This document shows, in pieces, positions 1 to 56,821 of a stretch of 56,821 bases of DNA; within the stretch, counting starts at the first letter, position 1; every line of letters begins with the position of its first letter. Made by a program: the position numbers and the translations under genes. The notes under the pieces were generated by a model, which did not search any database, was not told where the DNA came from, and saw nothing but the letters and a program-made list of their open reading frames with translations. The stretch is from Nanobdellota archaeon (lineage in GTDB: Archaea > Nanobdellota > Nanobdellia > SCGC-AAA011-G17 > GW2011-AR17): positions 1-56,821 of the forward strand of contig JAHIMK010000069.1 in assembly GCA_018896675.1 (NCBI GenBank). The letters are read 5' to 3'.

Positions 1-10
1 CGGTACTAAC

Positions 11-3000
11 TTGACAACTGAAAACTTAACAGTATATGTAACTTCAAATGACAATGATTCTGATGCTGTAACATTAGTTTATGATTGGAGAAAAGATGGA
101 ATTTCCGACGCTGTATTGAACATGCCGTTTGATGTGAATGGCAGCAATGGGAATACTTCTAATTTAAAAGATTATTCAAGTTATAGTAATAATGGAACAT
201 TAGGTAATGGCTCAGCAAATACAAGACCAAGATGGAACGCATCTTGTAATACTTTCAGTGATTCAGGTGGATGTTATGAGTTTGATGGAATTGATGATTA
301 TATTGGTATTACCTCTTCTGATGCGACTGCTCTGAAAAGTAATATAAGCACTATATCTCTATGGACAAATATTAAGAAAGTAGGTCCAAATATATATGCC
401 GAATTATATGTTGTAGGTGGTTTATCAGGTACGGGATTGATATTTAGAACTACAAACATCGGATTAGTTGCCAACGGAGATTTCTATAATATTAATGTTC
501 CTATAATTTTATCGTTTAATAATTGGTATCATGTTGTTGCTGAAATAAATAGGGATACAAATAATTTTACTGTTTATGTAAATGGAACATATATCGGTTA
601 TGATAACTTTACAGGATATACTCCTACTGCAACTGCCATAAAAATAGGGAGTAGATCTGTAACGGGTAACTCCGGTGACTTTATGAATGGCTCCATCGAC
701 CAAGTACAAATATGGAATAGAAGTTTATCTACTTCAGAAATTGCTATGCTTTACAATAACGGAGCAGGAATGTATAATAGGACACATTCTGATGCAACTT
801 CAAAAGGAGATACTTGGTATGCAGTTGTAACTCCAGTTGATGCTTATGAAGAAGGTGAACCTTATAATTCAAATAATGTGACTATTGAAACTTCTGTAGC
901 AACTGTTAGTTTAACTTCACCATTAGATGGATGGTATGTAAATTCAACAGCTAAGTTTGAATGTTTGGCAACAAGTGCTATTCCAATAACTTCAGTAAGC
1001 TTGTACCATAACAATACTGAAACTTGGCATAGTAATTCAACAATTACTTCATCAGCTACATCTGTAATTGCACACTTTACTGTTACTGGATTAGCTACTA
1101 ATAATTTTGATTGGAGTTGCAGAGCTTGTGATGCTACTGATTGTTACTTTGCTTCAACAAATAGAACTTTACATGTTGATGTAACTAATCCTGATATAGA
1201 ATTTGTAGCTCCTACTGCTGAAAATAATACTAAAGTTGCTACATTTAATAATTACAATTATGTGAATGTTTCTGTTTCAGATGCTTCAAATAATTATTCA
1301 GCATTTGTTGATTGGAATAGGAGCTTAGTTGGTTATTGGCGTTTTGAAGAAAATTATGATGATACCTCTACTTGGAATAACGATGGAACTTGCACAGGAA
1401 CTACTTGTCCAAATTTGACAACGGGAATGAGAGGTAAAGCTTACAAGTTTGATGGTGTGGATGATGTTATAAATCCTATTAATTTCCTTAATTTTAGTTA
1501 CTCCAACTATTCAGTAAGTGCATGGGTTTATGCAGGGTGGACAGACCAACCATTTGGGATTACAACAATAATTACTTCAGGATTTGGAACTTCAAATACT
1601 GGTTTTGTATTCTTTAGAATAAATTCTTCGAATCAAATTTACCTACAAACTCGTGTTCCACCAAATGGAGGATATGTTGGATTTGGTAAAGTAGGATTAA
1701 CATCAGATACATGGCATCATGTAGTTGGAACATTTGCATACAAAACTAATACTACAACATTATGTATAGACAATTCATGCACAAGTTCAACAGCAAGAGG
1801 GCAGTATTTGGATCCTGTATTTAATCAAAATATTAAAATAGGAGCCAAAACCACAAACACTTTCTTTAATGGTACAATAGATGAAGTAATGGCATGGAAC
1901 AGAGAACTTTCTTTAGAAGAGATTGGCTCCATTTACAACGCAGGTATTTACAAATTAGCTCACAACTTTACTGACTTAAATCCAGGAACATACACTTACA
2001 AAGCTTATGTTGTTGATCAGGCTGGTAACTTGAATGAAACAGAGCAAAGAAAATTTATTGTAAACAGTGAACCTACTGTAACCTCTGCAATATTAAACTC
2101 AACATTTGGAACTAATTTGACAACGGAAAACTTGACAGTTTATGTAACATCTAATGATAATGATTCTGATACTGTAACTTTAGTTTACGACTGGAGAAAA
2201 GAGGGAGGTTCAGATACAATATTAAACCTGCCATTTGATGTGAATGGTTCAAATGGAAATACAAGCAATATCAAAGATTATACAACAGATAGCCATAATG
2301 GAACATTGGGAAATGGAACCATGGGGACTGAACCTATATGGAATTCTAGCTGTAATGCTTTCAGTGGTTCTGGCGGCTGTTATGAATTTGATGGAATAAA
2401 CGAGGGATTAACATTTAATTACGATTTTGCGGATACAGATATAGCTGTTGGTGCTTGGTTTAATGCAAAAGAAGTTTCTGGAGGGAGCAAAGTTATTTTT
2501 GATAAAAATTGGGGAAGATTAAGTTTATATATTGCTAATTCAGATATTTACTTTGGATATTATAATGGTTCTCCTAATTCAATTGTTTCAGTTGGAGATA
2601 TTTTATCTAAAGATAAGTGGCATTATGCAGTCGGGGTTCTTGATGATGAGAATAAAGTTGCCAAAATCTATTTAAATGGCACTTTAATCGCTGAAGAGAC
2701 ATATGTTGGAAATTTAGATTTAGGAAGTAATAGGGTTTCTATAGGGAGTTCATATTGGGGTTCAGCAAATTTCTTCAACGGCTCAATTGATCAAGTACAA
2801 GTTTGGAATAGAACTTTATCTGCAGATGAAATTGTTATGTATTATAATTATGGATACAACAGAACACATTCTGATGCAACTTCTAAAGGAGACACTTGGC
2901 ATGTTGTTGTAACACCTGTTGATGCTTATGAAGAAGGAGAACCAGTAGCAAGCAATAATGTAACTATTCAAACTATTGGGACTGATGTAACATTAATTGA

Positions 3001-5100
3001 TCCTCAAAATGGATGGTATGTAAATAGTACTGCTAAGTTTGAATGCAGTGCAACTTCAGACATACAATTAGTAAATATTAGTTTGTATCATAATAATACA
3101 GGAACATGGGAGAATAATGTTTCAATAACTACAACTGCTACTTCAACTATTGCACACTTTACTGTAACTGGATTAACTACAAATAATTTTATATGGAACT
3201 GTAAGGCTTGTGATAATGAAGACATTTGTACGTTTGCTACAGCTAATAGAACATTACATGTTGACGTTACTAATCCTGATATTGAATTTGTAGCTCCTAC
3301 TGAAATTAATAATACTTTAGTTACATCATTTGATAATGAAGCTTATGTAAATGTTTCAATTACAGATGCATCAAACAATTATTCTGCATTCATCGACTGG
3401 AACAGGAGCTTGGTTGGTTATTGGCGTTTAGAAAATAATAATGGAACTTTCTTTGAAGACTCATCAACTTGGGGCAACAATGGAACTTGTTCAGGTTCAA
3501 CTTGTCCTAACTTGACAACGGGAATGAGAGGTAAAGCTTACAAGTTTGATGGATCTGAGGATTATCTAGATATCACTGAATCAGGCACGACTAGTTTAGA
3601 CTTAACTTTAAAGGGAACCCTTGAAGCATGGGTAAAGTCAGATATTTCTGTGCCTGGAGAGTCTGGACTGCCATATTACAGAGGAATAGTAGTCAAAGCT
3701 ACAGGTGGTGCAGCCTCGACTTTTACATACGGCTTGGATTGGTATGGTCAAACAAGCGGAAGCTTAAGAGGCATTTTAAGTAATGGTGCTAGTTCAGATA
3801 GTATTACTTATCCAATAAATCTAGAGATAGGCAAATGGTACCATGTTGCATTTACTTGGAATGGAACACAAAAGAAACTTTATCTGGATGGAAGAGAATT
3901 CAGCAGCAACACCCAAACTTTAAATATTCAACCGACAGACCATCCTGTCCGCATAGGTACAGCATGGGGAACTGGCTTTTATATGCATTGGAATGGCACA
4001 ATAGATGAAGTTATGATTTGGGATAGGGCATTATCTGCTCAAGAAATAAACGCTTCATACAATGCTAACATTTGGAATTTAGAAAACAATTATGATAACT
4101 TAGAACCAGGAACATACACTTACAAAGCTTATGTTGTTGACCAAGCTGGTAACTTGAATAATACAGAGCAGAGAACTTTCATTGTAAATAGTGAGCCTAC
4201 TGTAACCTCTGCAATATTAAATTCAACTTACGGTACTAACTTAACAACTGAAAACTTGACAGTTTACACCACTTACAATGACAATGATTCTGATGCTATA
4301 ACTTTAGTTTATGACTTCAGGAAAAATGGAATTTCAGATGCTGTATTGAATATGCCGTTTGATGTTAATGGTTCAAATGAAAATAGAACTAATGTAAAAG
4401 ATTATAGTACATTTGGAAATAATGGTTCGTTATATGGTGCTATCTGGAATGCAAGTTGTAATGCTTTCTCTGGTTCTGGCGGCTGTTACGAGTTTGATGG
4501 TATTAATGATTATATTGCAATACCAAATGGTCAAGAATTTAATTTTACAAACAACATCACATTAAGCGCATGGATAAAATTTAATGATTCAGTGACTGAA
4601 ATAAATAGGATTGTAGGAAAAACGAGTGATGTTTATTCTTTAGCAACATATCAAGGAAAAATAATATTTTACTTAAATACTAATGATTGTTATGTAATAT
4701 CAAATACAATCTATACTAATAACCAATGGCATTATGTAGTAGGAATATTTGACACAACAAACAACGCAACACTATACATTGATGGGCAACAACCTGCTAT
4801 GAGTAAAGTAAATATAAATTGTACTAATACTCATGCGAATGATAATCCATTTTATATAAGTTATTTAACTTCGGGTAGTTTCAACGGCTCAATAGACCAA
4901 GTACAAATCTGGAATAGATCTTTATCAACTTCAGAAATTTCAATGTTATATAATTATGGATACAACAGAACACATTCTGATGCAACTAATTCTGGTGAAT
5001 CCTGGAAAGTTGTTGTAACACCTGTTGACCAATATGAAGAAGGAACTCCAGGAACAAGCAACACTGTAACTATTAACACGCCGCCGCCAAAAGTTACGTT
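11..5100 (+). repeat. In-frame tandem super-repeat (periods 2106 and 2124 nt; third copy partial) inside the giant surface-protein gene
   Basis: The window's first 10 nt, cggtactaac, recur exactly at 4231-4240 before the third unit. Long near-identical stretches recur, e.g. acaacgggaatgagaggtaaagcttacaagtttgatgg and ggaacatacacttacaaagcttatgttgttga. Confidence 0.85.
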
Positions 5101-5830
5101 AGCAGAACCAATTAATGGCAACATAACTATGACTAATAGGTCAGTTAAATTTAGATGGTTGCCTGTAACAGATGCTGACGGAAATACAGTTACATATAAT
5201 CTTTCAATAAAATGTTATTCAAGTTTAGGAGGTTCATGCAGTCCAAGCGATGACAGAGGTTATGCTGGAATAACTGGAACAAGTTATAACTTAACTGAAA
5301 CTAATGAATTAAGATACTTAAGAGATGATAATTATTATTATAATTGGACTGTTACTGCTTATGACACTTATCAATATGGTGAGATTAGTAATCAGTCTAA
5401 CTTCTCACTAATTTCTGAAGTTATTATTACCATGTCTGTAGATGGTGTTGACTTTGGCAATATGGGCAATAATCAACAAAAGAATACGACTACTAGAAGC
5501 CCTGCACCATTGGAAATACAAAACTTAGGAAATGTACTTACAGACATAAATTTATCCTCAGCAACTGAATTGTTCCAGACTGGTTCTTTCCCTGGTTCTA
5601 ACTTCCAATACAGAATTAATACAACTCCAGGATATACTGCTGCATTCAATGTAGCTGGAACTCAAACTTCATGGACAAATGTTCCAATTGTTAATGAAAC
5701 TATCATAAGCAGTTTGAACTATAGTACTGGAAGCGACAAGGCAGACATAGACATCCATGTTCTGGTTCCAATAAATGAACCTTCTGGAGACAAAAGCTCG
5801 ATATTAACATTCATAGGGTGGTATGCATGA
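11..5830 (+). CDS. Giant secreted/surface protein built of LamG (concanavalin A-like lectin) and Ig-like modules; 5' end lies outside the window
   Basis: 1939-aa ORF open to the window edge. LamG C-terminal signature (FNGSIDQVQIWNRSLS..EI / NGTIDEVM.W.R.LS..EI) occurs five times. Super-repeat begins TENLTVY.TSNDNDSD at nt 11, 2117 and 4241. Very dense N-x-S/T sequons. Confidence 0.85.
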   Translation: MTTENLTVYVTSNDNDSDAVTLVYDWRKDGISDAVLNMPFDVNGSNGNTSNLKDYSSYSNNGTLGNGSANTRPRWNASCNTFSDSGGCYEFDGIDDYIGITSSDATALKSNISTISLWTNIKKVGPNIYAELYVVGGLSGTGLIFRTTNIGLVANGDFYNINVPIILSFNNWYHVVAEINRDTNNFTVYVNGTYIGYDNFTGYTPTATAIKIGSRSVTGNSGDFMNGSIDQVQIWNRSLSTSEIAMLYNNGAGMYNRTHSDATSKGDTWYAVVTPVDAYEEGEPYNSNNVTIETSVATVSLTSPLDGWYVNSTAKFECLATSAIPITSVSLYHNNTETWHSNSTITSSATSVIAHFTVTGLATNNFDWSCRACDATDCYFASTNRTLHVDVTNPDIEFVAPTAENNTKVATFNNYNYVNVSVSDASNNYSAFVDWNRSLVGYWRFEENYDDTSTWNNDGTCTGTTCPNLTTGMRGKAYKFDGVDDVINPINFLNFSYSNYSVSAWVYAGWTDQPFGITTIITSGFGTSNTGFVFFRINSSNQIYLQTRVPPNGGYVGFGKVGLTSDTWHHVVGTFAYKTNTTTLCIDNSCTSSTARGQYLDPVFNQNIKIGAKTTNTFFNGTIDEVMAWNRELSLEEIGSIYNAGIYKLAHNFTDLNPGTYTYKAYVVDQAGNLNETEQRKFIVNSEPTVTSAILNSTFGTNLTTENLTVYVTSNDNDSDTVTLVYDWRKEGGSDTILNLPFDVNGSNGNTSNIKDYTTDSHNGTLGNGTMGTEPIWNSSCNAFSGSGGCYEFDGINEGLTFNYDFADTDIAVGAWFNAKEVSGGSKVIFDKNWGRLSLYIANSDIYFGYYNGSPNSIVSVGDILSKDKWHYAVGVLDDENKVAKIYLNGTLIAEETYVGNLDLGSNRVSIGSSYWGSANFFNGSIDQVQVWNRTLSADEIVMYYNYGYNRTHSDATSKGDTWHVVVTPVDAYEEGEPVASNNVTIQTIGTDVTLIDPQNGWYVNSTAKFECSATSDIQLVNISLYHNNTGTWENNVSITTTATSTIAHFTVTGLTTNNFIWNCKACDNEDICTFATANRTLHVDVTNPDIEFVAPTEINNTLVTSFDNEAYVNVSITDASNNYSAFIDWNRSLVGYWRLENNNGTFFEDSSTWGNNGTCSGSTCPNLTTGMRGKAYKFDGSEDYLDITESGTTSLDLTLKGTLEAWVKSDISVPGESGLPYYRGIVVKATGGAASTFTYGLDWYGQTSGSLRGILSNGASSDSITYPINLEIGKWYHVAFTWNGTQKKLYLDGREFSSNTQTLNIQPTDHPVRIGTAWGTGFYMHWNGTIDEVMIWDRALSAQEINASYNANIWNLENNYDNLEPGTYTYKAYVVDQAGNLNNTEQRTFIVNSEPTVTSAILNSTYGTNLTTENLTVYTTYNDNDSDAITLVYDFRKNGISDAVLNMPFDVNGSNENRTNVKDYSTFGNNGSLYGAIWNASCNAFSGSGGCYEFDGINDYIAIPNGQEFNFTNNITLSAWIKFNDSVTEINRIVGKTSDVYSLATYQGKIIFYLNTNDCYVISNTIYTNNQWHYVVGIFDTTNNATLYIDGQQPAMSKVNINCTNTHANDNPFYISYLTSGSFNGSIDQVQIWNRSLSTSEISMLYNYGYNRTHSDATNSGESWKVVVTPVDQYEEGTPGTSNTVTINTPPPKVTLAEPINGNITMTNRSVKFRWLPVTDADGNTVTYNLSIKCYSSLGGSCSPSDDRGYAGITGTSYNLTETNELRYLRDDNYYYNWTVTAYDTYQYGEISNQSNFSLISEVIITMSVDGVDFGNMGNNQQKNTTTRSPAPLEIQNLGNVLTDINLSSATELFQTGSFPGSNFQYRINTTPGYTAAFNVAGTQTSWTNVPIVNETIISSLNYSTGSDKADIDIHVLVPINEPSGDKSSILTFIGWYA

Positions 5831-7026
5831 ATTACAGAAAATTAGCACTAATAGTATTCATGATGGTTCTGCTTAGCGTGAGCGTTGCTGCCTTAGGTGT
5901 AAGTCCAGGAAGAACTACAATTACATTTGAACCTAATGCCAAACATACTATTGAATTTGATATCATTAATGACTTGCATAAAGCAATGGATATAATGTTA
6001 AAAGTTGAAGGTGTTACTGATGAAATATTGACATTAAATGAACAACAAATACATCTTGGAGCAAATGATGAAAGGCGTAAGATAAGTTATACAGTTAAAT
6101 TGCCTAATAATTATGATAGTCCTGGAATTAAAGAAATAAGGATTGTTGTTGTTGAAATGCCAGATCCAAATTCGCAACAGCTTCAAATAAGTACATTGAT
6201 AGGAGTTATTTCACAATTAAGAATTAAAGTTCCTCAAGAAGGCAAATATGTAAAAGTTGATGATTTGGAAATAAGTGAAGCAATGCCTGGCGAGACTGTA
6301 TCTTTTAGATTGCCTATTGAGAATTTGGGTACAGAAGATTTAAGCAATGTAAAAGCAACTATTAAGATTTATGATCCTGAAAATAAATTAGTTGGACAAG
6401 TTTTAACTCAAGAAGTTTCATTAAATTCTAAAAGAAGAGAATTGTTAATTGCTTCTTGGAAAGCTGATGTAAATAAAGGAAGATACAAGGCAGTTGCTGA
6501 AGTAACTTATGATGGCTCTTTTAAAACTACTGAAAAAGAATTTAATGTAGGTGATATTGGTTTAGAAATATTAAGAATCTTTACAAAGAATTATGAGCTT
6601 GGCGACATAGCCAAGATGGATGTTGTTTTAAGAAGCACTTGGAATGAAATTATCAAAAATGTATTTGCAGAATTAGTTATTAAAGATAAAGAGGGTGACC
6701 CTGTTGGTGAATTAAAAACAGCTAACAGAGATTATGCACCACAAGAAGAAGCTGCAATTTCAGCCTACTGGGACACTTACGGATTATCAGAAGGAACATA
6801 TTATGGTAATTTAATAGTTTATACTGGAGCAGGAACATCAATTGAAAAACAATTCCAAGTAACTTTAGGCTTGACTCAATTAACAGCAAGCTTATTGGGA
6901 GCAACTGCTTATGCTACTTTAGGAGATGCACCAACTAATAAAGGAACAATAGTAATGGTGGCTACTGTAATACTGTTCTTAGTAAACCTTATATGGTTTA
7001 TATTTTTCAGGAAAAAGAAGAAATAA
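5818..7026 (+). CDS. Secreted, C-terminally membrane-anchored protein with CARDB-like beta-sandwich repeats (probable start ATG 5827)
   Basis: Signal-peptide-like N-terminus MNYRKLALIVFMMVLLSVSVAALG. C-terminal TM followed by RKKKK. ATGA start/stop overlap with the giant ORF suggests co-transcription. Confidence 0.7.
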   Translation: MVCMNYRKLALIVFMMVLLSVSVAALGVSPGRTTITFEPNAKHTIEFDIINDLHKAMDIMLKVEGVTDEILTLNEQQIHLGANDERRKISYTVKLPNNYDSPGIKEIRIVVVEMPDPNSQQLQISTLIGVISQLRIKVPQEGKYVKVDDLEISEAMPGETVSFRLPIENLGTEDLSNVKATIKIYDPENKLVGQVLTQEVSLNSKRRELLIASWKADVNKGRYKAVAEVTYDGSFKTTEKEFNVGDIGLEILRIFTKNYELGDIAKMDVVLRSTWNEIIKNVFAELVIKDKEGDPVGELKTANRDYAPQEEAAISAYWDTYGLSEGTYYGNLIVYTGAGTSIEKQFQVTLGLTQLTASLLGATAYATLGDAPTNKGTIVMVATVILFLVNLIWFIFFRKKKK

Positions 7027-7048
7027 TCTGAAAATCTGTTCAGAAAAC
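7024..7048 (+). repeat. Copy 0 of a dif-like palindromic core (TAATCTGAA-AATCTG-TTCAGAAAAC) overlapping the stop codon of gene 5818-7026
   Basis: Imperfect inverted arms of about 10 nt flank a 6-nt spacer. The same site recurs at 8248, 9838, 10981 (half) and inverted at 48401. Confidence 0.6.
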
Positions 7049-7069
7049 AAGACAAGAAAATAAATCATC

Positions 7070-7471
7070 TCACTTAAGCCTATTAGAAATCTCTTTAGTT
7101 GATATCCCAAAACCAATCTTAAACAGTAAATCTTCATATGTCCATAGTTTAATGCCTTTCATTAAACAGAGTGCAATAAAATCTTCATCTTTCTCATGCT
7201 TGCCTAATAGTACTTTTGCTTTAGGAAGAAACTGTTTGTATTCATTTAGTGAAACAAGCTTGATAATATCAAACATTATGGATGCTAATTCATTAAATTT
7301 ACTTTCTGAAAGCCCAGACTTCTTTAAAATCTCCTCTTTATTATTAAGGAATTCTTCTTTTAATCTTGCTGGAGCAAATATAACTAACTTAATATCAAAC
7401 ATTAGCTTTAATATATCTCCTTGTGAAATTAATATTCTAAATAATACGTTAGAATCCAGTACAACTTCCAC
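7070..7471 (-). CDS. vapC: PIN-domain ribonuclease toxin (VapC-like)
   Basis: N-terminal VVLDSNVL acidic motif, central EE, and C-terminal DEDFIAL...WTYED pattern typical of PIN domains. Directly abuts an upstream small antitoxin-like ORF. Confidence 0.7.
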   Translation of the reverse strand: MEVVLDSNVLFRILISQGDILKLMFDIKLVIFAPARLKEEFLNNKEEILKKSGLSESKFNELASIMFDIIKLVSLNEYKQFLPKAKVLLGKHEKDEDFIALCLMKGIKLWTYEDLLFKIGFGISTKEISNRLK

Positions 7472-7714
7472 TTATATCAATCCTTCTTTCTTTAATTGCT
7501 TGTGCATAGATGATTTAACTTTCTCTGATAAGAGTCCTGCATCTTTCTCAGTAAACTTGGACTTAGATACAATTTTAATTAATTTTTCCAATGCTTTTGA
7601 TCTTTCTATATCTGTCAATAATTTCTCTCTAGCCGATTCAGACCAGTTTACCCAAGCCAATGATTTCATTTCTGCTTTAATGTCAGCAGGTATTGCAAAT
7701 GTTACACTTGCCAT
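7472..7714 (-). CDS. Antitoxin-like small protein (VapB-like) preceding the PIN toxin
   Basis: 80-aa ORF ending one nt before the PIN start. N-terminus MASVTFAIPADIKAEM resembles RHH/AbrB-type antitoxin strands. Confidence 0.55.
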   Translation of the reverse strand: MASVTFAIPADIKAEMKSLAWVNWSESAREKLLTDIERSKALEKLIKIVSKSKFTEKDAGLLSEKVKSSMHKQLKKEGLI

Positions 7715-7870
7715 TTATAATTCACCCCTTGCGACCATTTCTTCAAATTTCTTTAATTGCTTGACCCTGCGGATGATAAATTCCCTTAGTACTTCCGACC
7801 ATTTCATATGCGGTAATGCATCCATTTTTTTCTTCAAATCATCAGGTATAGATAATGTTACAGTTGCCAT
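7715..7870 (-). CDS. Second small antitoxin-like ORF (51 aa), N-terminal paralog of 7472-7714; below the ORF-track size cutoff
   Basis: My translation is MATVTLSIPDDLKKKMDALPHMKWSEVLREFIIRRVKQLKKFEEMVARGEL. Its TAA stop directly abuts the next ATG. A TTTATAAA-type TATA box and ATGTTAACAT palindrome lie upstream (~7918-7935). Confidence 0.45.
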   Translation of the reverse strand: MATVTLSIPDDLKKKMDALPHMKWSEVLREFIIRRVKQLKKFEEMVARGEL

Positions 7871-8033
7871 TTTTACCATATTGATACCTCCACAGTATTA
7901 TGTTAATGAACATAAATATGTTAACATTTATAAACCTTTTGATGCTAAAAAGTATAATTGTAGGAAAATGAAACAGCATTAAGGAATAAGAATATGAAGC
8001 TTGAGTAAAGCCCTTAAATTATTACTTGCTTCT

Positions 8034-8099
8034 GCCAAAAAAGGATTTAACCAATAACAACAATGAAAACAAAATAAGGAAAGCTTCTATAAAACTTAA
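8034..8099 (-). repeat. Cassette-boundary repeat, inverted orientation (sub-family B)
   Basis: Reverse complement reads TAGAAGCTTTCCTTATTTTGTTTTCATTGTTGTTATTGGTT...GGCAGAAGCAAGT. It matches the repeats at 51902 and 53786. Confidence 0.8.
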
Positions 8100-8251
8100 C
8101 AAAATTAACTGCTACATTATTAGGTGCAACAGCTTATGCTACTTTAGGAGATGAACCTACTAATAAAGGAACTATCTTAATGGTAGCTACTGTAGTGTTG
8201 TTCTTAGTAAACCTTATATGGTTCTTATTTTTCAGGAAAAAGAAGAAGTAA
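8096..8251 (+). pseudogene. Duplicated 3' fragment (about 50 codons plus stop) of gene 5818-7026
   Basis: Encodes LTATLLGATAYATLGDEPTNKGTILMVATVVLFLVNLIWFLFFRKKKK*, versus LTASLLGATAYATLGDAPTNKGTIVMVATVILFLVNLIWFIFFRKKKK* in the native end. No start codon or upstream ORF. Confidence 0.85.
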
Positions 8252-8273
8252 TCTGAAAATCTGTTCAGAAAAC
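8248..8273 (+). repeat. Copy 1 of the dif-like palindromic core GTAATCTGAAAATCTGTTCAGAAAAC
   Basis: Matches 7025-7048 at every position after its first base; arms GTAATCTGAA / GTTTTCTGAA(rc) flank spacer AATCTG. Confidence 0.65.
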
Positions 8274-8298
8274 TGAGCAAAAAATTAAATAGTATTTA
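8274..8298 (+). promoter_or_regulatory. Junction module CTGAGCAAAAAATTAAATAGTATTT carrying a TATA-like box (copy 1)
   Basis: Repeated at 9864 and 10999, where the TTAAATA element sits about 25-30 nt upstream of the next ATG. Confidence 0.5.
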
Positions 8299-8343
8299 TA
8301 ACTCTTCCATAAAAGGCACGAGAAAAAGCGTAAAGTTTATATA

Positions 8344-9066
8344 TTGAATATCATTATTGAGATTATAATATCAAAAATGAGATTAAAAATGGAAGTAGAA
8401 CACTCTATCATTTGTTTGCTCTTGAAAGAGCCAAGAAAGAAATTTACTATAGAAAATATAGTTAAAAAAATAAGCAGCAAAAAAGCAAAACACAGTAGGG
8501 CATCGATATTTAGATACTGTAGTAAATTACTAAAACAAAACATTTTAAAATCAAAAGACCTTGGGAGGACTAAACAAGTAACCTTAAACCTCAATAACGA
8601 TGAAACCCTTGCTTTGATAGCCTATATAGAAATAATAAATAAAAATAGGTTTCTCAAACAGTTAAATCCCGGTTTACAAGAATATTTCAAAAAATTATAT
8701 ACAAACTTCAAACAAATACATGAAGTCCATTCCATAATAATATTCGGCTCATATGCCAAAGGAAAACAAAGAGCAGAGAGTGACATTGATTTGATATTTT
8801 TAATAGGAAAACCACATATCATCCATACTGCTGAGCATATCAAAATAACTATTAAAAAAACTAAAGACTTGATTACTGCAATCACTAATGACTTAGAGGC
8901 TTATCTAGGAAAGATTAAACTTAGTCCTGTAATAATTGAACTGGAAGATTACAAAAGAGGAGTCAAAGAAAATAAAACCGATATAGTAACAGAATCATTT
9001 AAGGATCACGTCATAATTAAAAATCCTTTTAGATACTGGGAAGCAATAGCAGACGAATTAGCATGA
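8344..9066 (+). CDS. wHTH plus minimal nucleotidyltransferase (MNT-type antitoxin-like) protein; true start probably ATG 8377
   Basis: NTase signature IIIFGSYAKGKQRAESDIDLIFL (GS...DxD). TTTATATA box at ~8334-8341. 4-nt overlap with the following ORF. Confidence 0.7.
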   Translation: MNIIIEIIISKMRLKMEVEHSIICLLLKEPRKKFTIENIVKKISSKKAKHSRASIFRYCSKLLKQNILKSKDLGRTKQVTLNLNNDETLALIAYIEIINKNRFLKQLNPGLQEYFKKLYTNFKQIHEVHSIIIFGSYAKGKQRAESDIDLIFLIGKPHIIHTAEHIKITIKKTKDLITAITNDLEAYLGKIKLSPVIIELEDYKRGVKENKTDIVTESFKDHVIIKNPFRYWEAIADELA

Positions 9067-9674
9067 TACTCAAGGATATTGAAGAGGACAAGGTAATTCA
9101 AAGATTTGAAGAAATCTTTGAAAATAAGAATGAAAAACTGAGAGATACAATCTTACTAGATAATAATATGAAGAATCTCCATTCCTTATTTACGGATAGG
9201 GGCAGAAAATCCATAAAATTAGCTGATTTTCTTTACAGGTTATCATTTATGGAACATTTTGAGAAAGAGTTTTTAGATGTAATGAAACAGATAAAAATAA
9301 AATATTTTTTCAATCTTGATGAAGTATTCTATGATTGGGTCACTGAGATTGCATATTATGGTATGTACGATTTGGCAACATCTGCTATAGCCAAAGAAGG
9401 ATTTAAGTGCACTACCCATTACACTACGAGATTGACTTTAGAATATTTGTATTGTATTAAAGGAAAGGACAGAGAAAAATTGTTTAAGATTTATGATAGG
9501 ATTTTACTAAAAAGGCAATTAATCCAAGACCTCAAGAATGCTCAGGATAAGAGGGAAATAGCCAGATATAAGGCGCCTGATTTAATCTCTCAAAAAGATG
9601 CTGAAGAGATTTTGGAGGACGCCAAGGAATTTGAAAAGGAAATCTTACCGTTAATAGTAACCCCTTCATGTTAA
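9063..9674 (+). CDS. Putative HEPN-like partner of the nucleotidyltransferase
   Basis: Operonic overlap with the MNT gene. The helix ATSAIAKEGFKCTTHYTTRL resembles the HEPN pattern A..AL...G....SH. I could not find a clear Rx4-6H motif. Confidence 0.35.
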   Translation: MILKDIEEDKVIQRFEEIFENKNEKLRDTILLDNNMKNLHSLFTDRGRKSIKLADFLYRLSFMEHFEKEFLDVMKQIKIKYFFNLDEVFYDWVTEIAYYGMYDLATSAIAKEGFKCTTHYTTRLTLEYLYCIKGKDREKLFKIYDRILLKRQLIQDLKNAQDKREIARYKAPDLISQKDAEEILEDAKEFEKEILPLIVTPSC

Positions 9675-9805
9675 AGCTTTAGAACTTTTGGTCGTTAATC
9701 AGCTAAAGATGCAATTGCCTACAAAAAGAAAAACAAAGAGACTATGGCAGCCTCCAAAAAACAATAAGCTTAAATTAGTATTAAAAAGATACTGATTAGT
9801 ATTAA

Positions 9806-9841
9806 ATATGGTTCTTATTTTTCAGGAAAAAGAAGAAGTAA
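9806..9841 (+). pseudogene. Second, shorter duplicate of the last 11 codons plus stop of gene 5818-7026
   Basis: atatggttcttatttttcaggaaaaagaagaagtaa is identical to 8216-8251. Confidence 0.8.
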
Positions 9842-9863
9842 TCTGAAAATCTGTTCACAAAAC
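9838..9863 (+). repeat. Copy 2 of the dif-like palindromic core (one mismatch: TTCACAAAAC)
   Basis: GTAATCTGAAAATCTGTTCACAAAAC. Confidence 0.6.
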
Positions 9864-9888
9864 CGAGCAAAAAATTAAATACTATTTC
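9864..9888 (+). promoter_or_regulatory. Junction promoter module (copy 2), TATA-like TTAAATA about 25-30 nt upstream of ATG 9905
   Basis: CGAGCAAAAAATTAAATACTATTTC, versus copies at 8274 and 10999. Confidence 0.5.
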
Positions 9889-9904
9889 TTTATTTAGAAT
9901 AAAA

Positions 9905-10885
9905 ATGAAAGCATTAACAAAAAACAATTATGCTGCATTACTTAAGGATATAAAGTCAATTCTGGAAAAAGGATTATGTAGGGCTTACAAGGCAGTAGAC
10001 AACATCAAGGTGCAAACCTATTGGCAGATTGGTGAAAGAATTGTGAGAGAAGAATTAACCCATAAAGATAGAGCAGATTACGGTAAGAAAATTATAAATA
10101 ATTTGGCAAAGGATTTAGGTATTAATAGACGTCTATTTTACAGAATAGTTAAATTCTATAGGCAATATCCAATTGTGGTGACAGTGTCCCCACAATTGAG
10201 TTGGTCGCATTATGAAGTTTTAATTGGCATGGAAAATGATGGGACTAGGAAATTTTACGAAATTCAATCCGTAATAGAAAGCTGGAGTGTTAGAGAACTT
10301 AGGAAAAGAATAACAAATGACGAATATGGGAAAATAAAGAAAACTGGGCAATTATTAACTAAACCGCCTTTACAACTTTCTTCTTCTGAAGAAGTTTTCA
10401 AAGAAAGCTATAACTGGGACTTCATCTCTTTAGAAGAAAACCACACTGAGAAACAACTTGAAAATGCTCTCTTAGACAATATCCAAAGAGTTTTACTGGA
10501 GTTTGGTAAGGGATTTGCCTTTTTAGCAAGGCAGCAAAAGATTCTTCTCAATAACTAATGGCATAAAATTGACCTTCTTTTTTACCATATTTTGCTAAAA
10601 TGTTACATCATAGTGGAACTAAAAGCAAGAGAGCTAAATCCTGGAGATATAGAGCAAGTTACGAAATATTTAACTTATTTTAGAGAGAAGAAGGTAACAA
10701 ATGACAGTGATCCTATTGCTTTAATCATCTGCAAAAGTCATGACAAGGTTGATGTCTATTATAGTGCTGGAAAGAACAAGGAAGACATTTTTGTTGCAGA
10801 ATACAAAACTAAGCTGCCAAGTGAACAAGAGATAAAGTTAAAACTAAATCAAACAAGAAGTGAAGCCTCCCAGTTTGACAGCTAA
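9905..10885 (+). pseudogene. DUF1016/YhcG-type PD-(D/E)XK nuclease interrupted by one in-frame TAA
   Basis: ORFs 9905-10558 and 10592-10885 share a frame (offset 687 nt). Read-through gives ...FLARQQKILLNN*WHKIDLLFYHILLKCYIIVELK, the canonical DLLFYH...ELK nuclease core of this family. Confidence 0.75.
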
Positions 10886-10904
10886 ATAGAAAAATAAAAT
10901 ATAA

Positions 10905-10971
10905 ATTTGCCTCTGCCAATAAATAATTTAACCAATAACAAACAATTAAAACAAAATAAGGAAAGCTTCTA
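10905..10971 (-). repeat. Cassette-boundary repeat, inverted orientation (sub-family B)
   Basis: Reverse complement reads TAGAAGCTTTCCTTATTTTGTTTTAATTGTTTGTTATTGGTT...GGCAGAGGCAAAT. Confidence 0.8.
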
Positions 10972-10980
10972 TAAAACCTA

Positions 10981-10998
10981 AAAATCTGTTCAGAAAAC
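10981..10998 (+). repeat. Half copy of the dif-like core (spacer plus right arm only), fused directly to the boundary repeat
   Basis: AAAATCTGTTCAGAAAAC; the left arm is replaced by ...GCTTCTATAAAACCTA. Confidence 0.55.
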
Positions 10999-11023
10999 TG
11001 AGCAAAAAATTAAATAGTATTTC
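10999..11023 (+). promoter_or_regulatory. Junction promoter module (copy 3) upstream of ATG 11041
   Basis: CTGAGCAAAAAATTAAATAGTATTT is identical to 8274-8298. Confidence 0.5.
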
Positions 11024-11040
11024 TAAAACAATAACTATTA

Positions 11041-11367
11041 ATGGAAACAAAAGGATTAAATAAAACTTGTTGTATATATTTATATAACATGAAAACAAAG
11101 AAAAAAAACATATTGCATTACCCCCAACTAGATACGGTTCTTATGGTAGAAGAATTTATTAAAGAATATGGTGGAGAGTTCAAAAAAAGGAGTTTATGGG
11201 AGCATCTTCCTAAAAAAACGATGTACCAAACTTTTTGTGTAATTTTTGATTATCTTTTGGAATCTAATAAAATTGCTATAGATAAAAAAGGTAAAATTTG
11301 CTGGATTTGGGACCCTGAAGGGGTTAAAAAGTACCTCTCTAAAACACACCTCAATTGGAGAAAATGA
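11041..11367 (+). CDS. Hypothetical protein, positional antitoxin candidate for the RelE-like ORF
   Basis: 108-aa ORF overlapping the next ORF by 13 nt. No motif recognised. Confidence 0.4.
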   Translation: METKGLNKTCCIYLYNMKTKKKNILHYPQLDTVLMVEEFIKEYGGEFKKRSLWEHLPKKTMYQTFCVIFDYLLESNKIAIDKKGKICWIWDPEGVKKYLSKTHLNWRK

Positions 11368-11696
11368 AATCAAATGTTATTTTGGGAAATGAAAGATTAA
11401 AAAATTCATTTAATAAATTAAAAACTCTAAAAATAGAAGATAAACAATTATATAGCTGGTTAGTTAGAGCATTTAAAGATTTAGAAGAAGATGCTTTTAT
11501 AGGAATTCAAATTCAAAAAAAATTAATCCCTAAAGATTACAAACCAAAATTTGGAAAAATAGACAACCTTTGGAAATATAATCTTCCTAATGCTTGGAGA
11601 TTAATTTATACTATCAAAAAAGATCAAATAATTGTTTTATCTATAATTTTGGAATGGATGAGCCATAAGGAATATGAAAGGAAATTTAATTATTAA
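11355..11696 (+). CDS. RelE/ParE-superfamily toxin-like protein
   Basis: C-terminal pattern NAWRLIYTIKKDQIIVLSIILEWMSHKEYERKF resembles the RelE/StbE core (YR.IY.I....I.IL.I.H...Y). Confidence 0.5.
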   Translation: MEKMKSNVILGNERLKNSFNKLKTLKIEDKQLYSWLVRAFKDLEEDAFIGIQIQKKLIPKDYKPKFGKIDNLWKYNLPNAWRLIYTIKKDQIIVLSIILEWMSHKEYERKFNY

Positions 11697-11698
11697 AA

Positions 11699-12718
11699 AT
11701 GATTAAGAATTTAAGTAAAAAGGAAATTGAAGATATTAATATTGCTAGAAAAAGAAATGAAAAGATAAAAAAGATACATGATAAAAATCTCTTTATGAAC
11801 CTTGATGATTTAAGGTTTGCAACTAATGAAATAGTTGCTAAATATAGGGCATCTAGATTAAAATGTAAAGTCCTTATTGAAATTGGTTCTGGTGTGGGTT
11901 TTCAAACATTTGCTTTTGCCAAAGTTTGTAAAAAAGTGTATGCTGTTGAGATTGATGAAAGAAAAATTAAATATGCCGAGGAAAATGCTAAAATTTTGAA
12001 GTTGAAGAATATTGAATTTGTTAATGATGATGCTTTGAAAATTGATTTGAAAAAAGCAGACGCAGTTTTTTGTGAAACTGCCAGAAGTCCTGAATCTTCT
12101 GAAAGAAGTTTAGCTGAATTAGAACCGAATATTTTTAAATTTTTAGAAAAATACGGCAAACTAACTGATAAGATTTGTATTGATGTTCCTTCACAACTTA
12201 AGAAGATAGATTTAGACTGTGAAAAAGAATATCTTTCTGTTAACAATGAATTGAATAGATTAAATTTATTTTTTGGTTCTTTAAAGAAAGTAAATAAGTC
12301 AGCAGTTGCTTTACCAGGTAATCATAGGCTTGAAGAGACTAATGAAAAAGCCAAAAATTCTAAAGCCTTAAAATATCTTTATGATATCGACGGCGCAGTA
12401 TTAAAGGCGGGATTAATTAATGAATTAGCAATACAAACAAAAAGTTTCATTTTTACTGAAAGCTTGTTAACTTCCTTAAGATTAGTTAAAAGCCCGTTTT
12501 TTAAAAGCTCCTTTTTAATTTTAAATAAATGTAAGGAGTTTGATGAAGTTATTGAATATTTAAAAGGAATTGATTATGGCAAAATAATTTTAAGACAAAA
12601 AATAGATCCAGATAAATATTGGAATGAAAGAAAGAAATACGAAAATAAATTAAAAGGAAATAAAACTTGCTACTTATTTGTTTTTAAAAATAATTTCTTA
12701 ATAGCACAAAAGCTTTAA
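11699..12718 (+). CDS. Class I SAM-dependent methyltransferase
   Basis: Motif I LIEIGSGVGFQT, followed by acidic VYAVEID and NDDAL motifs. Confidence 0.6.
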   Translation: MIKNLSKKEIEDINIARKRNEKIKKIHDKNLFMNLDDLRFATNEIVAKYRASRLKCKVLIEIGSGVGFQTFAFAKVCKKVYAVEIDERKIKYAEENAKILKLKNIEFVNDDALKIDLKKADAVFCETARSPESSERSLAELEPNIFKFLEKYGKLTDKICIDVPSQLKKIDLDCEKEYLSVNNELNRLNLFFGSLKKVNKSAVALPGNHRLEETNEKAKNSKALKYLYDIDGAVLKAGLINELAIQTKSFIFTESLLTSLRLVKSPFFKSSFLILNKCKEFDEVIEYLKGIDYGKIILRQKIDPDKYWNERKKYENKLKGNKTCYLFVFKNNFLIAQKL

Positions 12719-12960
12719 CAAGAGCAGATTTTTCTTTTGCAAAACTTTGCAAGTGCTATAAATATAAACCCTAGCAAGTAAGCAAAGAAACCATAGCTAA
12801 AACCCTGACTTATCTGTCCCAAGATTCCTTGTATGATTGCAGCAAAACCAAAAGCTCCGAATACAATAAATGCTAAAAGCCATAAACTTCTGCCTTGACA
12901 TTTGCATTTCTCATCAACCTTTTTAACCATTATCTTTTTAACTAACTTCTTTTTAACCAT
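12715..12960 (-). CDS. Small Cys-containing membrane protein
   Basis: 81 aa with two hydrophobic spans. Lys-rich N-terminus and CKC / CSC pairs. Confidence 0.4.
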   Translation of the reverse strand: MVKKKLVKKIMVKKVDEKCKCQGRSLWLLAFIVFGAFGFAAIIQGILGQISQGFSYGFFAYLLGFIFIALAKFCKRKICSC

Positions 12961-13009
12961 ATTTCACCTCTTTCTTACTTTTATTAAAGGCAATAGGATT
13001 ATAAAAAGA

Positions 13010-13774
13010 TTACTTTTTACTATTTAACTTAACATATAAGATTATACCTGTGATAAACATAGCTATAGAAAACCATTGTCCTCGACTTAATCCAAATAAT
13101 AATCCTATTTGTATATCTGGCTCTCTAAAAAATTCTATGCAAAATCTTAAAACACTATAGATTATTAAGAAAATCGAAAATAAAATTCCATCTGCCATTT
13201 TTCTTTTTCTTGCAAACCATAACACCATAAAAATAAATAAATTCTTTAAAGCTTCATAAATTTGTGATGGATGCCTAAAACCATCAACTCCTTTGAATTT
13301 AACAGCCCAAGAAATTGTTGTAATTCGGCCATATAATTCACCATTAATGAAGTTGCCTATTCTACCTAAAAATAAAGCTATAGCAATAGGAATAACCATA
13401 ATATCAGCAATTTTCCAAAATTCTAAATTGTTTTTTTTACAATAATAATAAACTAATGCAAATGATCCAATTAATCCACCATGAAAAGACATACCACCAG
13501 ACCAAACTGCTAAAATTTCTAAAGGTTTAGATAAATAATAAAAAAAGTTGTAAAACAAAATATAACCTAAGCGACCACCTATTACAACACCTAATAAAGC
13601 ATAAACAATTAAATCTAAAATTTTATTTTTATTTAAATTGATTTTTTTTTCTTTTAACAAAAATTGAACTAAAAAATAAACAATTATTGCACCAAAAAGG
13701 TAAGCTAATGAATAATACTTTATTTGTAATGGACCTAAACTTACTAAAACAGGATTTATATTATGAATGTACAT
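13010..13774 (-). CDS. lgt: Prolipoprotein diacylglyceryl transferase
   Basis: Lgt signatures MSFHGGLIG, GRIGNFINGELYGR and HPSQIYE, with a multi-TM profile. Confidence 0.85.
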   Translation of the reverse strand: MYIHNINPVLVSLGPLQIKYYSLAYLFGAIIVYFLVQFLLKEKKINLNKNKILDLIVYALLGVVIGGRLGYILFYNFFYYLSKPLEILAVWSGGMSFHGGLIGSFALVYYYCKKNNLEFWKIADIMVIPIAIALFLGRIGNFINGELYGRITTISWAVKFKGVDGFRHPSQIYEALKNLFIFMVLWFARKRKMADGILFSIFLIIYSVLRFCIEFFREPDIQIGLLFGLSRGQWFSIAMFITGIILYVKLNSKK

Positions 13775-14342
13775 CTTTTCTCCTAAATCTTAAGATTAAA
13801 CCATTTATTAATATTGCCGAAGAGATTACAGTTATAAACAAAAATATTCTTTTTAAAGCAACATTAAAAAACTCTTTCGGAAAGGATTTTATCAACATAC
13901 TATTTTCTGGCAATAACCATAAATCATTTGTAAACAAGAGATAATGAAAGTTAGTAAAAAAAGAATTAAAATTTAAAGATAATAAATACAAAAGAATAAG
14001 TAATCCTAAGGAAATTAAACTAGAATAAAGAAAAATTTTAGAAATTAAAGAATAATCTTTAATTTTAATTAATATAACTAATAAACCTATAGAGAAGAAT
14101 AGACTAATATAAAATAATATTTTTACTAAATTACATAAAAATTTTACATCTTCCATATGGGTGATTTCTCTTTCTGAAAACATATCAGGATTAAGGTTTT
14201 CATTGCCATTAAGATATTCCAAAACATTGTTAGTATGTCCCGGATAATTCTGTTTGTCAAATGTTACAAGAAGTATAGAACTAAGAAAGATGGTTAAAAT
14301 TAAGGAAATAGTTGCTAAAATAGCTATAATCTTTTTTTTCAT
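13761..14342 (-). CDS. Four-TM membrane protein, possibly DUF1461/TIGR01906 (Lit-like), co-transcribed with lgt
   Basis: N-terminal TM, ~60-aa loop with E..HMEDV, three C-terminal TMs and FHYLLFTNDLW...FPKEFF. 14-nt overlap with lgt. Family assignment is from memory of motifs only. Confidence 0.35.
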   Translation of the reverse strand: MKKKIIAILATISLILTIFLSSILLVTFDKQNYPGHTNNVLEYLNGNENLNPDMFSEREITHMEDVKFLCNLVKILFYISLFFSIGLLVILIKIKDYSLISKIFLYSSLISLGLLILLYLLSLNFNSFFTNFHYLLFTNDLWLLPENSMLIKSFPKEFFNVALKRIFLFITVISSAILINGLILRFRRKDVHS

Positions 14343-14517
14343 TTAAATAAAAAGCCTTAGAAGATATTTATTTATATGTAATAATTAACTAGTAGTTAAA
14401 TGATTGGACTAAAGAAATAAGAGCAAAATATGACGGTTCTTTATTTGATTCTTATTAACTACAGTCGCGAAAAGTTTAAATATTCATCTGTCTCATCATT
14501 AGACACGAATTATAAAA

Positions 14518-15354
14518 ATGAAATTAACAAATAAAGCTATTGAAGATGTTGTAATTATGTTAGCTGGAGAGGATATAACTCCTTTAGTTTATCTTCTTAA
14601 GGGCAAAAACAATTTTTCTGAATTTAAATTGGCTGAAAGAATGAATATAACTGTTAATCAAGTAAGAAATATGCTATATAGATTACATAAACATAATCTT
14701 GTATTCTTTACTAGAAAAAAAGATAAGAAAAAAGGATGGTACATATATTATTGGACATTAAATATGAAAAACATCAAAGATGCCAGGTTTGAATTAAAGA
14801 AAAAACAATTAATAGAATTTAAGAACAGATTAGATAAAGAAAGTTCAAGTCACTTTTTTGTTTGCCCTAATAAATGTTCAAGACTAACTATGGAAAATGC
14901 TTTAGAAGTAGATTTTAGATGTCAAGAATGTGGCAGTTTAATGGGGCAACAAGATAATCAAAAAACTGTTGAAAATGTTCGAAAAAGAATAGTTGAATTA
15001 GAAGCAGAAATAAAAGAAGAAGAATTAGAAAGAGCTGAAGAATTACAAGAAAAACTAAAGAAAGCTGAAAGAGCAGAATCAAGAAAAAAAGCAATTGCTA
15101 AGAAAATATCAGATGAAAAGAAAGAAGTTAGAAAACAATTAGCAGCTAAAAAGAAAAAAGCACTATCTAAAAAGAAAGTTGTTAAAAAAGTGATTGCTAA
15201 AAAGAAAGTTGTTAAAAAAGTGGCTACTAAAAAGAAGGTTGTTAAAAAGAAAGTTGTTAAAAAAATAGCTACTAAAAAGAAAGTTGTTAAAAAATCTGTT
15301 AAGAAAAAAGGACTTCTAAAAAAATTTAAAAAAATTTTAAAAAAGAAAAAATAA
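14518..15354 (+). CDS. tfe: Transcription factor E (TFIIE-alpha homolog) with a Lys-rich repetitive C-terminal tail
   Basis: N-terminal wHTH (KLAERMNITVNQVRNMLYRLHKHNLV) and Zn-ribbon CPNKC...CQECG. Tail is KKKVVKKV repeats. Confidence 0.8.
   Translation: MKLTNKAIEDVVIMLAGEDITPLVYLLKGKNNFSEFKLAERMNITVNQVRNMLYRLHKHNLVFFTRKKDKKKGWYIYYWTLNMKNIKDARFELKKKQLIEFKNRLDKESSSHFFVCPNKCSRLTMENALEVDFRCQECGSLMGQQDNQKTVENVRKRIVELEAEIKEEELERAEELQEKLKKAERAESRKKAIAKKISDEKKEVRKQLAAKKKKALSKKKVVKKVIAKKKVVKKVATKKKVVKKKVVKKIATKKKVVKKSVKKKGLLKKFKKILKKKK
15168..15300 (+). repeat. Tandem ~30-nt coding repeat (aaaaagaaagttgttaaaaaagtgNNtgct) encoding KKKVVKKV(A/I)(A/T)
   Basis: Four to five consecutive copies are visible in the sequence. 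Confidence 0.8.
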
Positions 15355-15356
15355 TT

Positions 15357-15911
15357 CTAAAATAAACTTAATAAACCATTTAATACATAATATCCGTCAA
15401 ATGGTGGTATTGGAATCATATTGAAAATAAACAAGAATAAATTAATCTTCTTTGTCAAAGCAAGAATAATTAATTTCTTTCTATTCAATTTACCATATTT
15501 AATCCATATTGTAGCTCCTAAAAACATAAGTAAATTAGCTAATGGTCCAGCAAATGCAATTAACATGTTTTGTGAAGCAGTTGCTATTGCAGGATATACG
15601 ACAAAAGCCGGTGCTAAAATGAGAATAGGTGATTTAACTAATTTTAAGATTAAACCTAAACCTAAACCGAACCAATATATTTTAAACAAAGCAGGAAACC
15701 CAAAGGACATTGCTACAAATTTGTGAAACAATTCATGCACAATTACAGCAGGTGCAATAATCATAGCTGCAAACTGAATATCTTTCCATCTGTTTCTTGT
15801 TAATGTGAAAGGATCTAAAGTTCTAGGAGCAACATAATCTACAAAAATATAACCTAAAACTACAGTTATTATGATTAAACTGATTATTTCTCCAATTGTT
15901 ATGAATATCAT
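15357..15911 (-). CDS. Site-2 protease-like M50 family intramembrane metalloprotease
   Basis: HELFH in a TM segment and NMIPIPPFDG (NxxPxxxxDG) motif. Confidence 0.6.
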   Translation of the reverse strand: MIFITIGEIISLIIITVVLGYIFVDYVAPRTLDPFTLTRNRWKDIQFAAMIIAPAVIVHELFHKFVAMSFGFPALFKIYWFGLGLGLILKLVKSPILILAPAFVVYPAIATASQNMLIAFAGPLANLLMFLGATIWIKYGKLNRKKLIILALTKKINLFLFIFNMIPIPPFDGYYVLNGLLSLF

Positions 15912-15987
15912 ATTAATTATTTATAGCTAAGAATTTTTAAAGCTTTTGAAAGTAAGGTTTAAATAATTTAAAATAAGAATAATATTC

Positions 15988-16494
15988 ATGAATTTAAGTT
16001 TTTTAGCGCCAATTGTAAGCTTTTTAGGATTAATTGTTGGAATTTTCTTATCATCTATAACTAAAGATGAGATTATATCTGGAAGAAAGATTTTTGAATT
16101 TTTAAGAAGAATTTCATTAACAATTATCATTTTAATTGCATTAGCTTTAGCTGTATTAAATTTCAACTTAATTATAATCCTTTTTGCTATAATTTTAGGA
16201 TTATTATTGTCTAGAAAATTAAAAAATCAAAAATTAAGTTACCTTTTTTTGGGGTTGATTAGTGCTTCAAGTTTAATGACTACAAAATTTATGTTATTAA
16301 TAATATCTGTGTTAATTTTTATTTATGGATTATTATATGGAGCTTTATTGAAAGAGAGTAAAACAGAAATTATTATTTCTAATTTATTAATGTTTTTCTT
16401 ACCTTTTATAATTCTAATAATGCCTTTTATTGGATTTGGAGAAATTTTAAGTTTGTCTTCAATATTATTATTTTTTGAATTGAGAAAAATTTAA
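15988..16494 (+). CDS. Polytopic membrane protein, unknown function
   Basis: 168 aa, almost entirely hydrophobic spans. Confidence 0.4.
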   Translation: MNLSFLAPIVSFLGLIVGIFLSSITKDEIISGRKIFEFLRRISLTIIILIALALAVLNFNLIIILFAIILGLLLSRKLKNQKLSYLFLGLISASSLMTTKFMLLIISVLIFIYGLLYGALLKESKTEIIISNLLMFFLPFIILIMPFIGFGEILSLSSILLFFELRKI

Positions 16495-17024
16495 CGCTTT
16501 TCTTCCATTAATTCAGCTATGGCTAAACCAAACTTAGTAGCTACATGCGAACCTTTAGCAGTTATAATGTTTCTGTCTACAACAACATCCTGAGCAACAT
16601 ATTTTGCACCTCTTATTCTCATACCATCAGCATAATGCTTGTCTGTAGTGCTTGTAAAAACTGTAGCATGATATCCCTGCAGAATTCCTGCTTTGGCTAA
16701 GATTATTGGTGCAATACAAATGGCAGCAATTATTCTTCTTTTTGCATGCGCCTCTTTTATGATTTCATGGCAAAGAACATTATCAAAATATATTTTTGCA
16801 CCTGGACCACCAACAAAAATTATTGCTTTAAAATTATTTAAGTTAATAGCTGCTTCCTCTAAATCCATATCAGGCATTATTTGTACTTTTTTAACACCCA
16901 TAATAATTTCAATCTTTTCAGCAGCTATCTTAATTTCACAACCTTGTTCTGCTAATAAAGTCATAGGTTCTAATAATTCTTCATCCCTAAAATCCTGTGC
17001 TATGATAAAAAGTATCTTTTTCAT
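16491..17024 (-). CDS. DJ-1/PfpI family protein
   Basis: Nucleophile elbow AAICIAP with downstream His. GGPG motif. Confidence 0.8.
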   Translation of the reverse strand: MKKILFIIAQDFRDEELLEPMTLLAEQGCEIKIAAEKIEIIMGVKKVQIMPDMDLEEAAINLNNFKAIIFVGGPGAKIYFDNVLCHEIIKEAHAKRRIIAAICIAPIILAKAGILQGYHATVFTSTTDKHYADGMRIRGAKYVAQDVVVDRNIITAKGSHVATKFGLAIAELMEEKR

Positions 17025-18013
17025 TTAAATATGCCTGCTATTTTTGTATTACAATATCTACAGTTATTCTCCTTTATATTATTTTCAGTCTTGTAATAGT
17101 TTCTATGTATTAAGATTTTTTTACATTTCCAACATAAAGTATCTTGATTCCCTTCAATATTTCCTATATAAACATGCTTTAATCCTACTTTTTCTGCTAT
17201 TTCTTTAGCTTTCAATAAAGTATTTTCAGGAGTAATTGGTAAATTAACAATTTTATAATATGGAAAGAACCTGCTAAAATGTAATGGTGTTTCTTCTCCT
17301 AAATTTTCTTTAATCCATAAACACATTTTTTCTATCTCTTTCAAATTATCATTTAATGTAGGAATTACTAGATTAATAATTTCAATCCAAACTCCTTTCT
17401 TTTTCATAATTTTTAGAGCTTCTAATATTGGCTTTAGTTTACCATAACAAAATTCTTTATAGAACTTTTCTGTAAAACCTTTAATATCAATTGATGCTGC
17501 GTCAATATATTTGCATAGCTCTTCTAAAGGTTCTTTGTTAATGTAACCATTACTTACAAAAACATTTTTTATATCCTTTTTTTTAGCCAACTTTGCTATA
17601 TCTATTACATATTCCAAAAAAACTATTGGATCGTTGTAAGTATAAGCTATTGATTTGCATTTGTTTTTTAAAATTTGTTTTATTACTTCTTCGGGTGTTA
17701 AAGTTCTTATTGCAATCTCTTTACTTCTTGACAACTGCCAATTTTGACAGAACTGGCATTTAAAATTACATCCAATTGTGCCCAAAGAATAAACTTTTGA
17801 CGATGGTAAAAAATGATACAAAGGCTTTTTCTCTATTGGATCTACTGCTGTGGCTATTGGGTTATTATAAACTAAAGAGTATAATTTACCTTGAACATTT
17901 TTTCTTACAGAACATTTGCCTAATTCATTTTCTTTTATTAAACAAAAGTTAGGACATAGTTTACATTGTACATTTTTATTTTTTAATTGGACATACCATT
18001 TAGCTTCATGCAT
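17021..18013 (-). CDS. amrS: AmmeMemoRadiSam-system radical SAM enzyme
   Basis: N-terminal CKLCPNFC...GKC cluster, CNFKCQFCQNW radical-SAM motif and PIEKKPLYHFLP. Confidence 0.8.
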   Translation of the reverse strand: MHEAKWYVQLKNKNVQCKLCPNFCLIKENELGKCSVRKNVQGKLYSLVYNNPIATAVDPIEKKPLYHFLPSSKVYSLGTIGCNFKCQFCQNWQLSRSKEIAIRTLTPEEVIKQILKNKCKSIAYTYNDPIVFLEYVIDIAKLAKKKDIKNVFVSNGYINKEPLEELCKYIDAASIDIKGFTEKFYKEFCYGKLKPILEALKIMKKKGVWIEIINLVIPTLNDNLKEIEKMCLWIKENLGEETPLHFSRFFPYYKIVNLPITPENTLLKAKEIAEKVGLKHVYIGNIEGNQDTLCWKCKKILIHRNYYKTENNIKENNCRYCNTKIAGIFK

Positions 18014-18288
18014 ATTATTTTAAAGAGTTTTACTTATTTAAGGATTTGGTTAAAGTTTAGGGGAGTTGCTTTTTACTCTTTATTCTTATTTTTAGGATTA
18101 ATAATTTATTTGTTAGCAAAGGTAAAGTTTTTCTATTTCTTTGAAAAAATCAATGTTTTTTCTTGAAAACAATATAAAGGTAAATTCTTAAAATAATTTT
18201 AAGGCGGCAAAAACCAAAGATTTATATATAATTAATATTTATTAACAGATAGTAAATAATAATTAACTATACGCCGTATAGGATTATA

Positions 18289-18555
18289 ATGAATAAGGCG
18301 TTAAAAACAATAATAATAGTAATGTTAAGCAAAAGATATATTGGAAATAAACATACACCAGAAAACAAATTCCTTAATTCAAAAATAAAGTGGCTACAAG
18401 CAAATGAAATAAAAGAATTCAAAGAACAATATAAAAAAGTTATAAATGCTAAAATAATATTAAGAGTAAAGAAAAAGACAGAGAAAGGATCTAATTGGCA
18501 TATAAGCCTAAATCCAAGAAAATTAAAAGAATTATATGGGATAATTGAAGAATAA
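18289..18555 (+). CDS. Hypothetical Lys-rich small protein
   Basis: 88-aa ORF overlapping the next gene by 11 nt. Could be spurious. Confidence 0.3.
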   Translation: MNKALKTIIIVMLSKRYIGNKHTPENKFLNSKIKWLQANEIKEFKEQYKKVINAKIILRVKKKTEKGSNWHISLNPRKLKELYGIIEE

Positions 18556-18898
18556 AATGGGAACATTTTGCAAAATTTATGGAGAAAATATAAGAAATCA
18601 AATCCTTGAATATATGCTTGAGAATCAAGAATTAGATTTTGCAGTTGGTGATATGGCAAAAGAACTTAACATATCAAGACCAAAAGCATATGAACTAATC
18701 AAAACTTTTGAAAACGAAGGATATATCAATAAATCAAGAGTTATAGGAAAAACACAGTTATATATTTTAAATAAAGAAAATAATATAGTAAAATTATTTT
18801 TACGAGATTTTAAAGAATGTTTAAAACTAATAATTAGAACTTATTCTAAGAAACAACCAATTTTGACTAAGAAAAATGTAATCTGCGAACTTTCCTAA
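18545..18898 (+). CDS. Winged-helix transcriptional regulator
   Basis: VGDMAKELNISRPKAYELIKTFENEGYINKSR is a wHTH pattern. Confidence 0.55.
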   Translation: MKNKMGTFCKIYGENIRNQILEYMLENQELDFAVGDMAKELNISRPKAYELIKTFENEGYINKSRVIGKTQLYILNKENNIVKLFLRDFKECLKLIIRTYSKKQPILTKKNVICELS

Positions 18899-18931
18899 AC
18901 TTTTTAAAGAGTAAAATTTAAAGTTAATAAA

Positions 18932-19432
18932 ATGAGGAATAAAATTGTTGGATATTTAATTGTAGGAATATCTATTTTATTAGGTTTTGTTATTTGGATG
19001 TTTAACAGAGCTTTAGCTGAAATAGTTAGTACATCTTGCTCACATGGTTCTAGTTGTCCAATGTGGGGCACTATAGATTTTCAAACTAATATAGGATTAG
19101 GAGTAATGGTTTTTATTATTCTGATAGGAATTTATTTAATATTTTTTGGGAAAGAACAAAAGATAGTTACTAAATTTGTTAAAGAACAAATTAAAGATAA
19201 ACAAATTAGTAAGGATAATTATAAAGATATTATGAATAAATTAAATAATGAAGAAAAAAGTGTTTTTGAAAAAATAATTGAATCAGAAGGATCTATGTTC
19301 CAATCAGAATTAGTAGAAAAAACAGATTTAACTAAAGTTAAAGTTACAAGAATTCTTGATAAGTTAGAAGGTAAACATTTAATTGAAAGAAGAAGGCGTG
19401 GAATGACCAATATAGTTATTTTAAAGAAATAG
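18932..19432 (+). CDS. Membrane-anchored wHTH (MarR-like) regulator
   Basis: Two N-terminal TMs with CSHGSSCPMWG between them. C-terminal MFQSELVEKTDLTKVKVTRILDKLEGKHLIERRRRG. Confidence 0.6.
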   Translation: MRNKIVGYLIVGISILLGFVIWMFNRALAEIVSTSCSHGSSCPMWGTIDFQTNIGLGVMVFIILIGIYLIFFGKEQKIVTKFVKEQIKDKQISKDNYKDIMNKLNNEEKSVFEKIIESEGSMFQSELVEKTDLTKVKVTRILDKLEGKHLIERRRRGMTNIVILKK

Positions 19433-19467
19433 TAAGATTTATTAACAGCTTTTGAAGGGAAATTATT

Positions 19468-20352
19468 ATGGTTAAAGAATCAAGTAATCAATTCAAGAAA
19501 TATATTGAAAAAAAAGTTAGAGAAACAATTAGAAAGTATTCTTTATTTACAAAGAAAGATAAAATTGCTGTTGCTGTCTCTGGAGGCAAGGATTCCACTG
19601 TTTGTTTGTATTTACTTAAGAAATTAGGTTATGATGTTGAAGGAATTACAATTGATGCTGTTATTGGTAATTATACTAAAAAAAATTTAGAGAATTTAAA
19701 AAAAGTTTGTAAAGATTTAGATATTAAACTGCACGTTATTTCATTTAGAGAAGAATTTGGCATGTCTTTGTGTTATATTAAATCACTATTAAAAGGAAAA
19801 GGTTATGATTATTCATCTTGTATGATTTGTGGGGTATTGAAAAGGTATTTATTGAATAAATATTCTAGAAAATTAAAATTTGATTGTTTGGCTACAGGAC
19901 ATAACTTAGATGATGAAGCACAAGCGTTTCTTATGAATGTTTTAAGAAATGATTTTAAATTAGCACAAAGACAAGGGGCTATGCCTGGCGTTGCTATATC
20001 AAAGAAATTTACTAAAAGAGTTAAGCCTCTTTATTTAATTAAAGAAGAAGAAGTTGAAAGATTTTCTAAATTAATGAAATTCCCAGTAAATTATGGAATT
20101 TGCCCTTGTTCTATTGATGCTTATAGGAGACAATATATTAATTTCTTAAATGCGTTTGAAAAGAAACATCCTAGTGTCAAGTATAATATCATCAAGTTCC
20201 ATGAAACTATGAAAAATAATTTAAAAAAACAAAAAAATTTGAAAGTTTCTAATTGTAAAGTTTGTAAAGAGCCTTCAAGTAAAGAACTTTGTAAAACTTG
20301 TACTATTTTTAAAATTCTAGCCACTGCTAAAAAAGAGTGTAAAACTTGTTGA
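19468..20352 (+). CDS. PP-loop tRNA 2-thiolation ATPase (TtuA/NcsA/TtcA family)
   Basis: SGGKDS PP-loop, CMICGVLKR, GHNLDDEAQ and C-terminal CKVC...CKTC zinc finger. Confidence 0.8.
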   Translation: MVKESSNQFKKYIEKKVRETIRKYSLFTKKDKIAVAVSGGKDSTVCLYLLKKLGYDVEGITIDAVIGNYTKKNLENLKKVCKDLDIKLHVISFREEFGMSLCYIKSLLKGKGYDYSSCMICGVLKRYLLNKYSRKLKFDCLATGHNLDDEAQAFLMNVLRNDFKLAQRQGAMPGVAISKKFTKRVKPLYLIKEEEVERFSKLMKFPVNYGICPCSIDAYRRQYINFLNAFEKKHPSVKYNIIKFHETMKNNLKKQKNLKVSNCKVCKEPSSKELCKTCTIFKILATAKKECKTC

Positions 20353-20391
20353 AATAACAGATTTTATAAATATTAAATAGATTTTATAATT

Positions 20392-21150
20392 ATGGATATA
20401 AAGAAATATGAAAAATTAATGAAGGAAGCATTAAATCCTAAAAATCTTCCAAAAAAAAGAGCTAAATTATTTAGTAAACTTTATTATGATTATGTTAAAG
20501 AAAAAGGAAATGATAAAGAATGGGATAAATTTAGGACTAAACTTAGAAGAAAAAATATGAATAAATTAACAGATATTCAAAAGAAAAAATTTGGTTTAAC
20601 CAAAAAAGAAATAAAAAAAGCTTCTCTTGAAATAAAAAATAAATTATCTATTAAAAAGAACTTTTTCCCTGTACATTCATTCTATAAAACTAGTTTTGCT
20701 TTAATAAATAAACTTGGGAAAATAGGAAATAAAATATTAGACATTGGTTATGGAGAATATCCATTAATTGTTAATTTATTAAATAAAAAGAGATTTACAG
20801 CTTTTGGAATAGAACCTTATCCTAAAGAATTTGATAATATTAAAAGCTTTAAAGGAACTTTAAATAAATTTCCTAAAAAATTAGAGCAAAAATATAACAT
20901 TATTTTAGCAAATATAGTTTATAGTATCAATTATTCTCATTCTTTTCCTAAAAAATTCAAATGGGAACTAAAAAATAAAAGAAAACTCATAAAAAAATTA
21001 AGATTTTTAATTAAACCAAAAGGATATTTAATTTTAATTGATGATTTAGGAACGATTTTTTTAAAAAAAGAATTAAAAAAATACTTTAAAATCTTATTAT
21101 TTGAAAAAGATTGTCACAGTAAGATTACTTTATTACAAAAAAGAATGTAA
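20392..21150 (+). CDS. Hypothetical Lys-rich protein with weak methyltransferase-like motif
   Basis: ILDIGYGEYP resembles SAM motif I. Otherwise unassigned. Confidence 0.35.
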   Translation: MDIKKYEKLMKEALNPKNLPKKRAKLFSKLYYDYVKEKGNDKEWDKFRTKLRRKNMNKLTDIQKKKFGLTKKEIKKASLEIKNKLSIKKNFFPVHSFYKTSFALINKLGKIGNKILDIGYGEYPLIVNLLNKKRFTAFGIEPYPKEFDNIKSFKGTLNKFPKKLEQKYNIILANIVYSINYSHSFPKKFKWELKNKRKLIKKLRFLIKPKGYLILIDDLGTIFLKKELKKYFKILLFEKDCHSKITLLQKRM

Positions 21151-21210
21151 AACTTGTTGAAACTAATTTCATACAATTCTTAATAAGCTGTTTCAATTAT
21201 AAATTTCTTC

Positions 21211-22614
21211 ATGACAAAAATAAAATTGCAAATCAAAGGCATGCACTGCCAAATTTGTGTTGATCTTATCAAAGATAAAGTCAAAGAACTCAATGGCATA
21301 AATAAAGTCAATGTAAGTTATTCAAAAGAGATTGCAGAAATTGATTTTGATGAAACTAAAACTGATGTTAATTCAATTATGAATAAGATAGAAGAAGATA
21401 CTTACAGCTGTAATATTTTTGAAGGAGGTGGTAAAAAAAAGAGGAAAGGTTGGATATTTGGTTTGATAGGTTTTGTTATAGTTATTTATTTTATATTAAA
21501 TTTAGCTGATAATCTAAACTTGCCGCAGATAAGTCAAAATATGAGTTATGGATTATTATTTCTTGTTGGTTTGTTAACAGGTTTTCATTGTATAAGTATG
21601 TGTGGCGGTTTTGTCGTTTCTTATACTTTAAAAAATGCTAAAACAACTAAACCATATAAGCTACATTTAATGTATGCTACAGGAAAGATTATCTCTTACA
21701 CTATAATAGGAGCAGCCTTTGGTTTTCTCGGTTCCATAATTGCTTTTACTCCCCTGATGAGGGGCGTGGCAGGATTACTAGCTGGACTTTTCTTAGTGTT
21801 ATTTGGATTAAAGATGTTAAATATTTTTCCCATCTTAAGAAAAATTCAATTTAAAACCCCAAAATCTTTATCCAAACTTATCGGTAAAAAAACTGAACAT
21901 TCCAGTCCTCTCTTTATTGGCTTGCTAAATGGCCTCATGATTGCTTGCGGACCATTGCAAGCCATCTATATTATGGCAGCTGGTACTGGAAGTTTAATTG
22001 AAGGAGCTAAATTGTTATTCATATTTGCATTAGGAACTTTGCCTGTAATAATAGGATTCGGATATTTTGCAAGTATGATCTCAAAAAAAGCAACACATAA
22101 AATCTTGAAAGCTTCAGGTGCAATTGTTTTAATTTTAGGATTAATAATGATGAATAATGGTTTAGTTTTGACAGGATCTGGTTATGATATTGGATCTTTA
22201 ACTGGAATGAACAAAAAAATTGAAGGTACAACAGTAATTGAAGAAGGTTTTCAAGAAATAAGAATGGATGTTACTAGATATGGTTGGGAACCTAATAGTT
22301 TTATTTTGAAAAAAGATGTGCCTGTAAAATGGATTATTAAGGGTAAAGAAATTAATGGTTGTAATAATGCAATACAAGTTCCTAAGTTAGGTTTAGAATT
22401 TAATATTAAAAAAGGTGAACAAATAATTGAATTTACACCAACAGAAGAAGGAACTATAAAGTGGAGCTGTTGGATGGGAATGATTCCAGGAACATTTATA
22501 GTTAAAGAAGACACTAGTAATGTTGAAGCAATACAACAAGAATTAAACAATATAGTAGCACAACCTGCAAGTAGTTGTGGTGCAAGTGGTGGCAGTTGTG
22601 GTTGTGGAAAATGA
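21211..22614 (+). CDS. HMA-domain / polytopic membrane / C-terminal cupredoxin-like fusion protein (copper handling)
   Basis: GMHCQIC HMA motif, about 6 TMs (one with a CISMCGG motif), C-terminal beta-sandwich ending CWMGMIPG, and a Cys-rich tail. Confidence 0.7.
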
Positions 22615-24782
22615 AAAAAACAAATATTCATGTAACAGGTATGCATTGTGCTAGTTGCTCTGCTAATATTAATCGTAAATTAAACAAAACTTTAGGAGTT
22701 AAAGAAGCAAATGTGAATTTTTCAACTTCTAGAGCTACTATTGATTTTGATGAAACTAAACTTGATGAAAAAAAATTAGCAAAAATAATTAAAAAAATGG
22801 GTTATGGTGCTGAACCATTAAAAGAAGGTATGCATTCGCATGATCCAACTGTTTCTCAAAAAAAAGAAATAAAAATTTTAAAGAAAATGTTTATTTTAAG
22901 TTTAGTTTTTGCAGTGCCTGCTTTTGTTATTGGCATGATTTTTATGTGGATTAATATCCATTTACCTTACCAAGATTATATTTTATGGGCTTTAGCTACT
23001 CCTATCCAATTCTTTGTTGGTTGGCCTTTTTATAAGGGAACTTGGATGGCTTTAAAGAATAAATCAGCTAACATGGATTCTTTAATTGCCATAGGCACAA
23101 GTGCTGCATATTTTTTTAGTGTATATACTGTATTGTTTGACAAAACTTTAGGACAATATTTTGAAACTTCTGCTATCTTAATTACATTAGTTATTATGGG
23201 AAGATTGTTAGAAGCAATTGCTAAAGGTAAAACATCTGAAGCTATAAAAAAATTAATGGAACTTTCTCCTAAAATTGCAACAGTTATTAGAAATGGCAAA
23301 GAAATTAAAATTAAAGTTGATGAAGTTAAGAAAGGAGACATTATTATTGTTAAACCTGGAGAAAAAGTTCCTGTTGATGGTGAAATAATTGAAGGTTCAA
23401 GTTCAATTGATGAAAGCATGATTACAGGTGAAAGTATTCCTGTTGAAAAGAAAGTTAAAGATGAAGTTATTGGTGCTACTATTAACAAGCATGGTTCTTT
23501 TAAATTTAAAGCTACTAAAATTGGAAATGAAACAACTTTGTCACACATTATTAAATTAATTGAAGAAGCTCAAGGTAAAAAAGCGCCTATACAAAGGTTT
23601 GCAGATACTGTATCTGCTTATTTTGTACCTATTGTTATAGGAATTGCTTTAGTTACATTCTTAACTTGGAAATTTATTTTTGATAAAGACGTTTCATTTG
23701 CGTTAATTACAGCAGTTGCTGTATTAGTAATTGCTTGTCCTTGCGCTTTAGGTTTAGCTACACCTACTGCTATCATGGTAGGTTCTGGTAAAGGTGCTAA
23801 AGCTGGAATTTTAATTAAAGGTGGAGATGCTTTGGAAACTGCCCATAAAGTTAAGTCTGTTATTTTTGATAAAACAGGTACAATAACTAAAGGTGAACCT
23901 GAAGTTACAGATATTATTGCTTCAGAATTAAGTTCTAAAGAATTATTAAGGATAGCTGCTTCAATTGAAAAAGGTTCTGAACATCCTTTGGCAGATGCTA
24001 TTGTAAATAAAGCTAAAGGTTTGAAATTAAGTAATGCTAAAAATTTCAAAGCTATTCCGGGACATGGAATTAAAGCTAAATTAGGATCTAAAGAATATTT
24101 ATTAGGTAATAGAAAGTTAATGGATAAAATAAAGTTTAATGATAAACAAATTATTCAATTAGAAGATGAAGGTAAGACTGTAATGATTCTTGCTTCTAAA
24201 GGAAAAGCTTTAGGATTAGTTGCTGTTGCTGATGTAATAAAAGATACTTCTAAGGAAGCTGTTTCTGCTTTAATAAAATTAGGTTTAGAGGTTTACATGA
24301 TTACTGGTGATAATTCAAGAACTGCTAAAGCCATAGCAAATCAAGTTGGAATTAAGAATGTATTTGCTGAAGTCTTACCGAAAGATAAAGCAAATTATGT
24401 TAAGAAGTTACAAAAAAATGGAAAAGTTGCAATGATTGGTGATGGAATAAATGATGCGCCTGCTTTAGCGCAAGCAGATATTGGTATTGCAATGGGTTCA
24501 GGCACAGATGTTGCAATGGAAACTGGTAATGTAGTTCTAATGAGGAATGATTTATTGGATGTAGCTAAAGCAATCAAGTTAAGTAGAATAACTATGAACA
24601 AAATTAAACAGAATTTGTTTTGGGCTTTATTTTATAATATCTTAGGAATACCAATTGCTGCAGGAGTCTTGTATCCTTTTACTGGCTGGTTATTGTCCCC
24701 TATAATAGCTGGTGGTGCAATGGCTATGAGTTCTGTTAGTGTAGTAAGTAATTCGTTGTTGATGAAGCGTAAGAAACTTTAA
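22611..24782 (+). CDS. copA: Copper-translocating P1B-type ATPase
   Basis: GMHCASC HMA, CPC in [24 protein letters not shown]. Start placed at ATG 22611 (ATGA overlap with the upstream stop), not the track's 22575. Confidence 0.9.
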
Positions 24783-24818
24783 AAATAATCAAAACTTCTA
24801 TATTTTAGAGGTGATTAC

Positions 24819-25490
24819 ATGAAAAAATCAATTTTAGTTATTTTTGTTGTTCTATTAATGAGTTCTTTAACTTTTGCTCAAGGACAACAAGGAATTCATG
24901 AACCTGGAACAGGTATTGAAAATCCAGAAGTAAAAGAAGCTGGACAAGGTACAGGACAAGGCTTAGAAGCTCAAGAAATGCAAGGTGAAGCTCAACAAGT
25001 TATGGCTCAAAATAAAGCTCAAAACAAGGTTATGGCAGGAGAATTTATGTCTGAAAATGGCAAACAAATGAAGTTTCAAGTGCAAGAAAATAATCAACTG
25101 AAATTTCAAGTTGGAAATGCTTTTGCAAATACTAACATGGAATTAATGCAAGAACAAGTCCAAGAAAAAACTAGACTTAAAGTCAAATTAAGTAATGGAA
25201 AAGATTCTGAAATTAAGATTATGCCAGACACAGCATCTGAAAGAGCTTTAGAAAGATTAAAGTTAAAAGTTTGTGCAGAAGAGAACGGCTGTCATATTGA
25301 ATTAAAAGAAGTGGGCCAAGGCGAACAAGTAAGAGTTGCTTATGAAGTTCAAGCACAAAAACAAGCCAGATTCTTAGGATTGTTTAAAACTCAAATGCAA
25401 GTTCAAGCACAAGTTGATGCAGAGAACGGAGAAATTATACAATCTCAAAAACCTTGGTGGGCATTCTTAGCAAGTGAATCTGAAGAATAA
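24819..25490 (+). CDS. Secreted Gln/Met-rich protein with PepSY-like C-terminal domain
   Basis: Signal peptide MKKSILVIFVVLLMSSLTFAQG, Met/Gln-rich middle, and C-terminal ...VDAENGEII pattern. Confidence 0.5.
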   Translation: MKKSILVIFVVLLMSSLTFAQGQQGIHEPGTGIENPEVKEAGQGTGQGLEAQEMQGEAQQVMAQNKAQNKVMAGEFMSENGKQMKFQVQENNQLKFQVGNAFANTNMELMQEQVQEKTRLKVKLSNGKDSEIKIMPDTASERALERLKLKVCAEENGCHIELKEVGQGEQVRVAYEVQAQKQARFLGLFKTQMQVQAQVDAENGEIIQSQKPWWAFLASESEE

Positions 25491-25495
25491 TTTTT

Positions 25496-25912
25496 TTATT
25501 TTTCTTTTATTTTTATAAATCTATTTTTTAAACTAGGAGAATTTTTTAAATCTTGTTTAAAATTTTTAATAGATTCTCTTTTTGCTTTAGTTTCAAGTAT
25601 TCCTTCTAATTTACTTAAATGCTTAGGCAACTCTTCTTTCTTATCCCTATTAATTTCAATATATAAAGAAGCATATTCTTTATTGTTTTGACTTAATTCC
25701 AAACTTATTTTTAATAAAAAATCTTCTAATAAAAAGTTATATGTGAAACAACCATTTTTTTCTGTATCTGTGTTAAAGGATTTCACTAATATACCTTCAA
25801 AAGCTATCTTTAAAATATCTTCAAAATTGTTCTTAAGTAATTTTTTATCTTCTAAACCATACTCTTTGTTTAAAGAAAAGCTTTCATAAGGCATATAGTA
25901 GTTATAATCCAT
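25496..25912 (-). CDS. Hypothetical protein
   Basis: 138-aa ORF filling the gap between flanking genes. No motif recognised. Confidence 0.4.
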   Translation of the reverse strand: MDYNYYMPYESFSLNKEYGLEDKKLLKNNFEDILKIAFEGILVKSFNTDTEKNGCFTYNFLLEDFLLKISLELSQNNKEYASLYIEINRDKKEELPKHLSKLEGILETKAKRESIKNFKQDLKNSPSLKNRFIKIKEK

Positions 25913-25972
25913 AAATTTATAAATTTATCCCAATAGCAAAGCATATAAAATTCTATAATCAACTAAATTGTA

Positions 25973-27079
25973 ATGGGAATAGTTGACCACAAGTTAAATG
26001 AGAAAATTCAAGAGTTTGAAGAAGAGTTAAAAAAAACTAAATATAATAAAAGAACTCAAGGAGCAGTTGGTTTACTTAAAGCTAAGATTGCAAGATTAAA
26101 AGGCGAAAAAACAGCTAAATCTTCTAAAAAAGTTCATGCACAAGGTTGGTCAGTAAGAAAAAGTGGCGATGCTACAGCTGTTTTAGTTGGTTTTCCTTCT
26201 GTAGGTAAAAGTACTTTGATAAACAAAATTACTGCTGCTGAATCACGAGTCGGCCATTATGAATTTACTACATTAGAGGTTATACCTGGTTCTTTAGAAT
26301 ATGAAAATGTTAAAATCCAAATTTTTGATGTTCCTGGTTTAATAGAAGGTGCTTCTAAAGGTAGAGGAAAAGGTAGAGAAGTTTTAGGTGCTGTTGGTGT
26401 AGCTGATTTAGTCATATTATTAATTGATGCAACTAAACCGCAACAATTAGAAGCAATACAAAATGAATTGTATGAAGCAAGAATAAGGATAAATAAGAAA
26501 AAACCAGATGTAAGAATTACAAAAAAAAGTACTGGTGGAATAAATATTTCTTCTGTAAAATTAACTAAAACTACTAAACCAATTATTATTGATGTTTTAA
26601 GAGAATTAAAGTTTAATAATGCTGATGTTATATTCAGAGAAGATATTGATGTTGATGAATTGATTGATGTTATTGAAGATAACAGAAAATATCTTAATGG
26701 TTTAATTGTTGTTAATAAAATTGATTTAGTTTCTAAAGAAAAATTAGAAGAAATAAAGAAAAAAATAAAACCAGATGTTTTAATTTCTGCTGAAAAAAGT
26801 GTAGGTTTAGAAGAATTAAAGAAAAAGATTTTTGACAAATTAGATTTGGTAAGAATTTATTGTAAAGAAATTAGTAAACCTGCTGACTTAAGGGTTCCTT
26901 TGGTTTTGAAAGGTCAAGCAACTTTAAGGGATGCTTGTTTAAAATTACATAAAGAGTTTATCACAAAATTTCGGTTTGCAAGGATTTGGGGCAAATCTGT
27001 CAAATTTGATGGCCAAAAAATACTTAATTTAAAGCATGAATTAAAGGATGGAGACATAGTTGAATTTCATTTGAATTAA
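25973..27079 (+). CDS. drg: DRG-family (Obg-like) GTPase with TGS domain
   Basis: GFPSVGKST G1, DVPGL G3, NKID G4, and C-terminal TGS (DGDIVEF). Confidence 0.85.
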   Translation: MGIVDHKLNEKIQEFEEELKKTKYNKRTQGAVGLLKAKIARLKGEKTAKSSKKVHAQGWSVRKSGDATAVLVGFPSVGKSTLINKITAAESRVGHYEFTTLEVIPGSLEYENVKIQIFDVPGLIEGASKGRGKGREVLGAVGVADLVILLIDATKPQQLEAIQNELYEARIRINKKKPDVRITKKSTGGINISSVKLTKTTKPIIIDVLRELKFNNADVIFREDIDVDELIDVIEDNRKYLNGLIVVNKIDLVSKEKLEEIKKKIKPDVLISAEKSVGLEELKKKIFDKLDLVRIYCKEISKPADLRVPLVLKGQATLRDACLKLHKEFITKFRFARIWGKSVKFDGQKILNLKHELKDGDIVEFHLN

Positions 27080-27660
27080 TCTTTTAAAGCTTTTTCTAAA
27101 CTTAAGGTTTTAATTATTTCTACGGGTGTTCTTTGTAGTAACCAAAATTCTGGAAGTTCAAATTGTCCATAATAATCTTTTAAATCAATTTGAGAATTAC
27201 AATATTTTAAAAATAAATCCATAATAAGATTCCTATTTTTTTTATTAACAAATAAAGAATTTCTTCCCATAGTTAATGATTCAGTCATTACTTCTTTAAA
27301 TGCTCCTTCAATATATTGATTACACCATTTAGGAGAAAAATATTTATGTTCCCTAACATAACCTTGTGAAAGAGTATTAGATTCTATTTTTGGAACATTT
27401 AATACTAAAATTTTAGATTCATCAATCTCATCCCAACCATATTTGTCTTCCAAAACCTGCTTTTTTAAATATACAAGGAGCCCATATTCTTTCCATTTTT
27501 TAATATGATTAGGAAGAATACCAACAAGACAAGAAGGAGGAATTTTAACTTTAGAATTATTAAGAATAGTGCGTGGTTCTAAATAACCTGATTCTAATAT
27601 CTTTGCCCATTTTTCTTTTGACGTTAAATGCCAAATATTTTCTAAACTCATTTTTCCCAA
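27076..27660 (-). CDS. Hypothetical protein
   Basis: 194-aa ORF, convergent 4-nt overlap with drg. Confidence 0.4.
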   Translation of the reverse strand: MGKMSLENIWHLTSKEKWAKILESGYLEPRTILNNSKVKIPPSCLVGILPNHIKKWKEYGLLVYLKKQVLEDKYGWDEIDESKILVLNVPKIESNTLSQGYVREHKYFSPKWCNQYIEGAFKEVMTESLTMGRNSLFVNKKNRNLIMDLFLKYCNSQIDLKDYYGQFELPEFWLLQRTPVEIIKTLSLEKALKD

Positions 27661-27814
27661 AAATTATCACTTAAAAGAAAATATTTTATTTAAAAAACTT
27701 CCTATAAAAAAGATTAAAATTGTGTTTTCTCTTTTAAACCTCAAAAATAGGCAATAAATATATAAATAGGTAGAATATTCTCGGATTAATTAAAAAATAT
27801 GCTTAAAAATAGAG

Positions 27815-28558
27815 GTGAAAGGTATGGATCATATTAAAAAAGAAGTAAAAGGACTTGTTGAAAAGTACAATAATCAAGGCAACGCTACATATGAAAAGAT
27901 GGTTCCAATCATCCTTAAAAAAGGTGTTGAAAGCGTTAATCTTTCCATGTTTAGTGAAGAAATGCGAAATAACATCATGAACTCTGTCGGTGAAGAGCTT
28001 ATGAAAAAAGGTAAAATTACAGAAGCAGTAAAAGCTTATGTTGCAACAAATAATAGCCCTAAATTAGTCAATATAGGTGATGATTTTAGTTCTAAAGGAA
28101 TGTATAGCGATGCTATTGACTGCTATAAATTAGCCCAAAATAGAGAAAGATTAAGAGTTACTGGAGAAACTTGTTTAAGAGATGGTCAAATGGTTGATGC
28201 TATCAGAGCTTATAAGTTGCTTAATGATAAGGAAATGCTTGTTAAAGTTGGAGAAGAATGCATTAATAGAGAGAAATATGATAGTGCAATTGAAGTATTT
28301 CATTTATTAGAAAATACTACTAAATTAATTGAAGTTGGAGACAAATGTGTCAAAACTGAAAGAAATGAATGTTTGCCTTTTGCTGAAAAAGCTTATTCTA
28401 TTGCAGGAGAACAAGAGAAATTAAACACCTTAGGAGATTTATATCTTAAAAAAGAAAAGCTTAATTCGGCTTTCAGAGTTTACAAAACAGCTGGAAATCA
28501 TATGATGATGAGTTTCTTGCGTGAAAACTTTGGAATCGGACAAGAAATGCAACAATAA
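27815..28558 (+). CDS. Repeat protein (about five ~38-aa helical repeats); start may be ATG 27824
   Basis: Recurring pattern L..(V/I)G(D/E).C......(Y/M).(D/S)AI..YKL. Confidence 0.45.
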   Translation: MKGMDHIKKEVKGLVEKYNNQGNATYEKMVPIILKKGVESVNLSMFSEEMRNNIMNSVGEELMKKGKITEAVKAYVATNNSPKLVNIGDDFSSKGMYSDAIDCYKLAQNRERLRVTGETCLRDGQMVDAIRAYKLLNDKEMLVKVGEECINREKYDSAIEVFHLLENTTKLIEVGDKCVKTERNECLPFAEKAYSIAGEQEKLNTLGDLYLKKEKLNSAFRVYKTAGNHMMMSFLRENFGIGQEMQQ

Positions 28559-28579
28559 ATTTCTTTTTTATTTTTTTCA

Positions 28580-30574
28580 ATGATATTAGGCAAGATTACA
28601 GGAAAGGTTTCTACGAATAGTTTTAGGTTTGAGGTAAAGGGGGATGCAAAAAAATTTGGTTATGTGCAAGTTAGTCATCCACATTATGGTTTTGTATTAG
28701 GACAGATATTAGAAATAGAAAGAACAGCTGAAGCTTCTATTGCAATATGTAATGTATTAGGCTATAGAGATTCAGATAATATTTTTCGCGGTTTAAGAAC
28801 ACCTTTTGAGCCAGGAATAGAAGTTTTAAGGGCTGATGATGATTTTGTTAAAAAAACATTAGGATTAGAGTTAGCTGGTAATGGCGCTTTCATGGGTGTA
28901 TTAGACGGCAGAAATAATTTAAAAGTCCATATTGATATTGATACATTAATAACAAAACACATATTTATTACTGGAAAAAGTGGCAGTGGGAAATCTTATG
29001 CTGTTGCTGTCATTCTAGAAGCTTTATTAGATGCTAAAGTTCCTTTAGTAATAATTGATCCACATGGGGAATATCATTCTTTTAATCAACCAAGTGAAGA
29101 TGTTGCTAAACTTCAAGAATTTCAATTAAAGCCTAAAGCTTACTTAGGGCAAATTGAAGAATTTTCTCCTGACATTGAAGCTAATCCTAGAGCAAAGGCT
29201 TTGAAGCTTAATAGTCAAAGATTAACTCCTAGTGAAATGATTAAATTATTGCCTACTAAACTTTCTAATTCGCAATTAGGCGTTTTATATTCTGCTTTAA
29301 AGAATTTGGGTAATGAATCTAGTTTTGATGATTTAATATTTGAATTAGAATCAAGTGAAGAAAGTAGTGCTAAGTGGACTTTGATTAATATGTTAGAATA
29401 TGTTAAAAGGTTAGACTTATTTTCAGATAATGGTACTTTACCTAGCGAGTTAGTTAACTTAAACAAATGTTCTATCATAAATTTAAGAGGCATTCCTCCA
29501 GAAGTGCAGGAAGTAATTGTTTACAAGTTAGCTAATGATTTGTTTATGGAACGTAAACGAGGTAATATTCCACCATTCTTTTTAGTTGTTGAAGAAGCTC
29601 AGAATTTTTGCCCTGAACGTGGTTTTGGAGAAGCTAAGAGCAATGCTATTTTGAGACAGATTGCTGCTGAAGGGCGTAAATTTGGAATGGGATTGGCTAT
29701 TATATCGCAAAGACCTAGTAGAATCGAAAAAAGTATTATTTCACAAGTTTCTACACAAGTTATTTTGAAAGTAACTAATCCTAATGATATCAAAGCTATT
29801 ACTAACTCTGTTGAAGGAATGACTTTTGAATTAGAAAATGAATTACAAAATATTCCAATTGGTACTGCATTGATTACTGGTGTAATTGATTTACCATTAT
29901 TTGTTAACATTAGACCTAGGTGTACAAAACATGGAGGTGAAGCTGTAAAAATATTTTCTAAGCTTATAGCTGATGAAAAAGTTAATGAATCAAATTTAAT
30001 GTTATTAGTACAGCCTAAGATGACTGCTAGAGATATGGAGTTAATGTCTGAAACTTCTGTAAAAGTTATAACTAAATTAGCACCTTGCGTTATGTTAAGA
30101 TGCAATCAAGGTTCTGAAGATTTTAATCTGTTAGTTGATTTGAATGAAGCTAAGATAATAAATAATGTTGAAACTAATGAAGGTGTTGAGTTAAGCAAAA
30201 TAAAGTTATATGATATTTCTGAACAGCAGAGCAAAGTTTTTCAAACTGCTTTAAAATTAGGTAAATTTAAACCTGCAGAATTATTTTCAAAATCAGGAGT
30301 GCAGTTCTCTGACTTGTATGATTTGATTACAGTCTTAGTACAAAAAGGTTATTTGGAACAAGAAGGAGATTCTTACAAAGTATCTGGACTATTGCAACAG
30401 TTTTCTAATTTGCAAACTTTAGCTGTTTATCAAAAGCCAGAATTTATACAATCTAAAAATGATGGCATGTTAGATAAAATTGTAGGAGTAGATTCTGTGA
30501 AAAGTTTGTTTGTAAAATTTGCTCAAGTTAAAAGTTTGAAAGAATGTTGGTTAGTTAAGCATATTGTTCAGTAA
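28580..30574 (+). CDS. herA: HerA-like (DUF87) FtsK-HerA superfamily ATPase with C-terminal wHTH-like extension
   Basis: HAS-barrel-like N-terminus, Walker A ITGKSGSGKSY, Walker B LVVEEAQNF, and an arginine-finger region. Confidence 0.75.
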   Translation: MILGKITGKVSTNSFRFEVKGDAKKFGYVQVSHPHYGFVLGQILEIERTAEASIAICNVLGYRDSDNIFRGLRTPFEPGIEVLRADDDFVKKTLGLELAGNGAFMGVLDGRNNLKVHIDIDTLITKHIFITGKSGSGKSYAVAVILEALLDAKVPLVIIDPHGEYHSFNQPSEDVAKLQEFQLKPKAYLGQIEEFSPDIEANPRAKALKLNSQRLTPSEMIKLLPTKLSNSQLGVLYSALKNLGNESSFDDLIFELESSEESSAKWTLINMLEYVKRLDLFSDNGTLPSELVNLNKCSIINLRGIPPEVQEVIVYKLANDLFMERKRGNIPPFFLVVEEAQNFCPERGFGEAKSNAILRQIAAEGRKFGMGLAIISQRPSRIEKSIISQVSTQVILKVTNPNDIKAITNSVEGMTFELENELQNIPIGTALITGVIDLPLFVNIRPRCTKHGGEAVKIFSKLIADEKVNESNLMLLVQPKMTARDMELMSETSVKVITKLAPCVMLRCNQGSEDFNLLVDLNEAKIINNVETNEGVELSKIKLYDISEQQSKVFQTALKLGKFKPAELFSKSGVQFSDLYDLITVLVQKGYLEQEGDSYKVSGLLQQFSNLQTLAVYQKPEFIQSKNDGMLDKIVGVDSVKSLFVKFAQVKSLKECWLVKHIVQ

Positions 30575-30630
30575 CATTTATAAATCCTTTATTGATTTTT
30601 AGAGTAAAATAACTTTCGGAGGTAAATAAT

Positions 30631-31053
30631 ATGAGACAATTAATAACAAGTTTAGGATTAGCAGGATTGTTGGCTGTTAGTTCTTTAGGTGCTGGATGTA
30701 AAGCACTTAAAAGTGAAGGAGCATTAAGAATAGAAGAATGTAATCGATTATCCCAAGAATTAAGTGCTGAAAAGGAAAATATTGTTAATCTTTATGGAGA
30801 TTTAAATAATGATGGATTTTTAACAATAAAAGAAAAAATTTTTTTGTATGCAAAAGTTGCTAAAGCAAATGAAGGATTATTAATTGAAGGGGATCATTTT
30901 AATTTCTTTAAAGATAAAAATGGAGAAGAATTAGATTGTCGTAAGGAGACTATAAATAAAAATGGGGATATTAATAGTGAATATGATCCAGAAGAATTAA
31001 GAACATTAATCAAATGGTTTCAAGGATATAAACCATTAAAAGTAGAAAAATAA
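30631..31053 (+). CDS. Secreted, lipobox-like protein with canonical EF-hand loop
   Basis: Signal peptide ending SSLGAGC. EF loop DLNNDGFLTIKE. C-terminal LIKWFQGYKP is shared with 35009-35965. Confidence 0.5.
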   Translation: MRQLITSLGLAGLLAVSSLGAGCKALKSEGALRIEECNRLSQELSAEKENIVNLYGDLNNDGFLTIKEKIFLYAKVAKANEGLLIEGDHFNFFKDKNGEELDCRKETINKNGDINSEYDPEELRTLIKWFQGYKPLKVEK

Positions 31054-31069
31054 TTCTTTTTTTATTTTT

Positions 31070-31345
31070 TTAATCCCTAACTTCAAAGTCCTCAAATTCA
31101 TCTTCAAACTCTTCTTCTTCTACATCAACGTCAAGAACTTTTGCCCCTCTAGGACCTTCTTTACAATAATCAATAATTTCTTCAATATCTGATTCTTCAC
31201 CTTCAAAAACTGCCTCTACAGAACCATCAGAAAGATTTCTTACAAAACCGTTTAGATCAAGCATAACAGCATTCTCTTTTATATTAGCACGAAAGTAAAC
31301 ACCTTGCACATCACCGGAAATTATTATTCTGACACGCTTCATCAT
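31070..31345 (-). CDS. acyP: Acylphosphatase
   Basis: GDVQGVYFR and GFVRNLSDGSVE signatures. 91 aa. Confidence 0.85.
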   Translation of the reverse strand: MMKRVRIIISGDVQGVYFRANIKENAVMLDLNGFVRNLSDGSVEAVFEGEESDIEEIIDYCKEGPRGAKVLDVDVEEEEFEDEFEDFEVRD

Positions 31346-31438
31346 AGTCTTTTTTTTATAATTAATATTTATAAATTTTTTGGAAATGGAAAAATCAAAT
31401 AAAAAGTAACATTTATAAAGGGGTTAATTCCTTAATTT

Positions 31439-31699
31439 TTGAAAATGGTATTAAATCTTGAATTAATAGAATTTGAATCAGTTGTAAGGAAGATTGTTAC
31501 AGGTGAAAAGGTAGTTGATTTAGAGAAAAAACTAGATAAATGGCATAAAAACAATCCTTCTTTTTTAACTAAAAATAATTGTAATCATATTCTAAGCATA
31601 GTTATTAATGAGAATAGGTATTTACAAGGGGAAAAAGTTCCTGAGCCTTACTTGAATTCAAGGAAAGAGCATCTTAAAACTTTAAGAAAGTGTTTATAA
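31439..31699 (+). CDS. Hypothetical small protein
   Basis: 86-aa ORF. No motif recognised. Confidence 0.3.
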   Translation: MKMVLNLELIEFESVVRKIVTGEKVVDLEKKLDKWHKNNPSFLTKNNCNHILSIVINENRYLQGEKVPEPYLNSRKEHLKTLRKCL

Positions 31700-32147
31700 G
31701 ATTCTTAATCTCTTCTAACTTAATATTTATTGTGCCTCCTTTAAATTCGCAACAACCTTTTTCAAAAGGAGTTAAAATAAAATAAGAACCCTTTCTTTTT
31801 TTAGGTATATATGGAAGACATTGTGTTAAAAGTTCCATCATAGCTGCTTGATTATCATCTAAAATTGCACAAGAATTACCTTTACAAACATTTTTTTGTG
31901 GAACAAATAAGCCATTGTTTTTTTTGAATCTTAAACTTATTGCAATTTCATCTTTTAGATCAACTGCTTTTGCAAAATCTAAATGTTCCAAGCCCCAATA
32001 ACAAGAAGAAGTACCTTCACTAAGAGCACCACAATAATGTTTTGTAATTTTAAGTAAATCTTTTACATTAAATGAATGAATGAATTCTTTTGAAGGCATT
32101 TCATCTAATATTAATCCTATGAGCCCAGTATAAGTGCAATTACCCAT
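31674..32147 (-). CDS. Hypothetical Cys-rich protein
   Basis: 157-aa ORF with several conserved-looking Cys residues. Confidence 0.4.
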   Translation of the reverse strand: MGNCTYTGLIGLILDEMPSKEFIHSFNVKDLLKITKHYCGALSEGTSSCYWGLEHLDFAKAVDLKDEIAISLRFKKNNGLFVPQKNVCKGNSCAILDDNQAAMMELLTQCLPYIPKKRKGSYFILTPFEKGCCEFKGGTINIKLEEIKNLINTFLKF

Positions 32148-32172
32148 AATTTTTAAAAGATTTAAGATTATA

Positions 32173-32637
32173 TTAAATTATCTTTATTATAAATAATCCT
32201 ATTGAAATAATTACTCCTAACAATAACACATATTCCAACCTGCCCCCCGTTGTTAAAAAACCTTTAAAATGAAATTTTAACAAAGGGCTAAATAATTTAA
32301 CACCTTCTTTTGTAAAGAGGTCACAAGTTAAATGCAACATATAACCTGAAAAAAATGCAATACCTAAGATTTTATATTCAAAATGCCATGATGCTAAAAA
32401 AACTATTAAAGGTATCCAAATTGTATGAAAAAATCCCCTATGGCCAAACAAAATATTTAAAATTATAGATAAAGGTTTTGTGTTTTGTCCTATTTTGCTT
32501 TTGCTAGTATCAATATCAGGCAATATTGCTGCAAACAAAAAAACTATAGAAAATAAAATAGGATTTTGTGGTTGAAAATAATGAAGAAAAAATAAAGAAA
32601 CCAACACAGCAAAAGCCATGTGAGTCTTGAACATCAT
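32173..32637 (-). CDS. Membrane-bound metal-dependent hydrolase (DUF457/YdjM-like)
   Basis: THMAF..., PDID and HRGFFHT motifs within TM segments. Confidence 0.65.
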   Translation of the reverse strand: MMFKTHMAFAVLVSLFFLHYFQPQNPILFSIVFLFAAILPDIDTSKSKIGQNTKPLSIILNILFGHRGFFHTIWIPLIVFLASWHFEYKILGIAFFSGYMLHLTCDLFTKEGVKLFSPLLKFHFKGFLTTGGRLEYVLLLGVIISIGLFIIKII

Positions 32638-33648
32638 TTAACGAACAACTTCCTCCGTAGTTTTTAATTCATTTAACAATTCTTTAGGATTTACTTTTTC
32701 AACATTGTTTGCTACCATTTCTAACTTTCCAAACATTTCATTTTTAACAACTCTTCCTGTAATCTTTAATTGCTTACCTAAAATTTTTGCCCTTAATTCG
32801 TCAAAATCTGAAAAATTATCTTTTAAAGCAATTAATTTTTCATTATTTAAATCTAACAAAGATTCAGCTTGATCTCTAAATGCCACAATACGGATATTTT
32901 CTGTCCCATCATCAAATATAATATTAACAACAGGCATTAATTGTTTATTAGCTGATAAATGTTCTTTACATCTACCAGTTTCTGGATTTACTTTTTTTCC
33001 GCACTCAGAACAGGCTTCATAAAATTTTGGTTCAAAAACTTGTACTATTGTCCCAGTAACTGCTGCAAAATCTCTTTCATTTAATTGAGAAATTTGTTTT
33101 ACTATGGCTTCAGGTTTTTGTCCAACTTGAACTACATTATCAATAGTTTCTCCAGGCGGATTAATCAATATTTGTGCACCTGAACCTAAATGTATTTCTT
33201 TATAACCATTATTCTCTTTGACATAAGCTCCTTTAATTAAAACAGTATTGTCTTCTTTTAATCTCTCAACATCAATCATTAATGGTTCGTCCCAAACAGT
33301 TACTCTTGATAAACCTGTGTCATCACCTATTAAAAAAGATCCTACTTTGCCTTCCCTATTCTGAGTCTTAAACTCTCTAATACCATATATTTTCTGAACT
33401 TTACCTAGAATTTCTATATTACGTTGCATTAGCTGCATTTCTTTAATTTTTATCCTGCCACCTTTAGGAGCTTCAAAAACTTTCACTCCCATTTCGTTTG
33501 CTACTATATGTGCTGCCCCTTCTTTAGAAATAAGATTAGATAATTTGTCTAATTTTTCATTAACTCTTACCTTAATTTCGTCTTCTGAAACTTTCGCTTG
33601 TATCTTGATTTTCTCTACAATTTGTTCATAAGTTAAACCTACCATCAA
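32638..33648 (-). CDS. rpa: Replication protein A-like ssDNA-binding protein (OB folds plus zinc ribbon)
   Basis: Two OB-like blocks and CSECGKKV...GRCKEH zinc finger. Confidence 0.75.
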   Translation of the reverse strand: MMVGLTYEQIVEKIKIQAKVSEDEIKVRVNEKLDKLSNLISKEGAAHIVANEMGVKVFEAPKGGRIKIKEMQLMQRNIEILGKVQKIYGIREFKTQNREGKVGSFLIGDDTGLSRVTVWDEPLMIDVERLKEDNTVLIKGAYVKENNGYKEIHLGSGAQILINPPGETIDNVVQVGQKPEAIVKQISQLNERDFAAVTGTIVQVFEPKFYEACSECGKKVNPETGRCKEHLSANKQLMPVVNIIFDDGTENIRIVAFRDQAESLLDLNNEKLIALKDNFSDFDELRAKILGKQLKITGRVVKNEMFGKLEMVANNVEKVNPKELLNELKTTEEVVR

Positions 33649-33822
33649 TAAACACCTCTCTTTTTTTATTAAAATTTTTTAAAAATGATTAGTATAGAAC
33701 GTGAACAATTATTCACTTATTAAGGTTTCTATGGTTTAGTGTAAATTCTTTAAATTTATTACTTTAAGGATAGGATTTTTAGTTGAAAACATTTAAATAG
33801 GCTATTAAAATCTAAAGTTTCT

Positions 33823-35007
33823 ATGTTAGTAGGAATTATTGGTAAGGCCAACGTTGGAAAATCAACGTTTTTCAAGGCATTGACTTTGGCGGAGGTCGAG
33901 ATAGCGAACTATCCTTTCGCTACAATAAAACCAAACCATGGCATAGGCTATGTTAAAATAGACTGTGTAGACACTTTTTTTAATACACAATGTAATCCTC
34001 GGTTCGGTTCTTGCCAAAACCATAAGCGGTTTGTGCCTGTAGATGTAATAGATGTAGCTGGTTTAGTTCCTGGCGCTCATGAAGGGCATGGTTTAGGTAA
34101 CCAGTTCTTAAGCGACTTGAATGAAGCCGATGTGTTAATACATGTCATTGATGCTGCTGGTGCAACTAATGAAAAAGGTGAACCTATTGAACCTGGCAGT
34201 TATAATCCGGTTAATGATGTCAAATTTTTAGAGCATGAATTAGATATGTGGTATTACCAGATTATAATGAGGGGATGGGATAAGTTTTCTAGAACAATAA
34301 AACAAGAAAGCAAAGAAGTTTACAAAGCTATTGCCAAGCAATTATCTGGGTTAAGAGTTACTGAAAAGATGGTTAAAGATGCAATTAAAGATTTTCCTGA
34401 AGATATAATCCAATGGGAAGAAAAGGATATTAAAAAATTAGCTTTAATATTAAGAAAAGAAAGTAAACCCATGTTAATTGCAGCTAACAAATTAGATTTA
34501 GAAACTGCTGAAAAAAATATTGAAAACTTGAAAAAAGAGTTTCCAGATTATATTATCATAGGATGTTCTGCTGATTATGAACTAGCATTGAAAGAAGCTT
34601 CTAAAAAAGATTTGATTAAATACATTCCTGGTGAAAATGATTTTGAGATTATAGGAAATTTATCAGACAAACAAAAGCAAGCTTTAGAATTCATTAGAAA
34701 AAATGTTCTTCAGAAATTTGGAAGTACAGGAGTTCAAGATACTTTGAATAAGGCAGTATTTGATTTATTAAAGTACATTACAATCTATCCTGGAGGTATA
34801 AACAAATTAGCAGATAAAGATGGTAATGTGTTGCCTGACTGTTTCTTATTGCCTGCAAAGTCAACGGCTTTAGATTTTGCTTACAAATTACATACAGATT
34901 TTGGTAAGAATTTTATTAGGGCCATTAATGTTAAAACTAAAATGACTGTTGGAAAAGATTATGCATTAAAACACAATGATGTCCTAGAAATTATAAGCTC
35001 GAAATAA
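33823..35007 (+). CDS. ychF: YchF/OLA1-like GTPase/ATPase with TGS domain
   Basis: GKANVGKSTFF G1, YPFATIKPN, DVAGLV, NKLD, and C-terminal TGS. Confidence 0.85.
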   Translation: MLVGIIGKANVGKSTFFKALTLAEVEIANYPFATIKPNHGIGYVKIDCVDTFFNTQCNPRFGSCQNHKRFVPVDVIDVAGLVPGAHEGHGLGNQFLSDLNEADVLIHVIDAAGATNEKGEPIEPGSYNPVNDVKFLEHELDMWYYQIIMRGWDKFSRTIKQESKEVYKAIAKQLSGLRVTEKMVKDAIKDFPEDIIQWEEKDIKKLALILRKESKPMLIAANKLDLETAEKNIENLKKEFPDYIIIGCSADYELALKEASKKDLIKYIPGENDFEIIGNLSDKQKQALEFIRKNVLQKFGSTGVQDTLNKAVFDLLKYITIYPGGINKLADKDGNVLPDCFLLPAKSTALDFAYKLHTDFGKNFIRAINVKTKMTVGKDYALKHNDVLEIISSK

Positions 35008-35008
35008 A

Positions 35009-35965
35009 TTATTTTAAAGTTGGACCTTTGTTTTCTTTATGAATAGTACTTTCATAAAGTTGTTTATTTTTTTCTAAGGTTTTTGAATCTACACCATATA
35101 TTTTTCCAAAACCTTCTGAAGGATTATAATTTTTAAACCAATTAATTAATTTGTCTCTATCAATTAAATCTCCACCCTTGTCATTAAATTCTCCATTTAC
35201 AAAATAAGCATTATTTTGTTTTGCAATATCCTCATATAATTTCAATTTTTCCCTTTCATCAACAGAACCATCTTTATCTGTATCACCATATTTTTCTTCA
35301 ACAGTTTGAACTATAGTTTCTAATTCTTTTTGCTTTTCTTCATTAGATGCAGATTGGTATGAAATAAATGTTGAAACACCCAAAACTAATGCACCCATTA
35401 TAGCTATTCTTTTAAAAAATTTATTTTTTAATTTTTGTTTATCAACATCCCCTACTTTATCAGTAGATTCATTTTTAGGTAATTTTTGTTTTAATTCTTT
35501 TTGAGCTTTTATAGACCTAATTTGTTCAGCTGTTAATTCCAAATGAGGATTTTTATGATAAATCTCTAAAAGTTCAGGAACTTTTTCTTCATTGACTGCA
35601 ATAGTAAATGCTTTTTTAAAATCTTCTCTCTCTAAACAACATAAATTAGTACATTCTTTAGGATATATTTGTTTTAACCATTTTTGCATATCGCCTGCAT
35701 AATAGTTTACAAAATCAATATCATTAATAGTATTATGGAACGCAATCCAATAACGAAAAAATATTTCTTTTTCTTCTGTTAAATATTTTCCAGAAAGTTC
35801 ATGGACAGCAGTTTCTAAACAATTCACCATTAAATTAACTAATGAATTATTACCCACTTTTAGTTGTTCTTTAATTTCTTCTTTATTTTCTAAAATTTTG
35901 GTTATTGGCTTTAAATTGTCAGCCATATATGCATCTATATTATCATACATTTTTTTTTCTACCAT
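35009..35965 (-). CDS. Single-pass membrane protein with extracytoplasmic EF-hand domain
   Basis: TM IAIMGALVLGVSTFISY. EF loop DTDKDGSVDERE. LINWFKNYNP tail is paralogous to 30631-31053. Confidence 0.45.
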   Translation of the reverse strand: MVEKKMYDNIDAYMADNLKPITKILENKEEIKEQLKVGNNSLVNLMVNCLETAVHELSGKYLTEEKEIFFRYWIAFHNTINDIDFVNYYAGDMQKWLKQIYPKECTNLCCLEREDFKKAFTIAVNEEKVPELLEIYHKNPHLELTAEQIRSIKAQKELKQKLPKNESTDKVGDVDKQKLKNKFFKRIAIMGALVLGVSTFISYQSASNEEKQKELETIVQTVEEKYGDTDKDGSVDEREKLKLYEDIAKQNNAYFVNGEFNDKGGDLIDRDKLINWFKNYNPSEGFGKIYGVDSKTLEKNKQLYESTIHKENKGPTLK

Positions 35966-36002
35966 AGAATGAGAAAATAATATATTATTTATAAATGTTT
36001 GG

Positions 36003-36515
36003 CTAATAAATGCCAGGAATAAGCTTTTTTGTATCTTTCATATATTTTTTATAAGAATTCCCAAAATGTTCACTTAACTTAGCTTCTACATTACTAATTC
36101 TACGCAAACCTAAAGGAAATATAACAAATAAATGTATTAACAATCCTGCCCAGCTTGAAAAAAACATTGCAATCCCAAACAATGCAATAAAAACACCAAG
36201 ATAACAAGGATGCCTTATCTTACTATACAAACCCTGAGTAACTAATTTTCTTCTTTCAATAACACTAAACTGCAAATATTGGTGTTTTAAAATTATAGCG
36301 CCAAACCATCTAATAAAAAATCCAATTAATGCTACTATAATCCCTAAATAAGATACTAAAGTAAATCCTTTATGCATAAAATACCATTCTACAAAAGATA
36401 CTGCACTAATCAATAATACCCCAAAAACTAAGAAAATTAAACTTCCTTGATCTTCTTTATGCGATTTTGTAAATCCTGTGAAGAGATAAAATAAATCTTT
36501 AAACCCCATAAGCAT
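36003..36515 (-). CDS. Isoprenylcysteine carboxyl methyltransferase (ICMT/PEMT) family membrane protein
   Basis: LVTQGLYSKIRHPCYLG motif. Confidence 0.7.
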   Translation of the reverse strand: MLMGFKDLFYLFTGFTKSHKEDQGSLIFLVFGVLLISAVSFVEWYFMHKGFTLVSYLGIIVALIGFFIRWFGAIILKHQYLQFSVIERRKLVTQGLYSKIRHPCYLGVFIALFGIAMFFSSWAGLLIHLFVIFPLGLRRISNVEAKLSEHFGNSYKKYMKDTKKLIPGIY

Positions 36516-36594
36516 TTTAAGACCCTATTTACTTAAATTCTTTACTAAAAGCAAAGATAACGCAAGTTTTTTAAAGTAGACAGGCCTTACTACT

Positions 36595-36765
36595 ATGAAA
36601 ATGGCAGATAATAAGATATCTATGCCCTCCAGTGGCGGAGGAATAATGAGGTATTTTGATGAATACAAGAGTAAAATCGAAATACCACCAACTTATTTAG
36701 TTATTGCAATTATTGCAATTAGTGTGTTTATTGTAATTTTACATAATACAAAACCTTTAGGATAA
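36595..36765 (+). CDS. Preprotein translocase Sec61-beta/SecG (archaeal); below the ORF-track cutoff
   Basis: My translation is MKMADNKISMPSSGGGIMRYFDEYKSKIEIPPTYLVIAIIAISVFIVILHNTKPLG. It carries the SxGxxRYFDE motif plus a tail-anchor TM. Confidence 0.7.
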   Translation: MKMADNKISMPSSGGGIMRYFDEYKSKIEIPPTYLVIAIIAISVFIVILHNTKPLG

Positions 36766-36772
36766 AACTAAA

Positions 36773-37096
36773 ATGTTACCTAATATGAATCCAAAAATGA
36801 TGAAGATGGCCATGAAAAAGATGGGCATCAAGCAAGAAGATATTGAAGCTAACGAAGTAATAATCAAATCTACTCATGGTGATTTAATAATAAAAAATCC
36901 TAATGTGGTCAAGATAACAATGGGTGGCGAAGATAGTTTTCAAATTACAGGCATTGTTGAAGAAATGAGCTATAAAGAAGACGATGTTAAAACCGTTGCT
37001 GAACAAGCTGGCGTTTCTGAAGACAAAGCAAAAGAAGCTTTAGAAGAAACTCAGGGAGATTTGGCTGAAGCTATTATGAAACTAACCCAAGCATAG
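36773..37096 (+). CDS. nac: Nascent polypeptide-associated complex protein (NAC plus UBA)
   Basis: NPKMMKMAMKKMGI, a NAC beta-barrel, and C-terminal UBA (EDKAKEALEETQGDLAEAIMKL). Confidence 0.85.
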   Translation: MLPNMNPKMMKMAMKKMGIKQEDIEANEVIIKSTHGDLIIKNPNVVKITMGGEDSFQITGIVEEMSYKEDDVKTVAEQAGVSEDKAKEALEETQGDLAEAIMKLTQA

Positions 37097-37098
37097 TT

Positions 37099-37566
37099 AT
37101 GGAAAAACTAAAATCTCTTATTACTGAAGCTAATGGCGCTTTGCATAAAGCTGACCATTTGGTGTATATTACATACGCACAGGTGCAAGAGACTAAGTTG
37201 CTCTATACAATTGCATACAACCTTTATGTGGCACTGAACAAAGGAATGGAAGCAGTACTGCATTATGAAAGGCTATACAAAAGAATCCCGCTTGTGAAAA
37301 GGGATTTTGAATACGAACTAGGCTTGTTCAAAAACCGTATTGGCGAATACAACATCAATAGAAGTTGTGTTTTATTGTTGCAAGACTTAAAACGTCTTGT
37401 AGAAACCAAACAAAAAGGGCCCATAGACTTTATAAGGAGAGACAAGTTCGTAATATGCTCAGAAGATTATAGTATGCAAGTGTTAAACTTGCAAAAAGTC
37501 AAGAATTATCTTGCAGATGTCAAGATATTCATGGACAGAGTGAATAGGACAGTAAGGTTAAAATAA
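37099..37566 (+). CDS. Hypothetical helical protein, paralog of the next ORF
   Basis: KADHLVYITY... aligns with RVDHLIFVTL... of 37566-37997. Confidence 0.4.
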   Translation: MEKLKSLITEANGALHKADHLVYITYAQVQETKLLYTIAYNLYVALNKGMEAVLHYERLYKRIPLVKRDFEYELGLFKNRIGEYNINRSCVLLLQDLKRLVETKQKGPIDFIRRDKFVICSEDYSMQVLNLQKVKNYLADVKIFMDRVNRTVRLK

Positions 37567-37997
37567 TGGACGGATATAATGCAATAGATGAATTGAAAAG
37601 AGTAGATCATCTTATATTTGTTACACTAAAATATACTAGAACAGTAGATATTATCCGAAACATTTTGCAAAGATTAGTTAGTTCTTTAGATTATCAAATT
37701 ACGGATGTATTAGAATATTTCAAATTGAAAGGTAAAATTAGTATGTTACCTAATGTTCCTTTAGTAAGGTGCAAAATGATGGAAGAATTGTATCCTAAAG
37801 ATAAAGAAGTAAAAGATATTATTGATTTTTATTGTAAACTAAGAGTAATTGTAAATTCTGAATATAAAAAGAAAGAAGAGTATAGGAAGAATGTCGCTTT
37901 AGTTACTGCTAAAGCTGAAGTAGATATTGACAAGTTAAAGTTATTTGCTGAAAAAACAAAAAATTATATATACTATCTTAAAGGATTAATAGAATAA
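37566..37997 (+). CDS. Hypothetical helical protein, paralog of the previous ORF
   Basis: 1-nt overlap with the upstream ORF. Stop lies 2 nt before minD. Confidence 0.4.
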   Translation: MDGYNAIDELKRVDHLIFVTLKYTRTVDIIRNILQRLVSSLDYQITDVLEYFKLKGKISMLPNVPLVRCKMMEELYPKDKEVKDIIDFYCKLRVIVNSEYKKKEEYRKNVALVTAKAEVDIDKLKLFAEKTKNYIYYLKGLIE

Positions 37998-37999
37998 AG

Positions 38000-38785
38000 A
38001 TGACAAAGTTCATTGCCATTATGGCTGGGAAAGGGGGTACTGGTAAGACAACTACTTCTGTTAATTTAGGTGCTGCATTAAGTTATTTTGGTAAAGATGT
38101 TATTGTTGTTGATGCTAACTTAACTACGCCTAATGTTGGATTACATTTAGGAGTTCCTGTTGTGCCTATACATTTGCATCATGTTTTACAAGGTAAGAAT
38201 GAAATTCATGAAGCTGTTTATATTCATCCTGCTGGCCTTAAGATTGTTCCTGGTAGCATAGCTTTAAGTGATTTGCATATAACTAACCCTGAAAAGTTAT
38301 CTTCTTCTTTGAAAAAATTAAGAAAATTGAAACCTGACTTTGTTCTTGTTGATGGTGCTGCGGGATTGGGCAGGGAAGCTTTGAATGCCATCAGTGCTGT
38401 TGATGATTTGTTGATTGTTACTAATGCTGAACTGCCAGCCATAACTGATGCTATGAAAACTATTAAGTTAGCTGAAGATTATAAGAAAAATGTTATAGGT
38501 GTTGTTTTGACTAAGACTGGACAGAGCAATTCTGAAATAACTATTAGAAGTGTAGAGTCAATGTTGGAAAGACCTGTTATTTCTGTAATACCTTATGATG
38601 TTTCTATAAAGCATGCATTGAAAATGAAAGATGCTGTTGTTTTCACGCATCCTAGGTCTAAACCTGCTGTTAGTTATAAGAAGTTAGCGGCTGCATTAAT
38701 TGGGCAAGATTATGTAGAAGACTATAGTGTTAAAGTTGAGAAGAAAGGTTTTTTAGTTAGTTTGTTTAAGAAGTTCTTTAAGTAA
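38000..38785 (+). CDS. minD: MinD/ParA-family P-loop ATPase (archaeal MinD type)
   Basis: Deviant Walker A AGKGGTGKTT, and VLVDGAAG Walker B. Confidence 0.85.
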   Translation: MTKFIAIMAGKGGTGKTTTSVNLGAALSYFGKDVIVVDANLTTPNVGLHLGVPVVPIHLHHVLQGKNEIHEAVYIHPAGLKIVPGSIALSDLHITNPEKLSSSLKKLRKLKPDFVLVDGAAGLGREALNAISAVDDLLIVTNAELPAITDAMKTIKLAEDYKKNVIGVVLTKTGQSNSEITIRSVESMLERPVISVIPYDVSIKHALKMKDAVVFTHPRSKPAVSYKKLAAALIGQDYVEDYSVKVEKKGFLVSLFKKFFK

Positions 38786-38810
38786 TTATTTAGTGGTAAT
38801 TATCATAAGA

Positions 38811-38818
38811 TTTATAAA
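38811..38818 (+). promoter_or_regulatory. TATA box TTTATAAA 25-32 nt upstream of ATG 38843
   Basis: Archaeal TATA consensus at leaderless spacing. Duplicated at 39912. Confidence 0.5.
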
Positions 38819-38842
38819 GTAAGTGTTTCTTGGAATTTAACA

Positions 38843-39703
38843 ATGGAAGTTACTAAAGAACAATTAGATTTTTTTGAATCAGAAGAGGAGACAGAAGAAC
38901 AAGTAGTTAGTTTACAACCTCAAGTTTTAGAAGAAGATAATACAGAGACTTTAGATGTTAAATTAGAAAGAACTTTTACAAGCGAAGAAGTTACAAGCAT
39001 AATCTTAGAAGCAAGTAATATGCAAATTAAGCAGGAATTTGAACTAAAAAAGAAAAAGTTTAATGAAGAAACAGCACAAGATCAAGTAGATATAAACAGC
39101 AATCCTAACCAATATTCTATTGATAACATTTATGAGCTTGCAAGAAAATATGATATTCCAGAGCATTATATACCTAAGGCTATCAACAATCACAAGCTAT
39201 CCTTGGAAGAGCAGATATTAGATATTAAAAGATTTAATATTTCAAGAGTAACATCCAGGAAATATAAACAATATGAAAAAGAAAAAGAAAAAGAAAAATA
39301 CAAAATCAGATTTAAGTATGAACAGGATTTAATTAAGACTCTAGAAGAAGCGTTTCCTACCGAAGAGTTCAAGGCTGAATGGCACAGAAAAATAGCCTTC
39401 TTTGGCCTTTTTCATGGTTGTTTAAATAGTTTTATATTAGACATATATAAGATAAGAGATATATCTAAAAAGAGAATTTTCAGAAAAGGTAAAAAAATAA
39501 AACGTAGTCAAAAAAAGGTTGCTTCTTTTCTTTTTTTGAAATATTATACTTCTCTGGAGGGTACAGGCAATAAATTATCTATAACAATTTACGATCCTTT
39601 ATTCCTAAGAAAATGTGGCACAATATTAGAAGAACTTAACATAGAATTCAAGCAAATTTATAAAAAAGAGAGGCATAGAATAGAATTTATTAGAGATTAT
39701 TGA
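38843..39703 (+). CDS. Hypothetical protein, member 1 of a three-gene paralog family downstream of minD
   Basis: N-terminus MEVTKEQL...ETLDVKLERTFTSEEVTSIILEASNMQ is shared with 39945 and, more distantly, 40788. Confidence 0.5.
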   Translation: MEVTKEQLDFFESEEETEEQVVSLQPQVLEEDNTETLDVKLERTFTSEEVTSIILEASNMQIKQEFELKKKKFNEETAQDQVDINSNPNQYSIDNIYELARKYDIPEHYIPKAINNHKLSLEEQILDIKRFNISRVTSRKYKQYEKEKEKEKYKIRFKYEQDLIKTLEEAFPTEEFKAEWHRKIAFFGLFHGCLNSFILDIYKIRDISKKRIFRKGKKIKRSQKKVASFLFLKYYTSLEGTGNKLSITIYDPLFLRKCGTILEELNIEFKQIYKKERHRIEFIRDY

Positions 39704-39717
39704 TAGAAATACCATAA

Positions 39718-39883
39718 TAAAATGAAAGATGCTGTAGTATTCACACATCCTCGTTCAAAACCAGCTGTAGCTTATAAAAAGTTAGCCGCTGCATTAATTG
39801 GACAAGATTATGTAGAAGACTATAGTGTTAAAGTTGAGAAAAAAGGTTTCTTTGTTAGTTTGTTTAGAAAAGTGTTTAAGTAA
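39718..39883 (+). pseudogene. Duplicated 3' fragment of minD (last ~53 codons plus stop)
   Basis: Encodes MKDAVVFTHPRSKPAVAYKKLAAALIGQDYVEDYSVKVEKKGFFVSLFRKVFK*, versus the minD end at 38624-38785. Confidence 0.85.
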
Positions 39884-39911
39884 CTACTTTTTAGTTATAA
39901 CAATAGAAAGA

Positions 39912-39919
39912 TTTATAAA
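39912..39919 (+). promoter_or_regulatory. TATA box TTTATAAA upstream of ATG 39945 (duplicated promoter)
   Basis: Same agatttataaa context as at 38809. Confidence 0.5.
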
Positions 39920-39944
39920 TGAGTAATTTCTTAGAATTTTAACA

Positions 39945-40763
39945 ATGGAAGTTACTGAAGAATACCAATTAGAAAGAGATAATCAAGAAGTTAATTTAAA
40001 GCCTAAAGAAGAAACTTTAGATGTTAAATTAGAAAGAACTTTTACAAGCGAAGAAGTTACAAGCATAATCTTAGAAGCAAGTAATATGCAAATTAGGCAG
40101 GAATTTCAACTAAAAAAGAAAAAGTTTAATGAAGAAACAGCACAAGAGCAAGTAGCTATAAACAGCAATCCTAACCAATATTCTATTGATAATATTTATG
40201 AGCTTGCAAGAAAATATGATATTCCAGAGCATTATATACCTAAGGCTATCAACAATCACAAGCTATCCTTGGAAGAGCAGATATCAGATCTTCAAAAGTT
40301 TGGAATCAATAAATCATGGAGAATCAAAAAGTTAGACGATAAAAAGAAAAAAAGGCAAAAACGCAAGTTCAAATATACATATGGGCAGGAGTTAATTAGA
40401 GCAATAGAGGAAGCTTTTCCTGCCGACGAGTTTAAAGCTAAATGGCACAGGTTAATATTAAACAGTGATGGAGATCACACTAGATTAAACATCTACAAGA
40501 TAACAGAAACATCAAAAAAGAGAATCTTTGGGAAAGGGAGAAAAATAAAACACAAATGCAAAAAGCTTGTGGGCGTTATATTTGGCAAGTATCCGAGTTA
40601 TGGAGATAAATTAAAGATAATAATATACGACCCTTTATTCCTGAGGAAATGTGGCACAGAATTAGAAGAACTTAACAAGCTAAGCAGACAGATTTATGAA
40701 ATGCGTGAAAGTTTTGACCTTAGAATAATTAGAGATTATGAACTTGAACTACCCTCAAACTAA
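39945..40763 (+). CDS. Hypothetical protein, paralog family member 2
   Basis: About 270 nt (40015-40290) are nearly identical to 38950-39225, then diverge sharply. Shares IYDPLFLRKCGT..LEELN near the C-terminus. Confidence 0.5.
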   Translation: MEVTEEYQLERDNQEVNLKPKEETLDVKLERTFTSEEVTSIILEASNMQIRQEFQLKKKKFNEETAQEQVAINSNPNQYSIDNIYELARKYDIPEHYIPKAINNHKLSLEEQISDLQKFGINKSWRIKKLDDKKKKRQKRKFKYTYGQELIRAIEEAFPADEFKAKWHRLILNSDGDHTRLNIYKITETSKKRIFGKGRKIKHKCKKLVGVIFGKYPSYGDKLKIIIYDPLFLRKCGTELEELNKLSRQIYEMRESFDLRIIRDYELELPSN

Positions 40764-40787
40764 ACTTAAACTTAAAATAGAATAAAA

Positions 40788-41627
40788 ATGGAAGTTACTA
40801 AAGAATACCAACTAGAAGGAGAAGAAGATAATCAAATAGTTAGCTTAAAACCTAAAGAAACTTTAGATGTTAAATTAGAATCTGGAAGGATATTTACTGA
40901 TCAGGATGTTGTTGATGTAGTTACTTTAGCAGATTCGTTCTATATTCAAGATCAATTTCAAAAACCAGCTAAAGATTTGTTTGATTTGTTGAAGCAAGAG
41001 CCTAAAGAAAAGCAAGGAAGAAATATTGCAGATGTTCAGGCATTTGCTCAAAGATTTGATATTCCTATGCCCTATGTTCAAAAAGCTTTAGATTTATTTA
41101 ATCCAAGTGTAGAACAACAATTGGCTGATTTAACAAAAGTAGGAGCAAAACCTTCAGCTGAAATTATTTGCAGGAAATATGATCAACAATTTAAGAATTA
41201 TTTTGATTCATTATTAATCTTATTAAAGAAAAAGGCACCTTTTTTTGAATTTGAATTAGATTTTACAAGGAAGCATACACTAAAACAATCGGGGCTAAGT
41301 TGTTTAACAGAAAAATATCTGAACTTTATAGTTGTAATTTCTAAAATAAAGAAAGAAAGAAAGAAAATTAAAAATGGAATATTTAGGAAAAAAGAAATAG
41401 AAACAAAAACTTGTGAAAACCTAATTTATTGTCAAATGGTTAGGTCTGATTATATAAACAATAAACAAAGTCGTTTTTTAGAAAAAGAAGATATTTATTC
41501 TTGGGGGGATAAGAGATTAGAAATATTATCAAATTTATTTTTAAGAATTTGTGGTAATGAGTTTAAAAACTTTAACAAAAATTATTTTAAAGAGAATGAA
41601 ATTTTTTATAATTACCCAATAGAATAA
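40788..41627 (+). CDS. Hypothetical protein, divergent paralog family member 3
   Basis: Shares MEVTKEYQLE...ETLDVKLE and the (F/Y)DIP.(H/P)Y(I/V).KA(I/L) block only. Confidence 0.45.
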   Translation: MEVTKEYQLEGEEDNQIVSLKPKETLDVKLESGRIFTDQDVVDVVTLADSFYIQDQFQKPAKDLFDLLKQEPKEKQGRNIADVQAFAQRFDIPMPYVQKALDLFNPSVEQQLADLTKVGAKPSAEIICRKYDQQFKNYFDSLLILLKKKAPFFEFELDFTRKHTLKQSGLSCLTEKYLNFIVVISKIKKERKKIKNGIFRKKEIETKTCENLIYCQMVRSDYINNKQSRFLEKEDIYSWGDKRLEILSNLFLRICGNEFKNFNKNYFKENEIFYNYPIE

Positions 41628-42347
41628 TCACAATTTTTCCCTAATATAAATCTCGCCAAAATGTTCTAGTTGTTCTAAATCAATCTTACTTTGGTGGTCT
41701 AAATGCAGCAAAGGCATCAAAGTAAATATCTTTTCTTCCTTGCCTATTTTACCTTCAGGCAAAAGTCTTGAAAAAGTTACTTCTTCTTTTTTCTGGAATA
41801 AATTTTTAATCTTTGTCAAGATATCTACAATCAATTCAGTTAAATTAATTTTCTTTTCAGGAATATCTGGTAGATTATAATCCAAAAATCTTCTTTTTCT
41901 TAATACTCTTCTCTTGTTAATATTCAAAGCTCTTTCTAATGCACCAACTAAATCTTGTACAGAAACCCTACGTTTTCTAGCCTGAGGAGTTTTTATACAT
42001 AAAGGAGGTACGTCAAATTCTGGTCTTTCATAAAAGTCCATGCTTAAGTCATCCATCATCTCTTCAGATTGAGGGAATAAAATGCTGTCAAAATGTGCAA
42101 TATCCTCATGCAATAATTTTTCTGATTTGATTTTAACTAACAAAGCTGCTGCAAACAATACCTTGCCGTTTAAATGAAAATTAGTACTTTTAAGTTCTTT
42201 AACAATTTCTAAAAAACTTCTAGTTAATTTACCAATATCAATGTCCCATGGATCCATTTCTTCTGAACGAATTAAACCATAGATAATATCTTGCCAAGTT
42301 ACTTCATTTTGTTCAGTAAGAATGTTCAATATTTTTTCATGATGCAT
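41628..42347 (-). CDS. scpA: Segregation and condensation protein A (kleisin)
   Basis: LIRSEEMDPWDIDIGKLTRSFLEIV and LNGKVLFAAALLVKIKS patterns. Confidence 0.8.
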   Translation of the reverse strand: MHHEKILNILTEQNEVTWQDIIYGLIRSEEMDPWDIDIGKLTRSFLEIVKELKSTNFHLNGKVLFAAALLVKIKSEKLLHEDIAHFDSILFPQSEEMMDDLSMDFYERPEFDVPPLCIKTPQARKRRVSVQDLVGALERALNINKRRVLRKRRFLDYNLPDIPEKKINLTELIVDILTKIKNLFQKKEEVTFSRLLPEGKIGKEEKIFTLMPLLHLDHQSKIDLEQLEHFGEIYIREKL

Positions 42348-42500
42348 GTTATTTAAGCTTAATTTTTGATATATAAATATGTCGCTCTATTAATAAGAAT
42401 TAAAGTTATAATTGCATAGAAATATAGTGGGAACTTGCTATCCTGAATATCTCTAGAGCTTCCTGCATTGAATCAATTATCTTAAAATGCTATGAACTAT

Positions 42501-43345
42501 TCAAATATCATCTAATGGGCTTTTTACTGATATCATTTTCGGTTTGACAATATGAAGGTATTCCATTGTGGTTCTTGGCTCACTATGTCCCAATAATGAT
42601 TGAACGGCTGTGACATCGGCCCCATTTTCTAAAACATGTGTAGCAAAACAATGCCGTTAAGAGTATGCGGATGGATGTTCTTTTTTATTTTTGATTTTTT
42701 AGCCGCTTTCTTTAATATCATTTGTACAGATCTGACTGAAAGATGTGCTTTTCTTCCAGGAAATAAATAATCGGTAGTATTTGATTTAATTATTAGTTTA
42801 ATGTCTTCTTTCAAGCACTCTGGGAGGATAAAAGGTCTGTCTTTATTCCCTTTTCCTTTTCTTACCCATCCAATGTTTTCTTCCAATTCAATGTCCATCT
42901 TTTTTAATTTGACAGCTTCACTTACTCTAAGCCCTGCTCCGTATATCAATGAAATCAAAAGTTTATGTTTGGAATTAGTTATTAAATTTATAATTTTCTT
43001 TACTTCATTTTTAGAAAGGCAAGTAGGTAAAGCTTTAGGTTTTTTTGAATATTTGATATTAAGTTTCATGCTTTTCCTAAGCACTTCTTCCATCATAAAT
43101 CTAAGAGAATTTAATGCAACATTAAGTGTCGAACCAGCAATTTCATCATTATTTTTTTTCATCCATTTTAATTCCTTATCCATAAATTTTTCTAGGAACT
43201 CTCTGCAATCTTTCTTTGAAAATTCTTTTGGCTGTTTAGGACAAAATAACAAGAATTTCTTCACATAAAATAAGTAAGTTTTAATGGTTTTAGGGCTAAG
43301 CTTTCTGCGAAACATTTCTTTCTTCATCTTTTCAATAATATCCAT
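42501..43345 (-). pseudogene. Xer-type tyrosine recombinase/integrase, frameshifted inside the HxLR box
   Basis: ORF 42629-43345 has SAM-like N-domain, GAGLRVSE and GKGNKDR, and ends [10 protein letters not shown]...*. Skipping 2 nt (AA, 42657-42658) continues as [37 protein letters not shown]... to the stop at 42501-42503. Confidence 0.8.
42643..42665 (+). repeat. 23-nt exact direct repeat, copy 1 (gcaaaacaatgccgttaagagta), spanning the recombinase frameshift
   Basis: Identical 23-mer at 45999-46021. Confidence 0.9.
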
Positions 43346-43489
43346 TTTTGGAATTAATTTAGGGTTATTAATAAAAATAACCCAAGTAAAATTGGAGATA
43401 TTTCATAAAAAGTGGAAATTTCTTATGATTTATTCCTATCCCATCAAGGAATAAAGGCGTTTTGCACATAAATTAGGTCTAGAAAGGCT

Positions 43490-44908
43490 GTAACTGTTTA
43501 GCTACTTAGATACTCTAGTAGCTAAATTTTGATAAATGATAGTTTCCTTTATCTTTTTGGGGTGTAGAGCTAAATGAATGAAAATTCCACCACATTTAGT
43601 AGGATTGAGTAAACGGGATATAATTCGCCGAAATATTCTTCTAGAATCTCGAATTGATGAACTTGAAAAACAAGTTGAGGATTTAAAACGTCATCTTCTT
43701 GCATATGAAAATGCCCATACTCCACCTTCACAAAAACGCAATTATCCTAAACGAGAAAAGAAAGAAGGTGCAAAGCTTGGTACACCTAAGGGTCACAAAG
43801 GAGTTACCCGACAAACTCCTGAACCTACTGAATTTAAATCACTAAGCTTAGATTGTTGCCCTCATTGTCAAAACCATCTTGGTAAGCCCAAACGCATAGA
43901 GAAACGAATAATTGAAGAAATTCCTGATCCTCAACCATTGAGGATTATAGAATTCTCAATCCCTCACTATTATTGTTCATATTGCAATACTGAAGTTATC
44001 GCAACAGATTCTGAATTGCCTAAGGTTGGAAATTTAGGCAATAATCTTCAGGCTCAAATTGCACTTATGAGATATGAAGATAGATTACCTCATCGTAAAA
44101 TAGCAAATACCCTCAATCGCCAATATGGATTACTATTAACTCCAGCTACAATCTTCGATGTGACAAGAAGAGTATGTGACCAACTCTTAGAAATATACAA
44201 TAATTTCAAACAAGAGATGCGAAATGCTTCGCAGCTTAATGCCGATGAAACTGGTGCGAAGGTAAATGGATTAAAACACTGGTTTTGGGTATTTATGAGC
44301 CTAACTACTGTTTTGTTCTGTTTAAGAAAAAAACGAGATTATAAAGTAATAATTGAAGTACTAGGCAACGATTATGGTGGAATTCTTACTTGCGATGGTT
44401 TAAAACAATATGCTAAAGTCATCAAGAGAATTCAACGCTGTTGGGCACATTTAATACGAGAAGCAAAATTCTTTGCACAAAAATATGAAGGACAAGCAAG
44501 AGTTTTGTATAATTCACTTTGTGAACTATTTGTCAAAATAAAAAGTGTAAATGTAGAAACAACAATTGAAGTGAGAAATAAAATATTCAATGATTGCATT
44601 AGGGATATGCAATCATACATTAATACAGCAAGGAGTTACAAGGAATTAAAGAAATTTGCAGTAACAATAGAAAATGGATTACATCAATGGTTTACTTGCA
44701 TATTGTATCCTGAGATTGAACCGACAAACAACAGAGCAGAAAGAGAATTAAGAGAATTTGTAGTACAAAGAAAAATATTTGGTTCATTAAGAAGCGAAAA
44801 AGGAATGATAATTACAGAAACTATCATGTCTGTATTAGCAACATGGAAAATAAGAAACTTAAATACATATAGTATGCTAAGGGCAACCCTTAGTAGCTAA
44901 ACAGTTAC
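43490..44908 (+). mobile_element. IS66-family insertion sequence (single-ORF type), 1419 bp
   Basis: 20-nt terminal inverted repeats GTAACTGTTTAGCTACT(T/A)AG at 43490-43509 and 44889-44908 (19/20 match, GTAA ends). 8-bp direct target duplication GAAAGGCT at 43482-43489 and 44909-44916. Confidence 0.85.
43578..44900 (+). CDS. IS66-family transposase (TnpC-type DDE)
   Basis: Leucine-zipper-like N-terminus, zinc finger CPHC...CSYC, ADETG, and CWAHLIREAKF signature. Stop codon lies inside the right IR. Confidence 0.85.
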   Translation: MKIPPHLVGLSKRDIIRRNILLESRIDELEKQVEDLKRHLLAYENAHTPPSQKRNYPKREKKEGAKLGTPKGHKGVTRQTPEPTEFKSLSLDCCPHCQNHLGKPKRIEKRIIEEIPDPQPLRIIEFSIPHYYCSYCNTEVIATDSELPKVGNLGNNLQAQIALMRYEDRLPHRKIANTLNRQYGLLLTPATIFDVTRRVCDQLLEIYNNFKQEMRNASQLNADETGAKVNGLKHWFWVFMSLTTVLFCLRKKRDYKVIIEVLGNDYGGILTCDGLKQYAKVIKRIQRCWAHLIREAKFFAQKYEGQARVLYNSLCELFVKIKSVNVETTIEVRNKIFNDCIRDMQSYINTARSYKELKKFAVTIENGLHQWFTCILYPEIEPTNNRAERELREFVVQRKIFGSLRSEKGMIITETIMSVLATWKIRNLNTYSMLRATLSS

Positions 44909-44922
44909 GAAAGGCTTATATA
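44909..44922 (+). promoter_or_regulatory. BRE-like GAAAGG plus TATA (CTTATATA) about 29 nt upstream of the radical SAM gene
   Basis: The purine-rich element coincides with the right copy of the IS target duplication. Confidence 0.45.
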
Positions 44923-44950
44923 CAAGTTATCATTCAAGAATAGTAATAAA

Positions 44951-46255
44951 ATGGCATTAAAAGCTCCAATATCCGCTCAAATTGAGCTAACAATCAATTG
45001 TAACCAGCTATGTGGACATTGTTATAACTTTTGGAGATATCAAACAACTGGTCAAAAATATCAAAAAGAAGATAGAACTTTACTACCTGAAATTATAAAA
45101 AGAACAATTGAAGCAGAAGTGCTACACGTAGTTCTAACAGGAGGAGAACCACTTCTTTACTCTAAAGACACAGCACGATATATAAAACAATTAAGGGACA
45201 GCAACGTAGCAGTCGGACTAAACACAAATCTGTCCTTACTAACTCAAGAAAAAGAGAACATTCTAACAACTGCTGGATTGCAAGGAGTTTTAACTAGTCT
45301 AACAAGTTATGATCCAGAAACACACCACCAAATAACAAACTCAAAAAATACCCATAGTAAAACATTAAGAGCAATAGAATCATTAACAAGCAAAGGTTAT
45401 TTTGTAGCAGTTAATATGGTTGTGAGTCAACAAAACAAAGATCATGTATACCCAACAGGAAAATTAGTGCATCAACTAGGGGCTACAGCATTTTGCGCAA
45501 CCAAAATGACACCAAGCCCAGCAGGGGGCCAAGCACATCTAGAGCAAACACTCAACAAACAACAAACCAAACAAATGCTAGAAGACCTATTAAAAGTAGA
45601 AGAAGAAACAGGACTAGACGTCACAACATTAAATCCGATACCCTTATGTTTTACACCAGACATTGAACGTTATCAACATATTCTCAATAAAAACTGTTCA
45701 GCAGGAAAAACTAGTGTAGGAATAAGTACTGCAGGAGAAGTAAGAGCTTGTCAACATTGCGATCAAAAGTACGGAAACATCTTGCTTGAACCATTACAAG
45801 ACATTTGGAAAAGAATGGAAGAATGGAGAGACCACTCACTACTACCTGAAATATGCAAAAACTGCGAAGGACTACGAGACTGTGGAGGAGGATGCAGAGA
45901 AAGCGCCAAAGCACATAATGGTAGCCGGAACAAATCAGATGCATTAGTAACTGGAAAATACAAAAAACCAGCATCAACTAAAGAAAAAGACTTACTAGGC
46001 AAAACAATGCCGTTAAGAGTAAGCAAAAACTTAACATACCGATTAGAAGAAGAGGGAGTCGTTCTATACAAAACAACTCGAAATTTTACAATAGTTGACA
46101 ATGAAACATTCAAAGTTATAACAGCATTGCAAGGGGAAAAGTTTACAATAAACCAACTAGAGCGACACCTAAACACGCCAATGCAACTAATAATCACACA
46201 TTTACACAAAAAAAAGGTAATAATCGGAGGAAATAAAAAATGGCAAAAAAGCTAG
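44951..46255 (+). CDS. Radical SAM/SPASM peptide maturase with C-terminal PqqD-like (RRE) extension
   Basis: CNQLCGHC (CX3CX2C, C17/C21/C24). SPASM CSAGKTSVGISTAGEVRAC (CX12GX4C) and CKNCEGLRDCGGGC (CX2CX5CX3C). C-terminal VVLYKTTRNFTIVDNETFKVITALQGEKFTINQLERHL resembles PqqD/RRE. Confidence 0.85.
   Translation: MALKAPISAQIELTINCNQLCGHCYNFWRYQTTGQKYQKEDRTLLPEIIKRTIEAEVLHVVLTGGEPLLYSKDTARYIKQLRDSNVAVGLNTNLSLLTQEKENILTTAGLQGVLTSLTSYDPETHHQITNSKNTHSKTLRAIESLTSKGYFVAVNMVVSQQNKDHVYPTGKLVHQLGATAFCATKMTPSPAGGQAHLEQTLNKQQTKQMLEDLLKVEEETGLDVTTLNPIPLCFTPDIERYQHILNKNCSAGKTSVGISTAGEVRACQHCDQKYGNILLEPLQDIWKRMEEWRDHSLLPEICKNCEGLRDCGGGCRESAKAHNGSRNKSDALVTGKYKKPASTKEKDLLGKTMPLRVSKNLTYRLEEEGVVLYKTTRNFTIVDNETFKVITALQGEKFTINQLERHLNTPMQLIITHLHKKKVIIGGNKKWQKS
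45999..46021 (+). repeat. 23-nt exact direct repeat, copy 2, inside the radical SAM gene between SPASM and RRE-like regions
   Basis: gcaaaacaatgccgttaagagta is identical to 42643-42665. Confidence 0.9.
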
Positions 46256-46425
46256 AAGACATACCAAAAGAGGAAAAAGGAAACCTGCAAGACAAATTGT
46301 CAGAAATAGGAAGTGACTACACACCAAAAATAAAAATAGGTTCTAAAATAAGCACAGATTATGGAGACAACTGCGATTGCGATTGCAATTGTGACTGCGA
46401 TGCAACCTGTGATTTTTATGACTAA
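46240..46425 (+). CDS. Candidate RiPP precursor peptide with C-terminal (Cys-Asp/Asn) repeat core
   Basis: 61 aa, charged leader, core DNCDCDCNCDCDATCDFYD with six Cys each followed by D/N. 16-nt overlap with the maturase gene. Confidence 0.6.
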   Translation: MAKKLEDIPKEEKGNLQDKLSEIGSDYTPKIKIGSKISTDYGDNCDCDCNCDCDATCDFYD

Positions 46426-46464
46426 AAACTTTGATAGGGGCAAAATGCTCCCATTTTTATTATT

Positions 46465-47001
46465 ATGATATCACAAGTTGAAGTAACAAAAGAAATAGAA
46501 GATTTTGCTAGAGGCATCACTGGCAAAGGCTCTGAACTCTCTAAAAACATAGGCAGAAAGATCCTTAGTGTTACCAAGAAAATTGAACTACCTAATGAAG
46601 AAGAGAAGAAGATGCGTTGGAAACGTACTGCCACTCAAATTTTGAAAGATGGATGGGTTGTTAAAGGAAAAAGCTGCACAGACATCACAGTTCTATTCAT
46701 TGCTGTTGCTAAAGCCAAGGGAATAAAAGCAATATTTGTAAAACTATACTCTATTAAACGACAAATGCTTCATGCAGCTGTTGAATTACCTGGTGAGAAT
46801 AGCATCTTAGATGCAACTACTGGAAGAAGAGATAACTCTTCAAATGAAATTCTTTTTGACGAATACAAAGTCTACAAAAAAGGAAGAGATAGTTGGGATA
46901 TAGGGTTAAGTGGTGTTGAAGATATGCCTTCAGTAATGGAAGAAATAGGTAAAAAGATTGACGCTGATAAAAGTGCAAAACCCATAATTGCACATAAATA
47001 G
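46465..47001 (+). CDS. Transglutaminase-like cysteine peptidase fold protein
   Basis: KGKSCTDITVLFIAVAKAKGI ... HAAVEL ... LDATTG, the Cys-His-Asp order typical of the transglutaminase-like superfamily. Confidence 0.55.
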   Translation: MISQVEVTKEIEDFARGITGKGSELSKNIGRKILSVTKKIELPNEEEKKMRWKRTATQILKDGWVVKGKSCTDITVLFIAVAKAKGIKAIFVKLYSIKRQMLHAAVELPGENSILDATTGRRDNSSNEILFDEYKVYKKGRDSWDIGLSGVEDMPSVMEEIGKKIDADKSAKPIIAHK

Positions 47002-47043
47002 GCATTAATTATATGCAAAGCCTATGAAAAGCTAATTTTTAGT

Positions 47044-47113
47044 TAGGGGCTTTCTTTGTTAGCTTTGTTTTTGTTTGTTATTGGCAACTAGCTTTGTTAG
47101 CTGGGGCAAGTGT
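47044..47113 (+). repeat. Cassette-boundary repeat R1
   Basis: TAGGGGCTTTCTTTGTTAGCTTTGTTTTTGTTTGTTATTGGCAACTAGCTTTGTTAGCTGGGGCAAGTGT. Confidence 0.85.
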
Positions 47114-47147
47114 TGAAGAAAGGTATGTACAAATTGTACCTTTTCTT

Positions 47148-47312
47148 TTAGAAGTTTTCTTTGAATACTAACTGTACATTAACATCTGCTTGTAATAATG
47201 CTCTTTGTATGTCTCTAATTAGCTCATTTATTAGTTTTTCATCTACAAACATGCTTTTAGCTATCTTGCTTAATGTTGTTTTTAGACTTGATCCTAATTT
47301 CTCTAACACCAT
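47148..47312 (-). pseudogene. srp54: Isolated N-terminal fragment (54 codons) of an SRP54-like gene
   Basis: My translation is [54 protein letters not shown]. It matches the SRP54 N-domain start and has no GTPase domain after it. Confidence 0.6.
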
Positions 47313-47364
47313 AGTTTTGCCTTGTTTTAGAGTATTTATAAGGTTTATGTTTGTTTTGTTAATA

Positions 47365-47434
47365 TAGCCGCTTTCCTTGTTAGCTTTGTTTTACTTTGTG
47401 ATTAACAACTAGCTTTGTTAGCTGAGGCAAGTGT
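47365..47434 (+). repeat. Cassette-boundary repeat R2 (sub-family A)
   Basis: TAGCCGCTTTCCTTGTTAGCTTTGTTTTACTTTGTGATTAACAACTAGCTTTGTTAGCTGAGGCAAGTGT. Identical to R5 from position 7 (GCTTTCC) onward; the match also continues 6 nt past the repeat end (GTTATC vs GTTATT, first 5 identical). Confidence 0.9.
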
Positions 47435-47475
47435 GTTATCATTTTTCTGGCATCAGGAAAATGCTCTTTAATTTT

Positions 47476-48321
47476 TTATTTTTTCTTCAATAATTTCCTT
47501 TTTTCCTTTTCAGGCTTGTCAAGATAATTATCTTTGGAGATTACGCTTTTCCCTAATTTTTTCTCAATGTCTTTTCTTGTATTTCCTGCAATCTCTCCGC
47601 CTTCTTTTGCATCTTTCTTTAATTTTACAAATTCTTGTGAATCTCTTTCTTTAGTAATATCTGTTGTAGCTTTTTCCCCAACCATTGTTAGGATTAGCTC
47701 CCAGTCTGTCATATGATCTCTCAAATTTTGGTTTTTATTTTTTAGCTGTTTGAATTCTTTATATTCTCCAACTGTCTTTCCAAAACTAGCATTACTAATT
47801 TCGTTTGTTAAGATTGCAAACTCTTTTTCTGTTTCAACTTCCCTGTTTTTCCATTCATCTGTTAATTCCTCTCTTATTGCTATGCCTCTAACTCTCTTTT
47901 CAATCCATTCATTAGAATATCCTTTTTGCTTGTATAATTCTTTCATCCTTTTTTGTGCTAATTCTGGGTTATCTATCTCTTCAACCCTTTCATACCCTAC
48001 TTTTGCCAGCCATAATTTCATAGGCTCTGCTTTCTTTGATGAAATAGATTGAATAATTCTAAATGCTCCTTCAGTATTAGCACAATCACTTTCTCTCATT
48101 TTACCATCTTCAGCTTTCAATTTCAACCGTACGATTTTATCGTACACTTCAGACCCTTCTTCTTTTAGCTTAATTTTAAGATCTGACCAATATCTTTTAG
48201 GGATAGAACTTTCAGTAAGAATTTCTATTATATCAACAACAGAGAACCACCATTCTTCATTGTGCCATATTCTCCTTATGTTATTACCTTGAAAGACTAT
48301 GAGCTTATTTTTTGTTTTCAT
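47476..48321 (-). CDS. Bro-N domain protein with DinD-like C-terminal region
   Basis: IRRIWHNEEWWFSVVDIIEILTES (Bro-N). C-terminal KNQNLRDHMTDWELILT...GGEIAGNTRKDIEKKLG resembles the DinD C-terminus. Confidence 0.65.
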   Translation of the reverse strand: MKTKNKLIVFQGNNIRRIWHNEEWWFSVVDIIEILTESSIPKRYWSDLKIKLKEEGSEVYDKIVRLKLKAEDGKMRESDCANTEGAFRIIQSISSKKAEPMKLWLAKVGYERVEEIDNPELAQKRMKELYKQKGYSNEWIEKRVRGIAIREELTDEWKNREVETEKEFAILTNEISNASFGKTVGEYKEFKQLKNKNQNLRDHMTDWELILTMVGEKATTDITKERDSQEFVKLKKDAKEGGEIAGNTRKDIEKKLGKSVISKDNYLDKPEKEKRKLLKKK

Positions 48322-48429
48322 TAAGAATTAACTATTTTCTTTTTATTTATAAATTCTGTGTGGATAGTTGTCAAGTGGCAAATGGAGTGCATATTTACGG
48401 GTTTTTGAACAGATTTTCAGTTTGGTTTA
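48322..48429 (-). promoter_or_regulatory. 108-nt conserved cassette 5' module with palindromic TATA (ATTTATAAAT), copy 1; contains an inverted copy of the dif-like core at 48401-48425
   Basis: Near-identical to 50679-50786. TATA at 48345-48354 lies 24-33 nt upstream of ATG 48321. Confidence 0.6.
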
Positions 48430-48453
48430 TAGAGGCTTTCTTTGTTAGCTTTG
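48430..48453 (+). repeat. Cassette-boundary repeat R3 (5' half only)
   Basis: TAGAGGCTTTCTTTGTTAGCTTTG, then unrelated sequence. Confidence 0.7.
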
Positions 48454-48490
48454 GGTTAAATTAATAAACTTCTTTTTTAATTATTAAATC

Positions 48491-48955
48491 ATGGAAATAA
48501 AATTAAGGAAATATAGAGAAAAAGATTTAGAAAGGCATTTAGAATTATTCTTAATGAATGGAATTTATAAAAAAATAAATGAAAAAATAAAAAATCAAGA
48601 AAAAATATGGTTAAAGAAAGTAATCCAAAATTATGAGGGAGAAAAACCTGAATTTTTCACTATAGCTATAAATTTAGATAATAAATTAATAGGCAATTTG
48701 GTGGCTGAAAAAATTGATTATAAGAATAAAACTTTAGAGGTTGGATTTTGGATAGGCAAAGATTATTGGGGTAAAGGGGTTGCAACAAAGGCATTGAATC
48801 TTTTTTTGAAAATGATTATAAAAAAGTTTAATCCTAAAAAAATTATTGCACATCATAAAAAAGGTAATTTTGCTTCTGGAAGAGTTTTAGAGAAAGCTGG
48901 TTTTAAGTTTGAAATTGAGAAAAAAGGGATGAAAACTTATAATATTATGTTGTAG
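48491..48955 (+). CDS. GNAT-family N-acetyltransferase (RimJ/RimL-like)
   Basis: EVGFWIGKDYWGKGVATKALNLFL acetyl-CoA motif. The stop TAG is the first triplet of repeat R4. Confidence 0.8.
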   Translation: MEIKLRKYREKDLERHLELFLMNGIYKKINEKIKNQEKIWLKKVIQNYEGEKPEFFTIAINLDNKLIGNLVAEKIDYKNKTLEVGFWIGKDYWGKGVATKALNLFLKMIIKKFNPKKIIAHHKKGNFASGRVLEKAGFKFEIEKKGMKTYNIML

Positions 48956-49020
48956 CCGCTTTCTTTGTTAGCTTTGTTTTACTTTCTTATCAACAACTAG
49001 CTTTGTTAGCTTAGGCAAGT
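48953..49020 (+). repeat. Cassette-boundary repeat R4 (sub-family A)
   Basis: TAGCCGCTTTCTTTGTTAGCTTTGTTTTACTTTCTTATCAACAACTAGCTTTGTTAGCTTAGGCAAGT. Confidence 0.9.
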
Positions 49021-49892
49021 TAAAGTTTTTCTAATAGATTTAATGCTTCCTTGTCAAACTTTGAGAAAGCAAACCATTTCTTCCCCAAATCTTTTAATGA
49101 AGCTCCAAAATGATAAACTTCTTTGTTATCGATTATCATAAACCGGTCATGGGATTTATTGAATTCTTTGATTTCAATTTTTTGGTATTGGGAATTAAAT
49201 TTGTTTAAATCTAATTGTAATTGTTTTGTAATTTCTTTTGTATAGATTATGACTTTAACATTTTCCTTCTTTTTGGAAAACAATGTCAAAACTGAATCGT
49301 CAACATAATTATCAATTAAAGTGATTGATTGATTTGCATTTCTTATTAAATCTGAAACAAAAGTGTAAGCATCAAATATCTGCCCATTAAAGAATATTCC
49401 CTGTTTTGGCTTTATTTGTTTTTGATCTATAGCATTGAATATTTTTTCAAAATTTTTGTCATGTTGAATTTGTTTTCTTTCAATATTATCTACTCTAATA
49501 AATAATCCTTCATTTTTAGCTAAAAAGTGCTTCATAGCAACAAATGCACTCATAATTTCAATACTTACTTTTATTGCAATATCGCTTTTGAGAATACCTG
49601 AGAGCATAGCTACACCTTCTTCTGTAAATGCATAAGGTAAATATCTTCTTCCACCATATTTGGATCTTGAGGTGCCATTTTGGAACCTCAAGTTTTCTAA
49701 CTCAGATTCTGTTAATTGAAACATGAAATTTTCTGGAAATCTCTCAATATTTCTCTTTACAGCTTTATTAAGTTGTTTTGTTGGAACTCTATAAAGCTCT
49801 GCTAAATCAGCATCAAGCATTACCTGCAGTCCTCTGATTGTGTAGATCTTATTTTTTATATTTTGTTTGTCTAAAACTATTAATTTTTTCAT
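49020..49892 (-). CDS. ORF6N-domain DNA-binding protein with PLD-like C-terminal domain
   Basis: IYTIRGLQVMLDADLAELY...RFPENFMFQLT (ORF6N). C-terminal SHDRFMIIDNKEVYHFGASLKDLGKKWFAFSKF. Confidence 0.65.
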   Translation of the reverse strand: MKKLIVLDKQNIKNKIYTIRGLQVMLDADLAELYRVPTKQLNKAVKRNIERFPENFMFQLTESELENLRFQNGTSRSKYGGRRYLPYAFTEEGVAMLSGILKSDIAIKVSIEIMSAFVAMKHFLAKNEGLFIRVDNIERKQIQHDKNFEKIFNAIDQKQIKPKQGIFFNGQIFDAYTFVSDLIRNANQSITLIDNYVDDSVLTLFSKKKENVKVIIYTKEITKQLQLDLNKFNSQYQKIEIKEFNKSHDRFMIIDNKEVYHFGASLKDLGKKWFAFSKFDKEALNLLEKL

Positions 49893-49970
49893 TTCTGTTT
49901 CTATAAAATAATGATTTATAATGTTAACTTAGAAAAAACCTTAGTTTTTTTGGTAAAGTTGTAAAATTTG

Positions 49971-50040
49971 TAGAGGCTTTCCTTGTTAGCTTTGTTTTAC
50001 TTTGTGATTAACAACTAGCTTTGTTAGCTGAGGCAAGTGT
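49971..50040 (+). repeat. Cassette-boundary repeat R5 (sub-family A)
   Basis: TAGAGGCTTTCCTTGTTAGCTTTGTTTTACTTTGTGATTAACAACTAGCTTTGTTAGCTGAGGCAAGTGT. Confidence 0.9.
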
Positions 50041-50041
50041 G

Positions 50042-50404
50042 TTATTTTAATTTTTTTATTTCCTTTTTTTTCATATGTTTTATAATCTGAATTTTATTAT
50101 CATATTCTTCATCAATTTCATAATTGATATCTTCGTTATAAGAACAATAAATATATCCTAATTTTTTGGTAAGAAACCATAGGATTTGTTCATAAAATGC
50201 CGGCAAACATTCAGTAGAATATCCCTCTCCAAGATATTCTTTACCACATTTAATTTTTTTACCAATTAAACTTTCAGCAAACTGTTTTGCTTTAATTAAA
50301 TCTTTTTCAAAATTTTCCTCCTCTACCTTTTTACCTATTAGGACTTCTTTATGTTCTCCTTCATACCAAATATATTCTATTAAAAAAATATTAAAATCTA
50401 CCAT
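50042..50404 (-). CDS. Hypothetical protein
   Basis: 120-aa ORF starting 1 nt after the DinD-like stop. No motif recognised. Confidence 0.4.
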   Translation of the reverse strand: MVDFNIFLIEYIWYEGEHKEVLIGKKVEEENFEKDLIKAKQFAESLIGKKIKCGKEYLGEGYSTECLPAFYEQILWFLTKKLGYIYCSYNEDINYEIDEEYDNKIQIIKHMKKKEIKKLK

Positions 50405-50405
50405 T

Positions 50406-50678
50406 TTAATTTGCCTCCTGTTTTAAAATTACTATTTCTCTTTCAGCCCCTTTAGGCATCTCTATCGTTTTCCTGACATCAGGAAAATGATCTAAAACAT
50501 TAAATCCTGCGTTTTTACACGATTCTTTAGCTTTTTCAATAACTTTTGCAAAATTTTCCCATTTAGAATATCCTAAAAGTAATTGTAAATCTCTAGCATA
50601 CCAAAATTCAATACCTTCTATTTCATTTGCATAATCTTCAAATGTTTTTCTTAATTTAGATATTATTTCTTTTTTCAT
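50406..50678 (-). CDS. dinD: DinD-like (DNA-damage-inducible protein D) N-terminal domain only, probably truncated
   Basis: IEFWYARDLQLLLGYSKWENFAKVIEKAKESCKNAGFNVLDHF matches the DinD N-terminus. It is 90 aa, against ~270 aa for E. coli DinD as I recall it. Confidence 0.6.
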   Translation of the reverse strand: MKKEIISKLRKTFEDYANEIEGIEFWYARDLQLLLGYSKWENFAKVIEKAKESCKNAGFNVLDHFPDVRKTIEMPKGAEREIVILKQEAN

Positions 50679-50786
50679 TAAGAATTAACTATTTTCTTTT
50701 TATTTATAAACTCTGTGTGGATACTTGTCAAGTGGCAAATGGAGTGCATATTTTCGGGTTTTTGTTTATATTTTCAGTTTGGTTTG
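50679..50786 (-). promoter_or_regulatory. 108-nt conserved cassette 5' module with palindromic TATA, copy 2
   Basis: Aligns base-for-base with 48322-48429, apart from a few substitutions and a degenerated core-site segment. Confidence 0.6.
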
Positions 50787-50856
50787 TAGCCGCTTTCTTT
50801 GTTAGCTTTGTTTCTCTTTCTTATCAACAACTAGCTTTGTTAGCAGGGGCAAGTGT
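50787..50856 (+). repeat. Cassette-boundary repeat R6 (sub-family A)
   Basis: TAGCCGCTTTCTTTGTTAGCTTTGTTTCTCTTTCTTATCAACAACTAGCTTTGTTAGCAGGGGCAAGTGT. Confidence 0.9.
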
Positions 50857-51444
50857 GTCAATATTGAATAATCTTGCTTTTATATCATTTTCAATGTTTA
50901 TTGTGCCTTTTAAGATATAATGTGCTTCTTCTTCCTCAAAGAATTCAATATTAAATTTGTTATCCTTAATATTTACTGCTAGAATATTATCCTGAATAGA
51001 GATAGAAGGGAGTATAACAAAATCTGTGTTTTTTGTTGCAAACCAAGCGCCTTGCTGGTTTGGGAAAGAAGATATTGAACTATTATATAATTTTTTAGGC
51101 AGAAATAATATTGCTTTTTTCCATTCTCTAATACCTCTCCATCTCTCTATTGATGCAGAAATTGCTAAACCATTCTGTAAAGAGAGAGGAATGGATCCTG
51201 CTTCAATAGCATAATTTTTAGTATATTGATATAATGCTTCTGCAATCTCCTCTTTTACTTTTAATTTAATTAATTCTAAAAGATATTTTGTTCCATCAGC
51301 TTTAGGATGTTTTTTTATAAATTCAGCAGCATCTTTAGGTATTGCAGTTTCAAAGCTTAATTTTACTTCTTTTTTTATGTTATCCTTATTAGGCAGTTGT
51401 TTTAAGAATTCTATTTCTTTACAAGTGTTTATTATTAAATCCAT
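50824..51444 (-). CDS. Hypothetical protein; 3' end reads into repeat R6
   Basis: 206-aa ORF. The last residues TLAPANKASC are encoded by the repeat. Confidence 0.4.
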   Translation of the reverse strand: MDLIINTCKEIEFLKQLPNKDNIKKEVKLSFETAIPKDAAEFIKKHPKADGTKYLLELIKLKVKEEIAEALYQYTKNYAIEAGSIPLSLQNGLAISASIERWRGIREWKKAILFLPKKLYNSSISSFPNQQGAWFATKNTDFVILPSISIQDNILAVNIKDNKFNIEFFEEEEAHYILKGTINIENDIKARLFNIDTLAPANKASC

Positions 51445-51498
51445 TCCATCTTTGGTTAATATAAGAGATATTTATACTTTACTTTATTTTTTAGTTTG

Positions 51499-51567
51499 TA
51501 GAGGCTTTGTTTGTTAGCTTTATTTCTCTTTCTTATCAACAACTAGCTTTGTTTAGCTGGGGCAAGT
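51499..51567 (+). repeat. Cassette-boundary repeat R7 (sub-family A)
   Basis: TAGAGGCTTTGTTTGTTAGCTTTATTTCTCTTTCTTATCAACAACTAGCTTTGTTTAGCTGGGGCAAGT. Confidence 0.9.
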
Positions 51568-51752
51568 TCTAATGGCATTCTCTTTCCTAGCTTTAGAGAG
51601 CCATCTTTGTTTATACTTTTTATTTCTATGCTACAACACTCTGGATCGTCCCAGAAATAGCTTTTACAATTAGGGCAAGCTTTTGGCATTCTTTCTGTTC
51701 TTGTCCTCCAATCATATTCGCATAACTTACAGATGCATAGTTTTCCTTTCAT
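51543..51752 (-). CDS. Small zinc-ribbon protein
   Basis: CKLC...CPNC four-Cys ribbon. The C-terminal tail is encoded by repeat R7. A near-identical partial copy sits at 56671-56821. Confidence 0.5.
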   Translation of the reverse strand: MKGKLCICKLCEYDWRTRTERMPKACPNCKSYFWDDPECCSIEIKSINKDGSLKLGKRMPLELAPAKQS

Positions 51753-51901
51753 TTTGTTTTTTTTAGTATTTTCTTTTATAAGATTTATGATGTTGAAGTT
51801 TAGGTTGAAGTAAGTTTTTTTTTCATTAATTTAAGAAAAGAATTATGGCTACTATAAAATTTAAAGATGTTTTAAAGTTTGCAGATAATGTTGTTTATTT
51901 G

Positions 51902-51972
51902 TAGAAGCTTTCTTTGTTTTTCTTTATTTTGTTTTTAATTGTTTTATTGGTTTGTTTAGCAGAGGTAAGTGT
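51902..51972 (+). repeat. Cassette-boundary repeat R8 (sub-family B)
   Basis: TAGAAGCTTTCTTTGTTTTTCTTTATTTTGTTTTTAATTGTTTTATTGGTTTGTTTAGCAGAGGTAAGTGT. Confidence 0.85.
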
Positions 51973-52086
51973 AAATAGGAAGGACAGGTATAATTTGTAT
52001 CTCTCCTTTGTTTAATTTTTCATTTCAGTTGTACGATTTTTTCGTACACCTAAATTTATTTCAATTGGTTACAATTTGTAACTATT

Positions 52087-52515
52087 TCATAAATTTTCTT
52101 TTTCACTTACTTCCCATCTCCCTCCTTTATCCGGGCCAATTCTTTTTATTATCTTTTTTAGTTTTAATTTCATTAAATTCCATTCAACTCCTCTCCTGCT
52201 GAGTCCTGTAATTTTTTCTAATTCTATTTGAGTGATTTTGTTATTTTCTTTTATCGCTTTAATTATTTTCTCCACAGTTTTCTCCACAGTTTTCTCCACA
52301 GTTTTCACCCTAGTTTCTTGATTTACAGGGACATTTTCATCTCTTTTTTTTCTTTTAAAAGTAGTAGAAAAAAATCCTGCAAATATCTCAAAGTTAACAT
52401 TAGGTTCCAAAGACTTGATTTTTCCAATGCCTGTCCCCCACTTCTCAACTAAATGAATTCTATGAAATATGTCTGCAATCAGTGAATTTCTTCTCCTAGA
52501 TATTTTCTTATTCAA
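52087..52515 (-). pseudogene. C-terminal remnant of a HATPase_c_4/wHTH (RecG-like putative DNA-binding) protein
   Basis: SLIADIFHRIHLVEKWGTGIGKI plus a C-terminal wHTH. There is no N-terminal AlbA_2/ATPase part. Only a TTG start is in frame; an ATG lies out of frame behind an A8 tract. Confidence 0.5.
52266..52306 (-). repeat. 12-nt tandem repeat (ttttctccacag x3 plus a partial copy) encoding TVEKTVEKTVEK
   Basis: Directly visible perfect copies. Confidence 0.85.
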
Positions 52516-52609
52516 GATGTCTTTTTTTTCATCTTTGTTTCTTTAGAATTGCTTTTTATAATGTTAATTGAGAAAAAACACTTGATTTTTCATTGATGTT
52601 GGAAATTTG

Positions 52610-52679
52610 TAGAGGCTTACTTTAGTTTAATTATTTCTCTTTCTTATCAACAACTAACTTTATTCGCTTAGGTAAGTGT
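52610..52679 (+). repeat. Cassette-boundary repeat R9 (divergent sub-family A)
   Basis: TAGAGGCTTACTTTAGTTTAATTATTTCTCTTTCTTATCAACAACTAACTTTATTCGCTTAGGTAAGTGT. Confidence 0.8.
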
Positions 52680-52732
52680 GTTATCCGGTATTCTTGAAAA
52701 ACTTTATATAATCTAATTAAAAAGTTAAATTC

Positions 52733-53650
52733 ATGAAAGAATTTGTATCTACGAAGAAGCAATTAGAAAATGTTAAAGAATTTAAAGAAAATCTTCATAA
52801 AAAAGGAGAAGAAAAAACTTTCGATAATTTGATGGAGGTTATGGTTGGCCATATAACTAATCTAAAAAATATTATTATTGCTGGAAAAAAAGTAAAAGAT
52901 TCAGAAATATTTAAAACACATTATGCTTATTTTAAAGAAATAAATAAAAAATGCATTAAACCTATAAATCTTCTTAAAGCATTTGATTTTCAAGATGATG
53001 AACTTGAATTTATAGAAAACAATCCCTCACCAAAAGGAAAAGAATTAGAAAAAATTCAAGAAATGTTTAAAAAAAGATTAAGTTTAGATGGTCCTTGTAT
53101 TCCTGTTGAACTCCTTTCAAAACTTAGTGATAAATTAAATGAAGATTCAAATTCAATATTAGTTAATAGTTTCTCATATTCTAATGAAGAAATGAATAAA
53201 ATTTTAAATGGAATGAACGACACCTTTAAAATGATTATTCGCAATGAAACAAATAAAGACCCTATCTTGAAAGATTATATTCTTCTTAATTTATACAAAG
53301 ATGCTTTTGAACTTTACTTAAAAGTTATAAAGGAACTTTATGGTAAATTAAAAAATATAAAGATAGATAAAATTAGAAATAAAGAATTATATGCCTATTT
53401 TGATGAAAATTATCCTTTAATTTTTGAATCAACATCTAACATCTTAAGAAATGATATATCTCATTTAAATTATGACATTAGACAAAATTATAGTTCTAAA
53501 CAAATCGAAACTGAAAGAGATATCATATTAATGAAGTTTCTAACTGCAATGATTGTAAAATTTGAAGTAGTTTTAGAAGAACTATTAGTTTATTCTCTTG
53601 AAAAAATAGAAAAATTAAAAAAATCTAAGTTTAAACACAAAAAACCTTAA
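52733..53650 (+). CDS. Hypothetical helical protein with a possible HEPN-type Rx4H motif
   Basis: 305-aa ORF. C-terminal SNILRNDISHLNY contains R-N-D-I-S-H. Assignment is speculative. Confidence 0.4.
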   Translation: MKEFVSTKKQLENVKEFKENLHKKGEEKTFDNLMEVMVGHITNLKNIIIAGKKVKDSEIFKTHYAYFKEINKKCIKPINLLKAFDFQDDELEFIENNPSPKGKELEKIQEMFKKRLSLDGPCIPVELLSKLSDKLNEDSNSILVNSFSYSNEEMNKILNGMNDTFKMIIRNETNKDPILKDYILLNLYKDAFELYLKVIKELYGKLKNIKIDKIRNKELYAYFDENYPLIFESTSNILRNDISHLNYDIRQNYSSKQIETERDIILMKFLTAMIVKFEVVLEELLVYSLEKIEKLKKSKFKHKKP

Positions 53651-53675
53651 ATAATCAAAAATCTAAATAAAAGCT

Positions 53676-53747
53676 ATGCTATACTCACATTCAAGACTAA
53701 GCAGCTTCAAACAATGCCCTTTAAAATTCAATTATAGATACCTATAG
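53676..53747 (+). pseudogene. 23-codon N-terminal fragment of a Cas4/RecB-like PD-(D/E)XK nuclease
   Basis: My translation is MLYSHSRLSSFKQCPLKFNYRYL*. It resembles the YSxSxLxxFxxCPxxFxxxY start of PDDEXK_1 nucleases. Confidence 0.4.
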
Positions 53748-53785
53748 TTTTCTGTGATTAATGTTATGTTCTTGTTAATATATTG

Positions 53786-53854
53786 TAGAGGCTTTGCTTA
53801 TTTTGTTTAATTTGTTTTTAATTGTTTTAATTAATTACTAGCAGAGGCAAGTAT
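53786..53854 (+). repeat. Cassette-boundary repeat R10 (sub-family B)
   Basis: TAGAGGCTTTGCTTATTTTGTTTAATTTGTTTTTAATTGTTTTAATTAATTACTAGCAGAGGCAAGTAT. Confidence 0.8.
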
Positions 53855-53889
53855 AAATCACATAAAAATTTATATATTAGGAAAGGATA

Positions 53890-54330
53890 TTGCTCCATAT
53901 GGAAATCTATAGCGAAAAAACAATTCTGGTTCCAGAAAGGATTAATAATATATTTGCTCCTGGCATTAACATGATTATTGGTCCGAATTGCTCTGGTAAA
54001 ACAATATTTTTAAGACAAATTCTTTTAGGCAAGCAGATTCATCAGGTAAGTGCTGATTGTGATCCAAGGTTGTCTAAAGGAGAAAAGTATTTTCTTGATG
54101 TTGAAAAGGCTATATCAGAGTCTGGAAGCAGTTCTTCAATCATTCTTGATGATTTTGGTAGTCGTCTTACAATGGAAAATATTGCTAAACTAATGGAAAA
54201 AGCTAAGGAAAAGAATGTTCAAGTTATAGCTACTGTTAAGGATAAAGATATCTTGAAATTTGCAGACAAGGCTATTTTTCTGGAATGTGGACAGATAAAA
54301 CTTATGCATGAGTTTAATAAGAATCCATAA
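53890..54330 (+). CDS. Minimal P-loop ATPase (ABC/SMC-like Walker A and B only); start may be ATG 53899
   Basis: IIGPNCSGKTIFLRQIL Walker A and SSIILDDFGS Walker B. 146 aa. Confidence 0.55.
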   Translation: MLHMEIYSEKTILVPERINNIFAPGINMIIGPNCSGKTIFLRQILLGKQIHQVSADCDPRLSKGEKYFLDVEKAISESGSSSSIILDDFGSRLTMENIAKLMEKAKEKNVQVIATVKDKDILKFADKAIFLECGQIKLMHEFNKNP

Positions 54331-54351
54331 GCCTTGTTATTAATTGAGAAG

Positions 54352-54391
54352 GAGGCCGCTTTCTTTGTTTTTCTTTATTTTGTTTTTAATT
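54352..54391 (+). repeat. Cassette-boundary repeat R11 (sub-family B, 5' part only)
   Basis: GAGGCCGCTTTCTTTGTTTTTCTTTATTTTGTTTTTAATT matches R8 up to the stop codon of the minus-strand gene. Confidence 0.75.
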
Positions 54392-55001
54392 ACAGCCTAG
54401 CTATCTTTCCAGCATCTGTAAGCTCCAAACCATCTTCTGTCCGTATCAAGTCCATATCTTTTAATTCATCTATGGCACGATACAGCATTGCTCTAGACAA
54501 AGAAACTTTCTCAGCCAATTCGACTATACTATCAAACTTTCCTGTTTCAACCTTTTCTAATACCATCTTCTGACTTTCAGTTAACCGAAAACTCAATCTA
54601 GGCAAATAAATAACACTTTTCTTATCTTCTTCAGGGTTATAAGCAACTTTCTTAACACGTTCATGCCTGGCATAAGCAGCAAACAACAAACCAATGGCTT
54701 TAGTTTTTCTGCCAGAAGTTATGTTTACATAAATAGTATCATCTTTTGGTTGCATATCTATTATCTCAACACACTTTGTAGCTATTTTTACTACATCATA
54801 CATTTCTGTTTTGACAACCTTTATATCAATTACTTTACCTAAAGAATCTTGTAACAACTTAAGGCTTTTACTTTGTTCTTTATCAGGTTCAGGATCTAAT
54901 AAAACAATAAGCCTATCTGCTCCAAGACGAGTGACAGCTAATAATACTGGCTCAGGATGATACAATGTGGCTATAAGTACCTTTTTCCCCTTTTTTTCCA
55001 T
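54390..55001 (-). CDS. Csa3-like CARF-domain plus wHTH transcriptional regulator
   Basis: N-terminal Rossmann-like VLIATLYHPEPVLLAV...RLIVLLD, YVNITSGRKT loop, and C-terminal wHTH SIVELAEKVSLSRAMLYRAIDELKDMDLI. Confidence 0.6.
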   Translation of the reverse strand: MEKKGKKVLIATLYHPEPVLLAVTRLGADRLIVLLDPEPDKEQSKSLKLLQDSLGKVIDIKVVKTEMYDVVKIATKCVEIIDMQPKDDTIYVNITSGRKTKAIGLLFAAYARHERVKKVAYNPEEDKKSVIYLPRLSFRLTESQKMVLEKVETGKFDSIVELAEKVSLSRAMLYRAIDELKDMDLIRTEDGLELTDAGKIARL

Positions 55002-55145
55002 AAGATTATTACTAACTTTTAGATTTAAATCCTTTTCGTTTTAGTTTACAATTAGATTAAATTTAAGATTATCTATTTATTATAATATTTATCTACTATT
55101 GAGTAGAAAGGTTTATATAGTGGTTGCTTTCTAAAAAAGTATAAA

Positions 55146-56615
55146 ATGAAATTCAACCAATTACTGGAGACAGCAAACATAAAGTCTAATGACAAAGATA
55201 TGCTTTCATCCTTTTACACAGAGCTTGCTTCATCTAATCTTCCCACCTATAAAAAACTGTTAGTATATGGTTGTAGTGGTTTTGGAAAGACAAAATTAAT
55301 CAAATCTTTGATAAGCAAAGCAAGAGTGCCAATTATTTATTATGGCTTTGAACCTGAAAAAGGATATACTCCTTGCAAAAATACTTTAGAACTTCTTAAG
55401 AAAGTAAAAGAAAGTAAAGAATGTATAATTTTTATAGACAACATTGAAGTTATAATGGCTAATCAGCAAGATTCTTCTTGTGGAAATATGGATGTGCAAG
55501 ATCAAAAATATTTATTTGAGATTTTCCATTTGGTTGAGACATCATCAAATAAGATTCTTATCTTTTCTACTGTAGCCAAATATGCTTTGCATTCATGCTT
55601 AATTGACAGAATAGATTTTTGTATAAAAATGGCTCCGCCTTTAAATAAAGCAAAACTAAATTTTATAAAAAAGAATCATCTTTGCAAATTATCAAAGAAT
55701 TTTATGGTTGTCTTGTGTGATAAAACTAGGGGTTATTCATATAGGGATATTGACAGTTTGATAAAACTATTAAATCCTATCAAGCAGAGTCTTTCACTTC
55801 AGGACATAAACGATATTGTATTAAAATTTATTCCGTCAGAACTTTCAAAATATACTCTTAGTTATGAAAAGGATTTAACTCTAAAAAATATGTCTTCTAG
55901 TAAAAATATCCAGGAAACTCTTAGAAAATCAGTTTTGCTTATAAAACAGAAAATATTGGTACAAAAATTAGGCATTAACATAAACAATTTTTTGTTTTTT
56001 TACGGCGAGCCGGGCACTGGAAAAACATATGCAGCCAGGGCTTTTGCAGGTGAAACAGGAATGCCTATTGTTACTATAAACTCGTCTAACATTTCTAGCA
56101 GGATGTCTTCGCCTTCAGAATTGCTTGGGCATATTATAGAACTTGGAACACGTTATGAAAACATGATATTTCTTTTTGATGAAGCTGAGAAGATTTTTGG
56201 GAGAAATACTATGGGTGAGGATGCTGAACTGCAGGGTGATTTGCAGAGTTATCTTGACGGTGTTGGTAATAAAGTTAAATCTACAATAATATTTACACTT
56301 AACAATGAGGCGAGGTTTGGTGAAGCTTTGAAAGATAGGTTTGTAATGGTAAAGTTTGAATTGCCTGACTTAAAAGAAAAAGTTAAATTTTTGAAAAGTA
56401 AGTGTGCTTCTGCTAAAGAGCATTTCTCTTTAAGCTTTAATATTGAATCCTTAGCTAAAATAATGGGTAAAGTAAGTTATAGGGTTTTGGGAAGAATATG
56501 GGATCATACACTTTTGAGGAATATCTCTCTTAATAAGAAATCATTGTCTATTGAAGATTTTAAGGAAACTATTAAGTCTTTTAAGATTAAGAAGGTAAAT
56601 ATGCTTACTGGGTAG
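55146..56615 (+). CDS. Tandem AAA+ ATPase (degenerate first module, canonical second module)
   Basis: Module 1 has YGCSGFGKT / IIFIDNIE. Module 2 has YGEPGTGKTYAARAFA / IFLFDEAEKIF. The stop TAG is the first triplet of repeat R12. Confidence 0.7.
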   Translation: MKFNQLLETANIKSNDKDMLSSFYTELASSNLPTYKKLLVYGCSGFGKTKLIKSLISKARVPIIYYGFEPEKGYTPCKNTLELLKKVKESKECIIFIDNIEVIMANQQDSSCGNMDVQDQKYLFEIFHLVETSSNKILIFSTVAKYALHSCLIDRIDFCIKMAPPLNKAKLNFIKKNHLCKLSKNFMVVLCDKTRGYSYRDIDSLIKLLNPIKQSLSLQDINDIVLKFIPSELSKYTLSYEKDLTLKNMSSSKNIQETLRKSVLLIKQKILVQKLGININNFLFFYGEPGTGKTYAARAFAGETGMPIVTINSSNISSRMSSPSELLGHIIELGTRYENMIFLFDEAEKIFGRNTMGEDAELQGDLQSYLDGVGNKVKSTIIFTLNNEARFGEALKDRFVMVKFELPDLKEKVKFLKSKCASAKEHFSLSFNIESLAKIMGKVSYRVLGRIWDHTLLRNISLNKKSLSIEDFKETIKSFKIKKVNMLTG

Positions 56616-56680
56616 AAGCTTTCTTTGTTAGCTTTGTTTTTGTTTTATATCAACAACTAGCTTTGTTCGCTTAGGCAAGT
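56613..56680 (+). repeat. Cassette-boundary repeat R12 (sub-family A)
   Basis: TAGAAGCTTTCTTTGTTAGCTTTGTTTTTGTTTTATATCAACAACTAGCTTTGTTCGCTTAGGCAAGT. Confidence 0.9.
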
Positions 56681-56821
56681 TCTAAGGGCATTCTCCTTCC
56701 TAGCTTTAGAGAGCCATCTTTGTTTATACTTTTTATTTCTATGCTACAACACTCTGGATCGTCCCAGAAATAGCTTTTACAATTAGGGCAAGCTTTTGGC
56801 ATTCTTTCTGTTCTTGTCCTC
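56671..56821 (-). CDS. Second copy of the small zinc-ribbon gene (3' part; runs off the window)
   Basis: 56681-56821 is near-identical to 51568-51708. The stop comes earlier (TAA in the repeat) than in copy 1. Confidence 0.5.
   Translation of the reverse strand, partial: RTRTERMPKACPNCKSYFWDDPECCSIEIKSINKDGSLKLGRRMPLELA

Follow-up and report, generated by a model that had tools for sequence, protein, structure and literature searches.

Integrative elements that accrete in tandem behind the 3′ end of a gene are well documented, as exemplified by ICESt1/ICESt3 and CIMEs at fda, e14 and phage 21 at icd, and tRNA-gene islands. Their direct-repeat att sites duplicate the 3′ end of the target gene, which thereby stays intact. 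Small integrase-less elements, often toxin–antitoxin modules, are represented by the Acinetobacter dif modules (pdif) and by IMEX (CTXphi/TLC, the gonococcal genetic island). They are bounded by sites of ~28 bp with two inverted arms and a 6-bp spacer, a host recombinase is presumed to act in trans, and their tandem arrays regenerate the site. Bacterial and archaeal dif sites have inverted arms of ~10–11 nucleotides (nts) and a 6-nt spacer (PMC2958812, PMC8371274). Integrons, also described from archaea (Ghaly et al., 2022; PMC9668308), carry small cassettes in an array at one attachment site adjoining intI, in which the latest arrival lies closest to the fixed end and a Pc promoter is shared.

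The locus described here lies in a Nanoarchaeota MAG contig, derived from a tiny symbiotic archaeon and analyzed over a window of 56,821 nts. Four small toxin–antitoxin or defense cassettes stand in a row behind an anchor gene (Table 1), as a strain-variable, tandem array accreted at one chromosomal site between conserved anchor and methyltransferase genes. We consider it moderately probable that this integrase-less array arose through site-specific recombination at a short core by an enzyme acting in trans, together with homologous recombination between junctions. The array works like an integron, yet without any known integron part. Shared with integrons are a small-cassette array at one attachment site with its presumed newest member nearest the fixed end, repeated recombination sequences that are specific to the lineage and conserved at their ends but variable in the center, cargo composed mostly of toxin–antitoxin, defense, and acetyltransferase genes, and cassette turnover at the strain level. 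Unlike in integrons, the attachment site takes in the stop codon of a gene, every cassette brings a promoter of its own, and anchor-gene remnants lie at the junctions. Identity with an integron was rejected: the boundary repeats lack the hairpin of integron sites (folding z-scores ~0, RNAalifold 0 pairs), and neither the window nor the flanks of the arrays examined in relatives yielded an IntI-type integrase, the window recombinase scoring 206.7 bits, in two stretches, against an integron-integrase cut-off of 265. Dif modules and IMEX offer a second parallel in their small, integrase-less elements, toxin–antitoxin cargo, and regenerated sites. However, the sites here are direct and chromosomal whereas those of pdif alternate in orientation on plasmids, close relatives do not share the candidate site (as an exact 16-mer), the window's xerA-type gene is frameshifted, and 70–80-nt boundary repeats and gene-end remnants are additional. 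With 3′-end integrative elements, the array has in common att direct repeats bearing the 3′ end of an intact target gene, integrase-less elements mobilizable in trans, and serial insertion at the same att site. Unlike them, its elements are only 1.1–1.6 kb long with one operon each, no integrase-bearing family member has been seen, the gene-end copies vary in length, and each element has a promoter placed for leaderless expression.

Table 1. Positions of the array components and related features in the window
Feature	Position	Strand	Remarks
Anchor gene KKF52_04420	5827–7026	+	Read from ATG at 5827 to 7026
J0 core	7023–7048	+	ATAATCTGAA-AATCTG-TTCAGAAAAC; 26-bp site; degenerate promoter module behind at 7049–7065
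Cassette 1	7070–7879	−	PIN_2 toxin 7070–7471; two VapB-like RHH antitoxins 7472–7714, 7715–7879
Boundary repeat	~8026–8095		Reverse relative to 47–57 kb array; cassette 1 3′ trailer
Anchor remnant	8096–8251	+	156 nt, in frame, different allele of anchor 3′ end; translates as LTKLTATLLGATAYATLGDEPTNKGTILMVATVVLFLVNLIWFLFFRKKKK and stop
J1	8248–8298	+	Core GTAATCTGAA-AATCTG-TTCAGAAAAC 8248–8273; BRE/TATA promoter module 8274–8298
Cassette 2	8344–9674	+	MntA-like nucleotidyltransferase (start 8344 or 8389, to 9066); HEPN protein 9063–9674
Cassette 2 trailer	9768–9841	+	TTAGTATTAAA motif, then 36-nt anchor-3′-end remnant 9806–9841
J2	9838–9888	+	Core with right arm TTCACAAAAC (one change) 9838–9863; promoter module 9864–9888
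Cassette 3	9905–10885	+	DUF1016/YhcG PD-(D/E)XK nuclease, stop-split: 9905–10558, 10592–10885
Boundary repeat	10899–10978		Reverse relative to 47–57 kb array; cassette 3 3′ trailer
J3	10973–11023	+	AAAACCTAAA-AATCTG-TTCAGAAAAC 10973–10998; promoter module 10999–11023
Block 4	11041–11696	+	Two small ORFs, second weakly RelE/StbE-like
Class I methyltransferase gene	11699–12718	+	Conserved right-hand neighbor in relatives
XerA-type tyrosine recombinase	42501–43345	−	Frameshift after HPHTL; only tyrosine recombinase in window
Related first array	47041–56821	+	At least 11 forward boundary repeats between cassettes of 1–2 genes

The anchor product is a secreted or membrane surface protein with weak MG2/CARDB-like matches and a C-terminal TM helix followed by FFRKKKK. 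Its stop codon (TAA, 7024–7026) sits within the left arm of the attachment core, a stretch of ~21–26 bp in which CT(G/A)AAAAT is followed directly by CTGTTCA(G/C)AAAAC. A cassette starts with the right half of this core, usually with the BRE/TATA module next and a cargo ATG ~26–28 nts downstream of the module TATA; its body is toxin–antitoxin or candidate-defense cargo; and its trailer is a 70–80-nt boundary repeat and/or a variable-length mimic of the anchor 3′ end, closed by the left half of the core. The gene content first read from the locus largely holds, namely a PIN toxin with two antitoxins, an MNT/HEPN pair, and a stop-split DUF1016 gene, whereas the supposed RelE-like pair of block 4 comes down to one weak match (E 2.7e-4, below cut-off). 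The Polbeta/MntA-like nucleotidyltransferase cassette matches the PADLOC candidate-defense families PDC-M05A/B and PDC-S09, and cassette 3, with its DUF1016_N/YhcG_C domains, matches PDC-S02.

The core itself stands out statistically. The 16-mer AATCTGTTCAGAAAAC occurs at 7033, 8258, 9848, and 10983; when two mismatches are allowed, the window holds six matches against 0.20 expected, a number reached in none of 100 shuffles. All core sites of the array are in direct orientation and lie where the initial annotation put them, but the copy at 10981, then taken for a right half only, has both spacer and right arm intact. The right side of this J3 site is 99.8% identical to a short allele of the locus, and its left side AAAACCTAAA is similar to the sequence behind the boundary repeats in the 47–57 kb array. 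A core variant adjoins a boundary repeat ~40 kb away (48395–48415, minus strand). The left half CTRAAAAT, standing beside the anchor end or a boundary-repeat end, continues into at least five unrelated sequences from one nucleotide onward. On the left stands one of the anchor alleles A, B, and C or the boundary repeat, on the right one of at least six types, in many combinations, and the changeover lies within the 20 nts of TAATCTGAAAATCTGTTCA in every case. Both reverse boundary repeats, confirmed where first reported, are related to the forward copies, of which at least 11 lie from 47041 to 56687. The two reverse copies have diverged to 90% identity, yet end at exactly the same nucleotide (8095 and 10978).

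The progressively shorter copies of the anchor 3′ end were likewise located correctly: 6870–7065 and 8095–8290 are 86% identical over 196 nts, and 8216–8314 and 9806–9904 are 89% identical. A genuine anchor allele containing the same LTATLLGATAY-coding DNA as the longest remnant exists in a sister strain (L024). The promoter module GAGCAAAAAATTAAATASTATTT occurs in the window only at 8275, 9865, and 11000, as originally described behind J1, J2, and J3 (three matches against 0.02 expected); to this we add the degenerate version at the start of block 1. Counted on the sequence, its TATA center precedes the ATG by 26.5 nts in block 3 (ATG 9905) and by 27.5 nts in block 4 (ATG 11041). For leaderless archaeal transcripts, a spacing of 26–28 nts from TATA to start is expected, and the placement of the module fits leaderless expression. 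This supports the earlier suggestion that a promoter is carried at each junction.

Sister strains hold other cassettes, or none, at the same site. In three of them (L024, L026, and L028) a short allele runs from the anchor 3′ end through GTAACCTGAA-AATCTG-TTCAGAAAAC and module to block 4 and the methyltransferase gene; it equals exactly the array minus cassettes 1–3, with a single full core. Every assembly of the population has block 4 linked with the methyltransferase gene, without a distal core. In L007, L008, and L009, the same anchor gene and left half-site carry three other cassettes, such that, with cassette 1 of the window, the half-site meets four right partners. L007 is 100% identical to the window up to 7035 and diverges within the spacer; in L009 the anchor gene is followed immediately by different cargo framed by a right arm of the cassette 3 type, the module, and the boundary repeat that also closes cassette 3. 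The TTAGTATTAAA trailer motif of cassette 2 is common to L001 and L008. Together, the short allele and the alternative cassettes support the original proposal that insertions occurred serially at a single attachment site behind the anchor gene. The locus is real: two independent assemblies are colinear with it at 99.98%, L014 (GCA_022013275.1) over 6581–11481, spanning all four junctions, and L015 (GCA_018898035.1) over 7138–11282, spanning J1 to J3. Two short-read contigs, L016 and L019, break at repeats.

The insertion hotspot is conserved beyond this population. Anchor homologues are known at 32–86% identity, the gene order anchor, methyltransferase, LGT is kept in relatives, and the region 3′ of the anchor homologue is variable in all four relatives with a readable downstream flank (L001, L003, L004, and L022). 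Toxin–antitoxin cassettes between the same two core genes extend to distant relatives: L003 has one MNT/HEPN cassette with a 28-nt direct repeat on both flanks and a junction remnant consisting of the downstream gene's 5′ end, L022 has AbiE and PIN/RHH cassettes without junction repeats, and L004 has at least four cassettes parted by copies of its own gene end. In L003 and L004 the junction repeats differ in sequence and show no clear palindrome. JAHILT010000033.1 contains a third array, in which the final ~170 nts of the anchor (DUF2779) appear four times, once as the intact gene's own end and three times as junction remnants; each copy is flanked on one or both sides by boundary repeats, and all three remnants share the same boundaries.

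In the reading we prefer, conservative site-specific recombination at the core would move circular cassettes in and out, a reaction most probably catalyzed by a tyrosine recombinase acting in trans, with a crossover that may fall after GAA and share AAT. New cassettes would enter beside the anchor gene, giving 3, 2, 1 as the order of insertion. Shuffling and deletions would be added by homologous recombination among the repeated junctions; mosaic anchor 3′ ends in L008 and L024 establish that such recombination acts on these repeats. Counting against this reading, no circular cassette junction was seen in the assembled sequences, no active recombinase came to light, the palindrome is of chance frequency, and the junction repeats of L003 and L004 are different ones. 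Since precise core recombination does not predict remnant lengths of 156, 36, and 0 nts, an extra step is needed, conceivably off-site recombination in a donor array.

The same unequal remnants speak for a less likely alternative in which no dedicated site-specific system exists. DNA taken up from sister strains would join homologously within the anchor on the left and illegitimately within the old gene end, or slightly upstream of it, on the right, by homology-facilitated illegitimate recombination or by Campbell-type integration of circles with junction homology. Each event would displace the old gene end, leaving a remnant, and later homologous recombination between junction copies would delete or shuffle cassettes. 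Such a process agrees with remnants that are in-frame alleles from related strains, with the downstream-gene remnant of L003, with the homologous exchange proven in L008 and L024, with junction sequences that vary between lineages, with a palindrome that is not significant, and with a search that found no active recombinase: the only tyrosine recombinase of the window is frameshifted, the hotspots of L003, L004, L020, and L022 have none alongside, and the 10 largest ORFs of JAHILT010000033.1 include none. It does not readily explain the common nucleotide at which two diverged boundary repeats stop, the joining of CTRAAAAT to at least five partners at one position, or a core adjoining a boundary repeat in the other array, where anchor homology is lacking. 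Equally against it are the common end frames of cassettes with different cargo, the identical remnant boundaries throughout JAHILT010000033.1, and a difference between long and short alleles that is a block bounded exactly by cores.

The initial annotation had assigned the core to the Xer/dif type, and by extension the core might be the chromosome's true dif site, with the cassettes exploiting housekeeping XerA in the manner of IMEX or Acinetobacter dif modules. This is improbable. The imperfect inverted arms of 10–11 nts (9/11 at J1) and the 6-nt spacer do match dif architecture (PMC2958812, PMC8371274), the divergence of L007 falls within the spacer, toxin–antitoxin modules bounded by Xer sites are known from Acinetobacter plasmids, and the window recombinase is XerA-type (NF040815, 217 bits), a family conserved across Nanoarchaeota and Woesearchaeota. 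However, the palindrome is statistically ordinary, such palindromes being common in this AT-rich DNA: the window has 40 of the 11-6-11 form with at least 9/11 matches, versus 29 (range 16–47) in shuffles. Conservation would be expected of a true dif site, yet an exact-match search found the 16-mer absent behind the anchor gene in relatives L001–L004, at 86%, 63%, and 52% anchor identity, though Xer homologues across the group are 55–86% identical. Also in conflict are at least five core copies within 57 kb, no GC-skew turn at 7–11 kb, direct sites where dif modules alternate, and an xerA-type gene frameshifted in two independent assemblies.

That the repeats are a generic terminator and promoter unit reused between genes, or assembly artefacts, is largely refuted and very improbable: the module resembles a BRE/TATA promoter, the forward boundary repeat is T-rich with the stops of two plus-strand genes at its start (48955 and 56615), and some short-read contigs do break at repeats, but core and module are confined to array junctions in the window and to the same anchor gene in the metagenome collection and hence are not a generic element, the orientation in which most cassette genes meet the boundary repeat is A-rich and would not terminate, the junctions contain coding-sequence remnants, and L014 and L015 are colinear across them. 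The first array, with its forward boundary repeats, carries Bro-N, ORF6N, GNAT, HTH, AAA, and CARF cargo.

The sequence between the surface-protein gene (hereafter the anchor gene) and the methyltransferase gene is punctuated by a short core that returns at every junction. The initial annotation had described a palindromic 26-bp site across the anchor stop codon, its recurrence further downstream, duplicates of the gene end before it, a TATA-bearing module after it and two reversed boundary repeats of the family found at 47-57 kb, and all of these elements were recovered (table). Allowing up to two mismatches, the core has 6 matches against 0.20 expected, while the promoter module has 3 in the window against 0.02. 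The copies of the anchor 3′ end at junctions J1 (156 nt) and J2 (36 nt) are both in frame, each with a core, and in-frame translation of the J1 copy yields a different allele of the anchor protein C-terminus. One reading was revised: the copy at 10981, initially taken as a mere right half-site, is seen otherwise in light of the short allele described below and of the flanks of the other array. Nor is the suspicion of an assembly artefact borne out. L014 (GCA_022013275.1) and L015 (GCA_018898035.1) match the locus colinearly at 99.98%, and since these and the window contig make three agreeing assemblies, the duplications are not artefacts; short-read contigs (L016, L019) just terminate in the repeats. 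The anchor protein has the same sequence as KKF52_04420, from a Nanoarchaeota MAG, and the contig, of 25-35% GC, is chromosomal, carrying genes for TFIIE-alpha, LGT and ScpA.

Coordinates of the locus, its repeats and related features (window unless a compared locus is named)
Feature	Coordinates or locus	Detail
Anchor gene	5827 (ATG) to 7026 (+)	stop codon TAA 7024-7026, spanned by the 26-bp site
Core	7033, 8258, 9848 (one mismatch), 10983	AATCTGTTCAGAAAAC
Promoter module	8275, 9865, 11000	GAGCAAAAAATTAAATASTATTT
Degenerate module copy	7049-7065	
Gene-end duplicate	6870-7065 and 8095-8290	86%, 196 nt
Gene-end duplicate	8216-8314 and 9806-9904	89%
Reverse boundary repeats	8026-8095, 10899-10978	
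Cassette-2 right arm and start		CTGTTCAGAAAACTGAGC..., continues ATAACTC from 8299
Cassette-2 end	9806-9847	
Cassette-3 start		CTGTTCACAAAACCGAGC
Cassette-3 end		...GGAAAGCTTCTATAAAACCTAAAAAT
Block 4	11041-11696	
Methyltransferase gene	11699-12718 (+)	
XerA-type gene	42501-43345 (-)	beside scpA
IS66-family transposase gene	43578-44900	adjoins XerA-type gene
Hotspot in relative	L003 (anchor 63%)	anchor stop overlaps methyltransferase start; one MNT/HEPN cassette, 28-nt direct repeat of methyltransferase 5′ end each side
Hotspot in relative	L004 (anchor 52%)	at least 4 cassettes downstream of anchor: HEPN/NTase, two AAA ATPases, NTase
Hotspot in relative	L022 (anchor 43%)	AbiEii/AbiEi and PIN/RHH cassettes; no junction repeats
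Anchor C-terminal extension	L001 6292-6630; L004 5420-5770	
GC-rich motif	10860-10885; L008 3906-3945; L004 7085-7126 (-)	GTGAAGCCTCCCA
Second junction-like motif	9768-9805; L008 2755-2800; L001 6632-6680	GAT(T/A)AGTATTAAA(AA)T

Comparative data, among them the alleles of the population, lend good support to the proposal that cassettes were inserted serially at a single attachment site and brought portable promoters. In the short allele (L024, which is GCA_018830505.1; L026; L028), the anchor 3′ end runs through GTAACCTGAA-AATCTG-TTCAGAAAAC and the module into block 4 and the methyltransferase gene, its right side being 99.8% identical to the window from 10975 onwards. The empty site that the initial annotation had called for is therefore found for cassettes 1-3, but not for block 4, which is retained here and is fixed beside the methyltransferase gene in every assembly. 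In L007, which encodes an identical anchor protein, identity is 100% up to 7035 and then breaks off inside the spacer (...CTGAAAAT|ACTGAAG). L008 continues from the anchor into a different nucleotidyltransferase/HEPN pair, and L009 into a cassette-3-type right arm with module (TTCACAAAACcgagcaaaaaattaaatacta) that leads to a third nucleotidyltransferase/HEPN pair and, after it, the boundary repeat found at 10899. Three anchor alleles or a boundary repeat serve as left flank, at least six types of sequence as right flank, and many pairings of the two occur; the switch between them always falls inside TAATCTGAAAATCTGTTCA. Next to the left half CTRAAAAT, whether this stands beside the anchor end or the end of a boundary repeat, at least five unrelated sequences begin at one nucleotide. 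A metagenome scan with the 22-nt core returned two contigs only, both behind the same anchor gene.

Among relatives, the gene order anchor, methyltransferase, LGT is kept, and several carry cassettes of their own (table). Those of L004 are parted by copies of its anchor gene's own end, AAAGAGGCAGAGAAAGCCAATAAGAARTGA, with left and right halves shared along a chain; its 11.3-kb contig contains no methyltransferase gene. As in L022, junction repeats were not found in L020, where a methyltransferase neighbour was not seen either, and the contig of L023 (P0006) stops within the anchor gene and gives no flank information. A possible cleavage motif 'AAAAT|' common to L001, L003 and L004 is suggestive; as AT-rich DNA leaves the breakpoints uncertain by a few nucleotides, the claim is confined to the window's own family. 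A further array lies on JAHILT010000033.1 (L011-L013; 22,105 bp), a contig of the same accession series. Boundary repeats of this family number more than 15 there, and an intact DUF2779 gene has its final ~170 nt present four times, once as its own end and three times as junction remnants, each copy with boundary repeats on one or both sides. Gene-end remnants in the window, L004 and this contig make them a systematic feature of three independent arrays. JAHILT010000033.1 has been binned with the Patescibacteria (CPR), among the bacteria; MmeI, Dam, Bro-N and DUF2779 genes are part of its cargo, and the ~110-nt promoter module of window 48330-48440 is present on it too. It is either a misbinned Nanoarchaeota contig or a case of cassette sharing between archaeon and bacterium.

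The cargo of the locus agrees with the earlier assignments: a PIN_2 protein with two VapB-like RHH proteins, an MntA-like nucleotidyltransferase with HEPN, and a DUF1016/YhcG nuclease with an internal stop; the RelE-like call in block 4 holds as a weak RelE/StbE match. Within the module, GCAAAAAA-TTAAATA(G/C) can be read as a BRE with a TATA box. On the sequence, the TATA centre precedes the ATG at 9905 by 26.5 nt and that at 11041 by 27.5 nt; the L009 value is ~28 nt. Such a spacing (26.5-28 nt) is expected of archaeal transcripts that are leaderless. In cassette 2 another TATA stands nearer its start, and the genes of cassette 1 point the opposite way, with only a degenerate module copy. Rfam gave no match at E <= 1 across window 6800-11800 and two chance-level matches only in L004, L008 and L009.

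The most economical model would order the attachment region of a cassette as boundary repeat, variable-length mimic of the anchor 3′ end, core and promoter, with conservative recombination at the core joining a circular cassette to the anchor-proximal site. Adding cassette 3, then 2, then 1 to the short allele would reproduce every junction, including the single-base variants of each right arm. Junctions that join the left half to unrelated DNA (L007, 8095, 47035 and 51486) all keep AAT before diverging and look like secondary-site events. The first strand may be exchanged at GAA|AAT, the border of the palindrome spacer, which would fit this shared AAT. The anchor remnants would need one added step: recombination away from the site within a donor array, or else illegitimate joining. 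Mosaic 3′ ends of the anchor gene in L008 and L024 show that homologous recombination clearly acts on the repeats as well. The main rival holds that homologous and illegitimate recombination alone built the array. Such a history accounts for the variable lengths of the anchor remnants, but leaves unexplained why two diverged boundary repeats share an identical end point, why a single break position has many partners, why the core is present in the other array and why the same end frames surround different cargo.

Among known systems, the locus resembles the tandem accretion of integrative or cis-mobilisable elements at the 3′ end of a gene, in which direct-repeat att sites with a copy of the target gene 3′ end flank each element; att sites with such a copy are found here, and the same pattern recurs in L004 and JAHILT010000033.1. 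No related element with a cognate integrase was seen in the window, beside the hotspot in L003, L004, L020 and L022, or in JAHILT010000033.1, of which the 10 largest ORFs were surveyed. Xer/dif sites consist of two ~11-bp imperfect inverted arms around a 6-bp spacer and occur once per chromosome, in the terminus region. The arm-spacer architecture behind the initial Xer/dif-type reading stands (9/11 arm positions and a 6-nt spacer at J1), but dif is a candidate assignment only. The window holds 40 palindromes of the 11-6-11 form against 29 expected, a frequency not above chance, so the palindrome is weak alone and was dropped as stand-alone evidence. There are four core copies at 7-11 kb and a variant at 48.4 kb, and no skew inversion was seen at the locus on this one contig. 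The exact 16-mer core is absent from loci L001-L007, including relatives at 86%, 63% and 52% anchor identity, and Xer homologues across the group are 55-86% identical, the 86% one (P0014) being intact. The XerA-type gene of the window has a frameshift after HPHTL (two extra bases), and a second assembly (L029) carries it as well. Acinetobacter-type dif modules carry pdif sites in alternating (inverted) orientation on plasmids; here, by contrast, the four cores share strand and orientation in a chromosomal context (TFIIE, LGT, ScpA).

Integrons are marked by IntI, a tyrosine recombinase with an IntI-specific extra domain, encoded beside the array, and by attC sites, imperfect inverted repeats (R″/L″, L′/R′) that fold as a single-stranded hairpin. 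Archaeal integrons, described only in 2022, rely on IntI and hairpin attC (PMC9668308). The locus shares with integrons a fixed attachment site, a cassette array that varies between strains (the short allele; the first cassettes of L007, L008 and L009), turnover within the population and TA/defence cargo, but is without both defining parts. Only one tyrosine recombinase is encoded in the window, at a distance of 31 kb from the locus and 4 kb from the second array; it matches recomb_XerA_Arch best, and TIGR02249 (integron integrase) matches it in two stretches and, at 206.7, stays below the cut-off of 265. Unlike attC, the boundary repeats have conserved ends that are direct repeats (GCCTCTRC), not inverted ones, and they are unstructured: DNA folding of six stretches on both strands gave -0.7 to -6.2 kcal/mol (z -0.7 to +1.5), and RNAalifold placed 0 pairs on 12 copies. 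With no structure in boundary repeats, cores or the 12-copy consensus, attC hairpins were rejected, and the locus is not an integron. It works like an integron or dif-module array and resembles 3′-end tandem accretion, yet belongs to neither integrons nor dif modules. The remaining candidates were rejected: a generic promoter/terminator in unrelated contexts, which the initial annotation had considered, by the module's restriction to three junctions, the absence of core and module from IMG/VR and the confinement of the metagenome core to the anchor gene; a viral or plasmid origin by that same absence from IMG/VR; and a tRNA or tmRNA target by the lack of either in window or loci. Boundary-repeat 20-21-mers gave 14 IMG/VR matches in two conserved contexts unrelated to boundary repeats and apparently coding, as each begins just after an ATG; one match in the genome scan for the boundary repeat, from Shewanella (L010), is unrelated and taken as chance.

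Taken together, the locus may represent, as a tentative reading that we hold to be rather doubtful, an undescribed, integron-independent cassette-capture system of DPANN archaea. Such a system would use unstructured dsDNA sites (a ~26-bp core and 70-80-nt boundary repeats with direct-repeat ends), insert defence/TA cassettes with their own leaderless promoter behind the anchor stop codon and exchange them between strains and arrays; its recombinase would be encoded elsewhere, possibly a housekeeping XerA-type enzyme, and gene-end remnants would record the making of cassettes. DPANN archaea, with their tiny genomes, are host-dependent, and little is known of the routes by which they gain and exchange accessory and defence genes. 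If a recombinase does act on the core, archaea would have a second, independent means of cassette capture, and the similar arrays on at least three contigs of the same groundwater-type communities would be explained; the predicted portable leaderless promoter would be of practical interest, and anchor remnants could make cassette origin directly testable. If homologous and illegitimate recombination acted alone, the locus would still be a clean natural defence-gene hotspot with a traceable history.

Several further observations concern the arrays and their surroundings. The array at 47041-56821 has at least 11 forward boundary repeats of ~72 nt, with two subfamilies of centre and conserved ends ACTTGCCYCWGC and GAAAGCNNCTA, each containing GCCTCTRC. 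Its cassettes hold 1-2 genes each (Bro-N, ORF6N, GNAT, HTH, AAA/STAND, CARF-HTH), and that at 51553-51708 is duplicated at 56666-56821 (97%). The GC-rich motif lies near the ends of three different cassettes; a short hairpin follows it in L008 (CACAGC/GCTGTG) and, with compensatory change, in L004 (CGCAGC/GCTGCG), the window having a partial hairpin copy only; motif and hairpin have no Rfam match. The second junction-like motif stands directly 3′ of the anchor stop in the 86% relative (L001), upstream of a cassette in L008 and as the cassette-2 trailer in the window, and in L001 and L008 precedes GGACTATTCAAMTATAAATAAA plus ATG, which hints that cassettes may move between lineages with different junction types. 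The anchor proteins of L001 and L004 bear a ~112-aa C-terminal extension directly after FFRKR/FFKKR, 83% identical between them against 54% for the remainder; it appears to be a module exchanged horizontally and joined to the protein where the attachment site lies. Upstream, window 11-5830 encodes a giant LamG-repeat surface protein (1939 aa) with ~2.1-kb tandem repeats that are 76-88% identical. L008 1-2692 matches window 2272-2403 and then, ~390 nt further along its contig, window 4881 onwards, an interval of ~2.5 kb in the window, so that most of one LamG repeat unit is apparently absent from L008, which suggests that copy number may vary between strains. The TFIIE-alpha-like gene 14518-15354 has 15-nt tandem repeats at its 3′ end (15138-15317), which code for a lysine-rich tail (AKKKVVKK...). 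Finally, within 38621-40301 the neighbouring paralogues 38843-39703 and 39945-40763 share stretches that are 84-96% identical, which suggests a recent tandem duplication.

What the first reader, a model, noticed from the sequence alone, without database searches (positions are those of the whole stretch)
44951..47001. Candidate archaeal RiPP locus: radical SAM/SPASM maturase with fused RRE, a (Cys-Asp)n precursor peptide, and a transglutaminase-like peptidase
The 434-aa enzyme has a textbook CX3CX2C site and a complete SPASM motif (CX12GX4C ... CX2CX5CX3C). After these comes a C-terminal ~80-aa region resembling a PqqD-type RiPP recognition element. A 61-aa ORF overlaps its stop by 16 nt. That ORF has a charged leader and the core DNCDCDCNCDCDATCDFYD, with six Cys each immediately followed by Asp or Asn. 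Known SPASM enzymes of the ranthipeptide/SCIFF class make Cys-to-Asp/Asn thioethers, but on spaced motifs such as CX3D. A strictly alternating C-D array would be a new substrate topology. The next gene has a Cys-His-Asp transglutaminase-like fold and could act as a leader peptidase. The block looks compositionally different from its surroundings (more C and A, different codon choice). It sits between a recombinase/IS and the cassette array, which suggests horizontal acquisition.
Basis: partly seen in the sequence, partly recalled or inferred. Interest (0 to 1): 0.8.

Follow-up and report, generated by a model that had tools for sequence, protein, structure and literature searches.

The report
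Uncharacterised archaeal radical-SAM peptide-maturation module
A DPANN archaeon carries a compact, mobile three-gene unit (a radical-SAM enzyme, a cysteine- and aspartate-rich 61-residue peptide, and a cysteine protease) that belongs to a large undescribed family of peptide-modifying systems found mainly in ultra-small archaea and bacteria, and whose chemistry and product are still unknown.

Summary
Window 44951-47001 encodes three genes. [quoted passage not shown] The second is a translationally coupled 61-aa ORF ending NCDCDCNCDCDATCDFYD. The third is a 178-aa transglutaminase-fold protein with an invariant Cys-His-Asp triad.

The small ORF is a real gene. It sits after the maturase in every close relative, and its core shows only synonymous changes. 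43 of 80 species-level homologous loci carry a Cys-rich small ORF at that position, against 2.5% of background ORFs. These loci are mostly Patescibacteria/CPR and DPANN.

The third-gene slot is filled by three unrelated peptidase types: the transglutaminase-like protein and two HExxH families. This supports a leader-peptidase role.

- The strict (Cys-Asp)n alternation is lineage-specific. Relatives have CDC units, His residues and variable spacing.
- The C-terminal domain does not match Pfam PqqD. It has the recognition-element (RRE) fold order in a permuted position.
- The canonical last SPASM cysteine is absent.
- The downstream repeats are not attC-like hairpins.

No curated family or paper was found for this family. 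The modification chemistry is inferred, not shown. The best guess is Cys thioether cross-links. I rate it a new variant of a known kind, with interest 0.6.

The parts
44916..44922 (+). TTATATA, a candidate archaeal TATA box about 32 nt upstream of the maturase ATG. It implies a near-leaderless transcript.
   Evidence: Read from the sequence. L092 has TTTAAATA at a similar distance upstream. Inferred, not tested.
44951..46255 (+). Radical SAM/SPASM peptide maturase, 434 aa
   Evidence: Pfam and NCBIfam hits. AF2 model pLDDT 92.7. Foldseek top matches are SuiB, SkfB, PqqE and anSME. 81 homologues were found, about 55 of them full length.
44999..45022 (+). CX3CX2C radical SAM cluster motif (C17, C21, C24)
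   Evidence: Translation. C24 is invariant and C17/C21 are at least 90% conserved in 51 sequences.
45647..45940 (+). SPASM auxiliary-cluster region. It holds C233, C249, C267, C302, C305, C311 and C315, plus invariant D330. There is no later Cys.
   Evidence: All seven Cys and D330 are invariant in A1. TIGR04085 scores 46.6 bits against a cut-off of 27.
46013..46228 (+). [quoted passage not shown] Proposed leader-binding domain.
   Evidence: DSSP of the AF2 model. The profile hits wHTH domains and the N-terminal region of 8vpo. R364 is conserved in at least 90% of sequences. No PF05402 hit.
46226..46230 (+). GGAGG ribosome-binding site for the precursor ORF, located inside the 3' end of the maturase gene
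   Evidence: Sequence.
46240..46368 (+). Precursor leader (residues 1-43). It carries the N-terminal KLEDIPKEE motif and a DY(G) motif just before the core.
   Evidence: Conserved in P0096, P0097, L092, L001 and L003. An L-E-x-I type motif also occurs in other DPANN precursors, and G[FIY][EV][ST]L[L] in CPR leaders.
46369..46425 (+). Precursor core NCDCDCNCDCDATCDFYD plus the stop codon
   Evidence: Only synonymous changes compared with L092.
46437..46461 (+). Small hairpin (GGGGCAAAATGCTCC) followed by a T-run, lying between the precursor and peptidase genes. Possible attenuator. Weak evidence.
   Evidence: 2 terminator-like sites found, 1.5 expected. Fold z-score -0.88. Conserved only in L092.
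46465..47001 (+). Transglutaminase-fold cysteine peptidase, 178 aa, proposed leader peptidase. Catalytic C71 is at 46675-46677, H103 at 46771-46773 and D116 at 46810-46812.
   Evidence: Invariant triad in 15 sequences. AF2 pLDDT 92.1. Foldseek hits 3isr, LapG and TglA. Pfam Transglut_core scores 18.8 bits, below its cut-off of 23.
43490..44908 (+). Context: an IS66-family insertion sequence with 20-nt terminal inverted repeats and an 8-bp target duplication GAAAGGCT (43482-43489 and 44909-44916). It is inserted immediately upstream of the TATA-like element.
42629..43345 (-). Context: a truncated XerA/integron-integrase-like tyrosine recombinase. It ends within box II and lacks the catalytic Tyr region.
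   Evidence: Pfam Phage_integrase matches profile positions 3-132 of 172. NF040815 matches positions 6-218 of 263.
46002..46024 (+). 23-nt sequence GCAAAACAATGCCGTTAAGAGTA inside the maturase gene, repeated directly at 42646-42668. It marks the junction of a deletion variant seen in sister strains.

Best explanation
Overall reading
The region is a self-contained, horizontally mobile three-gene RiPP module in a DPANN archaeon.

Shown by computation
- The module is a co-oriented operon-like unit. The precursor ORF overlaps the maturase stop by 16 nt and has its own GGAGG.
- The same gene triplet recurs as a block in unrelated genomic contexts.
- The maturase family is paired with Cys-rich, acid-rich small ORFs in dozens of species.
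- The third gene is always some kind of peptidase.

Inferred mechanism
1. The C-terminal winged-helix (RRE-like) domain of the maturase binds the N-terminal leader motif (K-L-E-D-I-P).
2. The 18-residue Cys/Asp core enters the active site between the radical SAM cluster and the SPASM auxiliary clusters.
3. 5'-deoxyadenosyl radical abstracts hydrogen from acceptor residues, most plausibly Asp/Asn next to or near each Cys.
4. The Cys thiolates close thioether rings of the sacti- or ranthi- type. This could happen up to six times, at -2 Da each. One auxiliary cluster has only three Cys ligands, so it may take invariant D330 or a substrate Cys as its fourth ligand.
5. The transglutaminase-fold Cys-His-Asp peptidase then removes the leader, probably near the conserved D-Y-G junction.

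Unknown
The function of the small, polyanionic, cross-linked product is not known. The conserved unit has no transporter, so an intracellular or metal-binding role is as open as a secreted one.
For: Maturase identity
-. The closest solved relatives are all peptide- or protein-modifying SPASM enzymes: SkfB 3.8e-29, PqqE 2.7e-27, SuiB 1.4e-25 and TvgB 2.6e-25.

Precursor is real
- Conserved position and frame.
- Core under purifying selection: 4 synonymous, 0 non-synonymous differences.
- 43 of 80 loci carry a Cys-rich small ORF, against a 2.5% background.

RRE-like domain
- Fold order from the model, the definition in PMC12710340, and a weak profile hit to 8vpo residues 18-83.
- Strong C-terminal domain scores (at least 25 bits) go with a peptide in 40 of 54 loci. 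Weak scores go with a peptide in 4 of 26 (counted).

Peptidase role
- Three unrelated peptidase families fill the adjacent slot. They are Peptidase_MA_2-like HExxH (16 loci), a novel family with invariant HExxH...E (13 loci) and the TG-like family (7 loci, plus L092/L093).
- The TG-like fold and triad are supported.

Thioether precedent
- Freyrasin has six Cys-to-Asp C-beta links, NxxcA has a Cys-Asn link, and QhpD makes Cys-Asp/Glu links (PMC8326336).
- After a Cys, D occurs in 39% of cases and D/E/N/Q in 65%. Among core non-Cys residues the figures are 25% and 47%.

Mobility
-.
Against: - No experiment exists, so the chemistry is assigned by analogy only.
- The enzyme reaches no NCBIfam equivalog cut-off. 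Its best score is 112 bits against a cut-off of 500. It is no closer to the ranthipeptide maturase CteB (5wgg, 1.4e-14) than to SkfB, PqqE or SuiB.
- No fixed Cys-to-Asp spacing is conserved among close precursors, unlike the CX3D of freyrasin.
- The C-terminal domain fails PF05402. Its profile-profile match to N-terminal PqqD domains of distant homologues is weak (probability 5.8%). By sequence it looks like a generic wHTH.
- Some TG-like homologues are orphans without a maturase (L096 and L097).
- Sister strains have lost most of the module, so it is dispensable.
Confidence: 0.7

Rival explanations
1. The gene module is as described, but the product is an intracellular peptide-derived cofactor or metal-binding peptide, in the way PQQ and mycofactocin are products of SPASM enzymes. 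It would not be a secreted thioether-cross-linked peptide. The Cys/His/Asp-rich core would serve as metal ligands, or a conserved Tyr would be the chemically important residue.
For: - No transporter or immunity gene lies in the conserved three-gene unit.
- The hosts are genome-reduced DPANN/CPR organisms.
- Cores are about one third Cys, with CxC/CxxC spacing like metallothioneins.
- Close relatives replace Asp by His next to Cys.
- DPANN-clade precursors conserve [DE]-Y just before the first Cys, and Y-D at the C-terminus in the closest relatives.
- PqqE and MftC are among the best profile hits.
Against: - Core sequences are hypervariable between lineages, with at least six distinct core types. 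This is typical of RiPP natural products and not of cofactors.
- The module is present or absent between near-identical strains and sits in a variable region, so it is not essential.
Confidence: 0.2
2. The maturase performs a different radical reaction on this core. Candidates are Cys-to-formylglycine or dehydro conversion as in anSME, C-C or C-O cross-links involving the conserved Tyr/Phe/Trp, or epimerisation. Cys would then serve other roles, such as disulfides or cluster binding.
For: - anSME, SuiB (Lys-Trp C-C), PqqE (Glu-Tyr C-C) and TvgB (cyclopropyl) match as well as the thioether synthases do.
- No conserved Cys-acceptor spacing exists.
- Aromatic residues are conserved at both ends of the DPANN cores.
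Against: - Cys is the one feature shared by every core type across the family, with 244 Cys in 42 unique cores.
- Aromatic residues are absent from several CPR core types, such as ACDNSGGCD...GCDG.
- To my knowledge, every characterised SPASM enzyme acting on multi-Cys cores makes thioethers (own knowledge plus PMC8326336).
Confidence: 0.2
3. The 61-aa ORF is spurious, being a hexanucleotide repeat read in frame. The radical SAM protein would then be a housekeeping enzyme (NirJ/AhbD/MoaA-like) whose C-terminal wHTH binds DNA.
For: - The top NCBIfam hits by score are NirJ2, GeoRSP rSAM and AhbD.
- TRF reports a period-6 array at 46372-46401.
- The C-terminal domain profile hits MarR/AsnC-type regulators.
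Against: - All those hits fall far below the family cut-offs.
- The ORF is conserved in position, frame and core sequence with only synonymous changes.
- The 43 of 80 against 2.5% enrichment holds.
- The repeat uses mixed codons (TGC/TGT, GAT/GAC, AAT/AAC).
- A peptidase is always nearby.
Confidence: 0.03

Closest known systems
Ranthipeptides / SCIFF systems (CteB-thermocellin, PapB-freyrasin, NxxcB)
   Same: - A radical SAM/SPASM maturase with an RRE acts on a short precursor whose C-terminal core is rich in Cys.
- Freyrasin has six Cys-to-Asp links and NxxcA a Cys-to-Asn link (PMC8326336).
- Here Cys is usually followed by D, N, E or Q.
   Different: - The RRE-like domain is C-terminal here, whereas it is N-terminal in solved maturases such as SuiB (PMC8326336).
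- No hit reaches any curated maturase or precursor model.
- CteB is a more distant match than SkfB or PqqE.
- There is no CX3D-type fixed spacing.
- The last SPASM Cys is absent.
- The hosts are DPANN/CPR rather than Firmicutes.
Sactipeptide synthases (SkfB, AlbA)
   Same: - SkfB is the best sequence-profile match among solved structures (3.8e-29) and a top Foldseek match.
- These enzymes form Cys-derived thioethers on a leader-bearing peptide.
   Different: - Identity is only about 20%.
- SkfB has an N-terminal RRE and a different auxiliary-cluster set-up.
- Sactipeptide cores have N-terminal donor Cys residues and C-terminal acceptors in a hairpin. They are not densely interleaved Cys/Asp.
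QhpD (thioether synthase of quinohemoprotein amine dehydrogenase gamma subunit)
   Same: It is a SPASM enzyme that makes Cys-Asp (C-beta) and Cys-Glu (C-gamma) thioethers.
   Different: - It acts on an enzyme subunit, not a RiPP, in a different operon context.
- The QhpD family is not among the listed matches (one search shows the best 25 of 84 families; one search lists 25 at E up to 0.01).
PqqE/PqqD and MftC/MftB cofactor pathways
   Same: A SPASM enzyme, an RRE, a small precursor and a dedicated peptidase work together. One auxiliary cluster has a non-Cys ligand in PqqE. These families rank among the better profile hits.
   Different: - The RRE is a separate protein or N-terminal fusion there.
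- The precursors there are conserved and not Cys-rich.
- The cores here are hypervariable.
Systems from Haft's in-silico radical SAM work: ACGX-repeat system (TIGR04340) and FibroRumin Cys-rich RiPP (TIGR04135/TIGR04136)
   Same: - Both are uncharacterised radical SAM/SPASM enzymes paired with Cys-repeat peptides.
- The rSAM_ACGX model is the second-best match to the SPASM region.
- One CPR precursor weakly resembles FibroRumin (E 0.012).
   Different: Scores are far below cut-off: 75 against 400 bits, and 15.6 against 45 bits. The repeat units, taxa and domain order differ.
Bacterial transglutaminase-like cysteine proteinases (LapG, 3isr)
   Same: The fold and the Cys-His-Asp triad order match.
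   Different: - This is a much smaller stand-alone protein of 163-178 aa.
- It is genetically linked to a radical SAM/precursor pair.
- The Pfam score is below threshold.

Membership tests
Radical SAM superfamily (PF04055) | CX3CX2C cluster motif and a profile match above the gathering score | tested here: met
   C17/C21/C24 are present. PF04055 scores 70.5 bits against 29.5. The partial TIM-barrel model is confident.
SPASM subfamily (TIGR04085 / PF13186) | Domain profile above cut-off | tested here: met
   TIGR04085 scores 46.6 against 27. PF13186 scores 29.1 against 21.5.
SPASM subfamily (TIGR04085 / PF13186) | Full seven-Cys motif CX9-15GX4C ... CX2CX5CX3C ... C, including the final downstream Cys | tested here: not met
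   CX12GX4C and CX2CX5CX3C are present and invariant, and upstream C233 is invariant. No Cys follows C315 in the window protein, and the family alignment A1 has no invariant or 90%-conserved Cys after C315. Invariant D330 is a candidate substitute ligand, which is an inference.
RiPP recognition element (RRE) | [quoted passage not shown] | tested here: met
   The AF2 model has strands 355-357, 362-365, 370-373 and 379-382, then helices 384-393, 400-407 and 412-420. Block pLDDT is mostly 93-97 and falls to about 80 after residue 420. The definition is quoted. This rests on a predicted structure only.
RiPP recognition element (RRE) | Sequence membership in PqqD family PF05402 | tested here: not met
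   0 of 34 C-terminal domains hit PF05402 at E<=1. hhalign against N-terminal PqqD domains of distant homologues gives probability 5.8%. The only related signal is the profile hit to 8vpo residues 18-83, E 0.0096.
RiPP recognition element (RRE) | Binds the leader peptide | not testable with these tools
   This needs a complex prediction or binding assay.
Ranthipeptide / SCIFF system | Maturase or precursor reaches a curated family model (e.g. SCIFF maturase or precursor) | tested here: not met
   No equivalog reaches its cut-off. The best is 112 bits against 500. The precursor has 0 NCBIfam and 0 Pfam hits. Ten diverse family precursors give none above cut-off.
Ranthipeptide / SCIFF system | Non-alpha (C-beta/C-gamma) thioether links from Cys | not testable with these tools
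   Requires MS/MS and NMR of the modified peptide.
Transglutaminase-like cysteine peptidase (PF01841 clan) | Pfam profile above the gathering score | tested here: not met
   18.8 bits against 23 for the window protein and 22.6 against 23 for L073. Four homologues carry a precomputed PF01841 hit.
Transglutaminase-like cysteine peptidase (PF01841 clan) | Papain/transglutaminase-type fold with a conserved Cys-His-Asp triad | tested here: met
   Foldseek hits 3isr (E 1.2e-5, probability 1.0), LapG and TglA. C71, H103 and D116 are invariant in 15 sequences.
Integron gene cassette | Cassettes bounded by attC sites that fold as imperfect hairpins, next to an intact integron integrase | tested here: not met
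   The 75-nt repeats fold no better than shuffles on either strand (z from -0.32 to +0.84). The recombinase is truncated.

The most novel reading that the evidence does not exclude
This would be the founding example of a RiPP class shared by DPANN archaea and CPR bacteria. Its features would be a radical SAM/SPASM maturase with a permuted (C-terminal) recognition domain, an auxiliary cluster lacking its fourth Cys ligand, and action on densely packed CDC/CxC acidic cores. The product would have a cross-link topology or a metal- or cofactor-type function not seen in sacti- or ranthipeptides. Such a product could matter for the episymbiotic lifestyle of these ultra-small organisms.
Probability: 0.3. 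Interest if true: 0.8.

Novelty: new variant of a known kind. Interest (0 to 1): 0.6.

Why it matters
DPANN archaea and CPR bacteria have tiny genomes and are generally thought to have little secondary metabolism. This study finds a compact peptide-maturation module with recognisable relatives in 222 places among one-genome-per-species GTDB assemblies. Among the 80 best-matching loci, those that carry Cys-rich precursors are mostly from these two groups.

The module has no curated model and no paper in the searchable library. The precursors are short, the enzyme is a single 434-aa protein, and only three genes are involved. That makes it directly testable by heterologous co-expression and mass spectrometry.

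Possible pay-offs:
- A new cross-link chemistry or topology on Cys/Asp cores.
- A first functional RiPP from DPANN archaea.
- A worked example of an RRE placed C-terminally in a SPASM enzyme.
- A clear case of three unrelated peptidases filling the same slot, which would help annotate two unnamed HExxH families.

Tried and rejected
- The search for related loci with the 51-sequence alignment failed because no stretch was conserved enough. It worked with 12 sequences on genome contigs. The metagenome scan was not repeated.
- Sequence tests for a PqqD-type RRE were negative or weak. I could not crop the model for a domain-only Foldseek search, so the RRE call rests on secondary-structure order plus one weak profile hit.
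- Searches with the precursor found only P0096 and P0097 (word-indexed search), and P0096 and P0098 (exhaustive phmmer over 1.84 billion representatives). The window's precursor subtype is therefore rare, and the wider family could only be reached through the maturase.
- No fixed Cys-to-Asp/Asn spacing (CxxD, NxxC, CX3D) holds across the window, L001 and L003. I dropped the idea of predicting ring topology.
- The hairpin plus T-run after the precursor gene is not statistically distinguishable from chance and is conserved only in the closest relative.
- The integron/attC reading of the downstream repeats was rejected after folding.
- An SSV-type split-integrase explanation for the 23-nt repeat was rejected. 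The reading frame that would continue the recombinase across the junction (the antisense ORF 45763-46209 listed) shows no recombinase C-terminal motifs by eye.
- Rfam found nothing in the window.
- Six literature searches for this family found no description. A seventh search only identified PDB entry 8vpo. Subscription journals are not covered.
- The third partner family (A9) has no Pfam or PDB relative.
Full report
OBSERVATION

The maturase is at 44951-46255 (434 aa). The small ORF is at 46240-46425 (61 aa) and overlaps the maturase stop by 16 nt. The third ORF is at 46465-47001 (178 aa).

The maturase has C17-x3-C21-x2-C24, C249-x12-G262-x4-C267 and C302-x2-C305-x5-C311-x3-C315. It passes Pfam Radical_SAM and SPASM and the NCBIfam SPASM domain model TIGR04085 (46.6 bits against 27). 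The small ORF ends NCDCDCNCDCDATCDFYD and is preceded by GGAGG at 46226-46230.

One correction applies. No Cys follows C315 in the window protein, and the 51-sequence alignment has no conserved Cys after C315. The canonical last Cys of the SPASM motif is therefore missing. Seven Cys (C233, C249, C267, C302, C305, C311, C315) and D330 are invariant. Whether D330 or a substrate Cys completes the second auxiliary cluster is an inference.

IS THE SMALL ORF REAL?

Yes.
- The best homologues of the maturase are P0002 (70%, 'MAG: archaeon') and P0004 (55%). Each is followed directly by a 60-62-aa ORF with the same leader (M-x-[KR]-K-L-E-D-[IL]...) and a Cys/Asp-rich end.
- A locus 87% identical at the DNA level (L092) has an identical core. 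Compared with the window, the core shows 4 synonymous and 0 non-synonymous codon differences. The leader shows 6 and 8.
- The repeat uses mixed codons and does not vary in length, so it does not behave as a microsatellite.
- In one-genome-per-species GTDB assemblies the maturase family has 222 relatives, and I kept the best 80. In 43 of these 80, a small ORF starting within -80 to +250 nt of the maturase stop has at least 4 Cys in its last 35 residues. Only 2.5% of 3866 background small ORFs in the same loci do.
- The loci with such a peptide are mostly Patescibacteria/CPR, with some DPANN archaea and a few others.
- A neighbour-joining tree puts the window, L092, L001/L009, L003, L011 and L014 in one DPANN clade. 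The peptide-less loci (Omnitrophota, Desulfovibrionaceae and others, which carry methyltransferase genes) form a separate clade.

WHAT IS CONSERVED IN THE PRECURSOR?

Strict alternation is not conserved.
- The cores of close relatives are DCHDTCDSCDCHGCDCYYD (L001), GCHICDCDLCDCHACDCYYD (L003) and NCECIDCDACDCYACNSGCYISDC (L093).
- Across 42 unique cores, Cys residues are spaced by 1-3 residues. The residue after Cys is D in 39% of cases and D/E/N/Q in 65%. Among core non-Cys residues these figures are 25% and 47%.
- At least six core types exist, for example CDCYDCDYNCEECD, ACDNxSGGCD...GCDG, SCQCVNCQSCDNKCNK and ACYCHCACACH.
- Leaders carry an N-terminal hydrophobic-Glu-x-hydrophobic motif. 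This is KLEDI in the window clade and G[FIY][EV][ST]L[L] in 19 of 45 other peptides.
- DPANN-clade precursors share [DE]-Y one to three residues before the first Cys.
- Exhaustive phmmer with the window peptide found only two cluster representatives, so this subtype is rare.

THE MATURASE

The AF2 model is confident (pLDDT 92.7, pTM 0.91).
- Foldseek and profile searches against the PDB return SuiB, SkfB, PqqE, TvgB (8vpo) and anSME. The ranthipeptide enzyme CteB is more distant.
- No NCBIfam equivalog comes near its cut-off.
- Residues 355-426 form four short strands followed by three helices. [quoted passage not shown]
- By sequence the domain fails PF05402 in all 34 members tested. It matches generic winged-helix proteins and, weakly, residues 18-83 of 8vpo (E 0.0096). 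Its profile-profile alignment to the N-terminal PqqD domains of distant homologues has only 5.8% probability.
- Those distant homologues carry the RRE N-terminally, so the architecture here is permuted.
- Strong C-terminal-domain scores track with presence of a Cys-rich peptide: 40 of 54 loci against 4 of 26, counted.

THE THIRD GENE

- The 178-aa protein has invariant C71, H103 and D116 in 15 sequences.
- Its model is confident (pLDDT 92.1).
- Foldseek matches a putative cysteine protease (3isr, E 1.2e-5), LapG and TglA.
- Pfam Transglut_core is just below threshold.
- In the wider family the same slot is filled by a Peptidase_MA_2-like HExxH protein in 16 loci. In 13 loci it is filled by an unnamed family of about 230 aa with invariant H-E-x-x-H and a downstream Glu, and no Pfam or PDB relative. 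In 7 loci it is filled by the TG-like protein.
- Within the DPANN clade itself, L014 has the zincin and the window has the TG-like protein.
- Three unrelated peptidase types in one slot are good evidence that the slot is a leader peptidase.
- Caveat: two TG-like homologues are orphans.

MECHANISM

The shown steps are the gene content, the coupling, the conservation and the fold assignments. The inferred steps are these:
1. The leader binds the C-terminal winged helix.
2. The radical SAM enzyme abstracts hydrogen from the core.
3. Cys thioethers form to nearby acidic or amide residues. The precedents are freyrasin, NxxcA and QhpD (PMC8326336).
4. The TG-like peptidase removes the leader near the D-Y-G junction.

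I put about 0.85 on 'radical SAM RiPP module with a real precursor and a dedicated peptidase', and about 0.5 on thioethers specifically. A cofactor or metal-binding product, or a non-thioether reaction, is not excluded.

CONTEXT

The host is an archaeon. The flanks encode Sec61-beta, NAC and an RPA-like protein, and sister contigs are labelled Nanoarchaeota.
- The block has the highest GC of any 2-kb window (0.359 against 0.293 +/- 0.029).
- Homology to L092 runs from 8 nt before the maturase ATG to 21 nt after the peptidase stop, and the flanks are unrelated.
- An IS66 element (43490-44908) has 20-nt inverted repeats and an 8-bp target duplication. It sits immediately upstream of a TATA-like TTATATA.
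- Upstream of that lies a truncated XerA/integron-integrase-like recombinase.
- Three contigs from sister strains are 99.6% identical in the left flank. They lack 42669-45998 and 46059-46510, which leaves a 179-aa fusion ORF. The first junction lies in a 23-nt direct repeat.
- The intact arrangement is confirmed independently in MAG GCA_018898035.1. Both forms occur in JGI sample 3300015370.
- The module is therefore mobile and dispensable.
- The 75-nt repeats that separate the downstream genes are real, and gene order differs between strains. They do not fold as attC-like hairpins.

COMPARISON AND NOVELTY

The system works like a sacti- or ranthipeptide pathway. It fails every curated membership test beyond 'radical SAM' and 'SPASM domain'. 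It has a permuted RRE position and an incomplete Cys set. Its precursor family has no model. I found no description in the searchable literature. I rate it a new variant of a known kind, with interest 0.6.

Noticed in passing
window 42646-42668 and 46002-46024; 42669-45998 and 46059-46510; loci L089, L090, L091, L099, L100: There is a structural polymorphism between near-identical strains. Three contigs lack the truncated recombinase, the IS66, maturase codons 1-349, the RRE-like domain, the precursor and the first 15 peptidase codons. This leaves a 179-aa fusion ORF (P0082). The first deletion junction lies in a 23-nt direct repeat. The intact form is confirmed in an independent MAG. How the left copy of the 23-mer arose is unexplained.
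   Followed up: partly
window 43482-44916: A complete IS66-family element (single 440-aa transposase) has 20-nt terminal inverted repeats and an 8-bp target-site duplication GAAAGGCT. It is inserted between the recombinase gene and the maturase promoter region.
   Followed up: yes
window 47044-47118, 47365-47439, 48953-49027, 49971-50045, 50787-50861, 51499-51573, 52610-52684, 56613-56687: Eight copies of a 75-nt repeat each contain two direct GCTTTGTTAGCT-like boxes. They separate small gene modules (Bro-N, GNAT, ORF6N and others) whose order differs in sister strain L089. They do not fold as hairpins, so they are not attC-like. Their nature is unknown.
   Followed up: partly
window 42629-43345 (-): The tyrosine recombinase is closest to archaeal XerA/integron-integrase models but ends inside box II (HPHTL|...). 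It is probably a pseudogene. Its truncation point coincides with the 23-nt repeat.
   Followed up: partly
window 47148-47312 (-): A 54-aa ORF matches only the N-terminal domain of SRP54. It is a gene fragment stranded between two 75-nt repeats.
   Followed up: no
window 38621-39641 and 39719-40677: Two adjacent stretches are about 76% identical and look like tandem paralogues. Each spans more than one called gene (282-, 53-, 272- and 279-aa genes lie here in L089), and none has a Pfam match on record.
   Followed up: no
maturase residues 315-434 (window 45893-46252); alignment A1: The family lacks the last SPASM Cys. D330 is invariant in 51 sequences and may be the fourth ligand of the second auxiliary cluster. 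Alternatively the site may be open for a substrate Cys.
   Followed up: partly
loci L012, L018, L019, L022, L032, L033, L035, L043, L066, L081, L082, L084, L087 (alignment A9): An unnamed family of about 230 aa lies next to the maturase in CPR genomes. It has invariant HExxH plus a downstream Glu and no Pfam or PDB relative. It is probably a new gluzincin-type leader peptidase.
   Followed up: partly
loci L047 (Bacteroidales MAG) and L049 (Crenarchaeota MAG): The precursors are identical, and the maturases have the same length, the same C-terminal-domain score and zero distance in the tree. This indicates either a binning or contamination error or a very recent cross-domain transfer.
   Followed up: no
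loci L039, L055, L057-L062, L065, L067, L068, L070-L078: A separate clade of the maturase family occurs in Omnitrophota, Desulfovibrionaceae, Nitrospinota and others. It has no Cys-rich peptide nearby. About 13 loci, mostly in this clade, have SAM-methyltransferase genes nearby, and two of those genes were confirmed by Pfam. This clade probably has a different substrate.
   Followed up: no
loci L096 and L097: Close homologues of the TG-like peptidase (up to 61% identity) occur without any radical SAM gene or Cys-rich ORF nearby.
   Followed up: partly

Follow-up and report, generated by a model that had tools for sequence, protein, structure and literature searches.

The region at 47-57 kb of the window, i.e., of the whole 56,821-nt stretch analysed here, is best explained as a chromosomal gene-cassette array, seen here in part, in a Woesearchaeales-type archaeon, one of the tiny symbiotic-type DPANN ('Nanoarchaeota'). 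The array looks like integron-style gene capture made from different parts, since its modules are present or absent between near-identical strains at a 20-base Xer-like site (core C); a strand-asymmetric, T/G-rich repeat of 66-69 nt (R, at 47044-56680) separates them. We tentatively propose, with a probability of about 0.45, that a Xer-type recombinase acting in trans inserts the cassettes at C, R being an accessory arm.

Fourteen copies of R were located:

47044-47111, plus strand: copy 1, A type, directly 3' of the transglutaminase-like gene
47365-47432, plus strand: copy 2, A type
48430-48455, plus strand: copy 3, left half only, breaking after GTTAGCTTTG
48953-49020, plus strand: copy 4, A type; its TAG is the GNAT stop codon, with the ORF6N stop at the other end
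49971-50038, plus strand: copy 5, A type, 97% identical to copy 2
50787-50854, plus strand: copy 6, A type
51499-51567, plus strand: copy 7, A type
51902-51970, plus strand: copy 8, B type
52610-52677, plus strand: copy 9, diverged A type
53786-53852, plus strand: copy 10, B type
54352-54392, plus strand: copy 11, B type, only its left two thirds present
56613-56680, plus strand: copy 12, A type; its TAG terminates the IetA-like AAA+ gene
8024-8089, minus strand: copy 13, opposite strand, within a mini-array
10905-10971, minus strand: copy 14, opposite strand, with core C 7 nt further on

The first twelve, spaced 321 to 2261 nt apart and all on the plus strand, lie where the original prediction had placed them; the last two are full copies that it had missed, and R is therefore not restricted to 47-57 kb. 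The left-end motif TAGNNGCTTTCYTTRTT (at most one mismatch) matches 13 times in the window versus 0.10 expected from dinucleotide shuffles. Several further features described from the sequence alone hold: the conserved termini of R; its A and B interior sub-families (B at 51902, 53786 and 54352); the plus-strand ORFs that stop on its TAG (GNAT, 48491-48955; AAA+, 55146-56615) and the minus-strand ORFs ending at 49020, 50824 and 51543 that enter its other end; and a cassette present twice, the stretches 51553-51708 and 56666-56821 being 97% identical. It had been missed that most genes are read from the strand opposite to the T/G-rich one taken as 'top' (40 of 52 cassette ORFs, ~77%, are antisense to it). 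R has stop codons at both ends and T-tracts confined to one strand. It had been said not to be an attC hairpin, and folding agrees: in seven copies, neither strand folded better than shuffled sequence (z -0.6 to +1.25), and we found no hairpin, terminal inverted repeats or target-site duplication in R. Housekeeping sequence in the window (~40 kb) contains no R; the repeat is found only beside accessory genes, in line with the earlier view of a cassette-type array rather than a REP-like scatter.

The visible array comprises at least 12 modules and continues past the contig end; its cassettes are listed here after the gene block that precedes R copy 1:

44951-47001, plus strand: block of a radical-SAM/SPASM gene, a 61-aa ORF and a transglutaminase-like gene, sense-oriented and reaching to R copy 1
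47148-47312, minus strand: srp54 5' fragment of 54 codons with its own TATA box; three copies in L020
47476-48321, minus strand: Bro-N protein; orthologous cassettes in L008, L013 and L020
48491-48955, plus strand: GNAT acetyltransferase
49020-49892, minus strand: ORF6N (KilA-N/Bro-like) protein; orthologues in L012, L013, L017 and L020
50042-50678, minus strand: 120-aa ORF and truncated second Bro-N gene, the latter full length in L012 and L020
50824-51444, minus strand: 206-aa ORF, no family
51543-51752, minus strand: 69-aa ORF; a second copy starts at 56666 and runs off the window
52087-52515, minus strand: HATPase_c_4/wHTH fragment; full AlbA_2-type genes in L012 and L013
52733-53650, plus strand: 305-aa ORF, no family; 40% identical relative in L011
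53890-54330, plus strand: short ABC/SMC-type ATPase fragment
54390-56615, both strands: CARF-wHTH (Csa3-like, minus) and IetA-like AAA+ ATPase (plus)

Across the arrays, modules typically hold toxin-antitoxin pairs, defence ATPases and nucleases, Bro-N/KilA-N/ORF6N regulators and gene fragments, and most have their own archaeal promoter. No recombinase gene was found among the cassettes examined.

At least 10 further contigs from related Woesearchaeales-type archaea also bear R arrays, among them JAHILT010000033 (at least 12 copies) and the metagenome contigs L011, L012, L013, L016, L019, L020 and L023, while L009, L010 and L018 carry single copies. They occupy at least three different chromosomal contexts, with a median R spacing of 1012 nt and mostly one or two ORFs per interval. 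Cassette order and content in relatives, which the original prediction had named as a check, indeed vary: the same modules recur in other orders and copy numbers, e.g., [SRP54N][Bro-N] in the window versus [Bro-N][SRP54N] in L020. Flanks are reassorted at R, 54 pairs of copies having a common left flank and different right flanks and 5 pairs the reverse. Copies of R are about as similar within a locus (identity 0.726) as between loci (0.703), which would fit a shared cassette pool. Some copies are truncated at scattered positions, and scraps of former neighbours remain attached to others, such as 13 nt of a GNAT-like 3' end beside R1449 of L020; these remnants seem to point to imprecise events as well.

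The second element, core C, is a 20-nt dyad (TGAA-AATCTG-TTCAnAAAAC) with inverted arms around a 6-nt spacer; when extended, the arms are complementary at 8-9 of 11 positions. Judged from sequence, this architecture matches the 11-6-11 layout of XerA dif sites (PMC2958812, PMC3646895). C occurs 5 times in the window versus 0.03 expected, and 18 times across the loci compared. Four of the sites in the window delimit a mini-array at 7-11 kb; they are listed with its cassettes, followed by the fifth site and a variant, both in the main array:

7029-7048, plus strand: core C (TGAAAATCTGTTCAGAAAAC), just past the stop of a 402-aa surface-protein gene; left junction of the mini-array
7070-7879, minus strand: cassette 1, PIN_2 toxin and two RHH_12 genes
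8254-8273, plus strand: core C, internal junction; a 196-nt copy of the 402-aa gene 3' end, 86% identical, lies before it
8344-9674, plus strand: cassette 2, MNT nucleotidyltransferase and HEPN pair
9844-9863, plus strand: core C, internal junction
9905-10885, plus strand: cassette 3, DUF1016/YhcG PD-(D/E)XK nuclease, split ORF
10979-10998, plus strand: core C (one mismatch), right junction; downstream sequence 99.9% identical to the cassette-less L031 and L032
48400-48419, minus strand: core C, adjoining R copy 3, upstream of the Bro-N gene
50758-50776, minus strand: variant C' (TGAAAATATAAACAAAAAC), adjoining R copy 6, without the right dyad arm

The mini-array is polymorphic. L031 and L032, two independent assemblies 99.9% identical to window 10975-17367, carry the 3' end of the 402-aa gene, then C, then the downstream gene, and no cassettes. 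Their left flank is found in the window at 7029 and their right flank at 10979, and AAAATCTGTTCAGAAAAC is common to all three junctions (window left, window right and cassette-less), which reads as an attB/attL/attR pattern. A segment of cassettes is thus missing exactly at C, although its size (2.7 or 3.9 kb) and history are uncertain, because the left flank of L031 is only 95% identical to the window and this contig ends 117 nt from C. Likewise, the 99.6% identity that L012 and L017 share over 2.1 kb breaks off exactly at the left edge of C, and L024 has, just past EF-2, a 0.5-kb module between the copies of a 26-nt direct repeat that includes C. By these comparisons, the strain-varying junction is the 20-nt core beside R and not R itself; R alone is probably not the crossover site. 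Flanks are reassorted at C as well: in an alignment of its occurrences (A2), C is invariant, with four unrelated kinds of left flank and several promoter families on the right. Where present, C or C' lies 5-9 nt beyond the TAG end of R, in a single orientation (14 of 53 copies versus ~0.5 expected). Only 26% of R copies have such a neighbour, and the main array keeps one intact C and one C'.

Upstream of the main array lie two further features:

42501-43345, minus strand: XerA-type tyrosine recombinase, frameshifted in the window at 42656-42659
43490-44908, plus strand: IS66-family insertion sequence of 1.4 kb (transposase 43578-44900) with 20-nt terminal inverted repeats and an 8-bp target duplication, GAAAGGCT

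Two 1-nt insertions break the recombinase ORF in the window; the 99.9%-identical contigs L003 and L004 carry it intact (280 aa), and a population variant, L014, has most of it deleted. It aligns collinearly with XerA, which supports the earlier statement that it does not contain the IntI insertion (~45 aa). Relatives 55-86% identical to it occur in many Woesearchaeota/Nanoarchaeota MAGs, in non-syntenic neighbourhoods; no arrays were found beside them in these MAGs, and no homologue was found on ~100 kb of other R-bearing contigs. The intI-attI-cassette layout originally suggested is not supported, since the gene is frameshifted, an IS66 element and the radical-SAM cluster stand between it and the array, and its relatives elsewhere are not next to arrays.

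Based on these features, we infer that cassettes would enter and leave as circles by a tyrosine-recombinase crossover at C, the cassette-side site consisting of R plus C and the chromosomal site of C alone. The enzyme could be the host XerA-type recombinase acting in trans, as bacterial IMEX exploit XerCD. R, which contributes its terminal stop codons and the T-tracts of a single strand, might then serve as the element-side accessory arm and as an insulator, and later R-R exchanges may reorder the modules.

The main competing account, rated less likely, sees the modules as standardised transcription units that homologous recombination or unequal crossing-over has shuffled, with no dedicated site-specific recombinase. 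C and its TATA module would be a shared operator/promoter and R a shared 3' insulator/terminator, and arrays would grow, shrink and reorder via common parts of 45-100 nt, imported DNA included. C indeed precedes TATA-like boxes by ~20 nt and start codons by 50-75 nt, which is also the place of a transcription-factor operator; copies of R are 70-97% identical and able to pair, and have the T-tracts and terminal stop codons noted above; and the 45-196 nt shared by the mini-array junction repeats suffice for homologous recombination to yield the same insertions and deletions. The truncated copies and scraps, the other arrays without a linked recombinase, and a linkage scan that found no sharp crossover point within R are compatible with it too. 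The scarcity of C beside R, and a recombinase unlinked to arrays and frameshifted here, also weigh against insertion at C, and circular junctions were not observed. Against shuffling of this kind stands, however, the invariance of C next to a promoter diverged to ~65-70% identity and a wholly unrelated other flank. Operators are usually more degenerate than that. Junctions J1 and J4, moreover, bracket the polymorphic segment with only 18-20 nt in common; a common 68-nt element on unrelated genes in both orientations is left unexplained; and R is as diverse within a locus as between loci, which argues against homogenisation by local recombination.

It is improbable that the arrays are decayed remains of successive plasmid or virus integrations at one attachment site, with integrases lost and R a duplicated att. 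Proteins typical of viruses and plasmids (Bro-N, KilA-N, ORF6N) abound in the cassettes, and host gene ends (srp54 5', 402-aa gene 3') are duplicated in the arrays, as at tRNA-type att sites. Yet the modules measure only 0.3-2.3 kb, no integrase, replication or capsid gene was found among the ORFs examined in ~100 kb of arrays, the chromosomal contexts are several, and searches with R, C and the Bro-N protein in 2.9 million viral contigs gave no match. Still less credible is R as a selfish or structural REP- or MITE-like intergenic repeat spread in AT-rich islands, with incidental modularity. It is a short, abundant, non-coding sequence at which MAG assemblies break, but it has none of the structural hallmarks sought above, is missing from housekeeping intergenic regions of the window, always stands between accessory modules with biased ORF orientation, and the single available empty site is without whole cassettes as well as R, i.e., not a simple R insertion. 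A classical integron or CALIN (attC sites clustered without an integrase), in which IntI would recombine unusual attC sites as folded single strands, can practically be dismissed. The short-cassette array, the conserved ends and variable centre of the repeat, and VchIntIA (an integron integrase) as the closest solved structure by sequence speak for it, but both defining features tested, R folding and the IntI domain, contradict it, and the archaeal integrons described to date show canonical attC folds and carry IntI domains (PMC9668308).

The resemblance to sedentary chromosomal integrons and CALINs, including the archaeal integrons of Ghaly et al. 2022 (PMC9668308), is nonetheless extensive: a chromosomal location, modules of 0.3-2 kb, a directional separating repeat with conserved ends and variable centre that often provides the cassette ORF stop codon, cargo of mainly toxin-antitoxin, acetyltransferase, defence and unknown genes, and the same cassettes in other order and copy number in related genomes. 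Unlike in integrons, R shows neither inverted symmetry nor a predicted single-strand fold, and the recombinase is without the IntI domain and, in other genomes, does not neighbour arrays. Neither an attI nor a Pc was identified here. Further differences are that most cassettes have their own promoter, that 77% of genes are antisense to the T/G strand, and that a separate 20-nt dyad core marks the strain-variable junction. Bacterial IMEX likewise have no recombinase of their own, the candidate enzyme being a host Xer-family protein; their attachment site is also Xer-type, a 6-nt spacer lying between two arms of which one is often degenerate, and successive insertions yield tandem arrays parted by hybrid sites. 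Here, by contrast, an archaeal host has a single XerA-type enzyme, single-gene cassettes take the place of phages or islands, C lies in several chromosomal contexts with only a candidate dif relation, and R (68 nt) is without counterpart; no archaeal IMEX was found in the literature searched. ColE1 cer and pSC101 psi also combine a short Xer core with a longer one-sided accessory sequence (PMC5357621, PMC11705084), but their accessory regions, unlike R, are ~180 bp long and act in plasmid resolution with PepA, ArgR or ArcA bound. Acinetobacter pdif modules (PMC5357621, PMC11705084) are similarly small gene modules with Xer-type bounds in varied contexts; their sites are inverted pairs on plasmids, whereas C forms direct repeats on the chromosome.

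We tentatively class the locus among the site-specific gene-cassette arrays. One of its components is a T/G-rich repeat (hereafter R), and the twelve copies that the original prediction had placed on the plus strand between 47044 and 56680 are all present, at distances of 321-2261 nt from one another, with a unit of 66-69 nt when measured from its TAG to the final AAGT. The conserved termini also stand (left end TTTRTAGNNGCTTTCTTT, right end AGCNGAGGCAAGT), as does the division of the interior into sub-families, and the left-end motif matches 13 times in the window versus 0.10 matches expected by chance. As had been read from the sequence, the TAG of R provides the stop codon of two plus-strand ORFs, three minus-strand ORFs end inside the other end of the repeat, and one cassette is present in two copies. 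A profile search of the window added two full copies on the opposite strand (8024-8089 and 10905-10971), which bracket toxin-antitoxin and nuclease genes and are surrounded by nested direct repeats; we call this region, at about 7-11 kb, the mini-array. A 276-aa plus-strand ORF at 7152-7982 is spurious; minus-strand genes are called there on contigs nearly identical to the window, as follows:

7070-7471, minus strand: PIN_2 gene
7472-7714, minus strand: RHH_12 gene
7715-7879, minus strand: RHH_12 gene

Beyond the window, R was sought by an exact-pattern scan of species-representative genomes and by a separate scan of JGI metagenomes. At least 12 copies occur on the 22-kb contig JAHILT010000033.1 (loci L006-L008), together with a Bro-N cassette of 73% nucleotide identity to that of the window; its MAG is labelled 'Patescibacteria group bacterium', and the contig is probably archaeal and mis-binned. 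The scan of species-representative genomes also returned one copy at the end of a Woesearchaeota contig. Metagenomic contigs hold further arrays (L012 with seven copies, L013 with seven in mixed orientation, L020 with ten, and L023, L011, L016 and L019) as well as single copies (L010 and L018), while the pattern matches in L005, L015 and L022 were set aside, being partial and in unrelated organisms of higher GC. At the single-copy loci, R lies directly after the 3' end of a gene, between convergent genes; no empty sites were found for the single cassettes of L010 and L018, the flanking genes having no homologues in the compared loci. The median spacing of R is 1012 nt, mostly with one or two ORFs per interval, and 40 of 52 ORFs run antisense to the T/G-rich strand. 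Cargo across the R loci includes Bro-N, KilA-N and ORF6N proteins, MNT/HEPN and PIN/RHH toxin-antitoxin pairs, Dam and MmeI-type restriction-modification genes, an SMC-like ATPase with a HEAT-repeat partner, AlbA_2/HATPase_c_4 proteins, DUF1016 nucleases, a CARF-wHTH regulator, an IetA-like AAA+ ATPase, GNAT acetyltransferases, and gene fragments.

The proposed tandem array of short cassettes is borne out, and its order and content vary between related genomes: the window and L020 carry cassettes in different order, some cassettes are present more than once, and the flanks are reassorted. An srp54 5' fragment precedes Bro-N in the window, whereas in L020 (~86% identical) Bro-N comes first. This srp54 cassette, a 54-codon 5' fragment with its own TATA box (47148-47312), is found once in the window and three times in L020 (1240-1398, 2591-2752 and 5925-6086; 82-90% nucleotide identity to the window copy by BLAST). 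Likewise, 3' fragments of the gene for a 402-aa surface protein are duplicated in the mini-array (8095-8290 and 9806-9840), and it seems that host genes bordering an array have their ends copied as it grows. Comparing the flanks of 53 distinct full R copies, we found the same left flank with a different right flank in 54 pairs, and the reverse in five. Identity among R copies is 0.726 within a locus versus 0.703 between loci, a near-equal diversity that fits a shared cassette pool better than local homogenisation. Linkage with the flanks revealed no sharp crossover breakpoint inside R. Truncated copies were tried as crossover locators and rejected, their breakpoints being scattered, which suggests that imprecise events also shape the arrays. 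Exact-protein look-ups of ScpA, GNAT, a 206-aa ORF and ORF6N returned no record, and thus no alternative contexts for main-array cassettes. In L013, a methyltransferase gene lies between two inverted R copies (9815-11089) whose inward-facing flanks are homologous too (~35 nt), pointing to either an inversion or a composite unit.

When the nested direct repeats of the mini-array were aligned with the sequences upstream of the Bro-N and ORF6N cassettes, a second component emerged that is invariant, a 20-nt core that we call C (TGAAAATCTGTTCAnAAAAC); the window has five occurrences of it (0.03 expected), and the compared loci have 18. It is a dyad of TGAA and TTCA around a 6-nt spacer, and these inner arms are invariant in ten contexts. 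The chromosomal form, AGTAATCTGAA-AATCTG-TTCAGAAAACT, has complementary bases at 9 of 11 arm positions, and the outer left arm is degenerate in R-linked copies. The dif sites of Xer recombinases share this 11-6-11 layout, and XerA cleaves them at the spacer borders (PMC2958812, PMC3646895). C is found in several contexts, among them after the 402-aa gene and after EF-2 in the contig L024. The sequence on its left belongs to one of four unrelated kinds (the surface-protein gene's 3' end, either the TAG end or the opposite end of R, or something else), and to its right is one of several promoter families. In 14 of the 53 R copies, C or a variant of it, C', lies 5-9 nt past the TAG end in one fixed orientation, with ~0.5 expected by chance, and the fullest cassettes read, in gene orientation, C, promoter, gene(s) and R. 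The core is dimorphic: C (…AATCTGTTCA…) and C' (…AATATAACCA…) differ by a block change of five of eight bases that removes the right dyad arm, with the sequence on both sides unchanged. C' sites are found at 50758-50776 and at nine R-adjacent positions in L008, L011, L012 and L020, and could be disarmed sites or a second specificity.

Strain-level differences fall at C. Two contigs, L031 (from an ENA assembly) and L032 (assembled by Logan from a different run), match window positions 10975-17367 at 99.9% identity; directly upstream, both have the surface-protein gene's 3' end and then C, and the mini-array cassettes are absent. This empty allele has AAAATCTGTTCAGAAAAC in common with the window junctions at 7029 (left) and 10979 (right), the shared core being 18 nt, and the flanks match as those of attB, attL and attR would, the left flank of L031 being just 95% identical. 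L031 stops 117 nt away from the core, and its left flank matches the resident gene at 95% identity and the internal fragment at 92%, so that the segment it lacks would measure 2.7-3.9 kb. The 3' end of the 402-aa gene forms the chromosomal side of the junction. Over 2.1 kb, L012 and L017 share 99.6% identity, up to a point of divergence that coincides exactly with the left edge of C; the adjoining R is oppositely oriented in the two. L024 has, just after EF-2, a 0.5-kb module flanked by a 26-nt direct repeat that includes C, and R is absent there. Both C sites of L024 and all four of the mini-array (7029, 8254, 9844 and 10979) are direct repeats, unlike pdif modules, which are bounded by two inverted Xer sites. 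Short contigs 99.9-100% identical to parts of the window were also found in the MAGs GCA_022013275.1, GCA_018895155.1 and GCA_018898035.1 and in Logan assemblies, and several of them end at or near R or C.

We propose, with a probability of roughly 45%, that cassettes would enter and leave through a tyrosine-recombinase crossover at C, that R would serve as an accessory arm and insulator on the element side, and that exchanges at R would afterwards shuffle the modules. Rather unlikely, yet the strongest competitor, is a scheme in which C and its TATA module form a shared operator/promoter and R a shared 3' element, both shuffled by ordinary homologous recombination. The position of C ~20 nt upstream of TATA boxes, the 45-196 nt repeats at junctions and the imprecise remnants agree with it, but C is invariant beside a diverged promoter and unrelated left flanks, and the overlap at polymorphic junctions is just 18-20 nt. 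Even then, standardised 5' and 3' modules on dozens of unrelated genes would need explaining. It is improbable that the arrays are the decayed remains of elements that integrated in tandem and formerly carried an integrase of their own; Pfam scans of a subset of all ORFs detected no recombinase in cassette ORFs. R, C and the Bro-N protein had no match in a viral contig collection, on which ground a viral or plasmid origin was rejected.

As a candidate for the enzyme of the proposed crossover at C, the window encodes a tyrosine recombinase (42501-43345, minus strand) that lacks, as predicted, the IntI-specific domain: ~45 residues are missing relative to VchIntIA (2a3v), residues 180-198 of the recombinase spanning IntI residues 175-238, and it aligns with XerA of T. 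acidophilum (5hxy) in one collinear stretch. Its best-scoring family is archaeal XerA (NF040815; 217.0 bits against an equivalog cut-off of 220, profile positions 6-256 of 263), whereas the integron integrase model TIGR02249 gives 206.7 bits against a cut-off of 265, and matches in two pieces only. Two 1-nt insertions break the gene in the window; it is intact in the contigs L003 and L004, and the L003 protein has the GLR, GKGNKDR, HPHTLRH and GH...Y motifs. Homologues of 55-86% identity are found throughout Woesearchaeota and Nanoarchaeota MAGs, as expected for the XerA of the lineage.

The intI-attI-cassette layout of the original prediction did not hold, since two blocks separate the recombinase from the first R:

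43490-44908: IS66-family element of 1.4 kb with a single 440-aa transposase, 20-nt terminal inverted repeats (GTAACTGTTTAGCTACTTAG) and an 8-bp target duplication (GAAAGGCT)
44951-47001: radical-SAM/SPASM enzyme, 61-aa ORF and transglutaminase-like protein (a 2.1-kb block)

Moreover, the recombinase homologues in L024, L026 and L027 have no adjoining array, and other arrays have no recombinase. The neighbourhoods of these three close homologues (SepF and EF-2; MCM; CBS and SecDF) contain no array, save one degenerate R-like stretch at 157-225 of L024 (E = 0.06), and linkage of recombinase and array was rejected on this basis. A tblastn search found no recombinase homologue in the R-bearing contigs elsewhere. 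Since homologues lack arrays and other R-bearing contigs lack the homologue, the adjacency seen in the window is probably not functional. Action of the recombinase on C in trans is nonetheless plausible, because C has the architecture of a Xer site and the cassettes examined encode no recombinase.

Repeats of the REP or MITE type are a very improbable explanation of R, which has neither hairpin nor terminal inverted repeat and has zero copies in the ~40 kb of housekeeping sequence of the window. The window contains no tRNA gene and no Rfam family, and an origin of R from a known RNA or tRNA fragment was therefore rejected; so was a conserved coding tail, as the 12 copies translated in three frames show no consistently open frame and no shared stop. 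A classical integron can practically be dismissed, as the locus fails both defining tests, the IntI domain and the attC fold. Indeed, when seven R copies were folded as DNA on both strands, none folded better than shuffled sequence (Z-scores of -0.6 to +1.25, minimum free energies of -0.5 to -6 kcal/mol), in agreement with the view that R is not an attC hairpin, and no inverted symmetry is conserved across the 53 aligned copies. A-type copies contain an internal palindrome (AACAA-CTAGCT-TTGTT), which was rejected as a core site because B-type copies and many others lack it. This locus stands apart from the archaeal integrons reported to date, which possess canonical attC folds and IntI domains (PMC9668308).

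In what it does, the array of R and C resembles a sedentary chromosomal integron, and in its possible mode of action it resembles IMEX elements and the cer/psi-type Xer sites with accessory sequences. IMEX integrate at the host dif through the host Xer proteins, and the likeness here is one of structural features: the cassette ORFs scanned encode no recombinase of their own, C is dif-like with inverted arms of ~11 bp around a 6-bp spacer, and the junctions are of the attB/attL/attR type. No description of archaeal IMEX or of such R arrays was found in the searchable literature. Integrons are the textbook route by which prokaryotes stockpile and reshuffle single genes, and are defined by one integrase clade and hairpin attC sites. 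We suggest tentatively, at well below even odds, that DPANN archaea (Woesearchaeales) have a functional analogue, in which promoter-bearing cassettes with a bipartite double-stranded site (the 68-nt asymmetric R and the 20-nt dif-like C) are inserted, excised and shuffled by the housekeeping XerA; this chromosomal gene-capture platform would have evolved independently of IntI and attC, and its cassettes would represent the first archaeal mobile elements to exploit Xer. If so, a Xer-type enzyme, together with a double-stranded dyad core and an accessory repeat that is asymmetric, would provide the capability of integrons from other parts, and Xer-hijacking mobile elements would extend to Archaea. 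This would also explain the turnover of defence and toxin-antitoxin genes in genome-reduced DPANN archaea, and the fragmentation of DPANN MAGs at such loci. R and C are two short motifs, searchable and directly testable in vitro with one small recombinase.

Several other features of the window deserve mention. Its upstream genes are archaeal (RPA-type Rep_fac-A, HerA, a TFE-alpha homologue, and the DRG and YGR210 GTPases), and its GC content is 24-35%. A 1939-aa Laminin_G_3/Ig-like surface protein followed by the 402-aa protein occupies 11-7026, and the C-terminus of the latter looks like a membrane anchor, with a hydrophobic stretch and RKKKK. The cumulative GC skew rises steadily to ~42 kb, then is flat and falling (about 40000-44000), a turn that coincides with the switch from mostly plus- to mostly minus-strand genes at the border of recombinase and array, and that is insufficient to call a replication terminus. 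The IS66-family element sits in a spacer of ~190 nt between the recombinase and the radical-SAM gene, and the block at 44951-47001 resembles a small peptide-maturation cluster of the RiPP type; as would be expected of a sense-oriented cassette, it ends at the first R.

Within the recombinase gene, the two frameshifting insertions produce a 26-mer (42643-42668) identical at 25 of 26 positions to 45999-46024 in the radical-SAM gene. The metagenome contig L014, a population variant, joins exactly these two 26-mers, so that 42669-46024 is deleted (the N-terminus of the recombinase, the IS66 element and most of the radical-SAM gene), and it also lacks 46059-46510. The frameshift of the window may have arisen as an artefact when assemblies of a mixed population were polished, or may reflect genuine gene conversion. 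On the antisense strand of the same ORF, a 17-mer at 42700-42716 (TAGCCGCTTTCTTTAAT, coding KKAAKK) matches the left end of R with one mismatch, and the equivalent spot in the 86%-identical homologue of L024 also matches R weakly. The att site of SSV-type archaeal integrases is located within their own integrase gene; the resemblance here is probably due to chance.

Short repeated motifs are also found in the main array. A 12-nt unit (TTTTCTCCACAG) is repeated four times in tandem at 52266-52313, inside a HATPase_c_4/wHTH fragment gene, and small palindromes recur in and between cassettes (47120-47143, 48133-48150 and 52031-52050). One of them, AAAGGTA-CAATTTGTACA-TACCTTT, follows the srp54 fragment and is also present in L020, and another, GTACGATTTT(A/T)TCGTAC, lies both inside the Bro-N gene and in the spacer after the eighth R copy.
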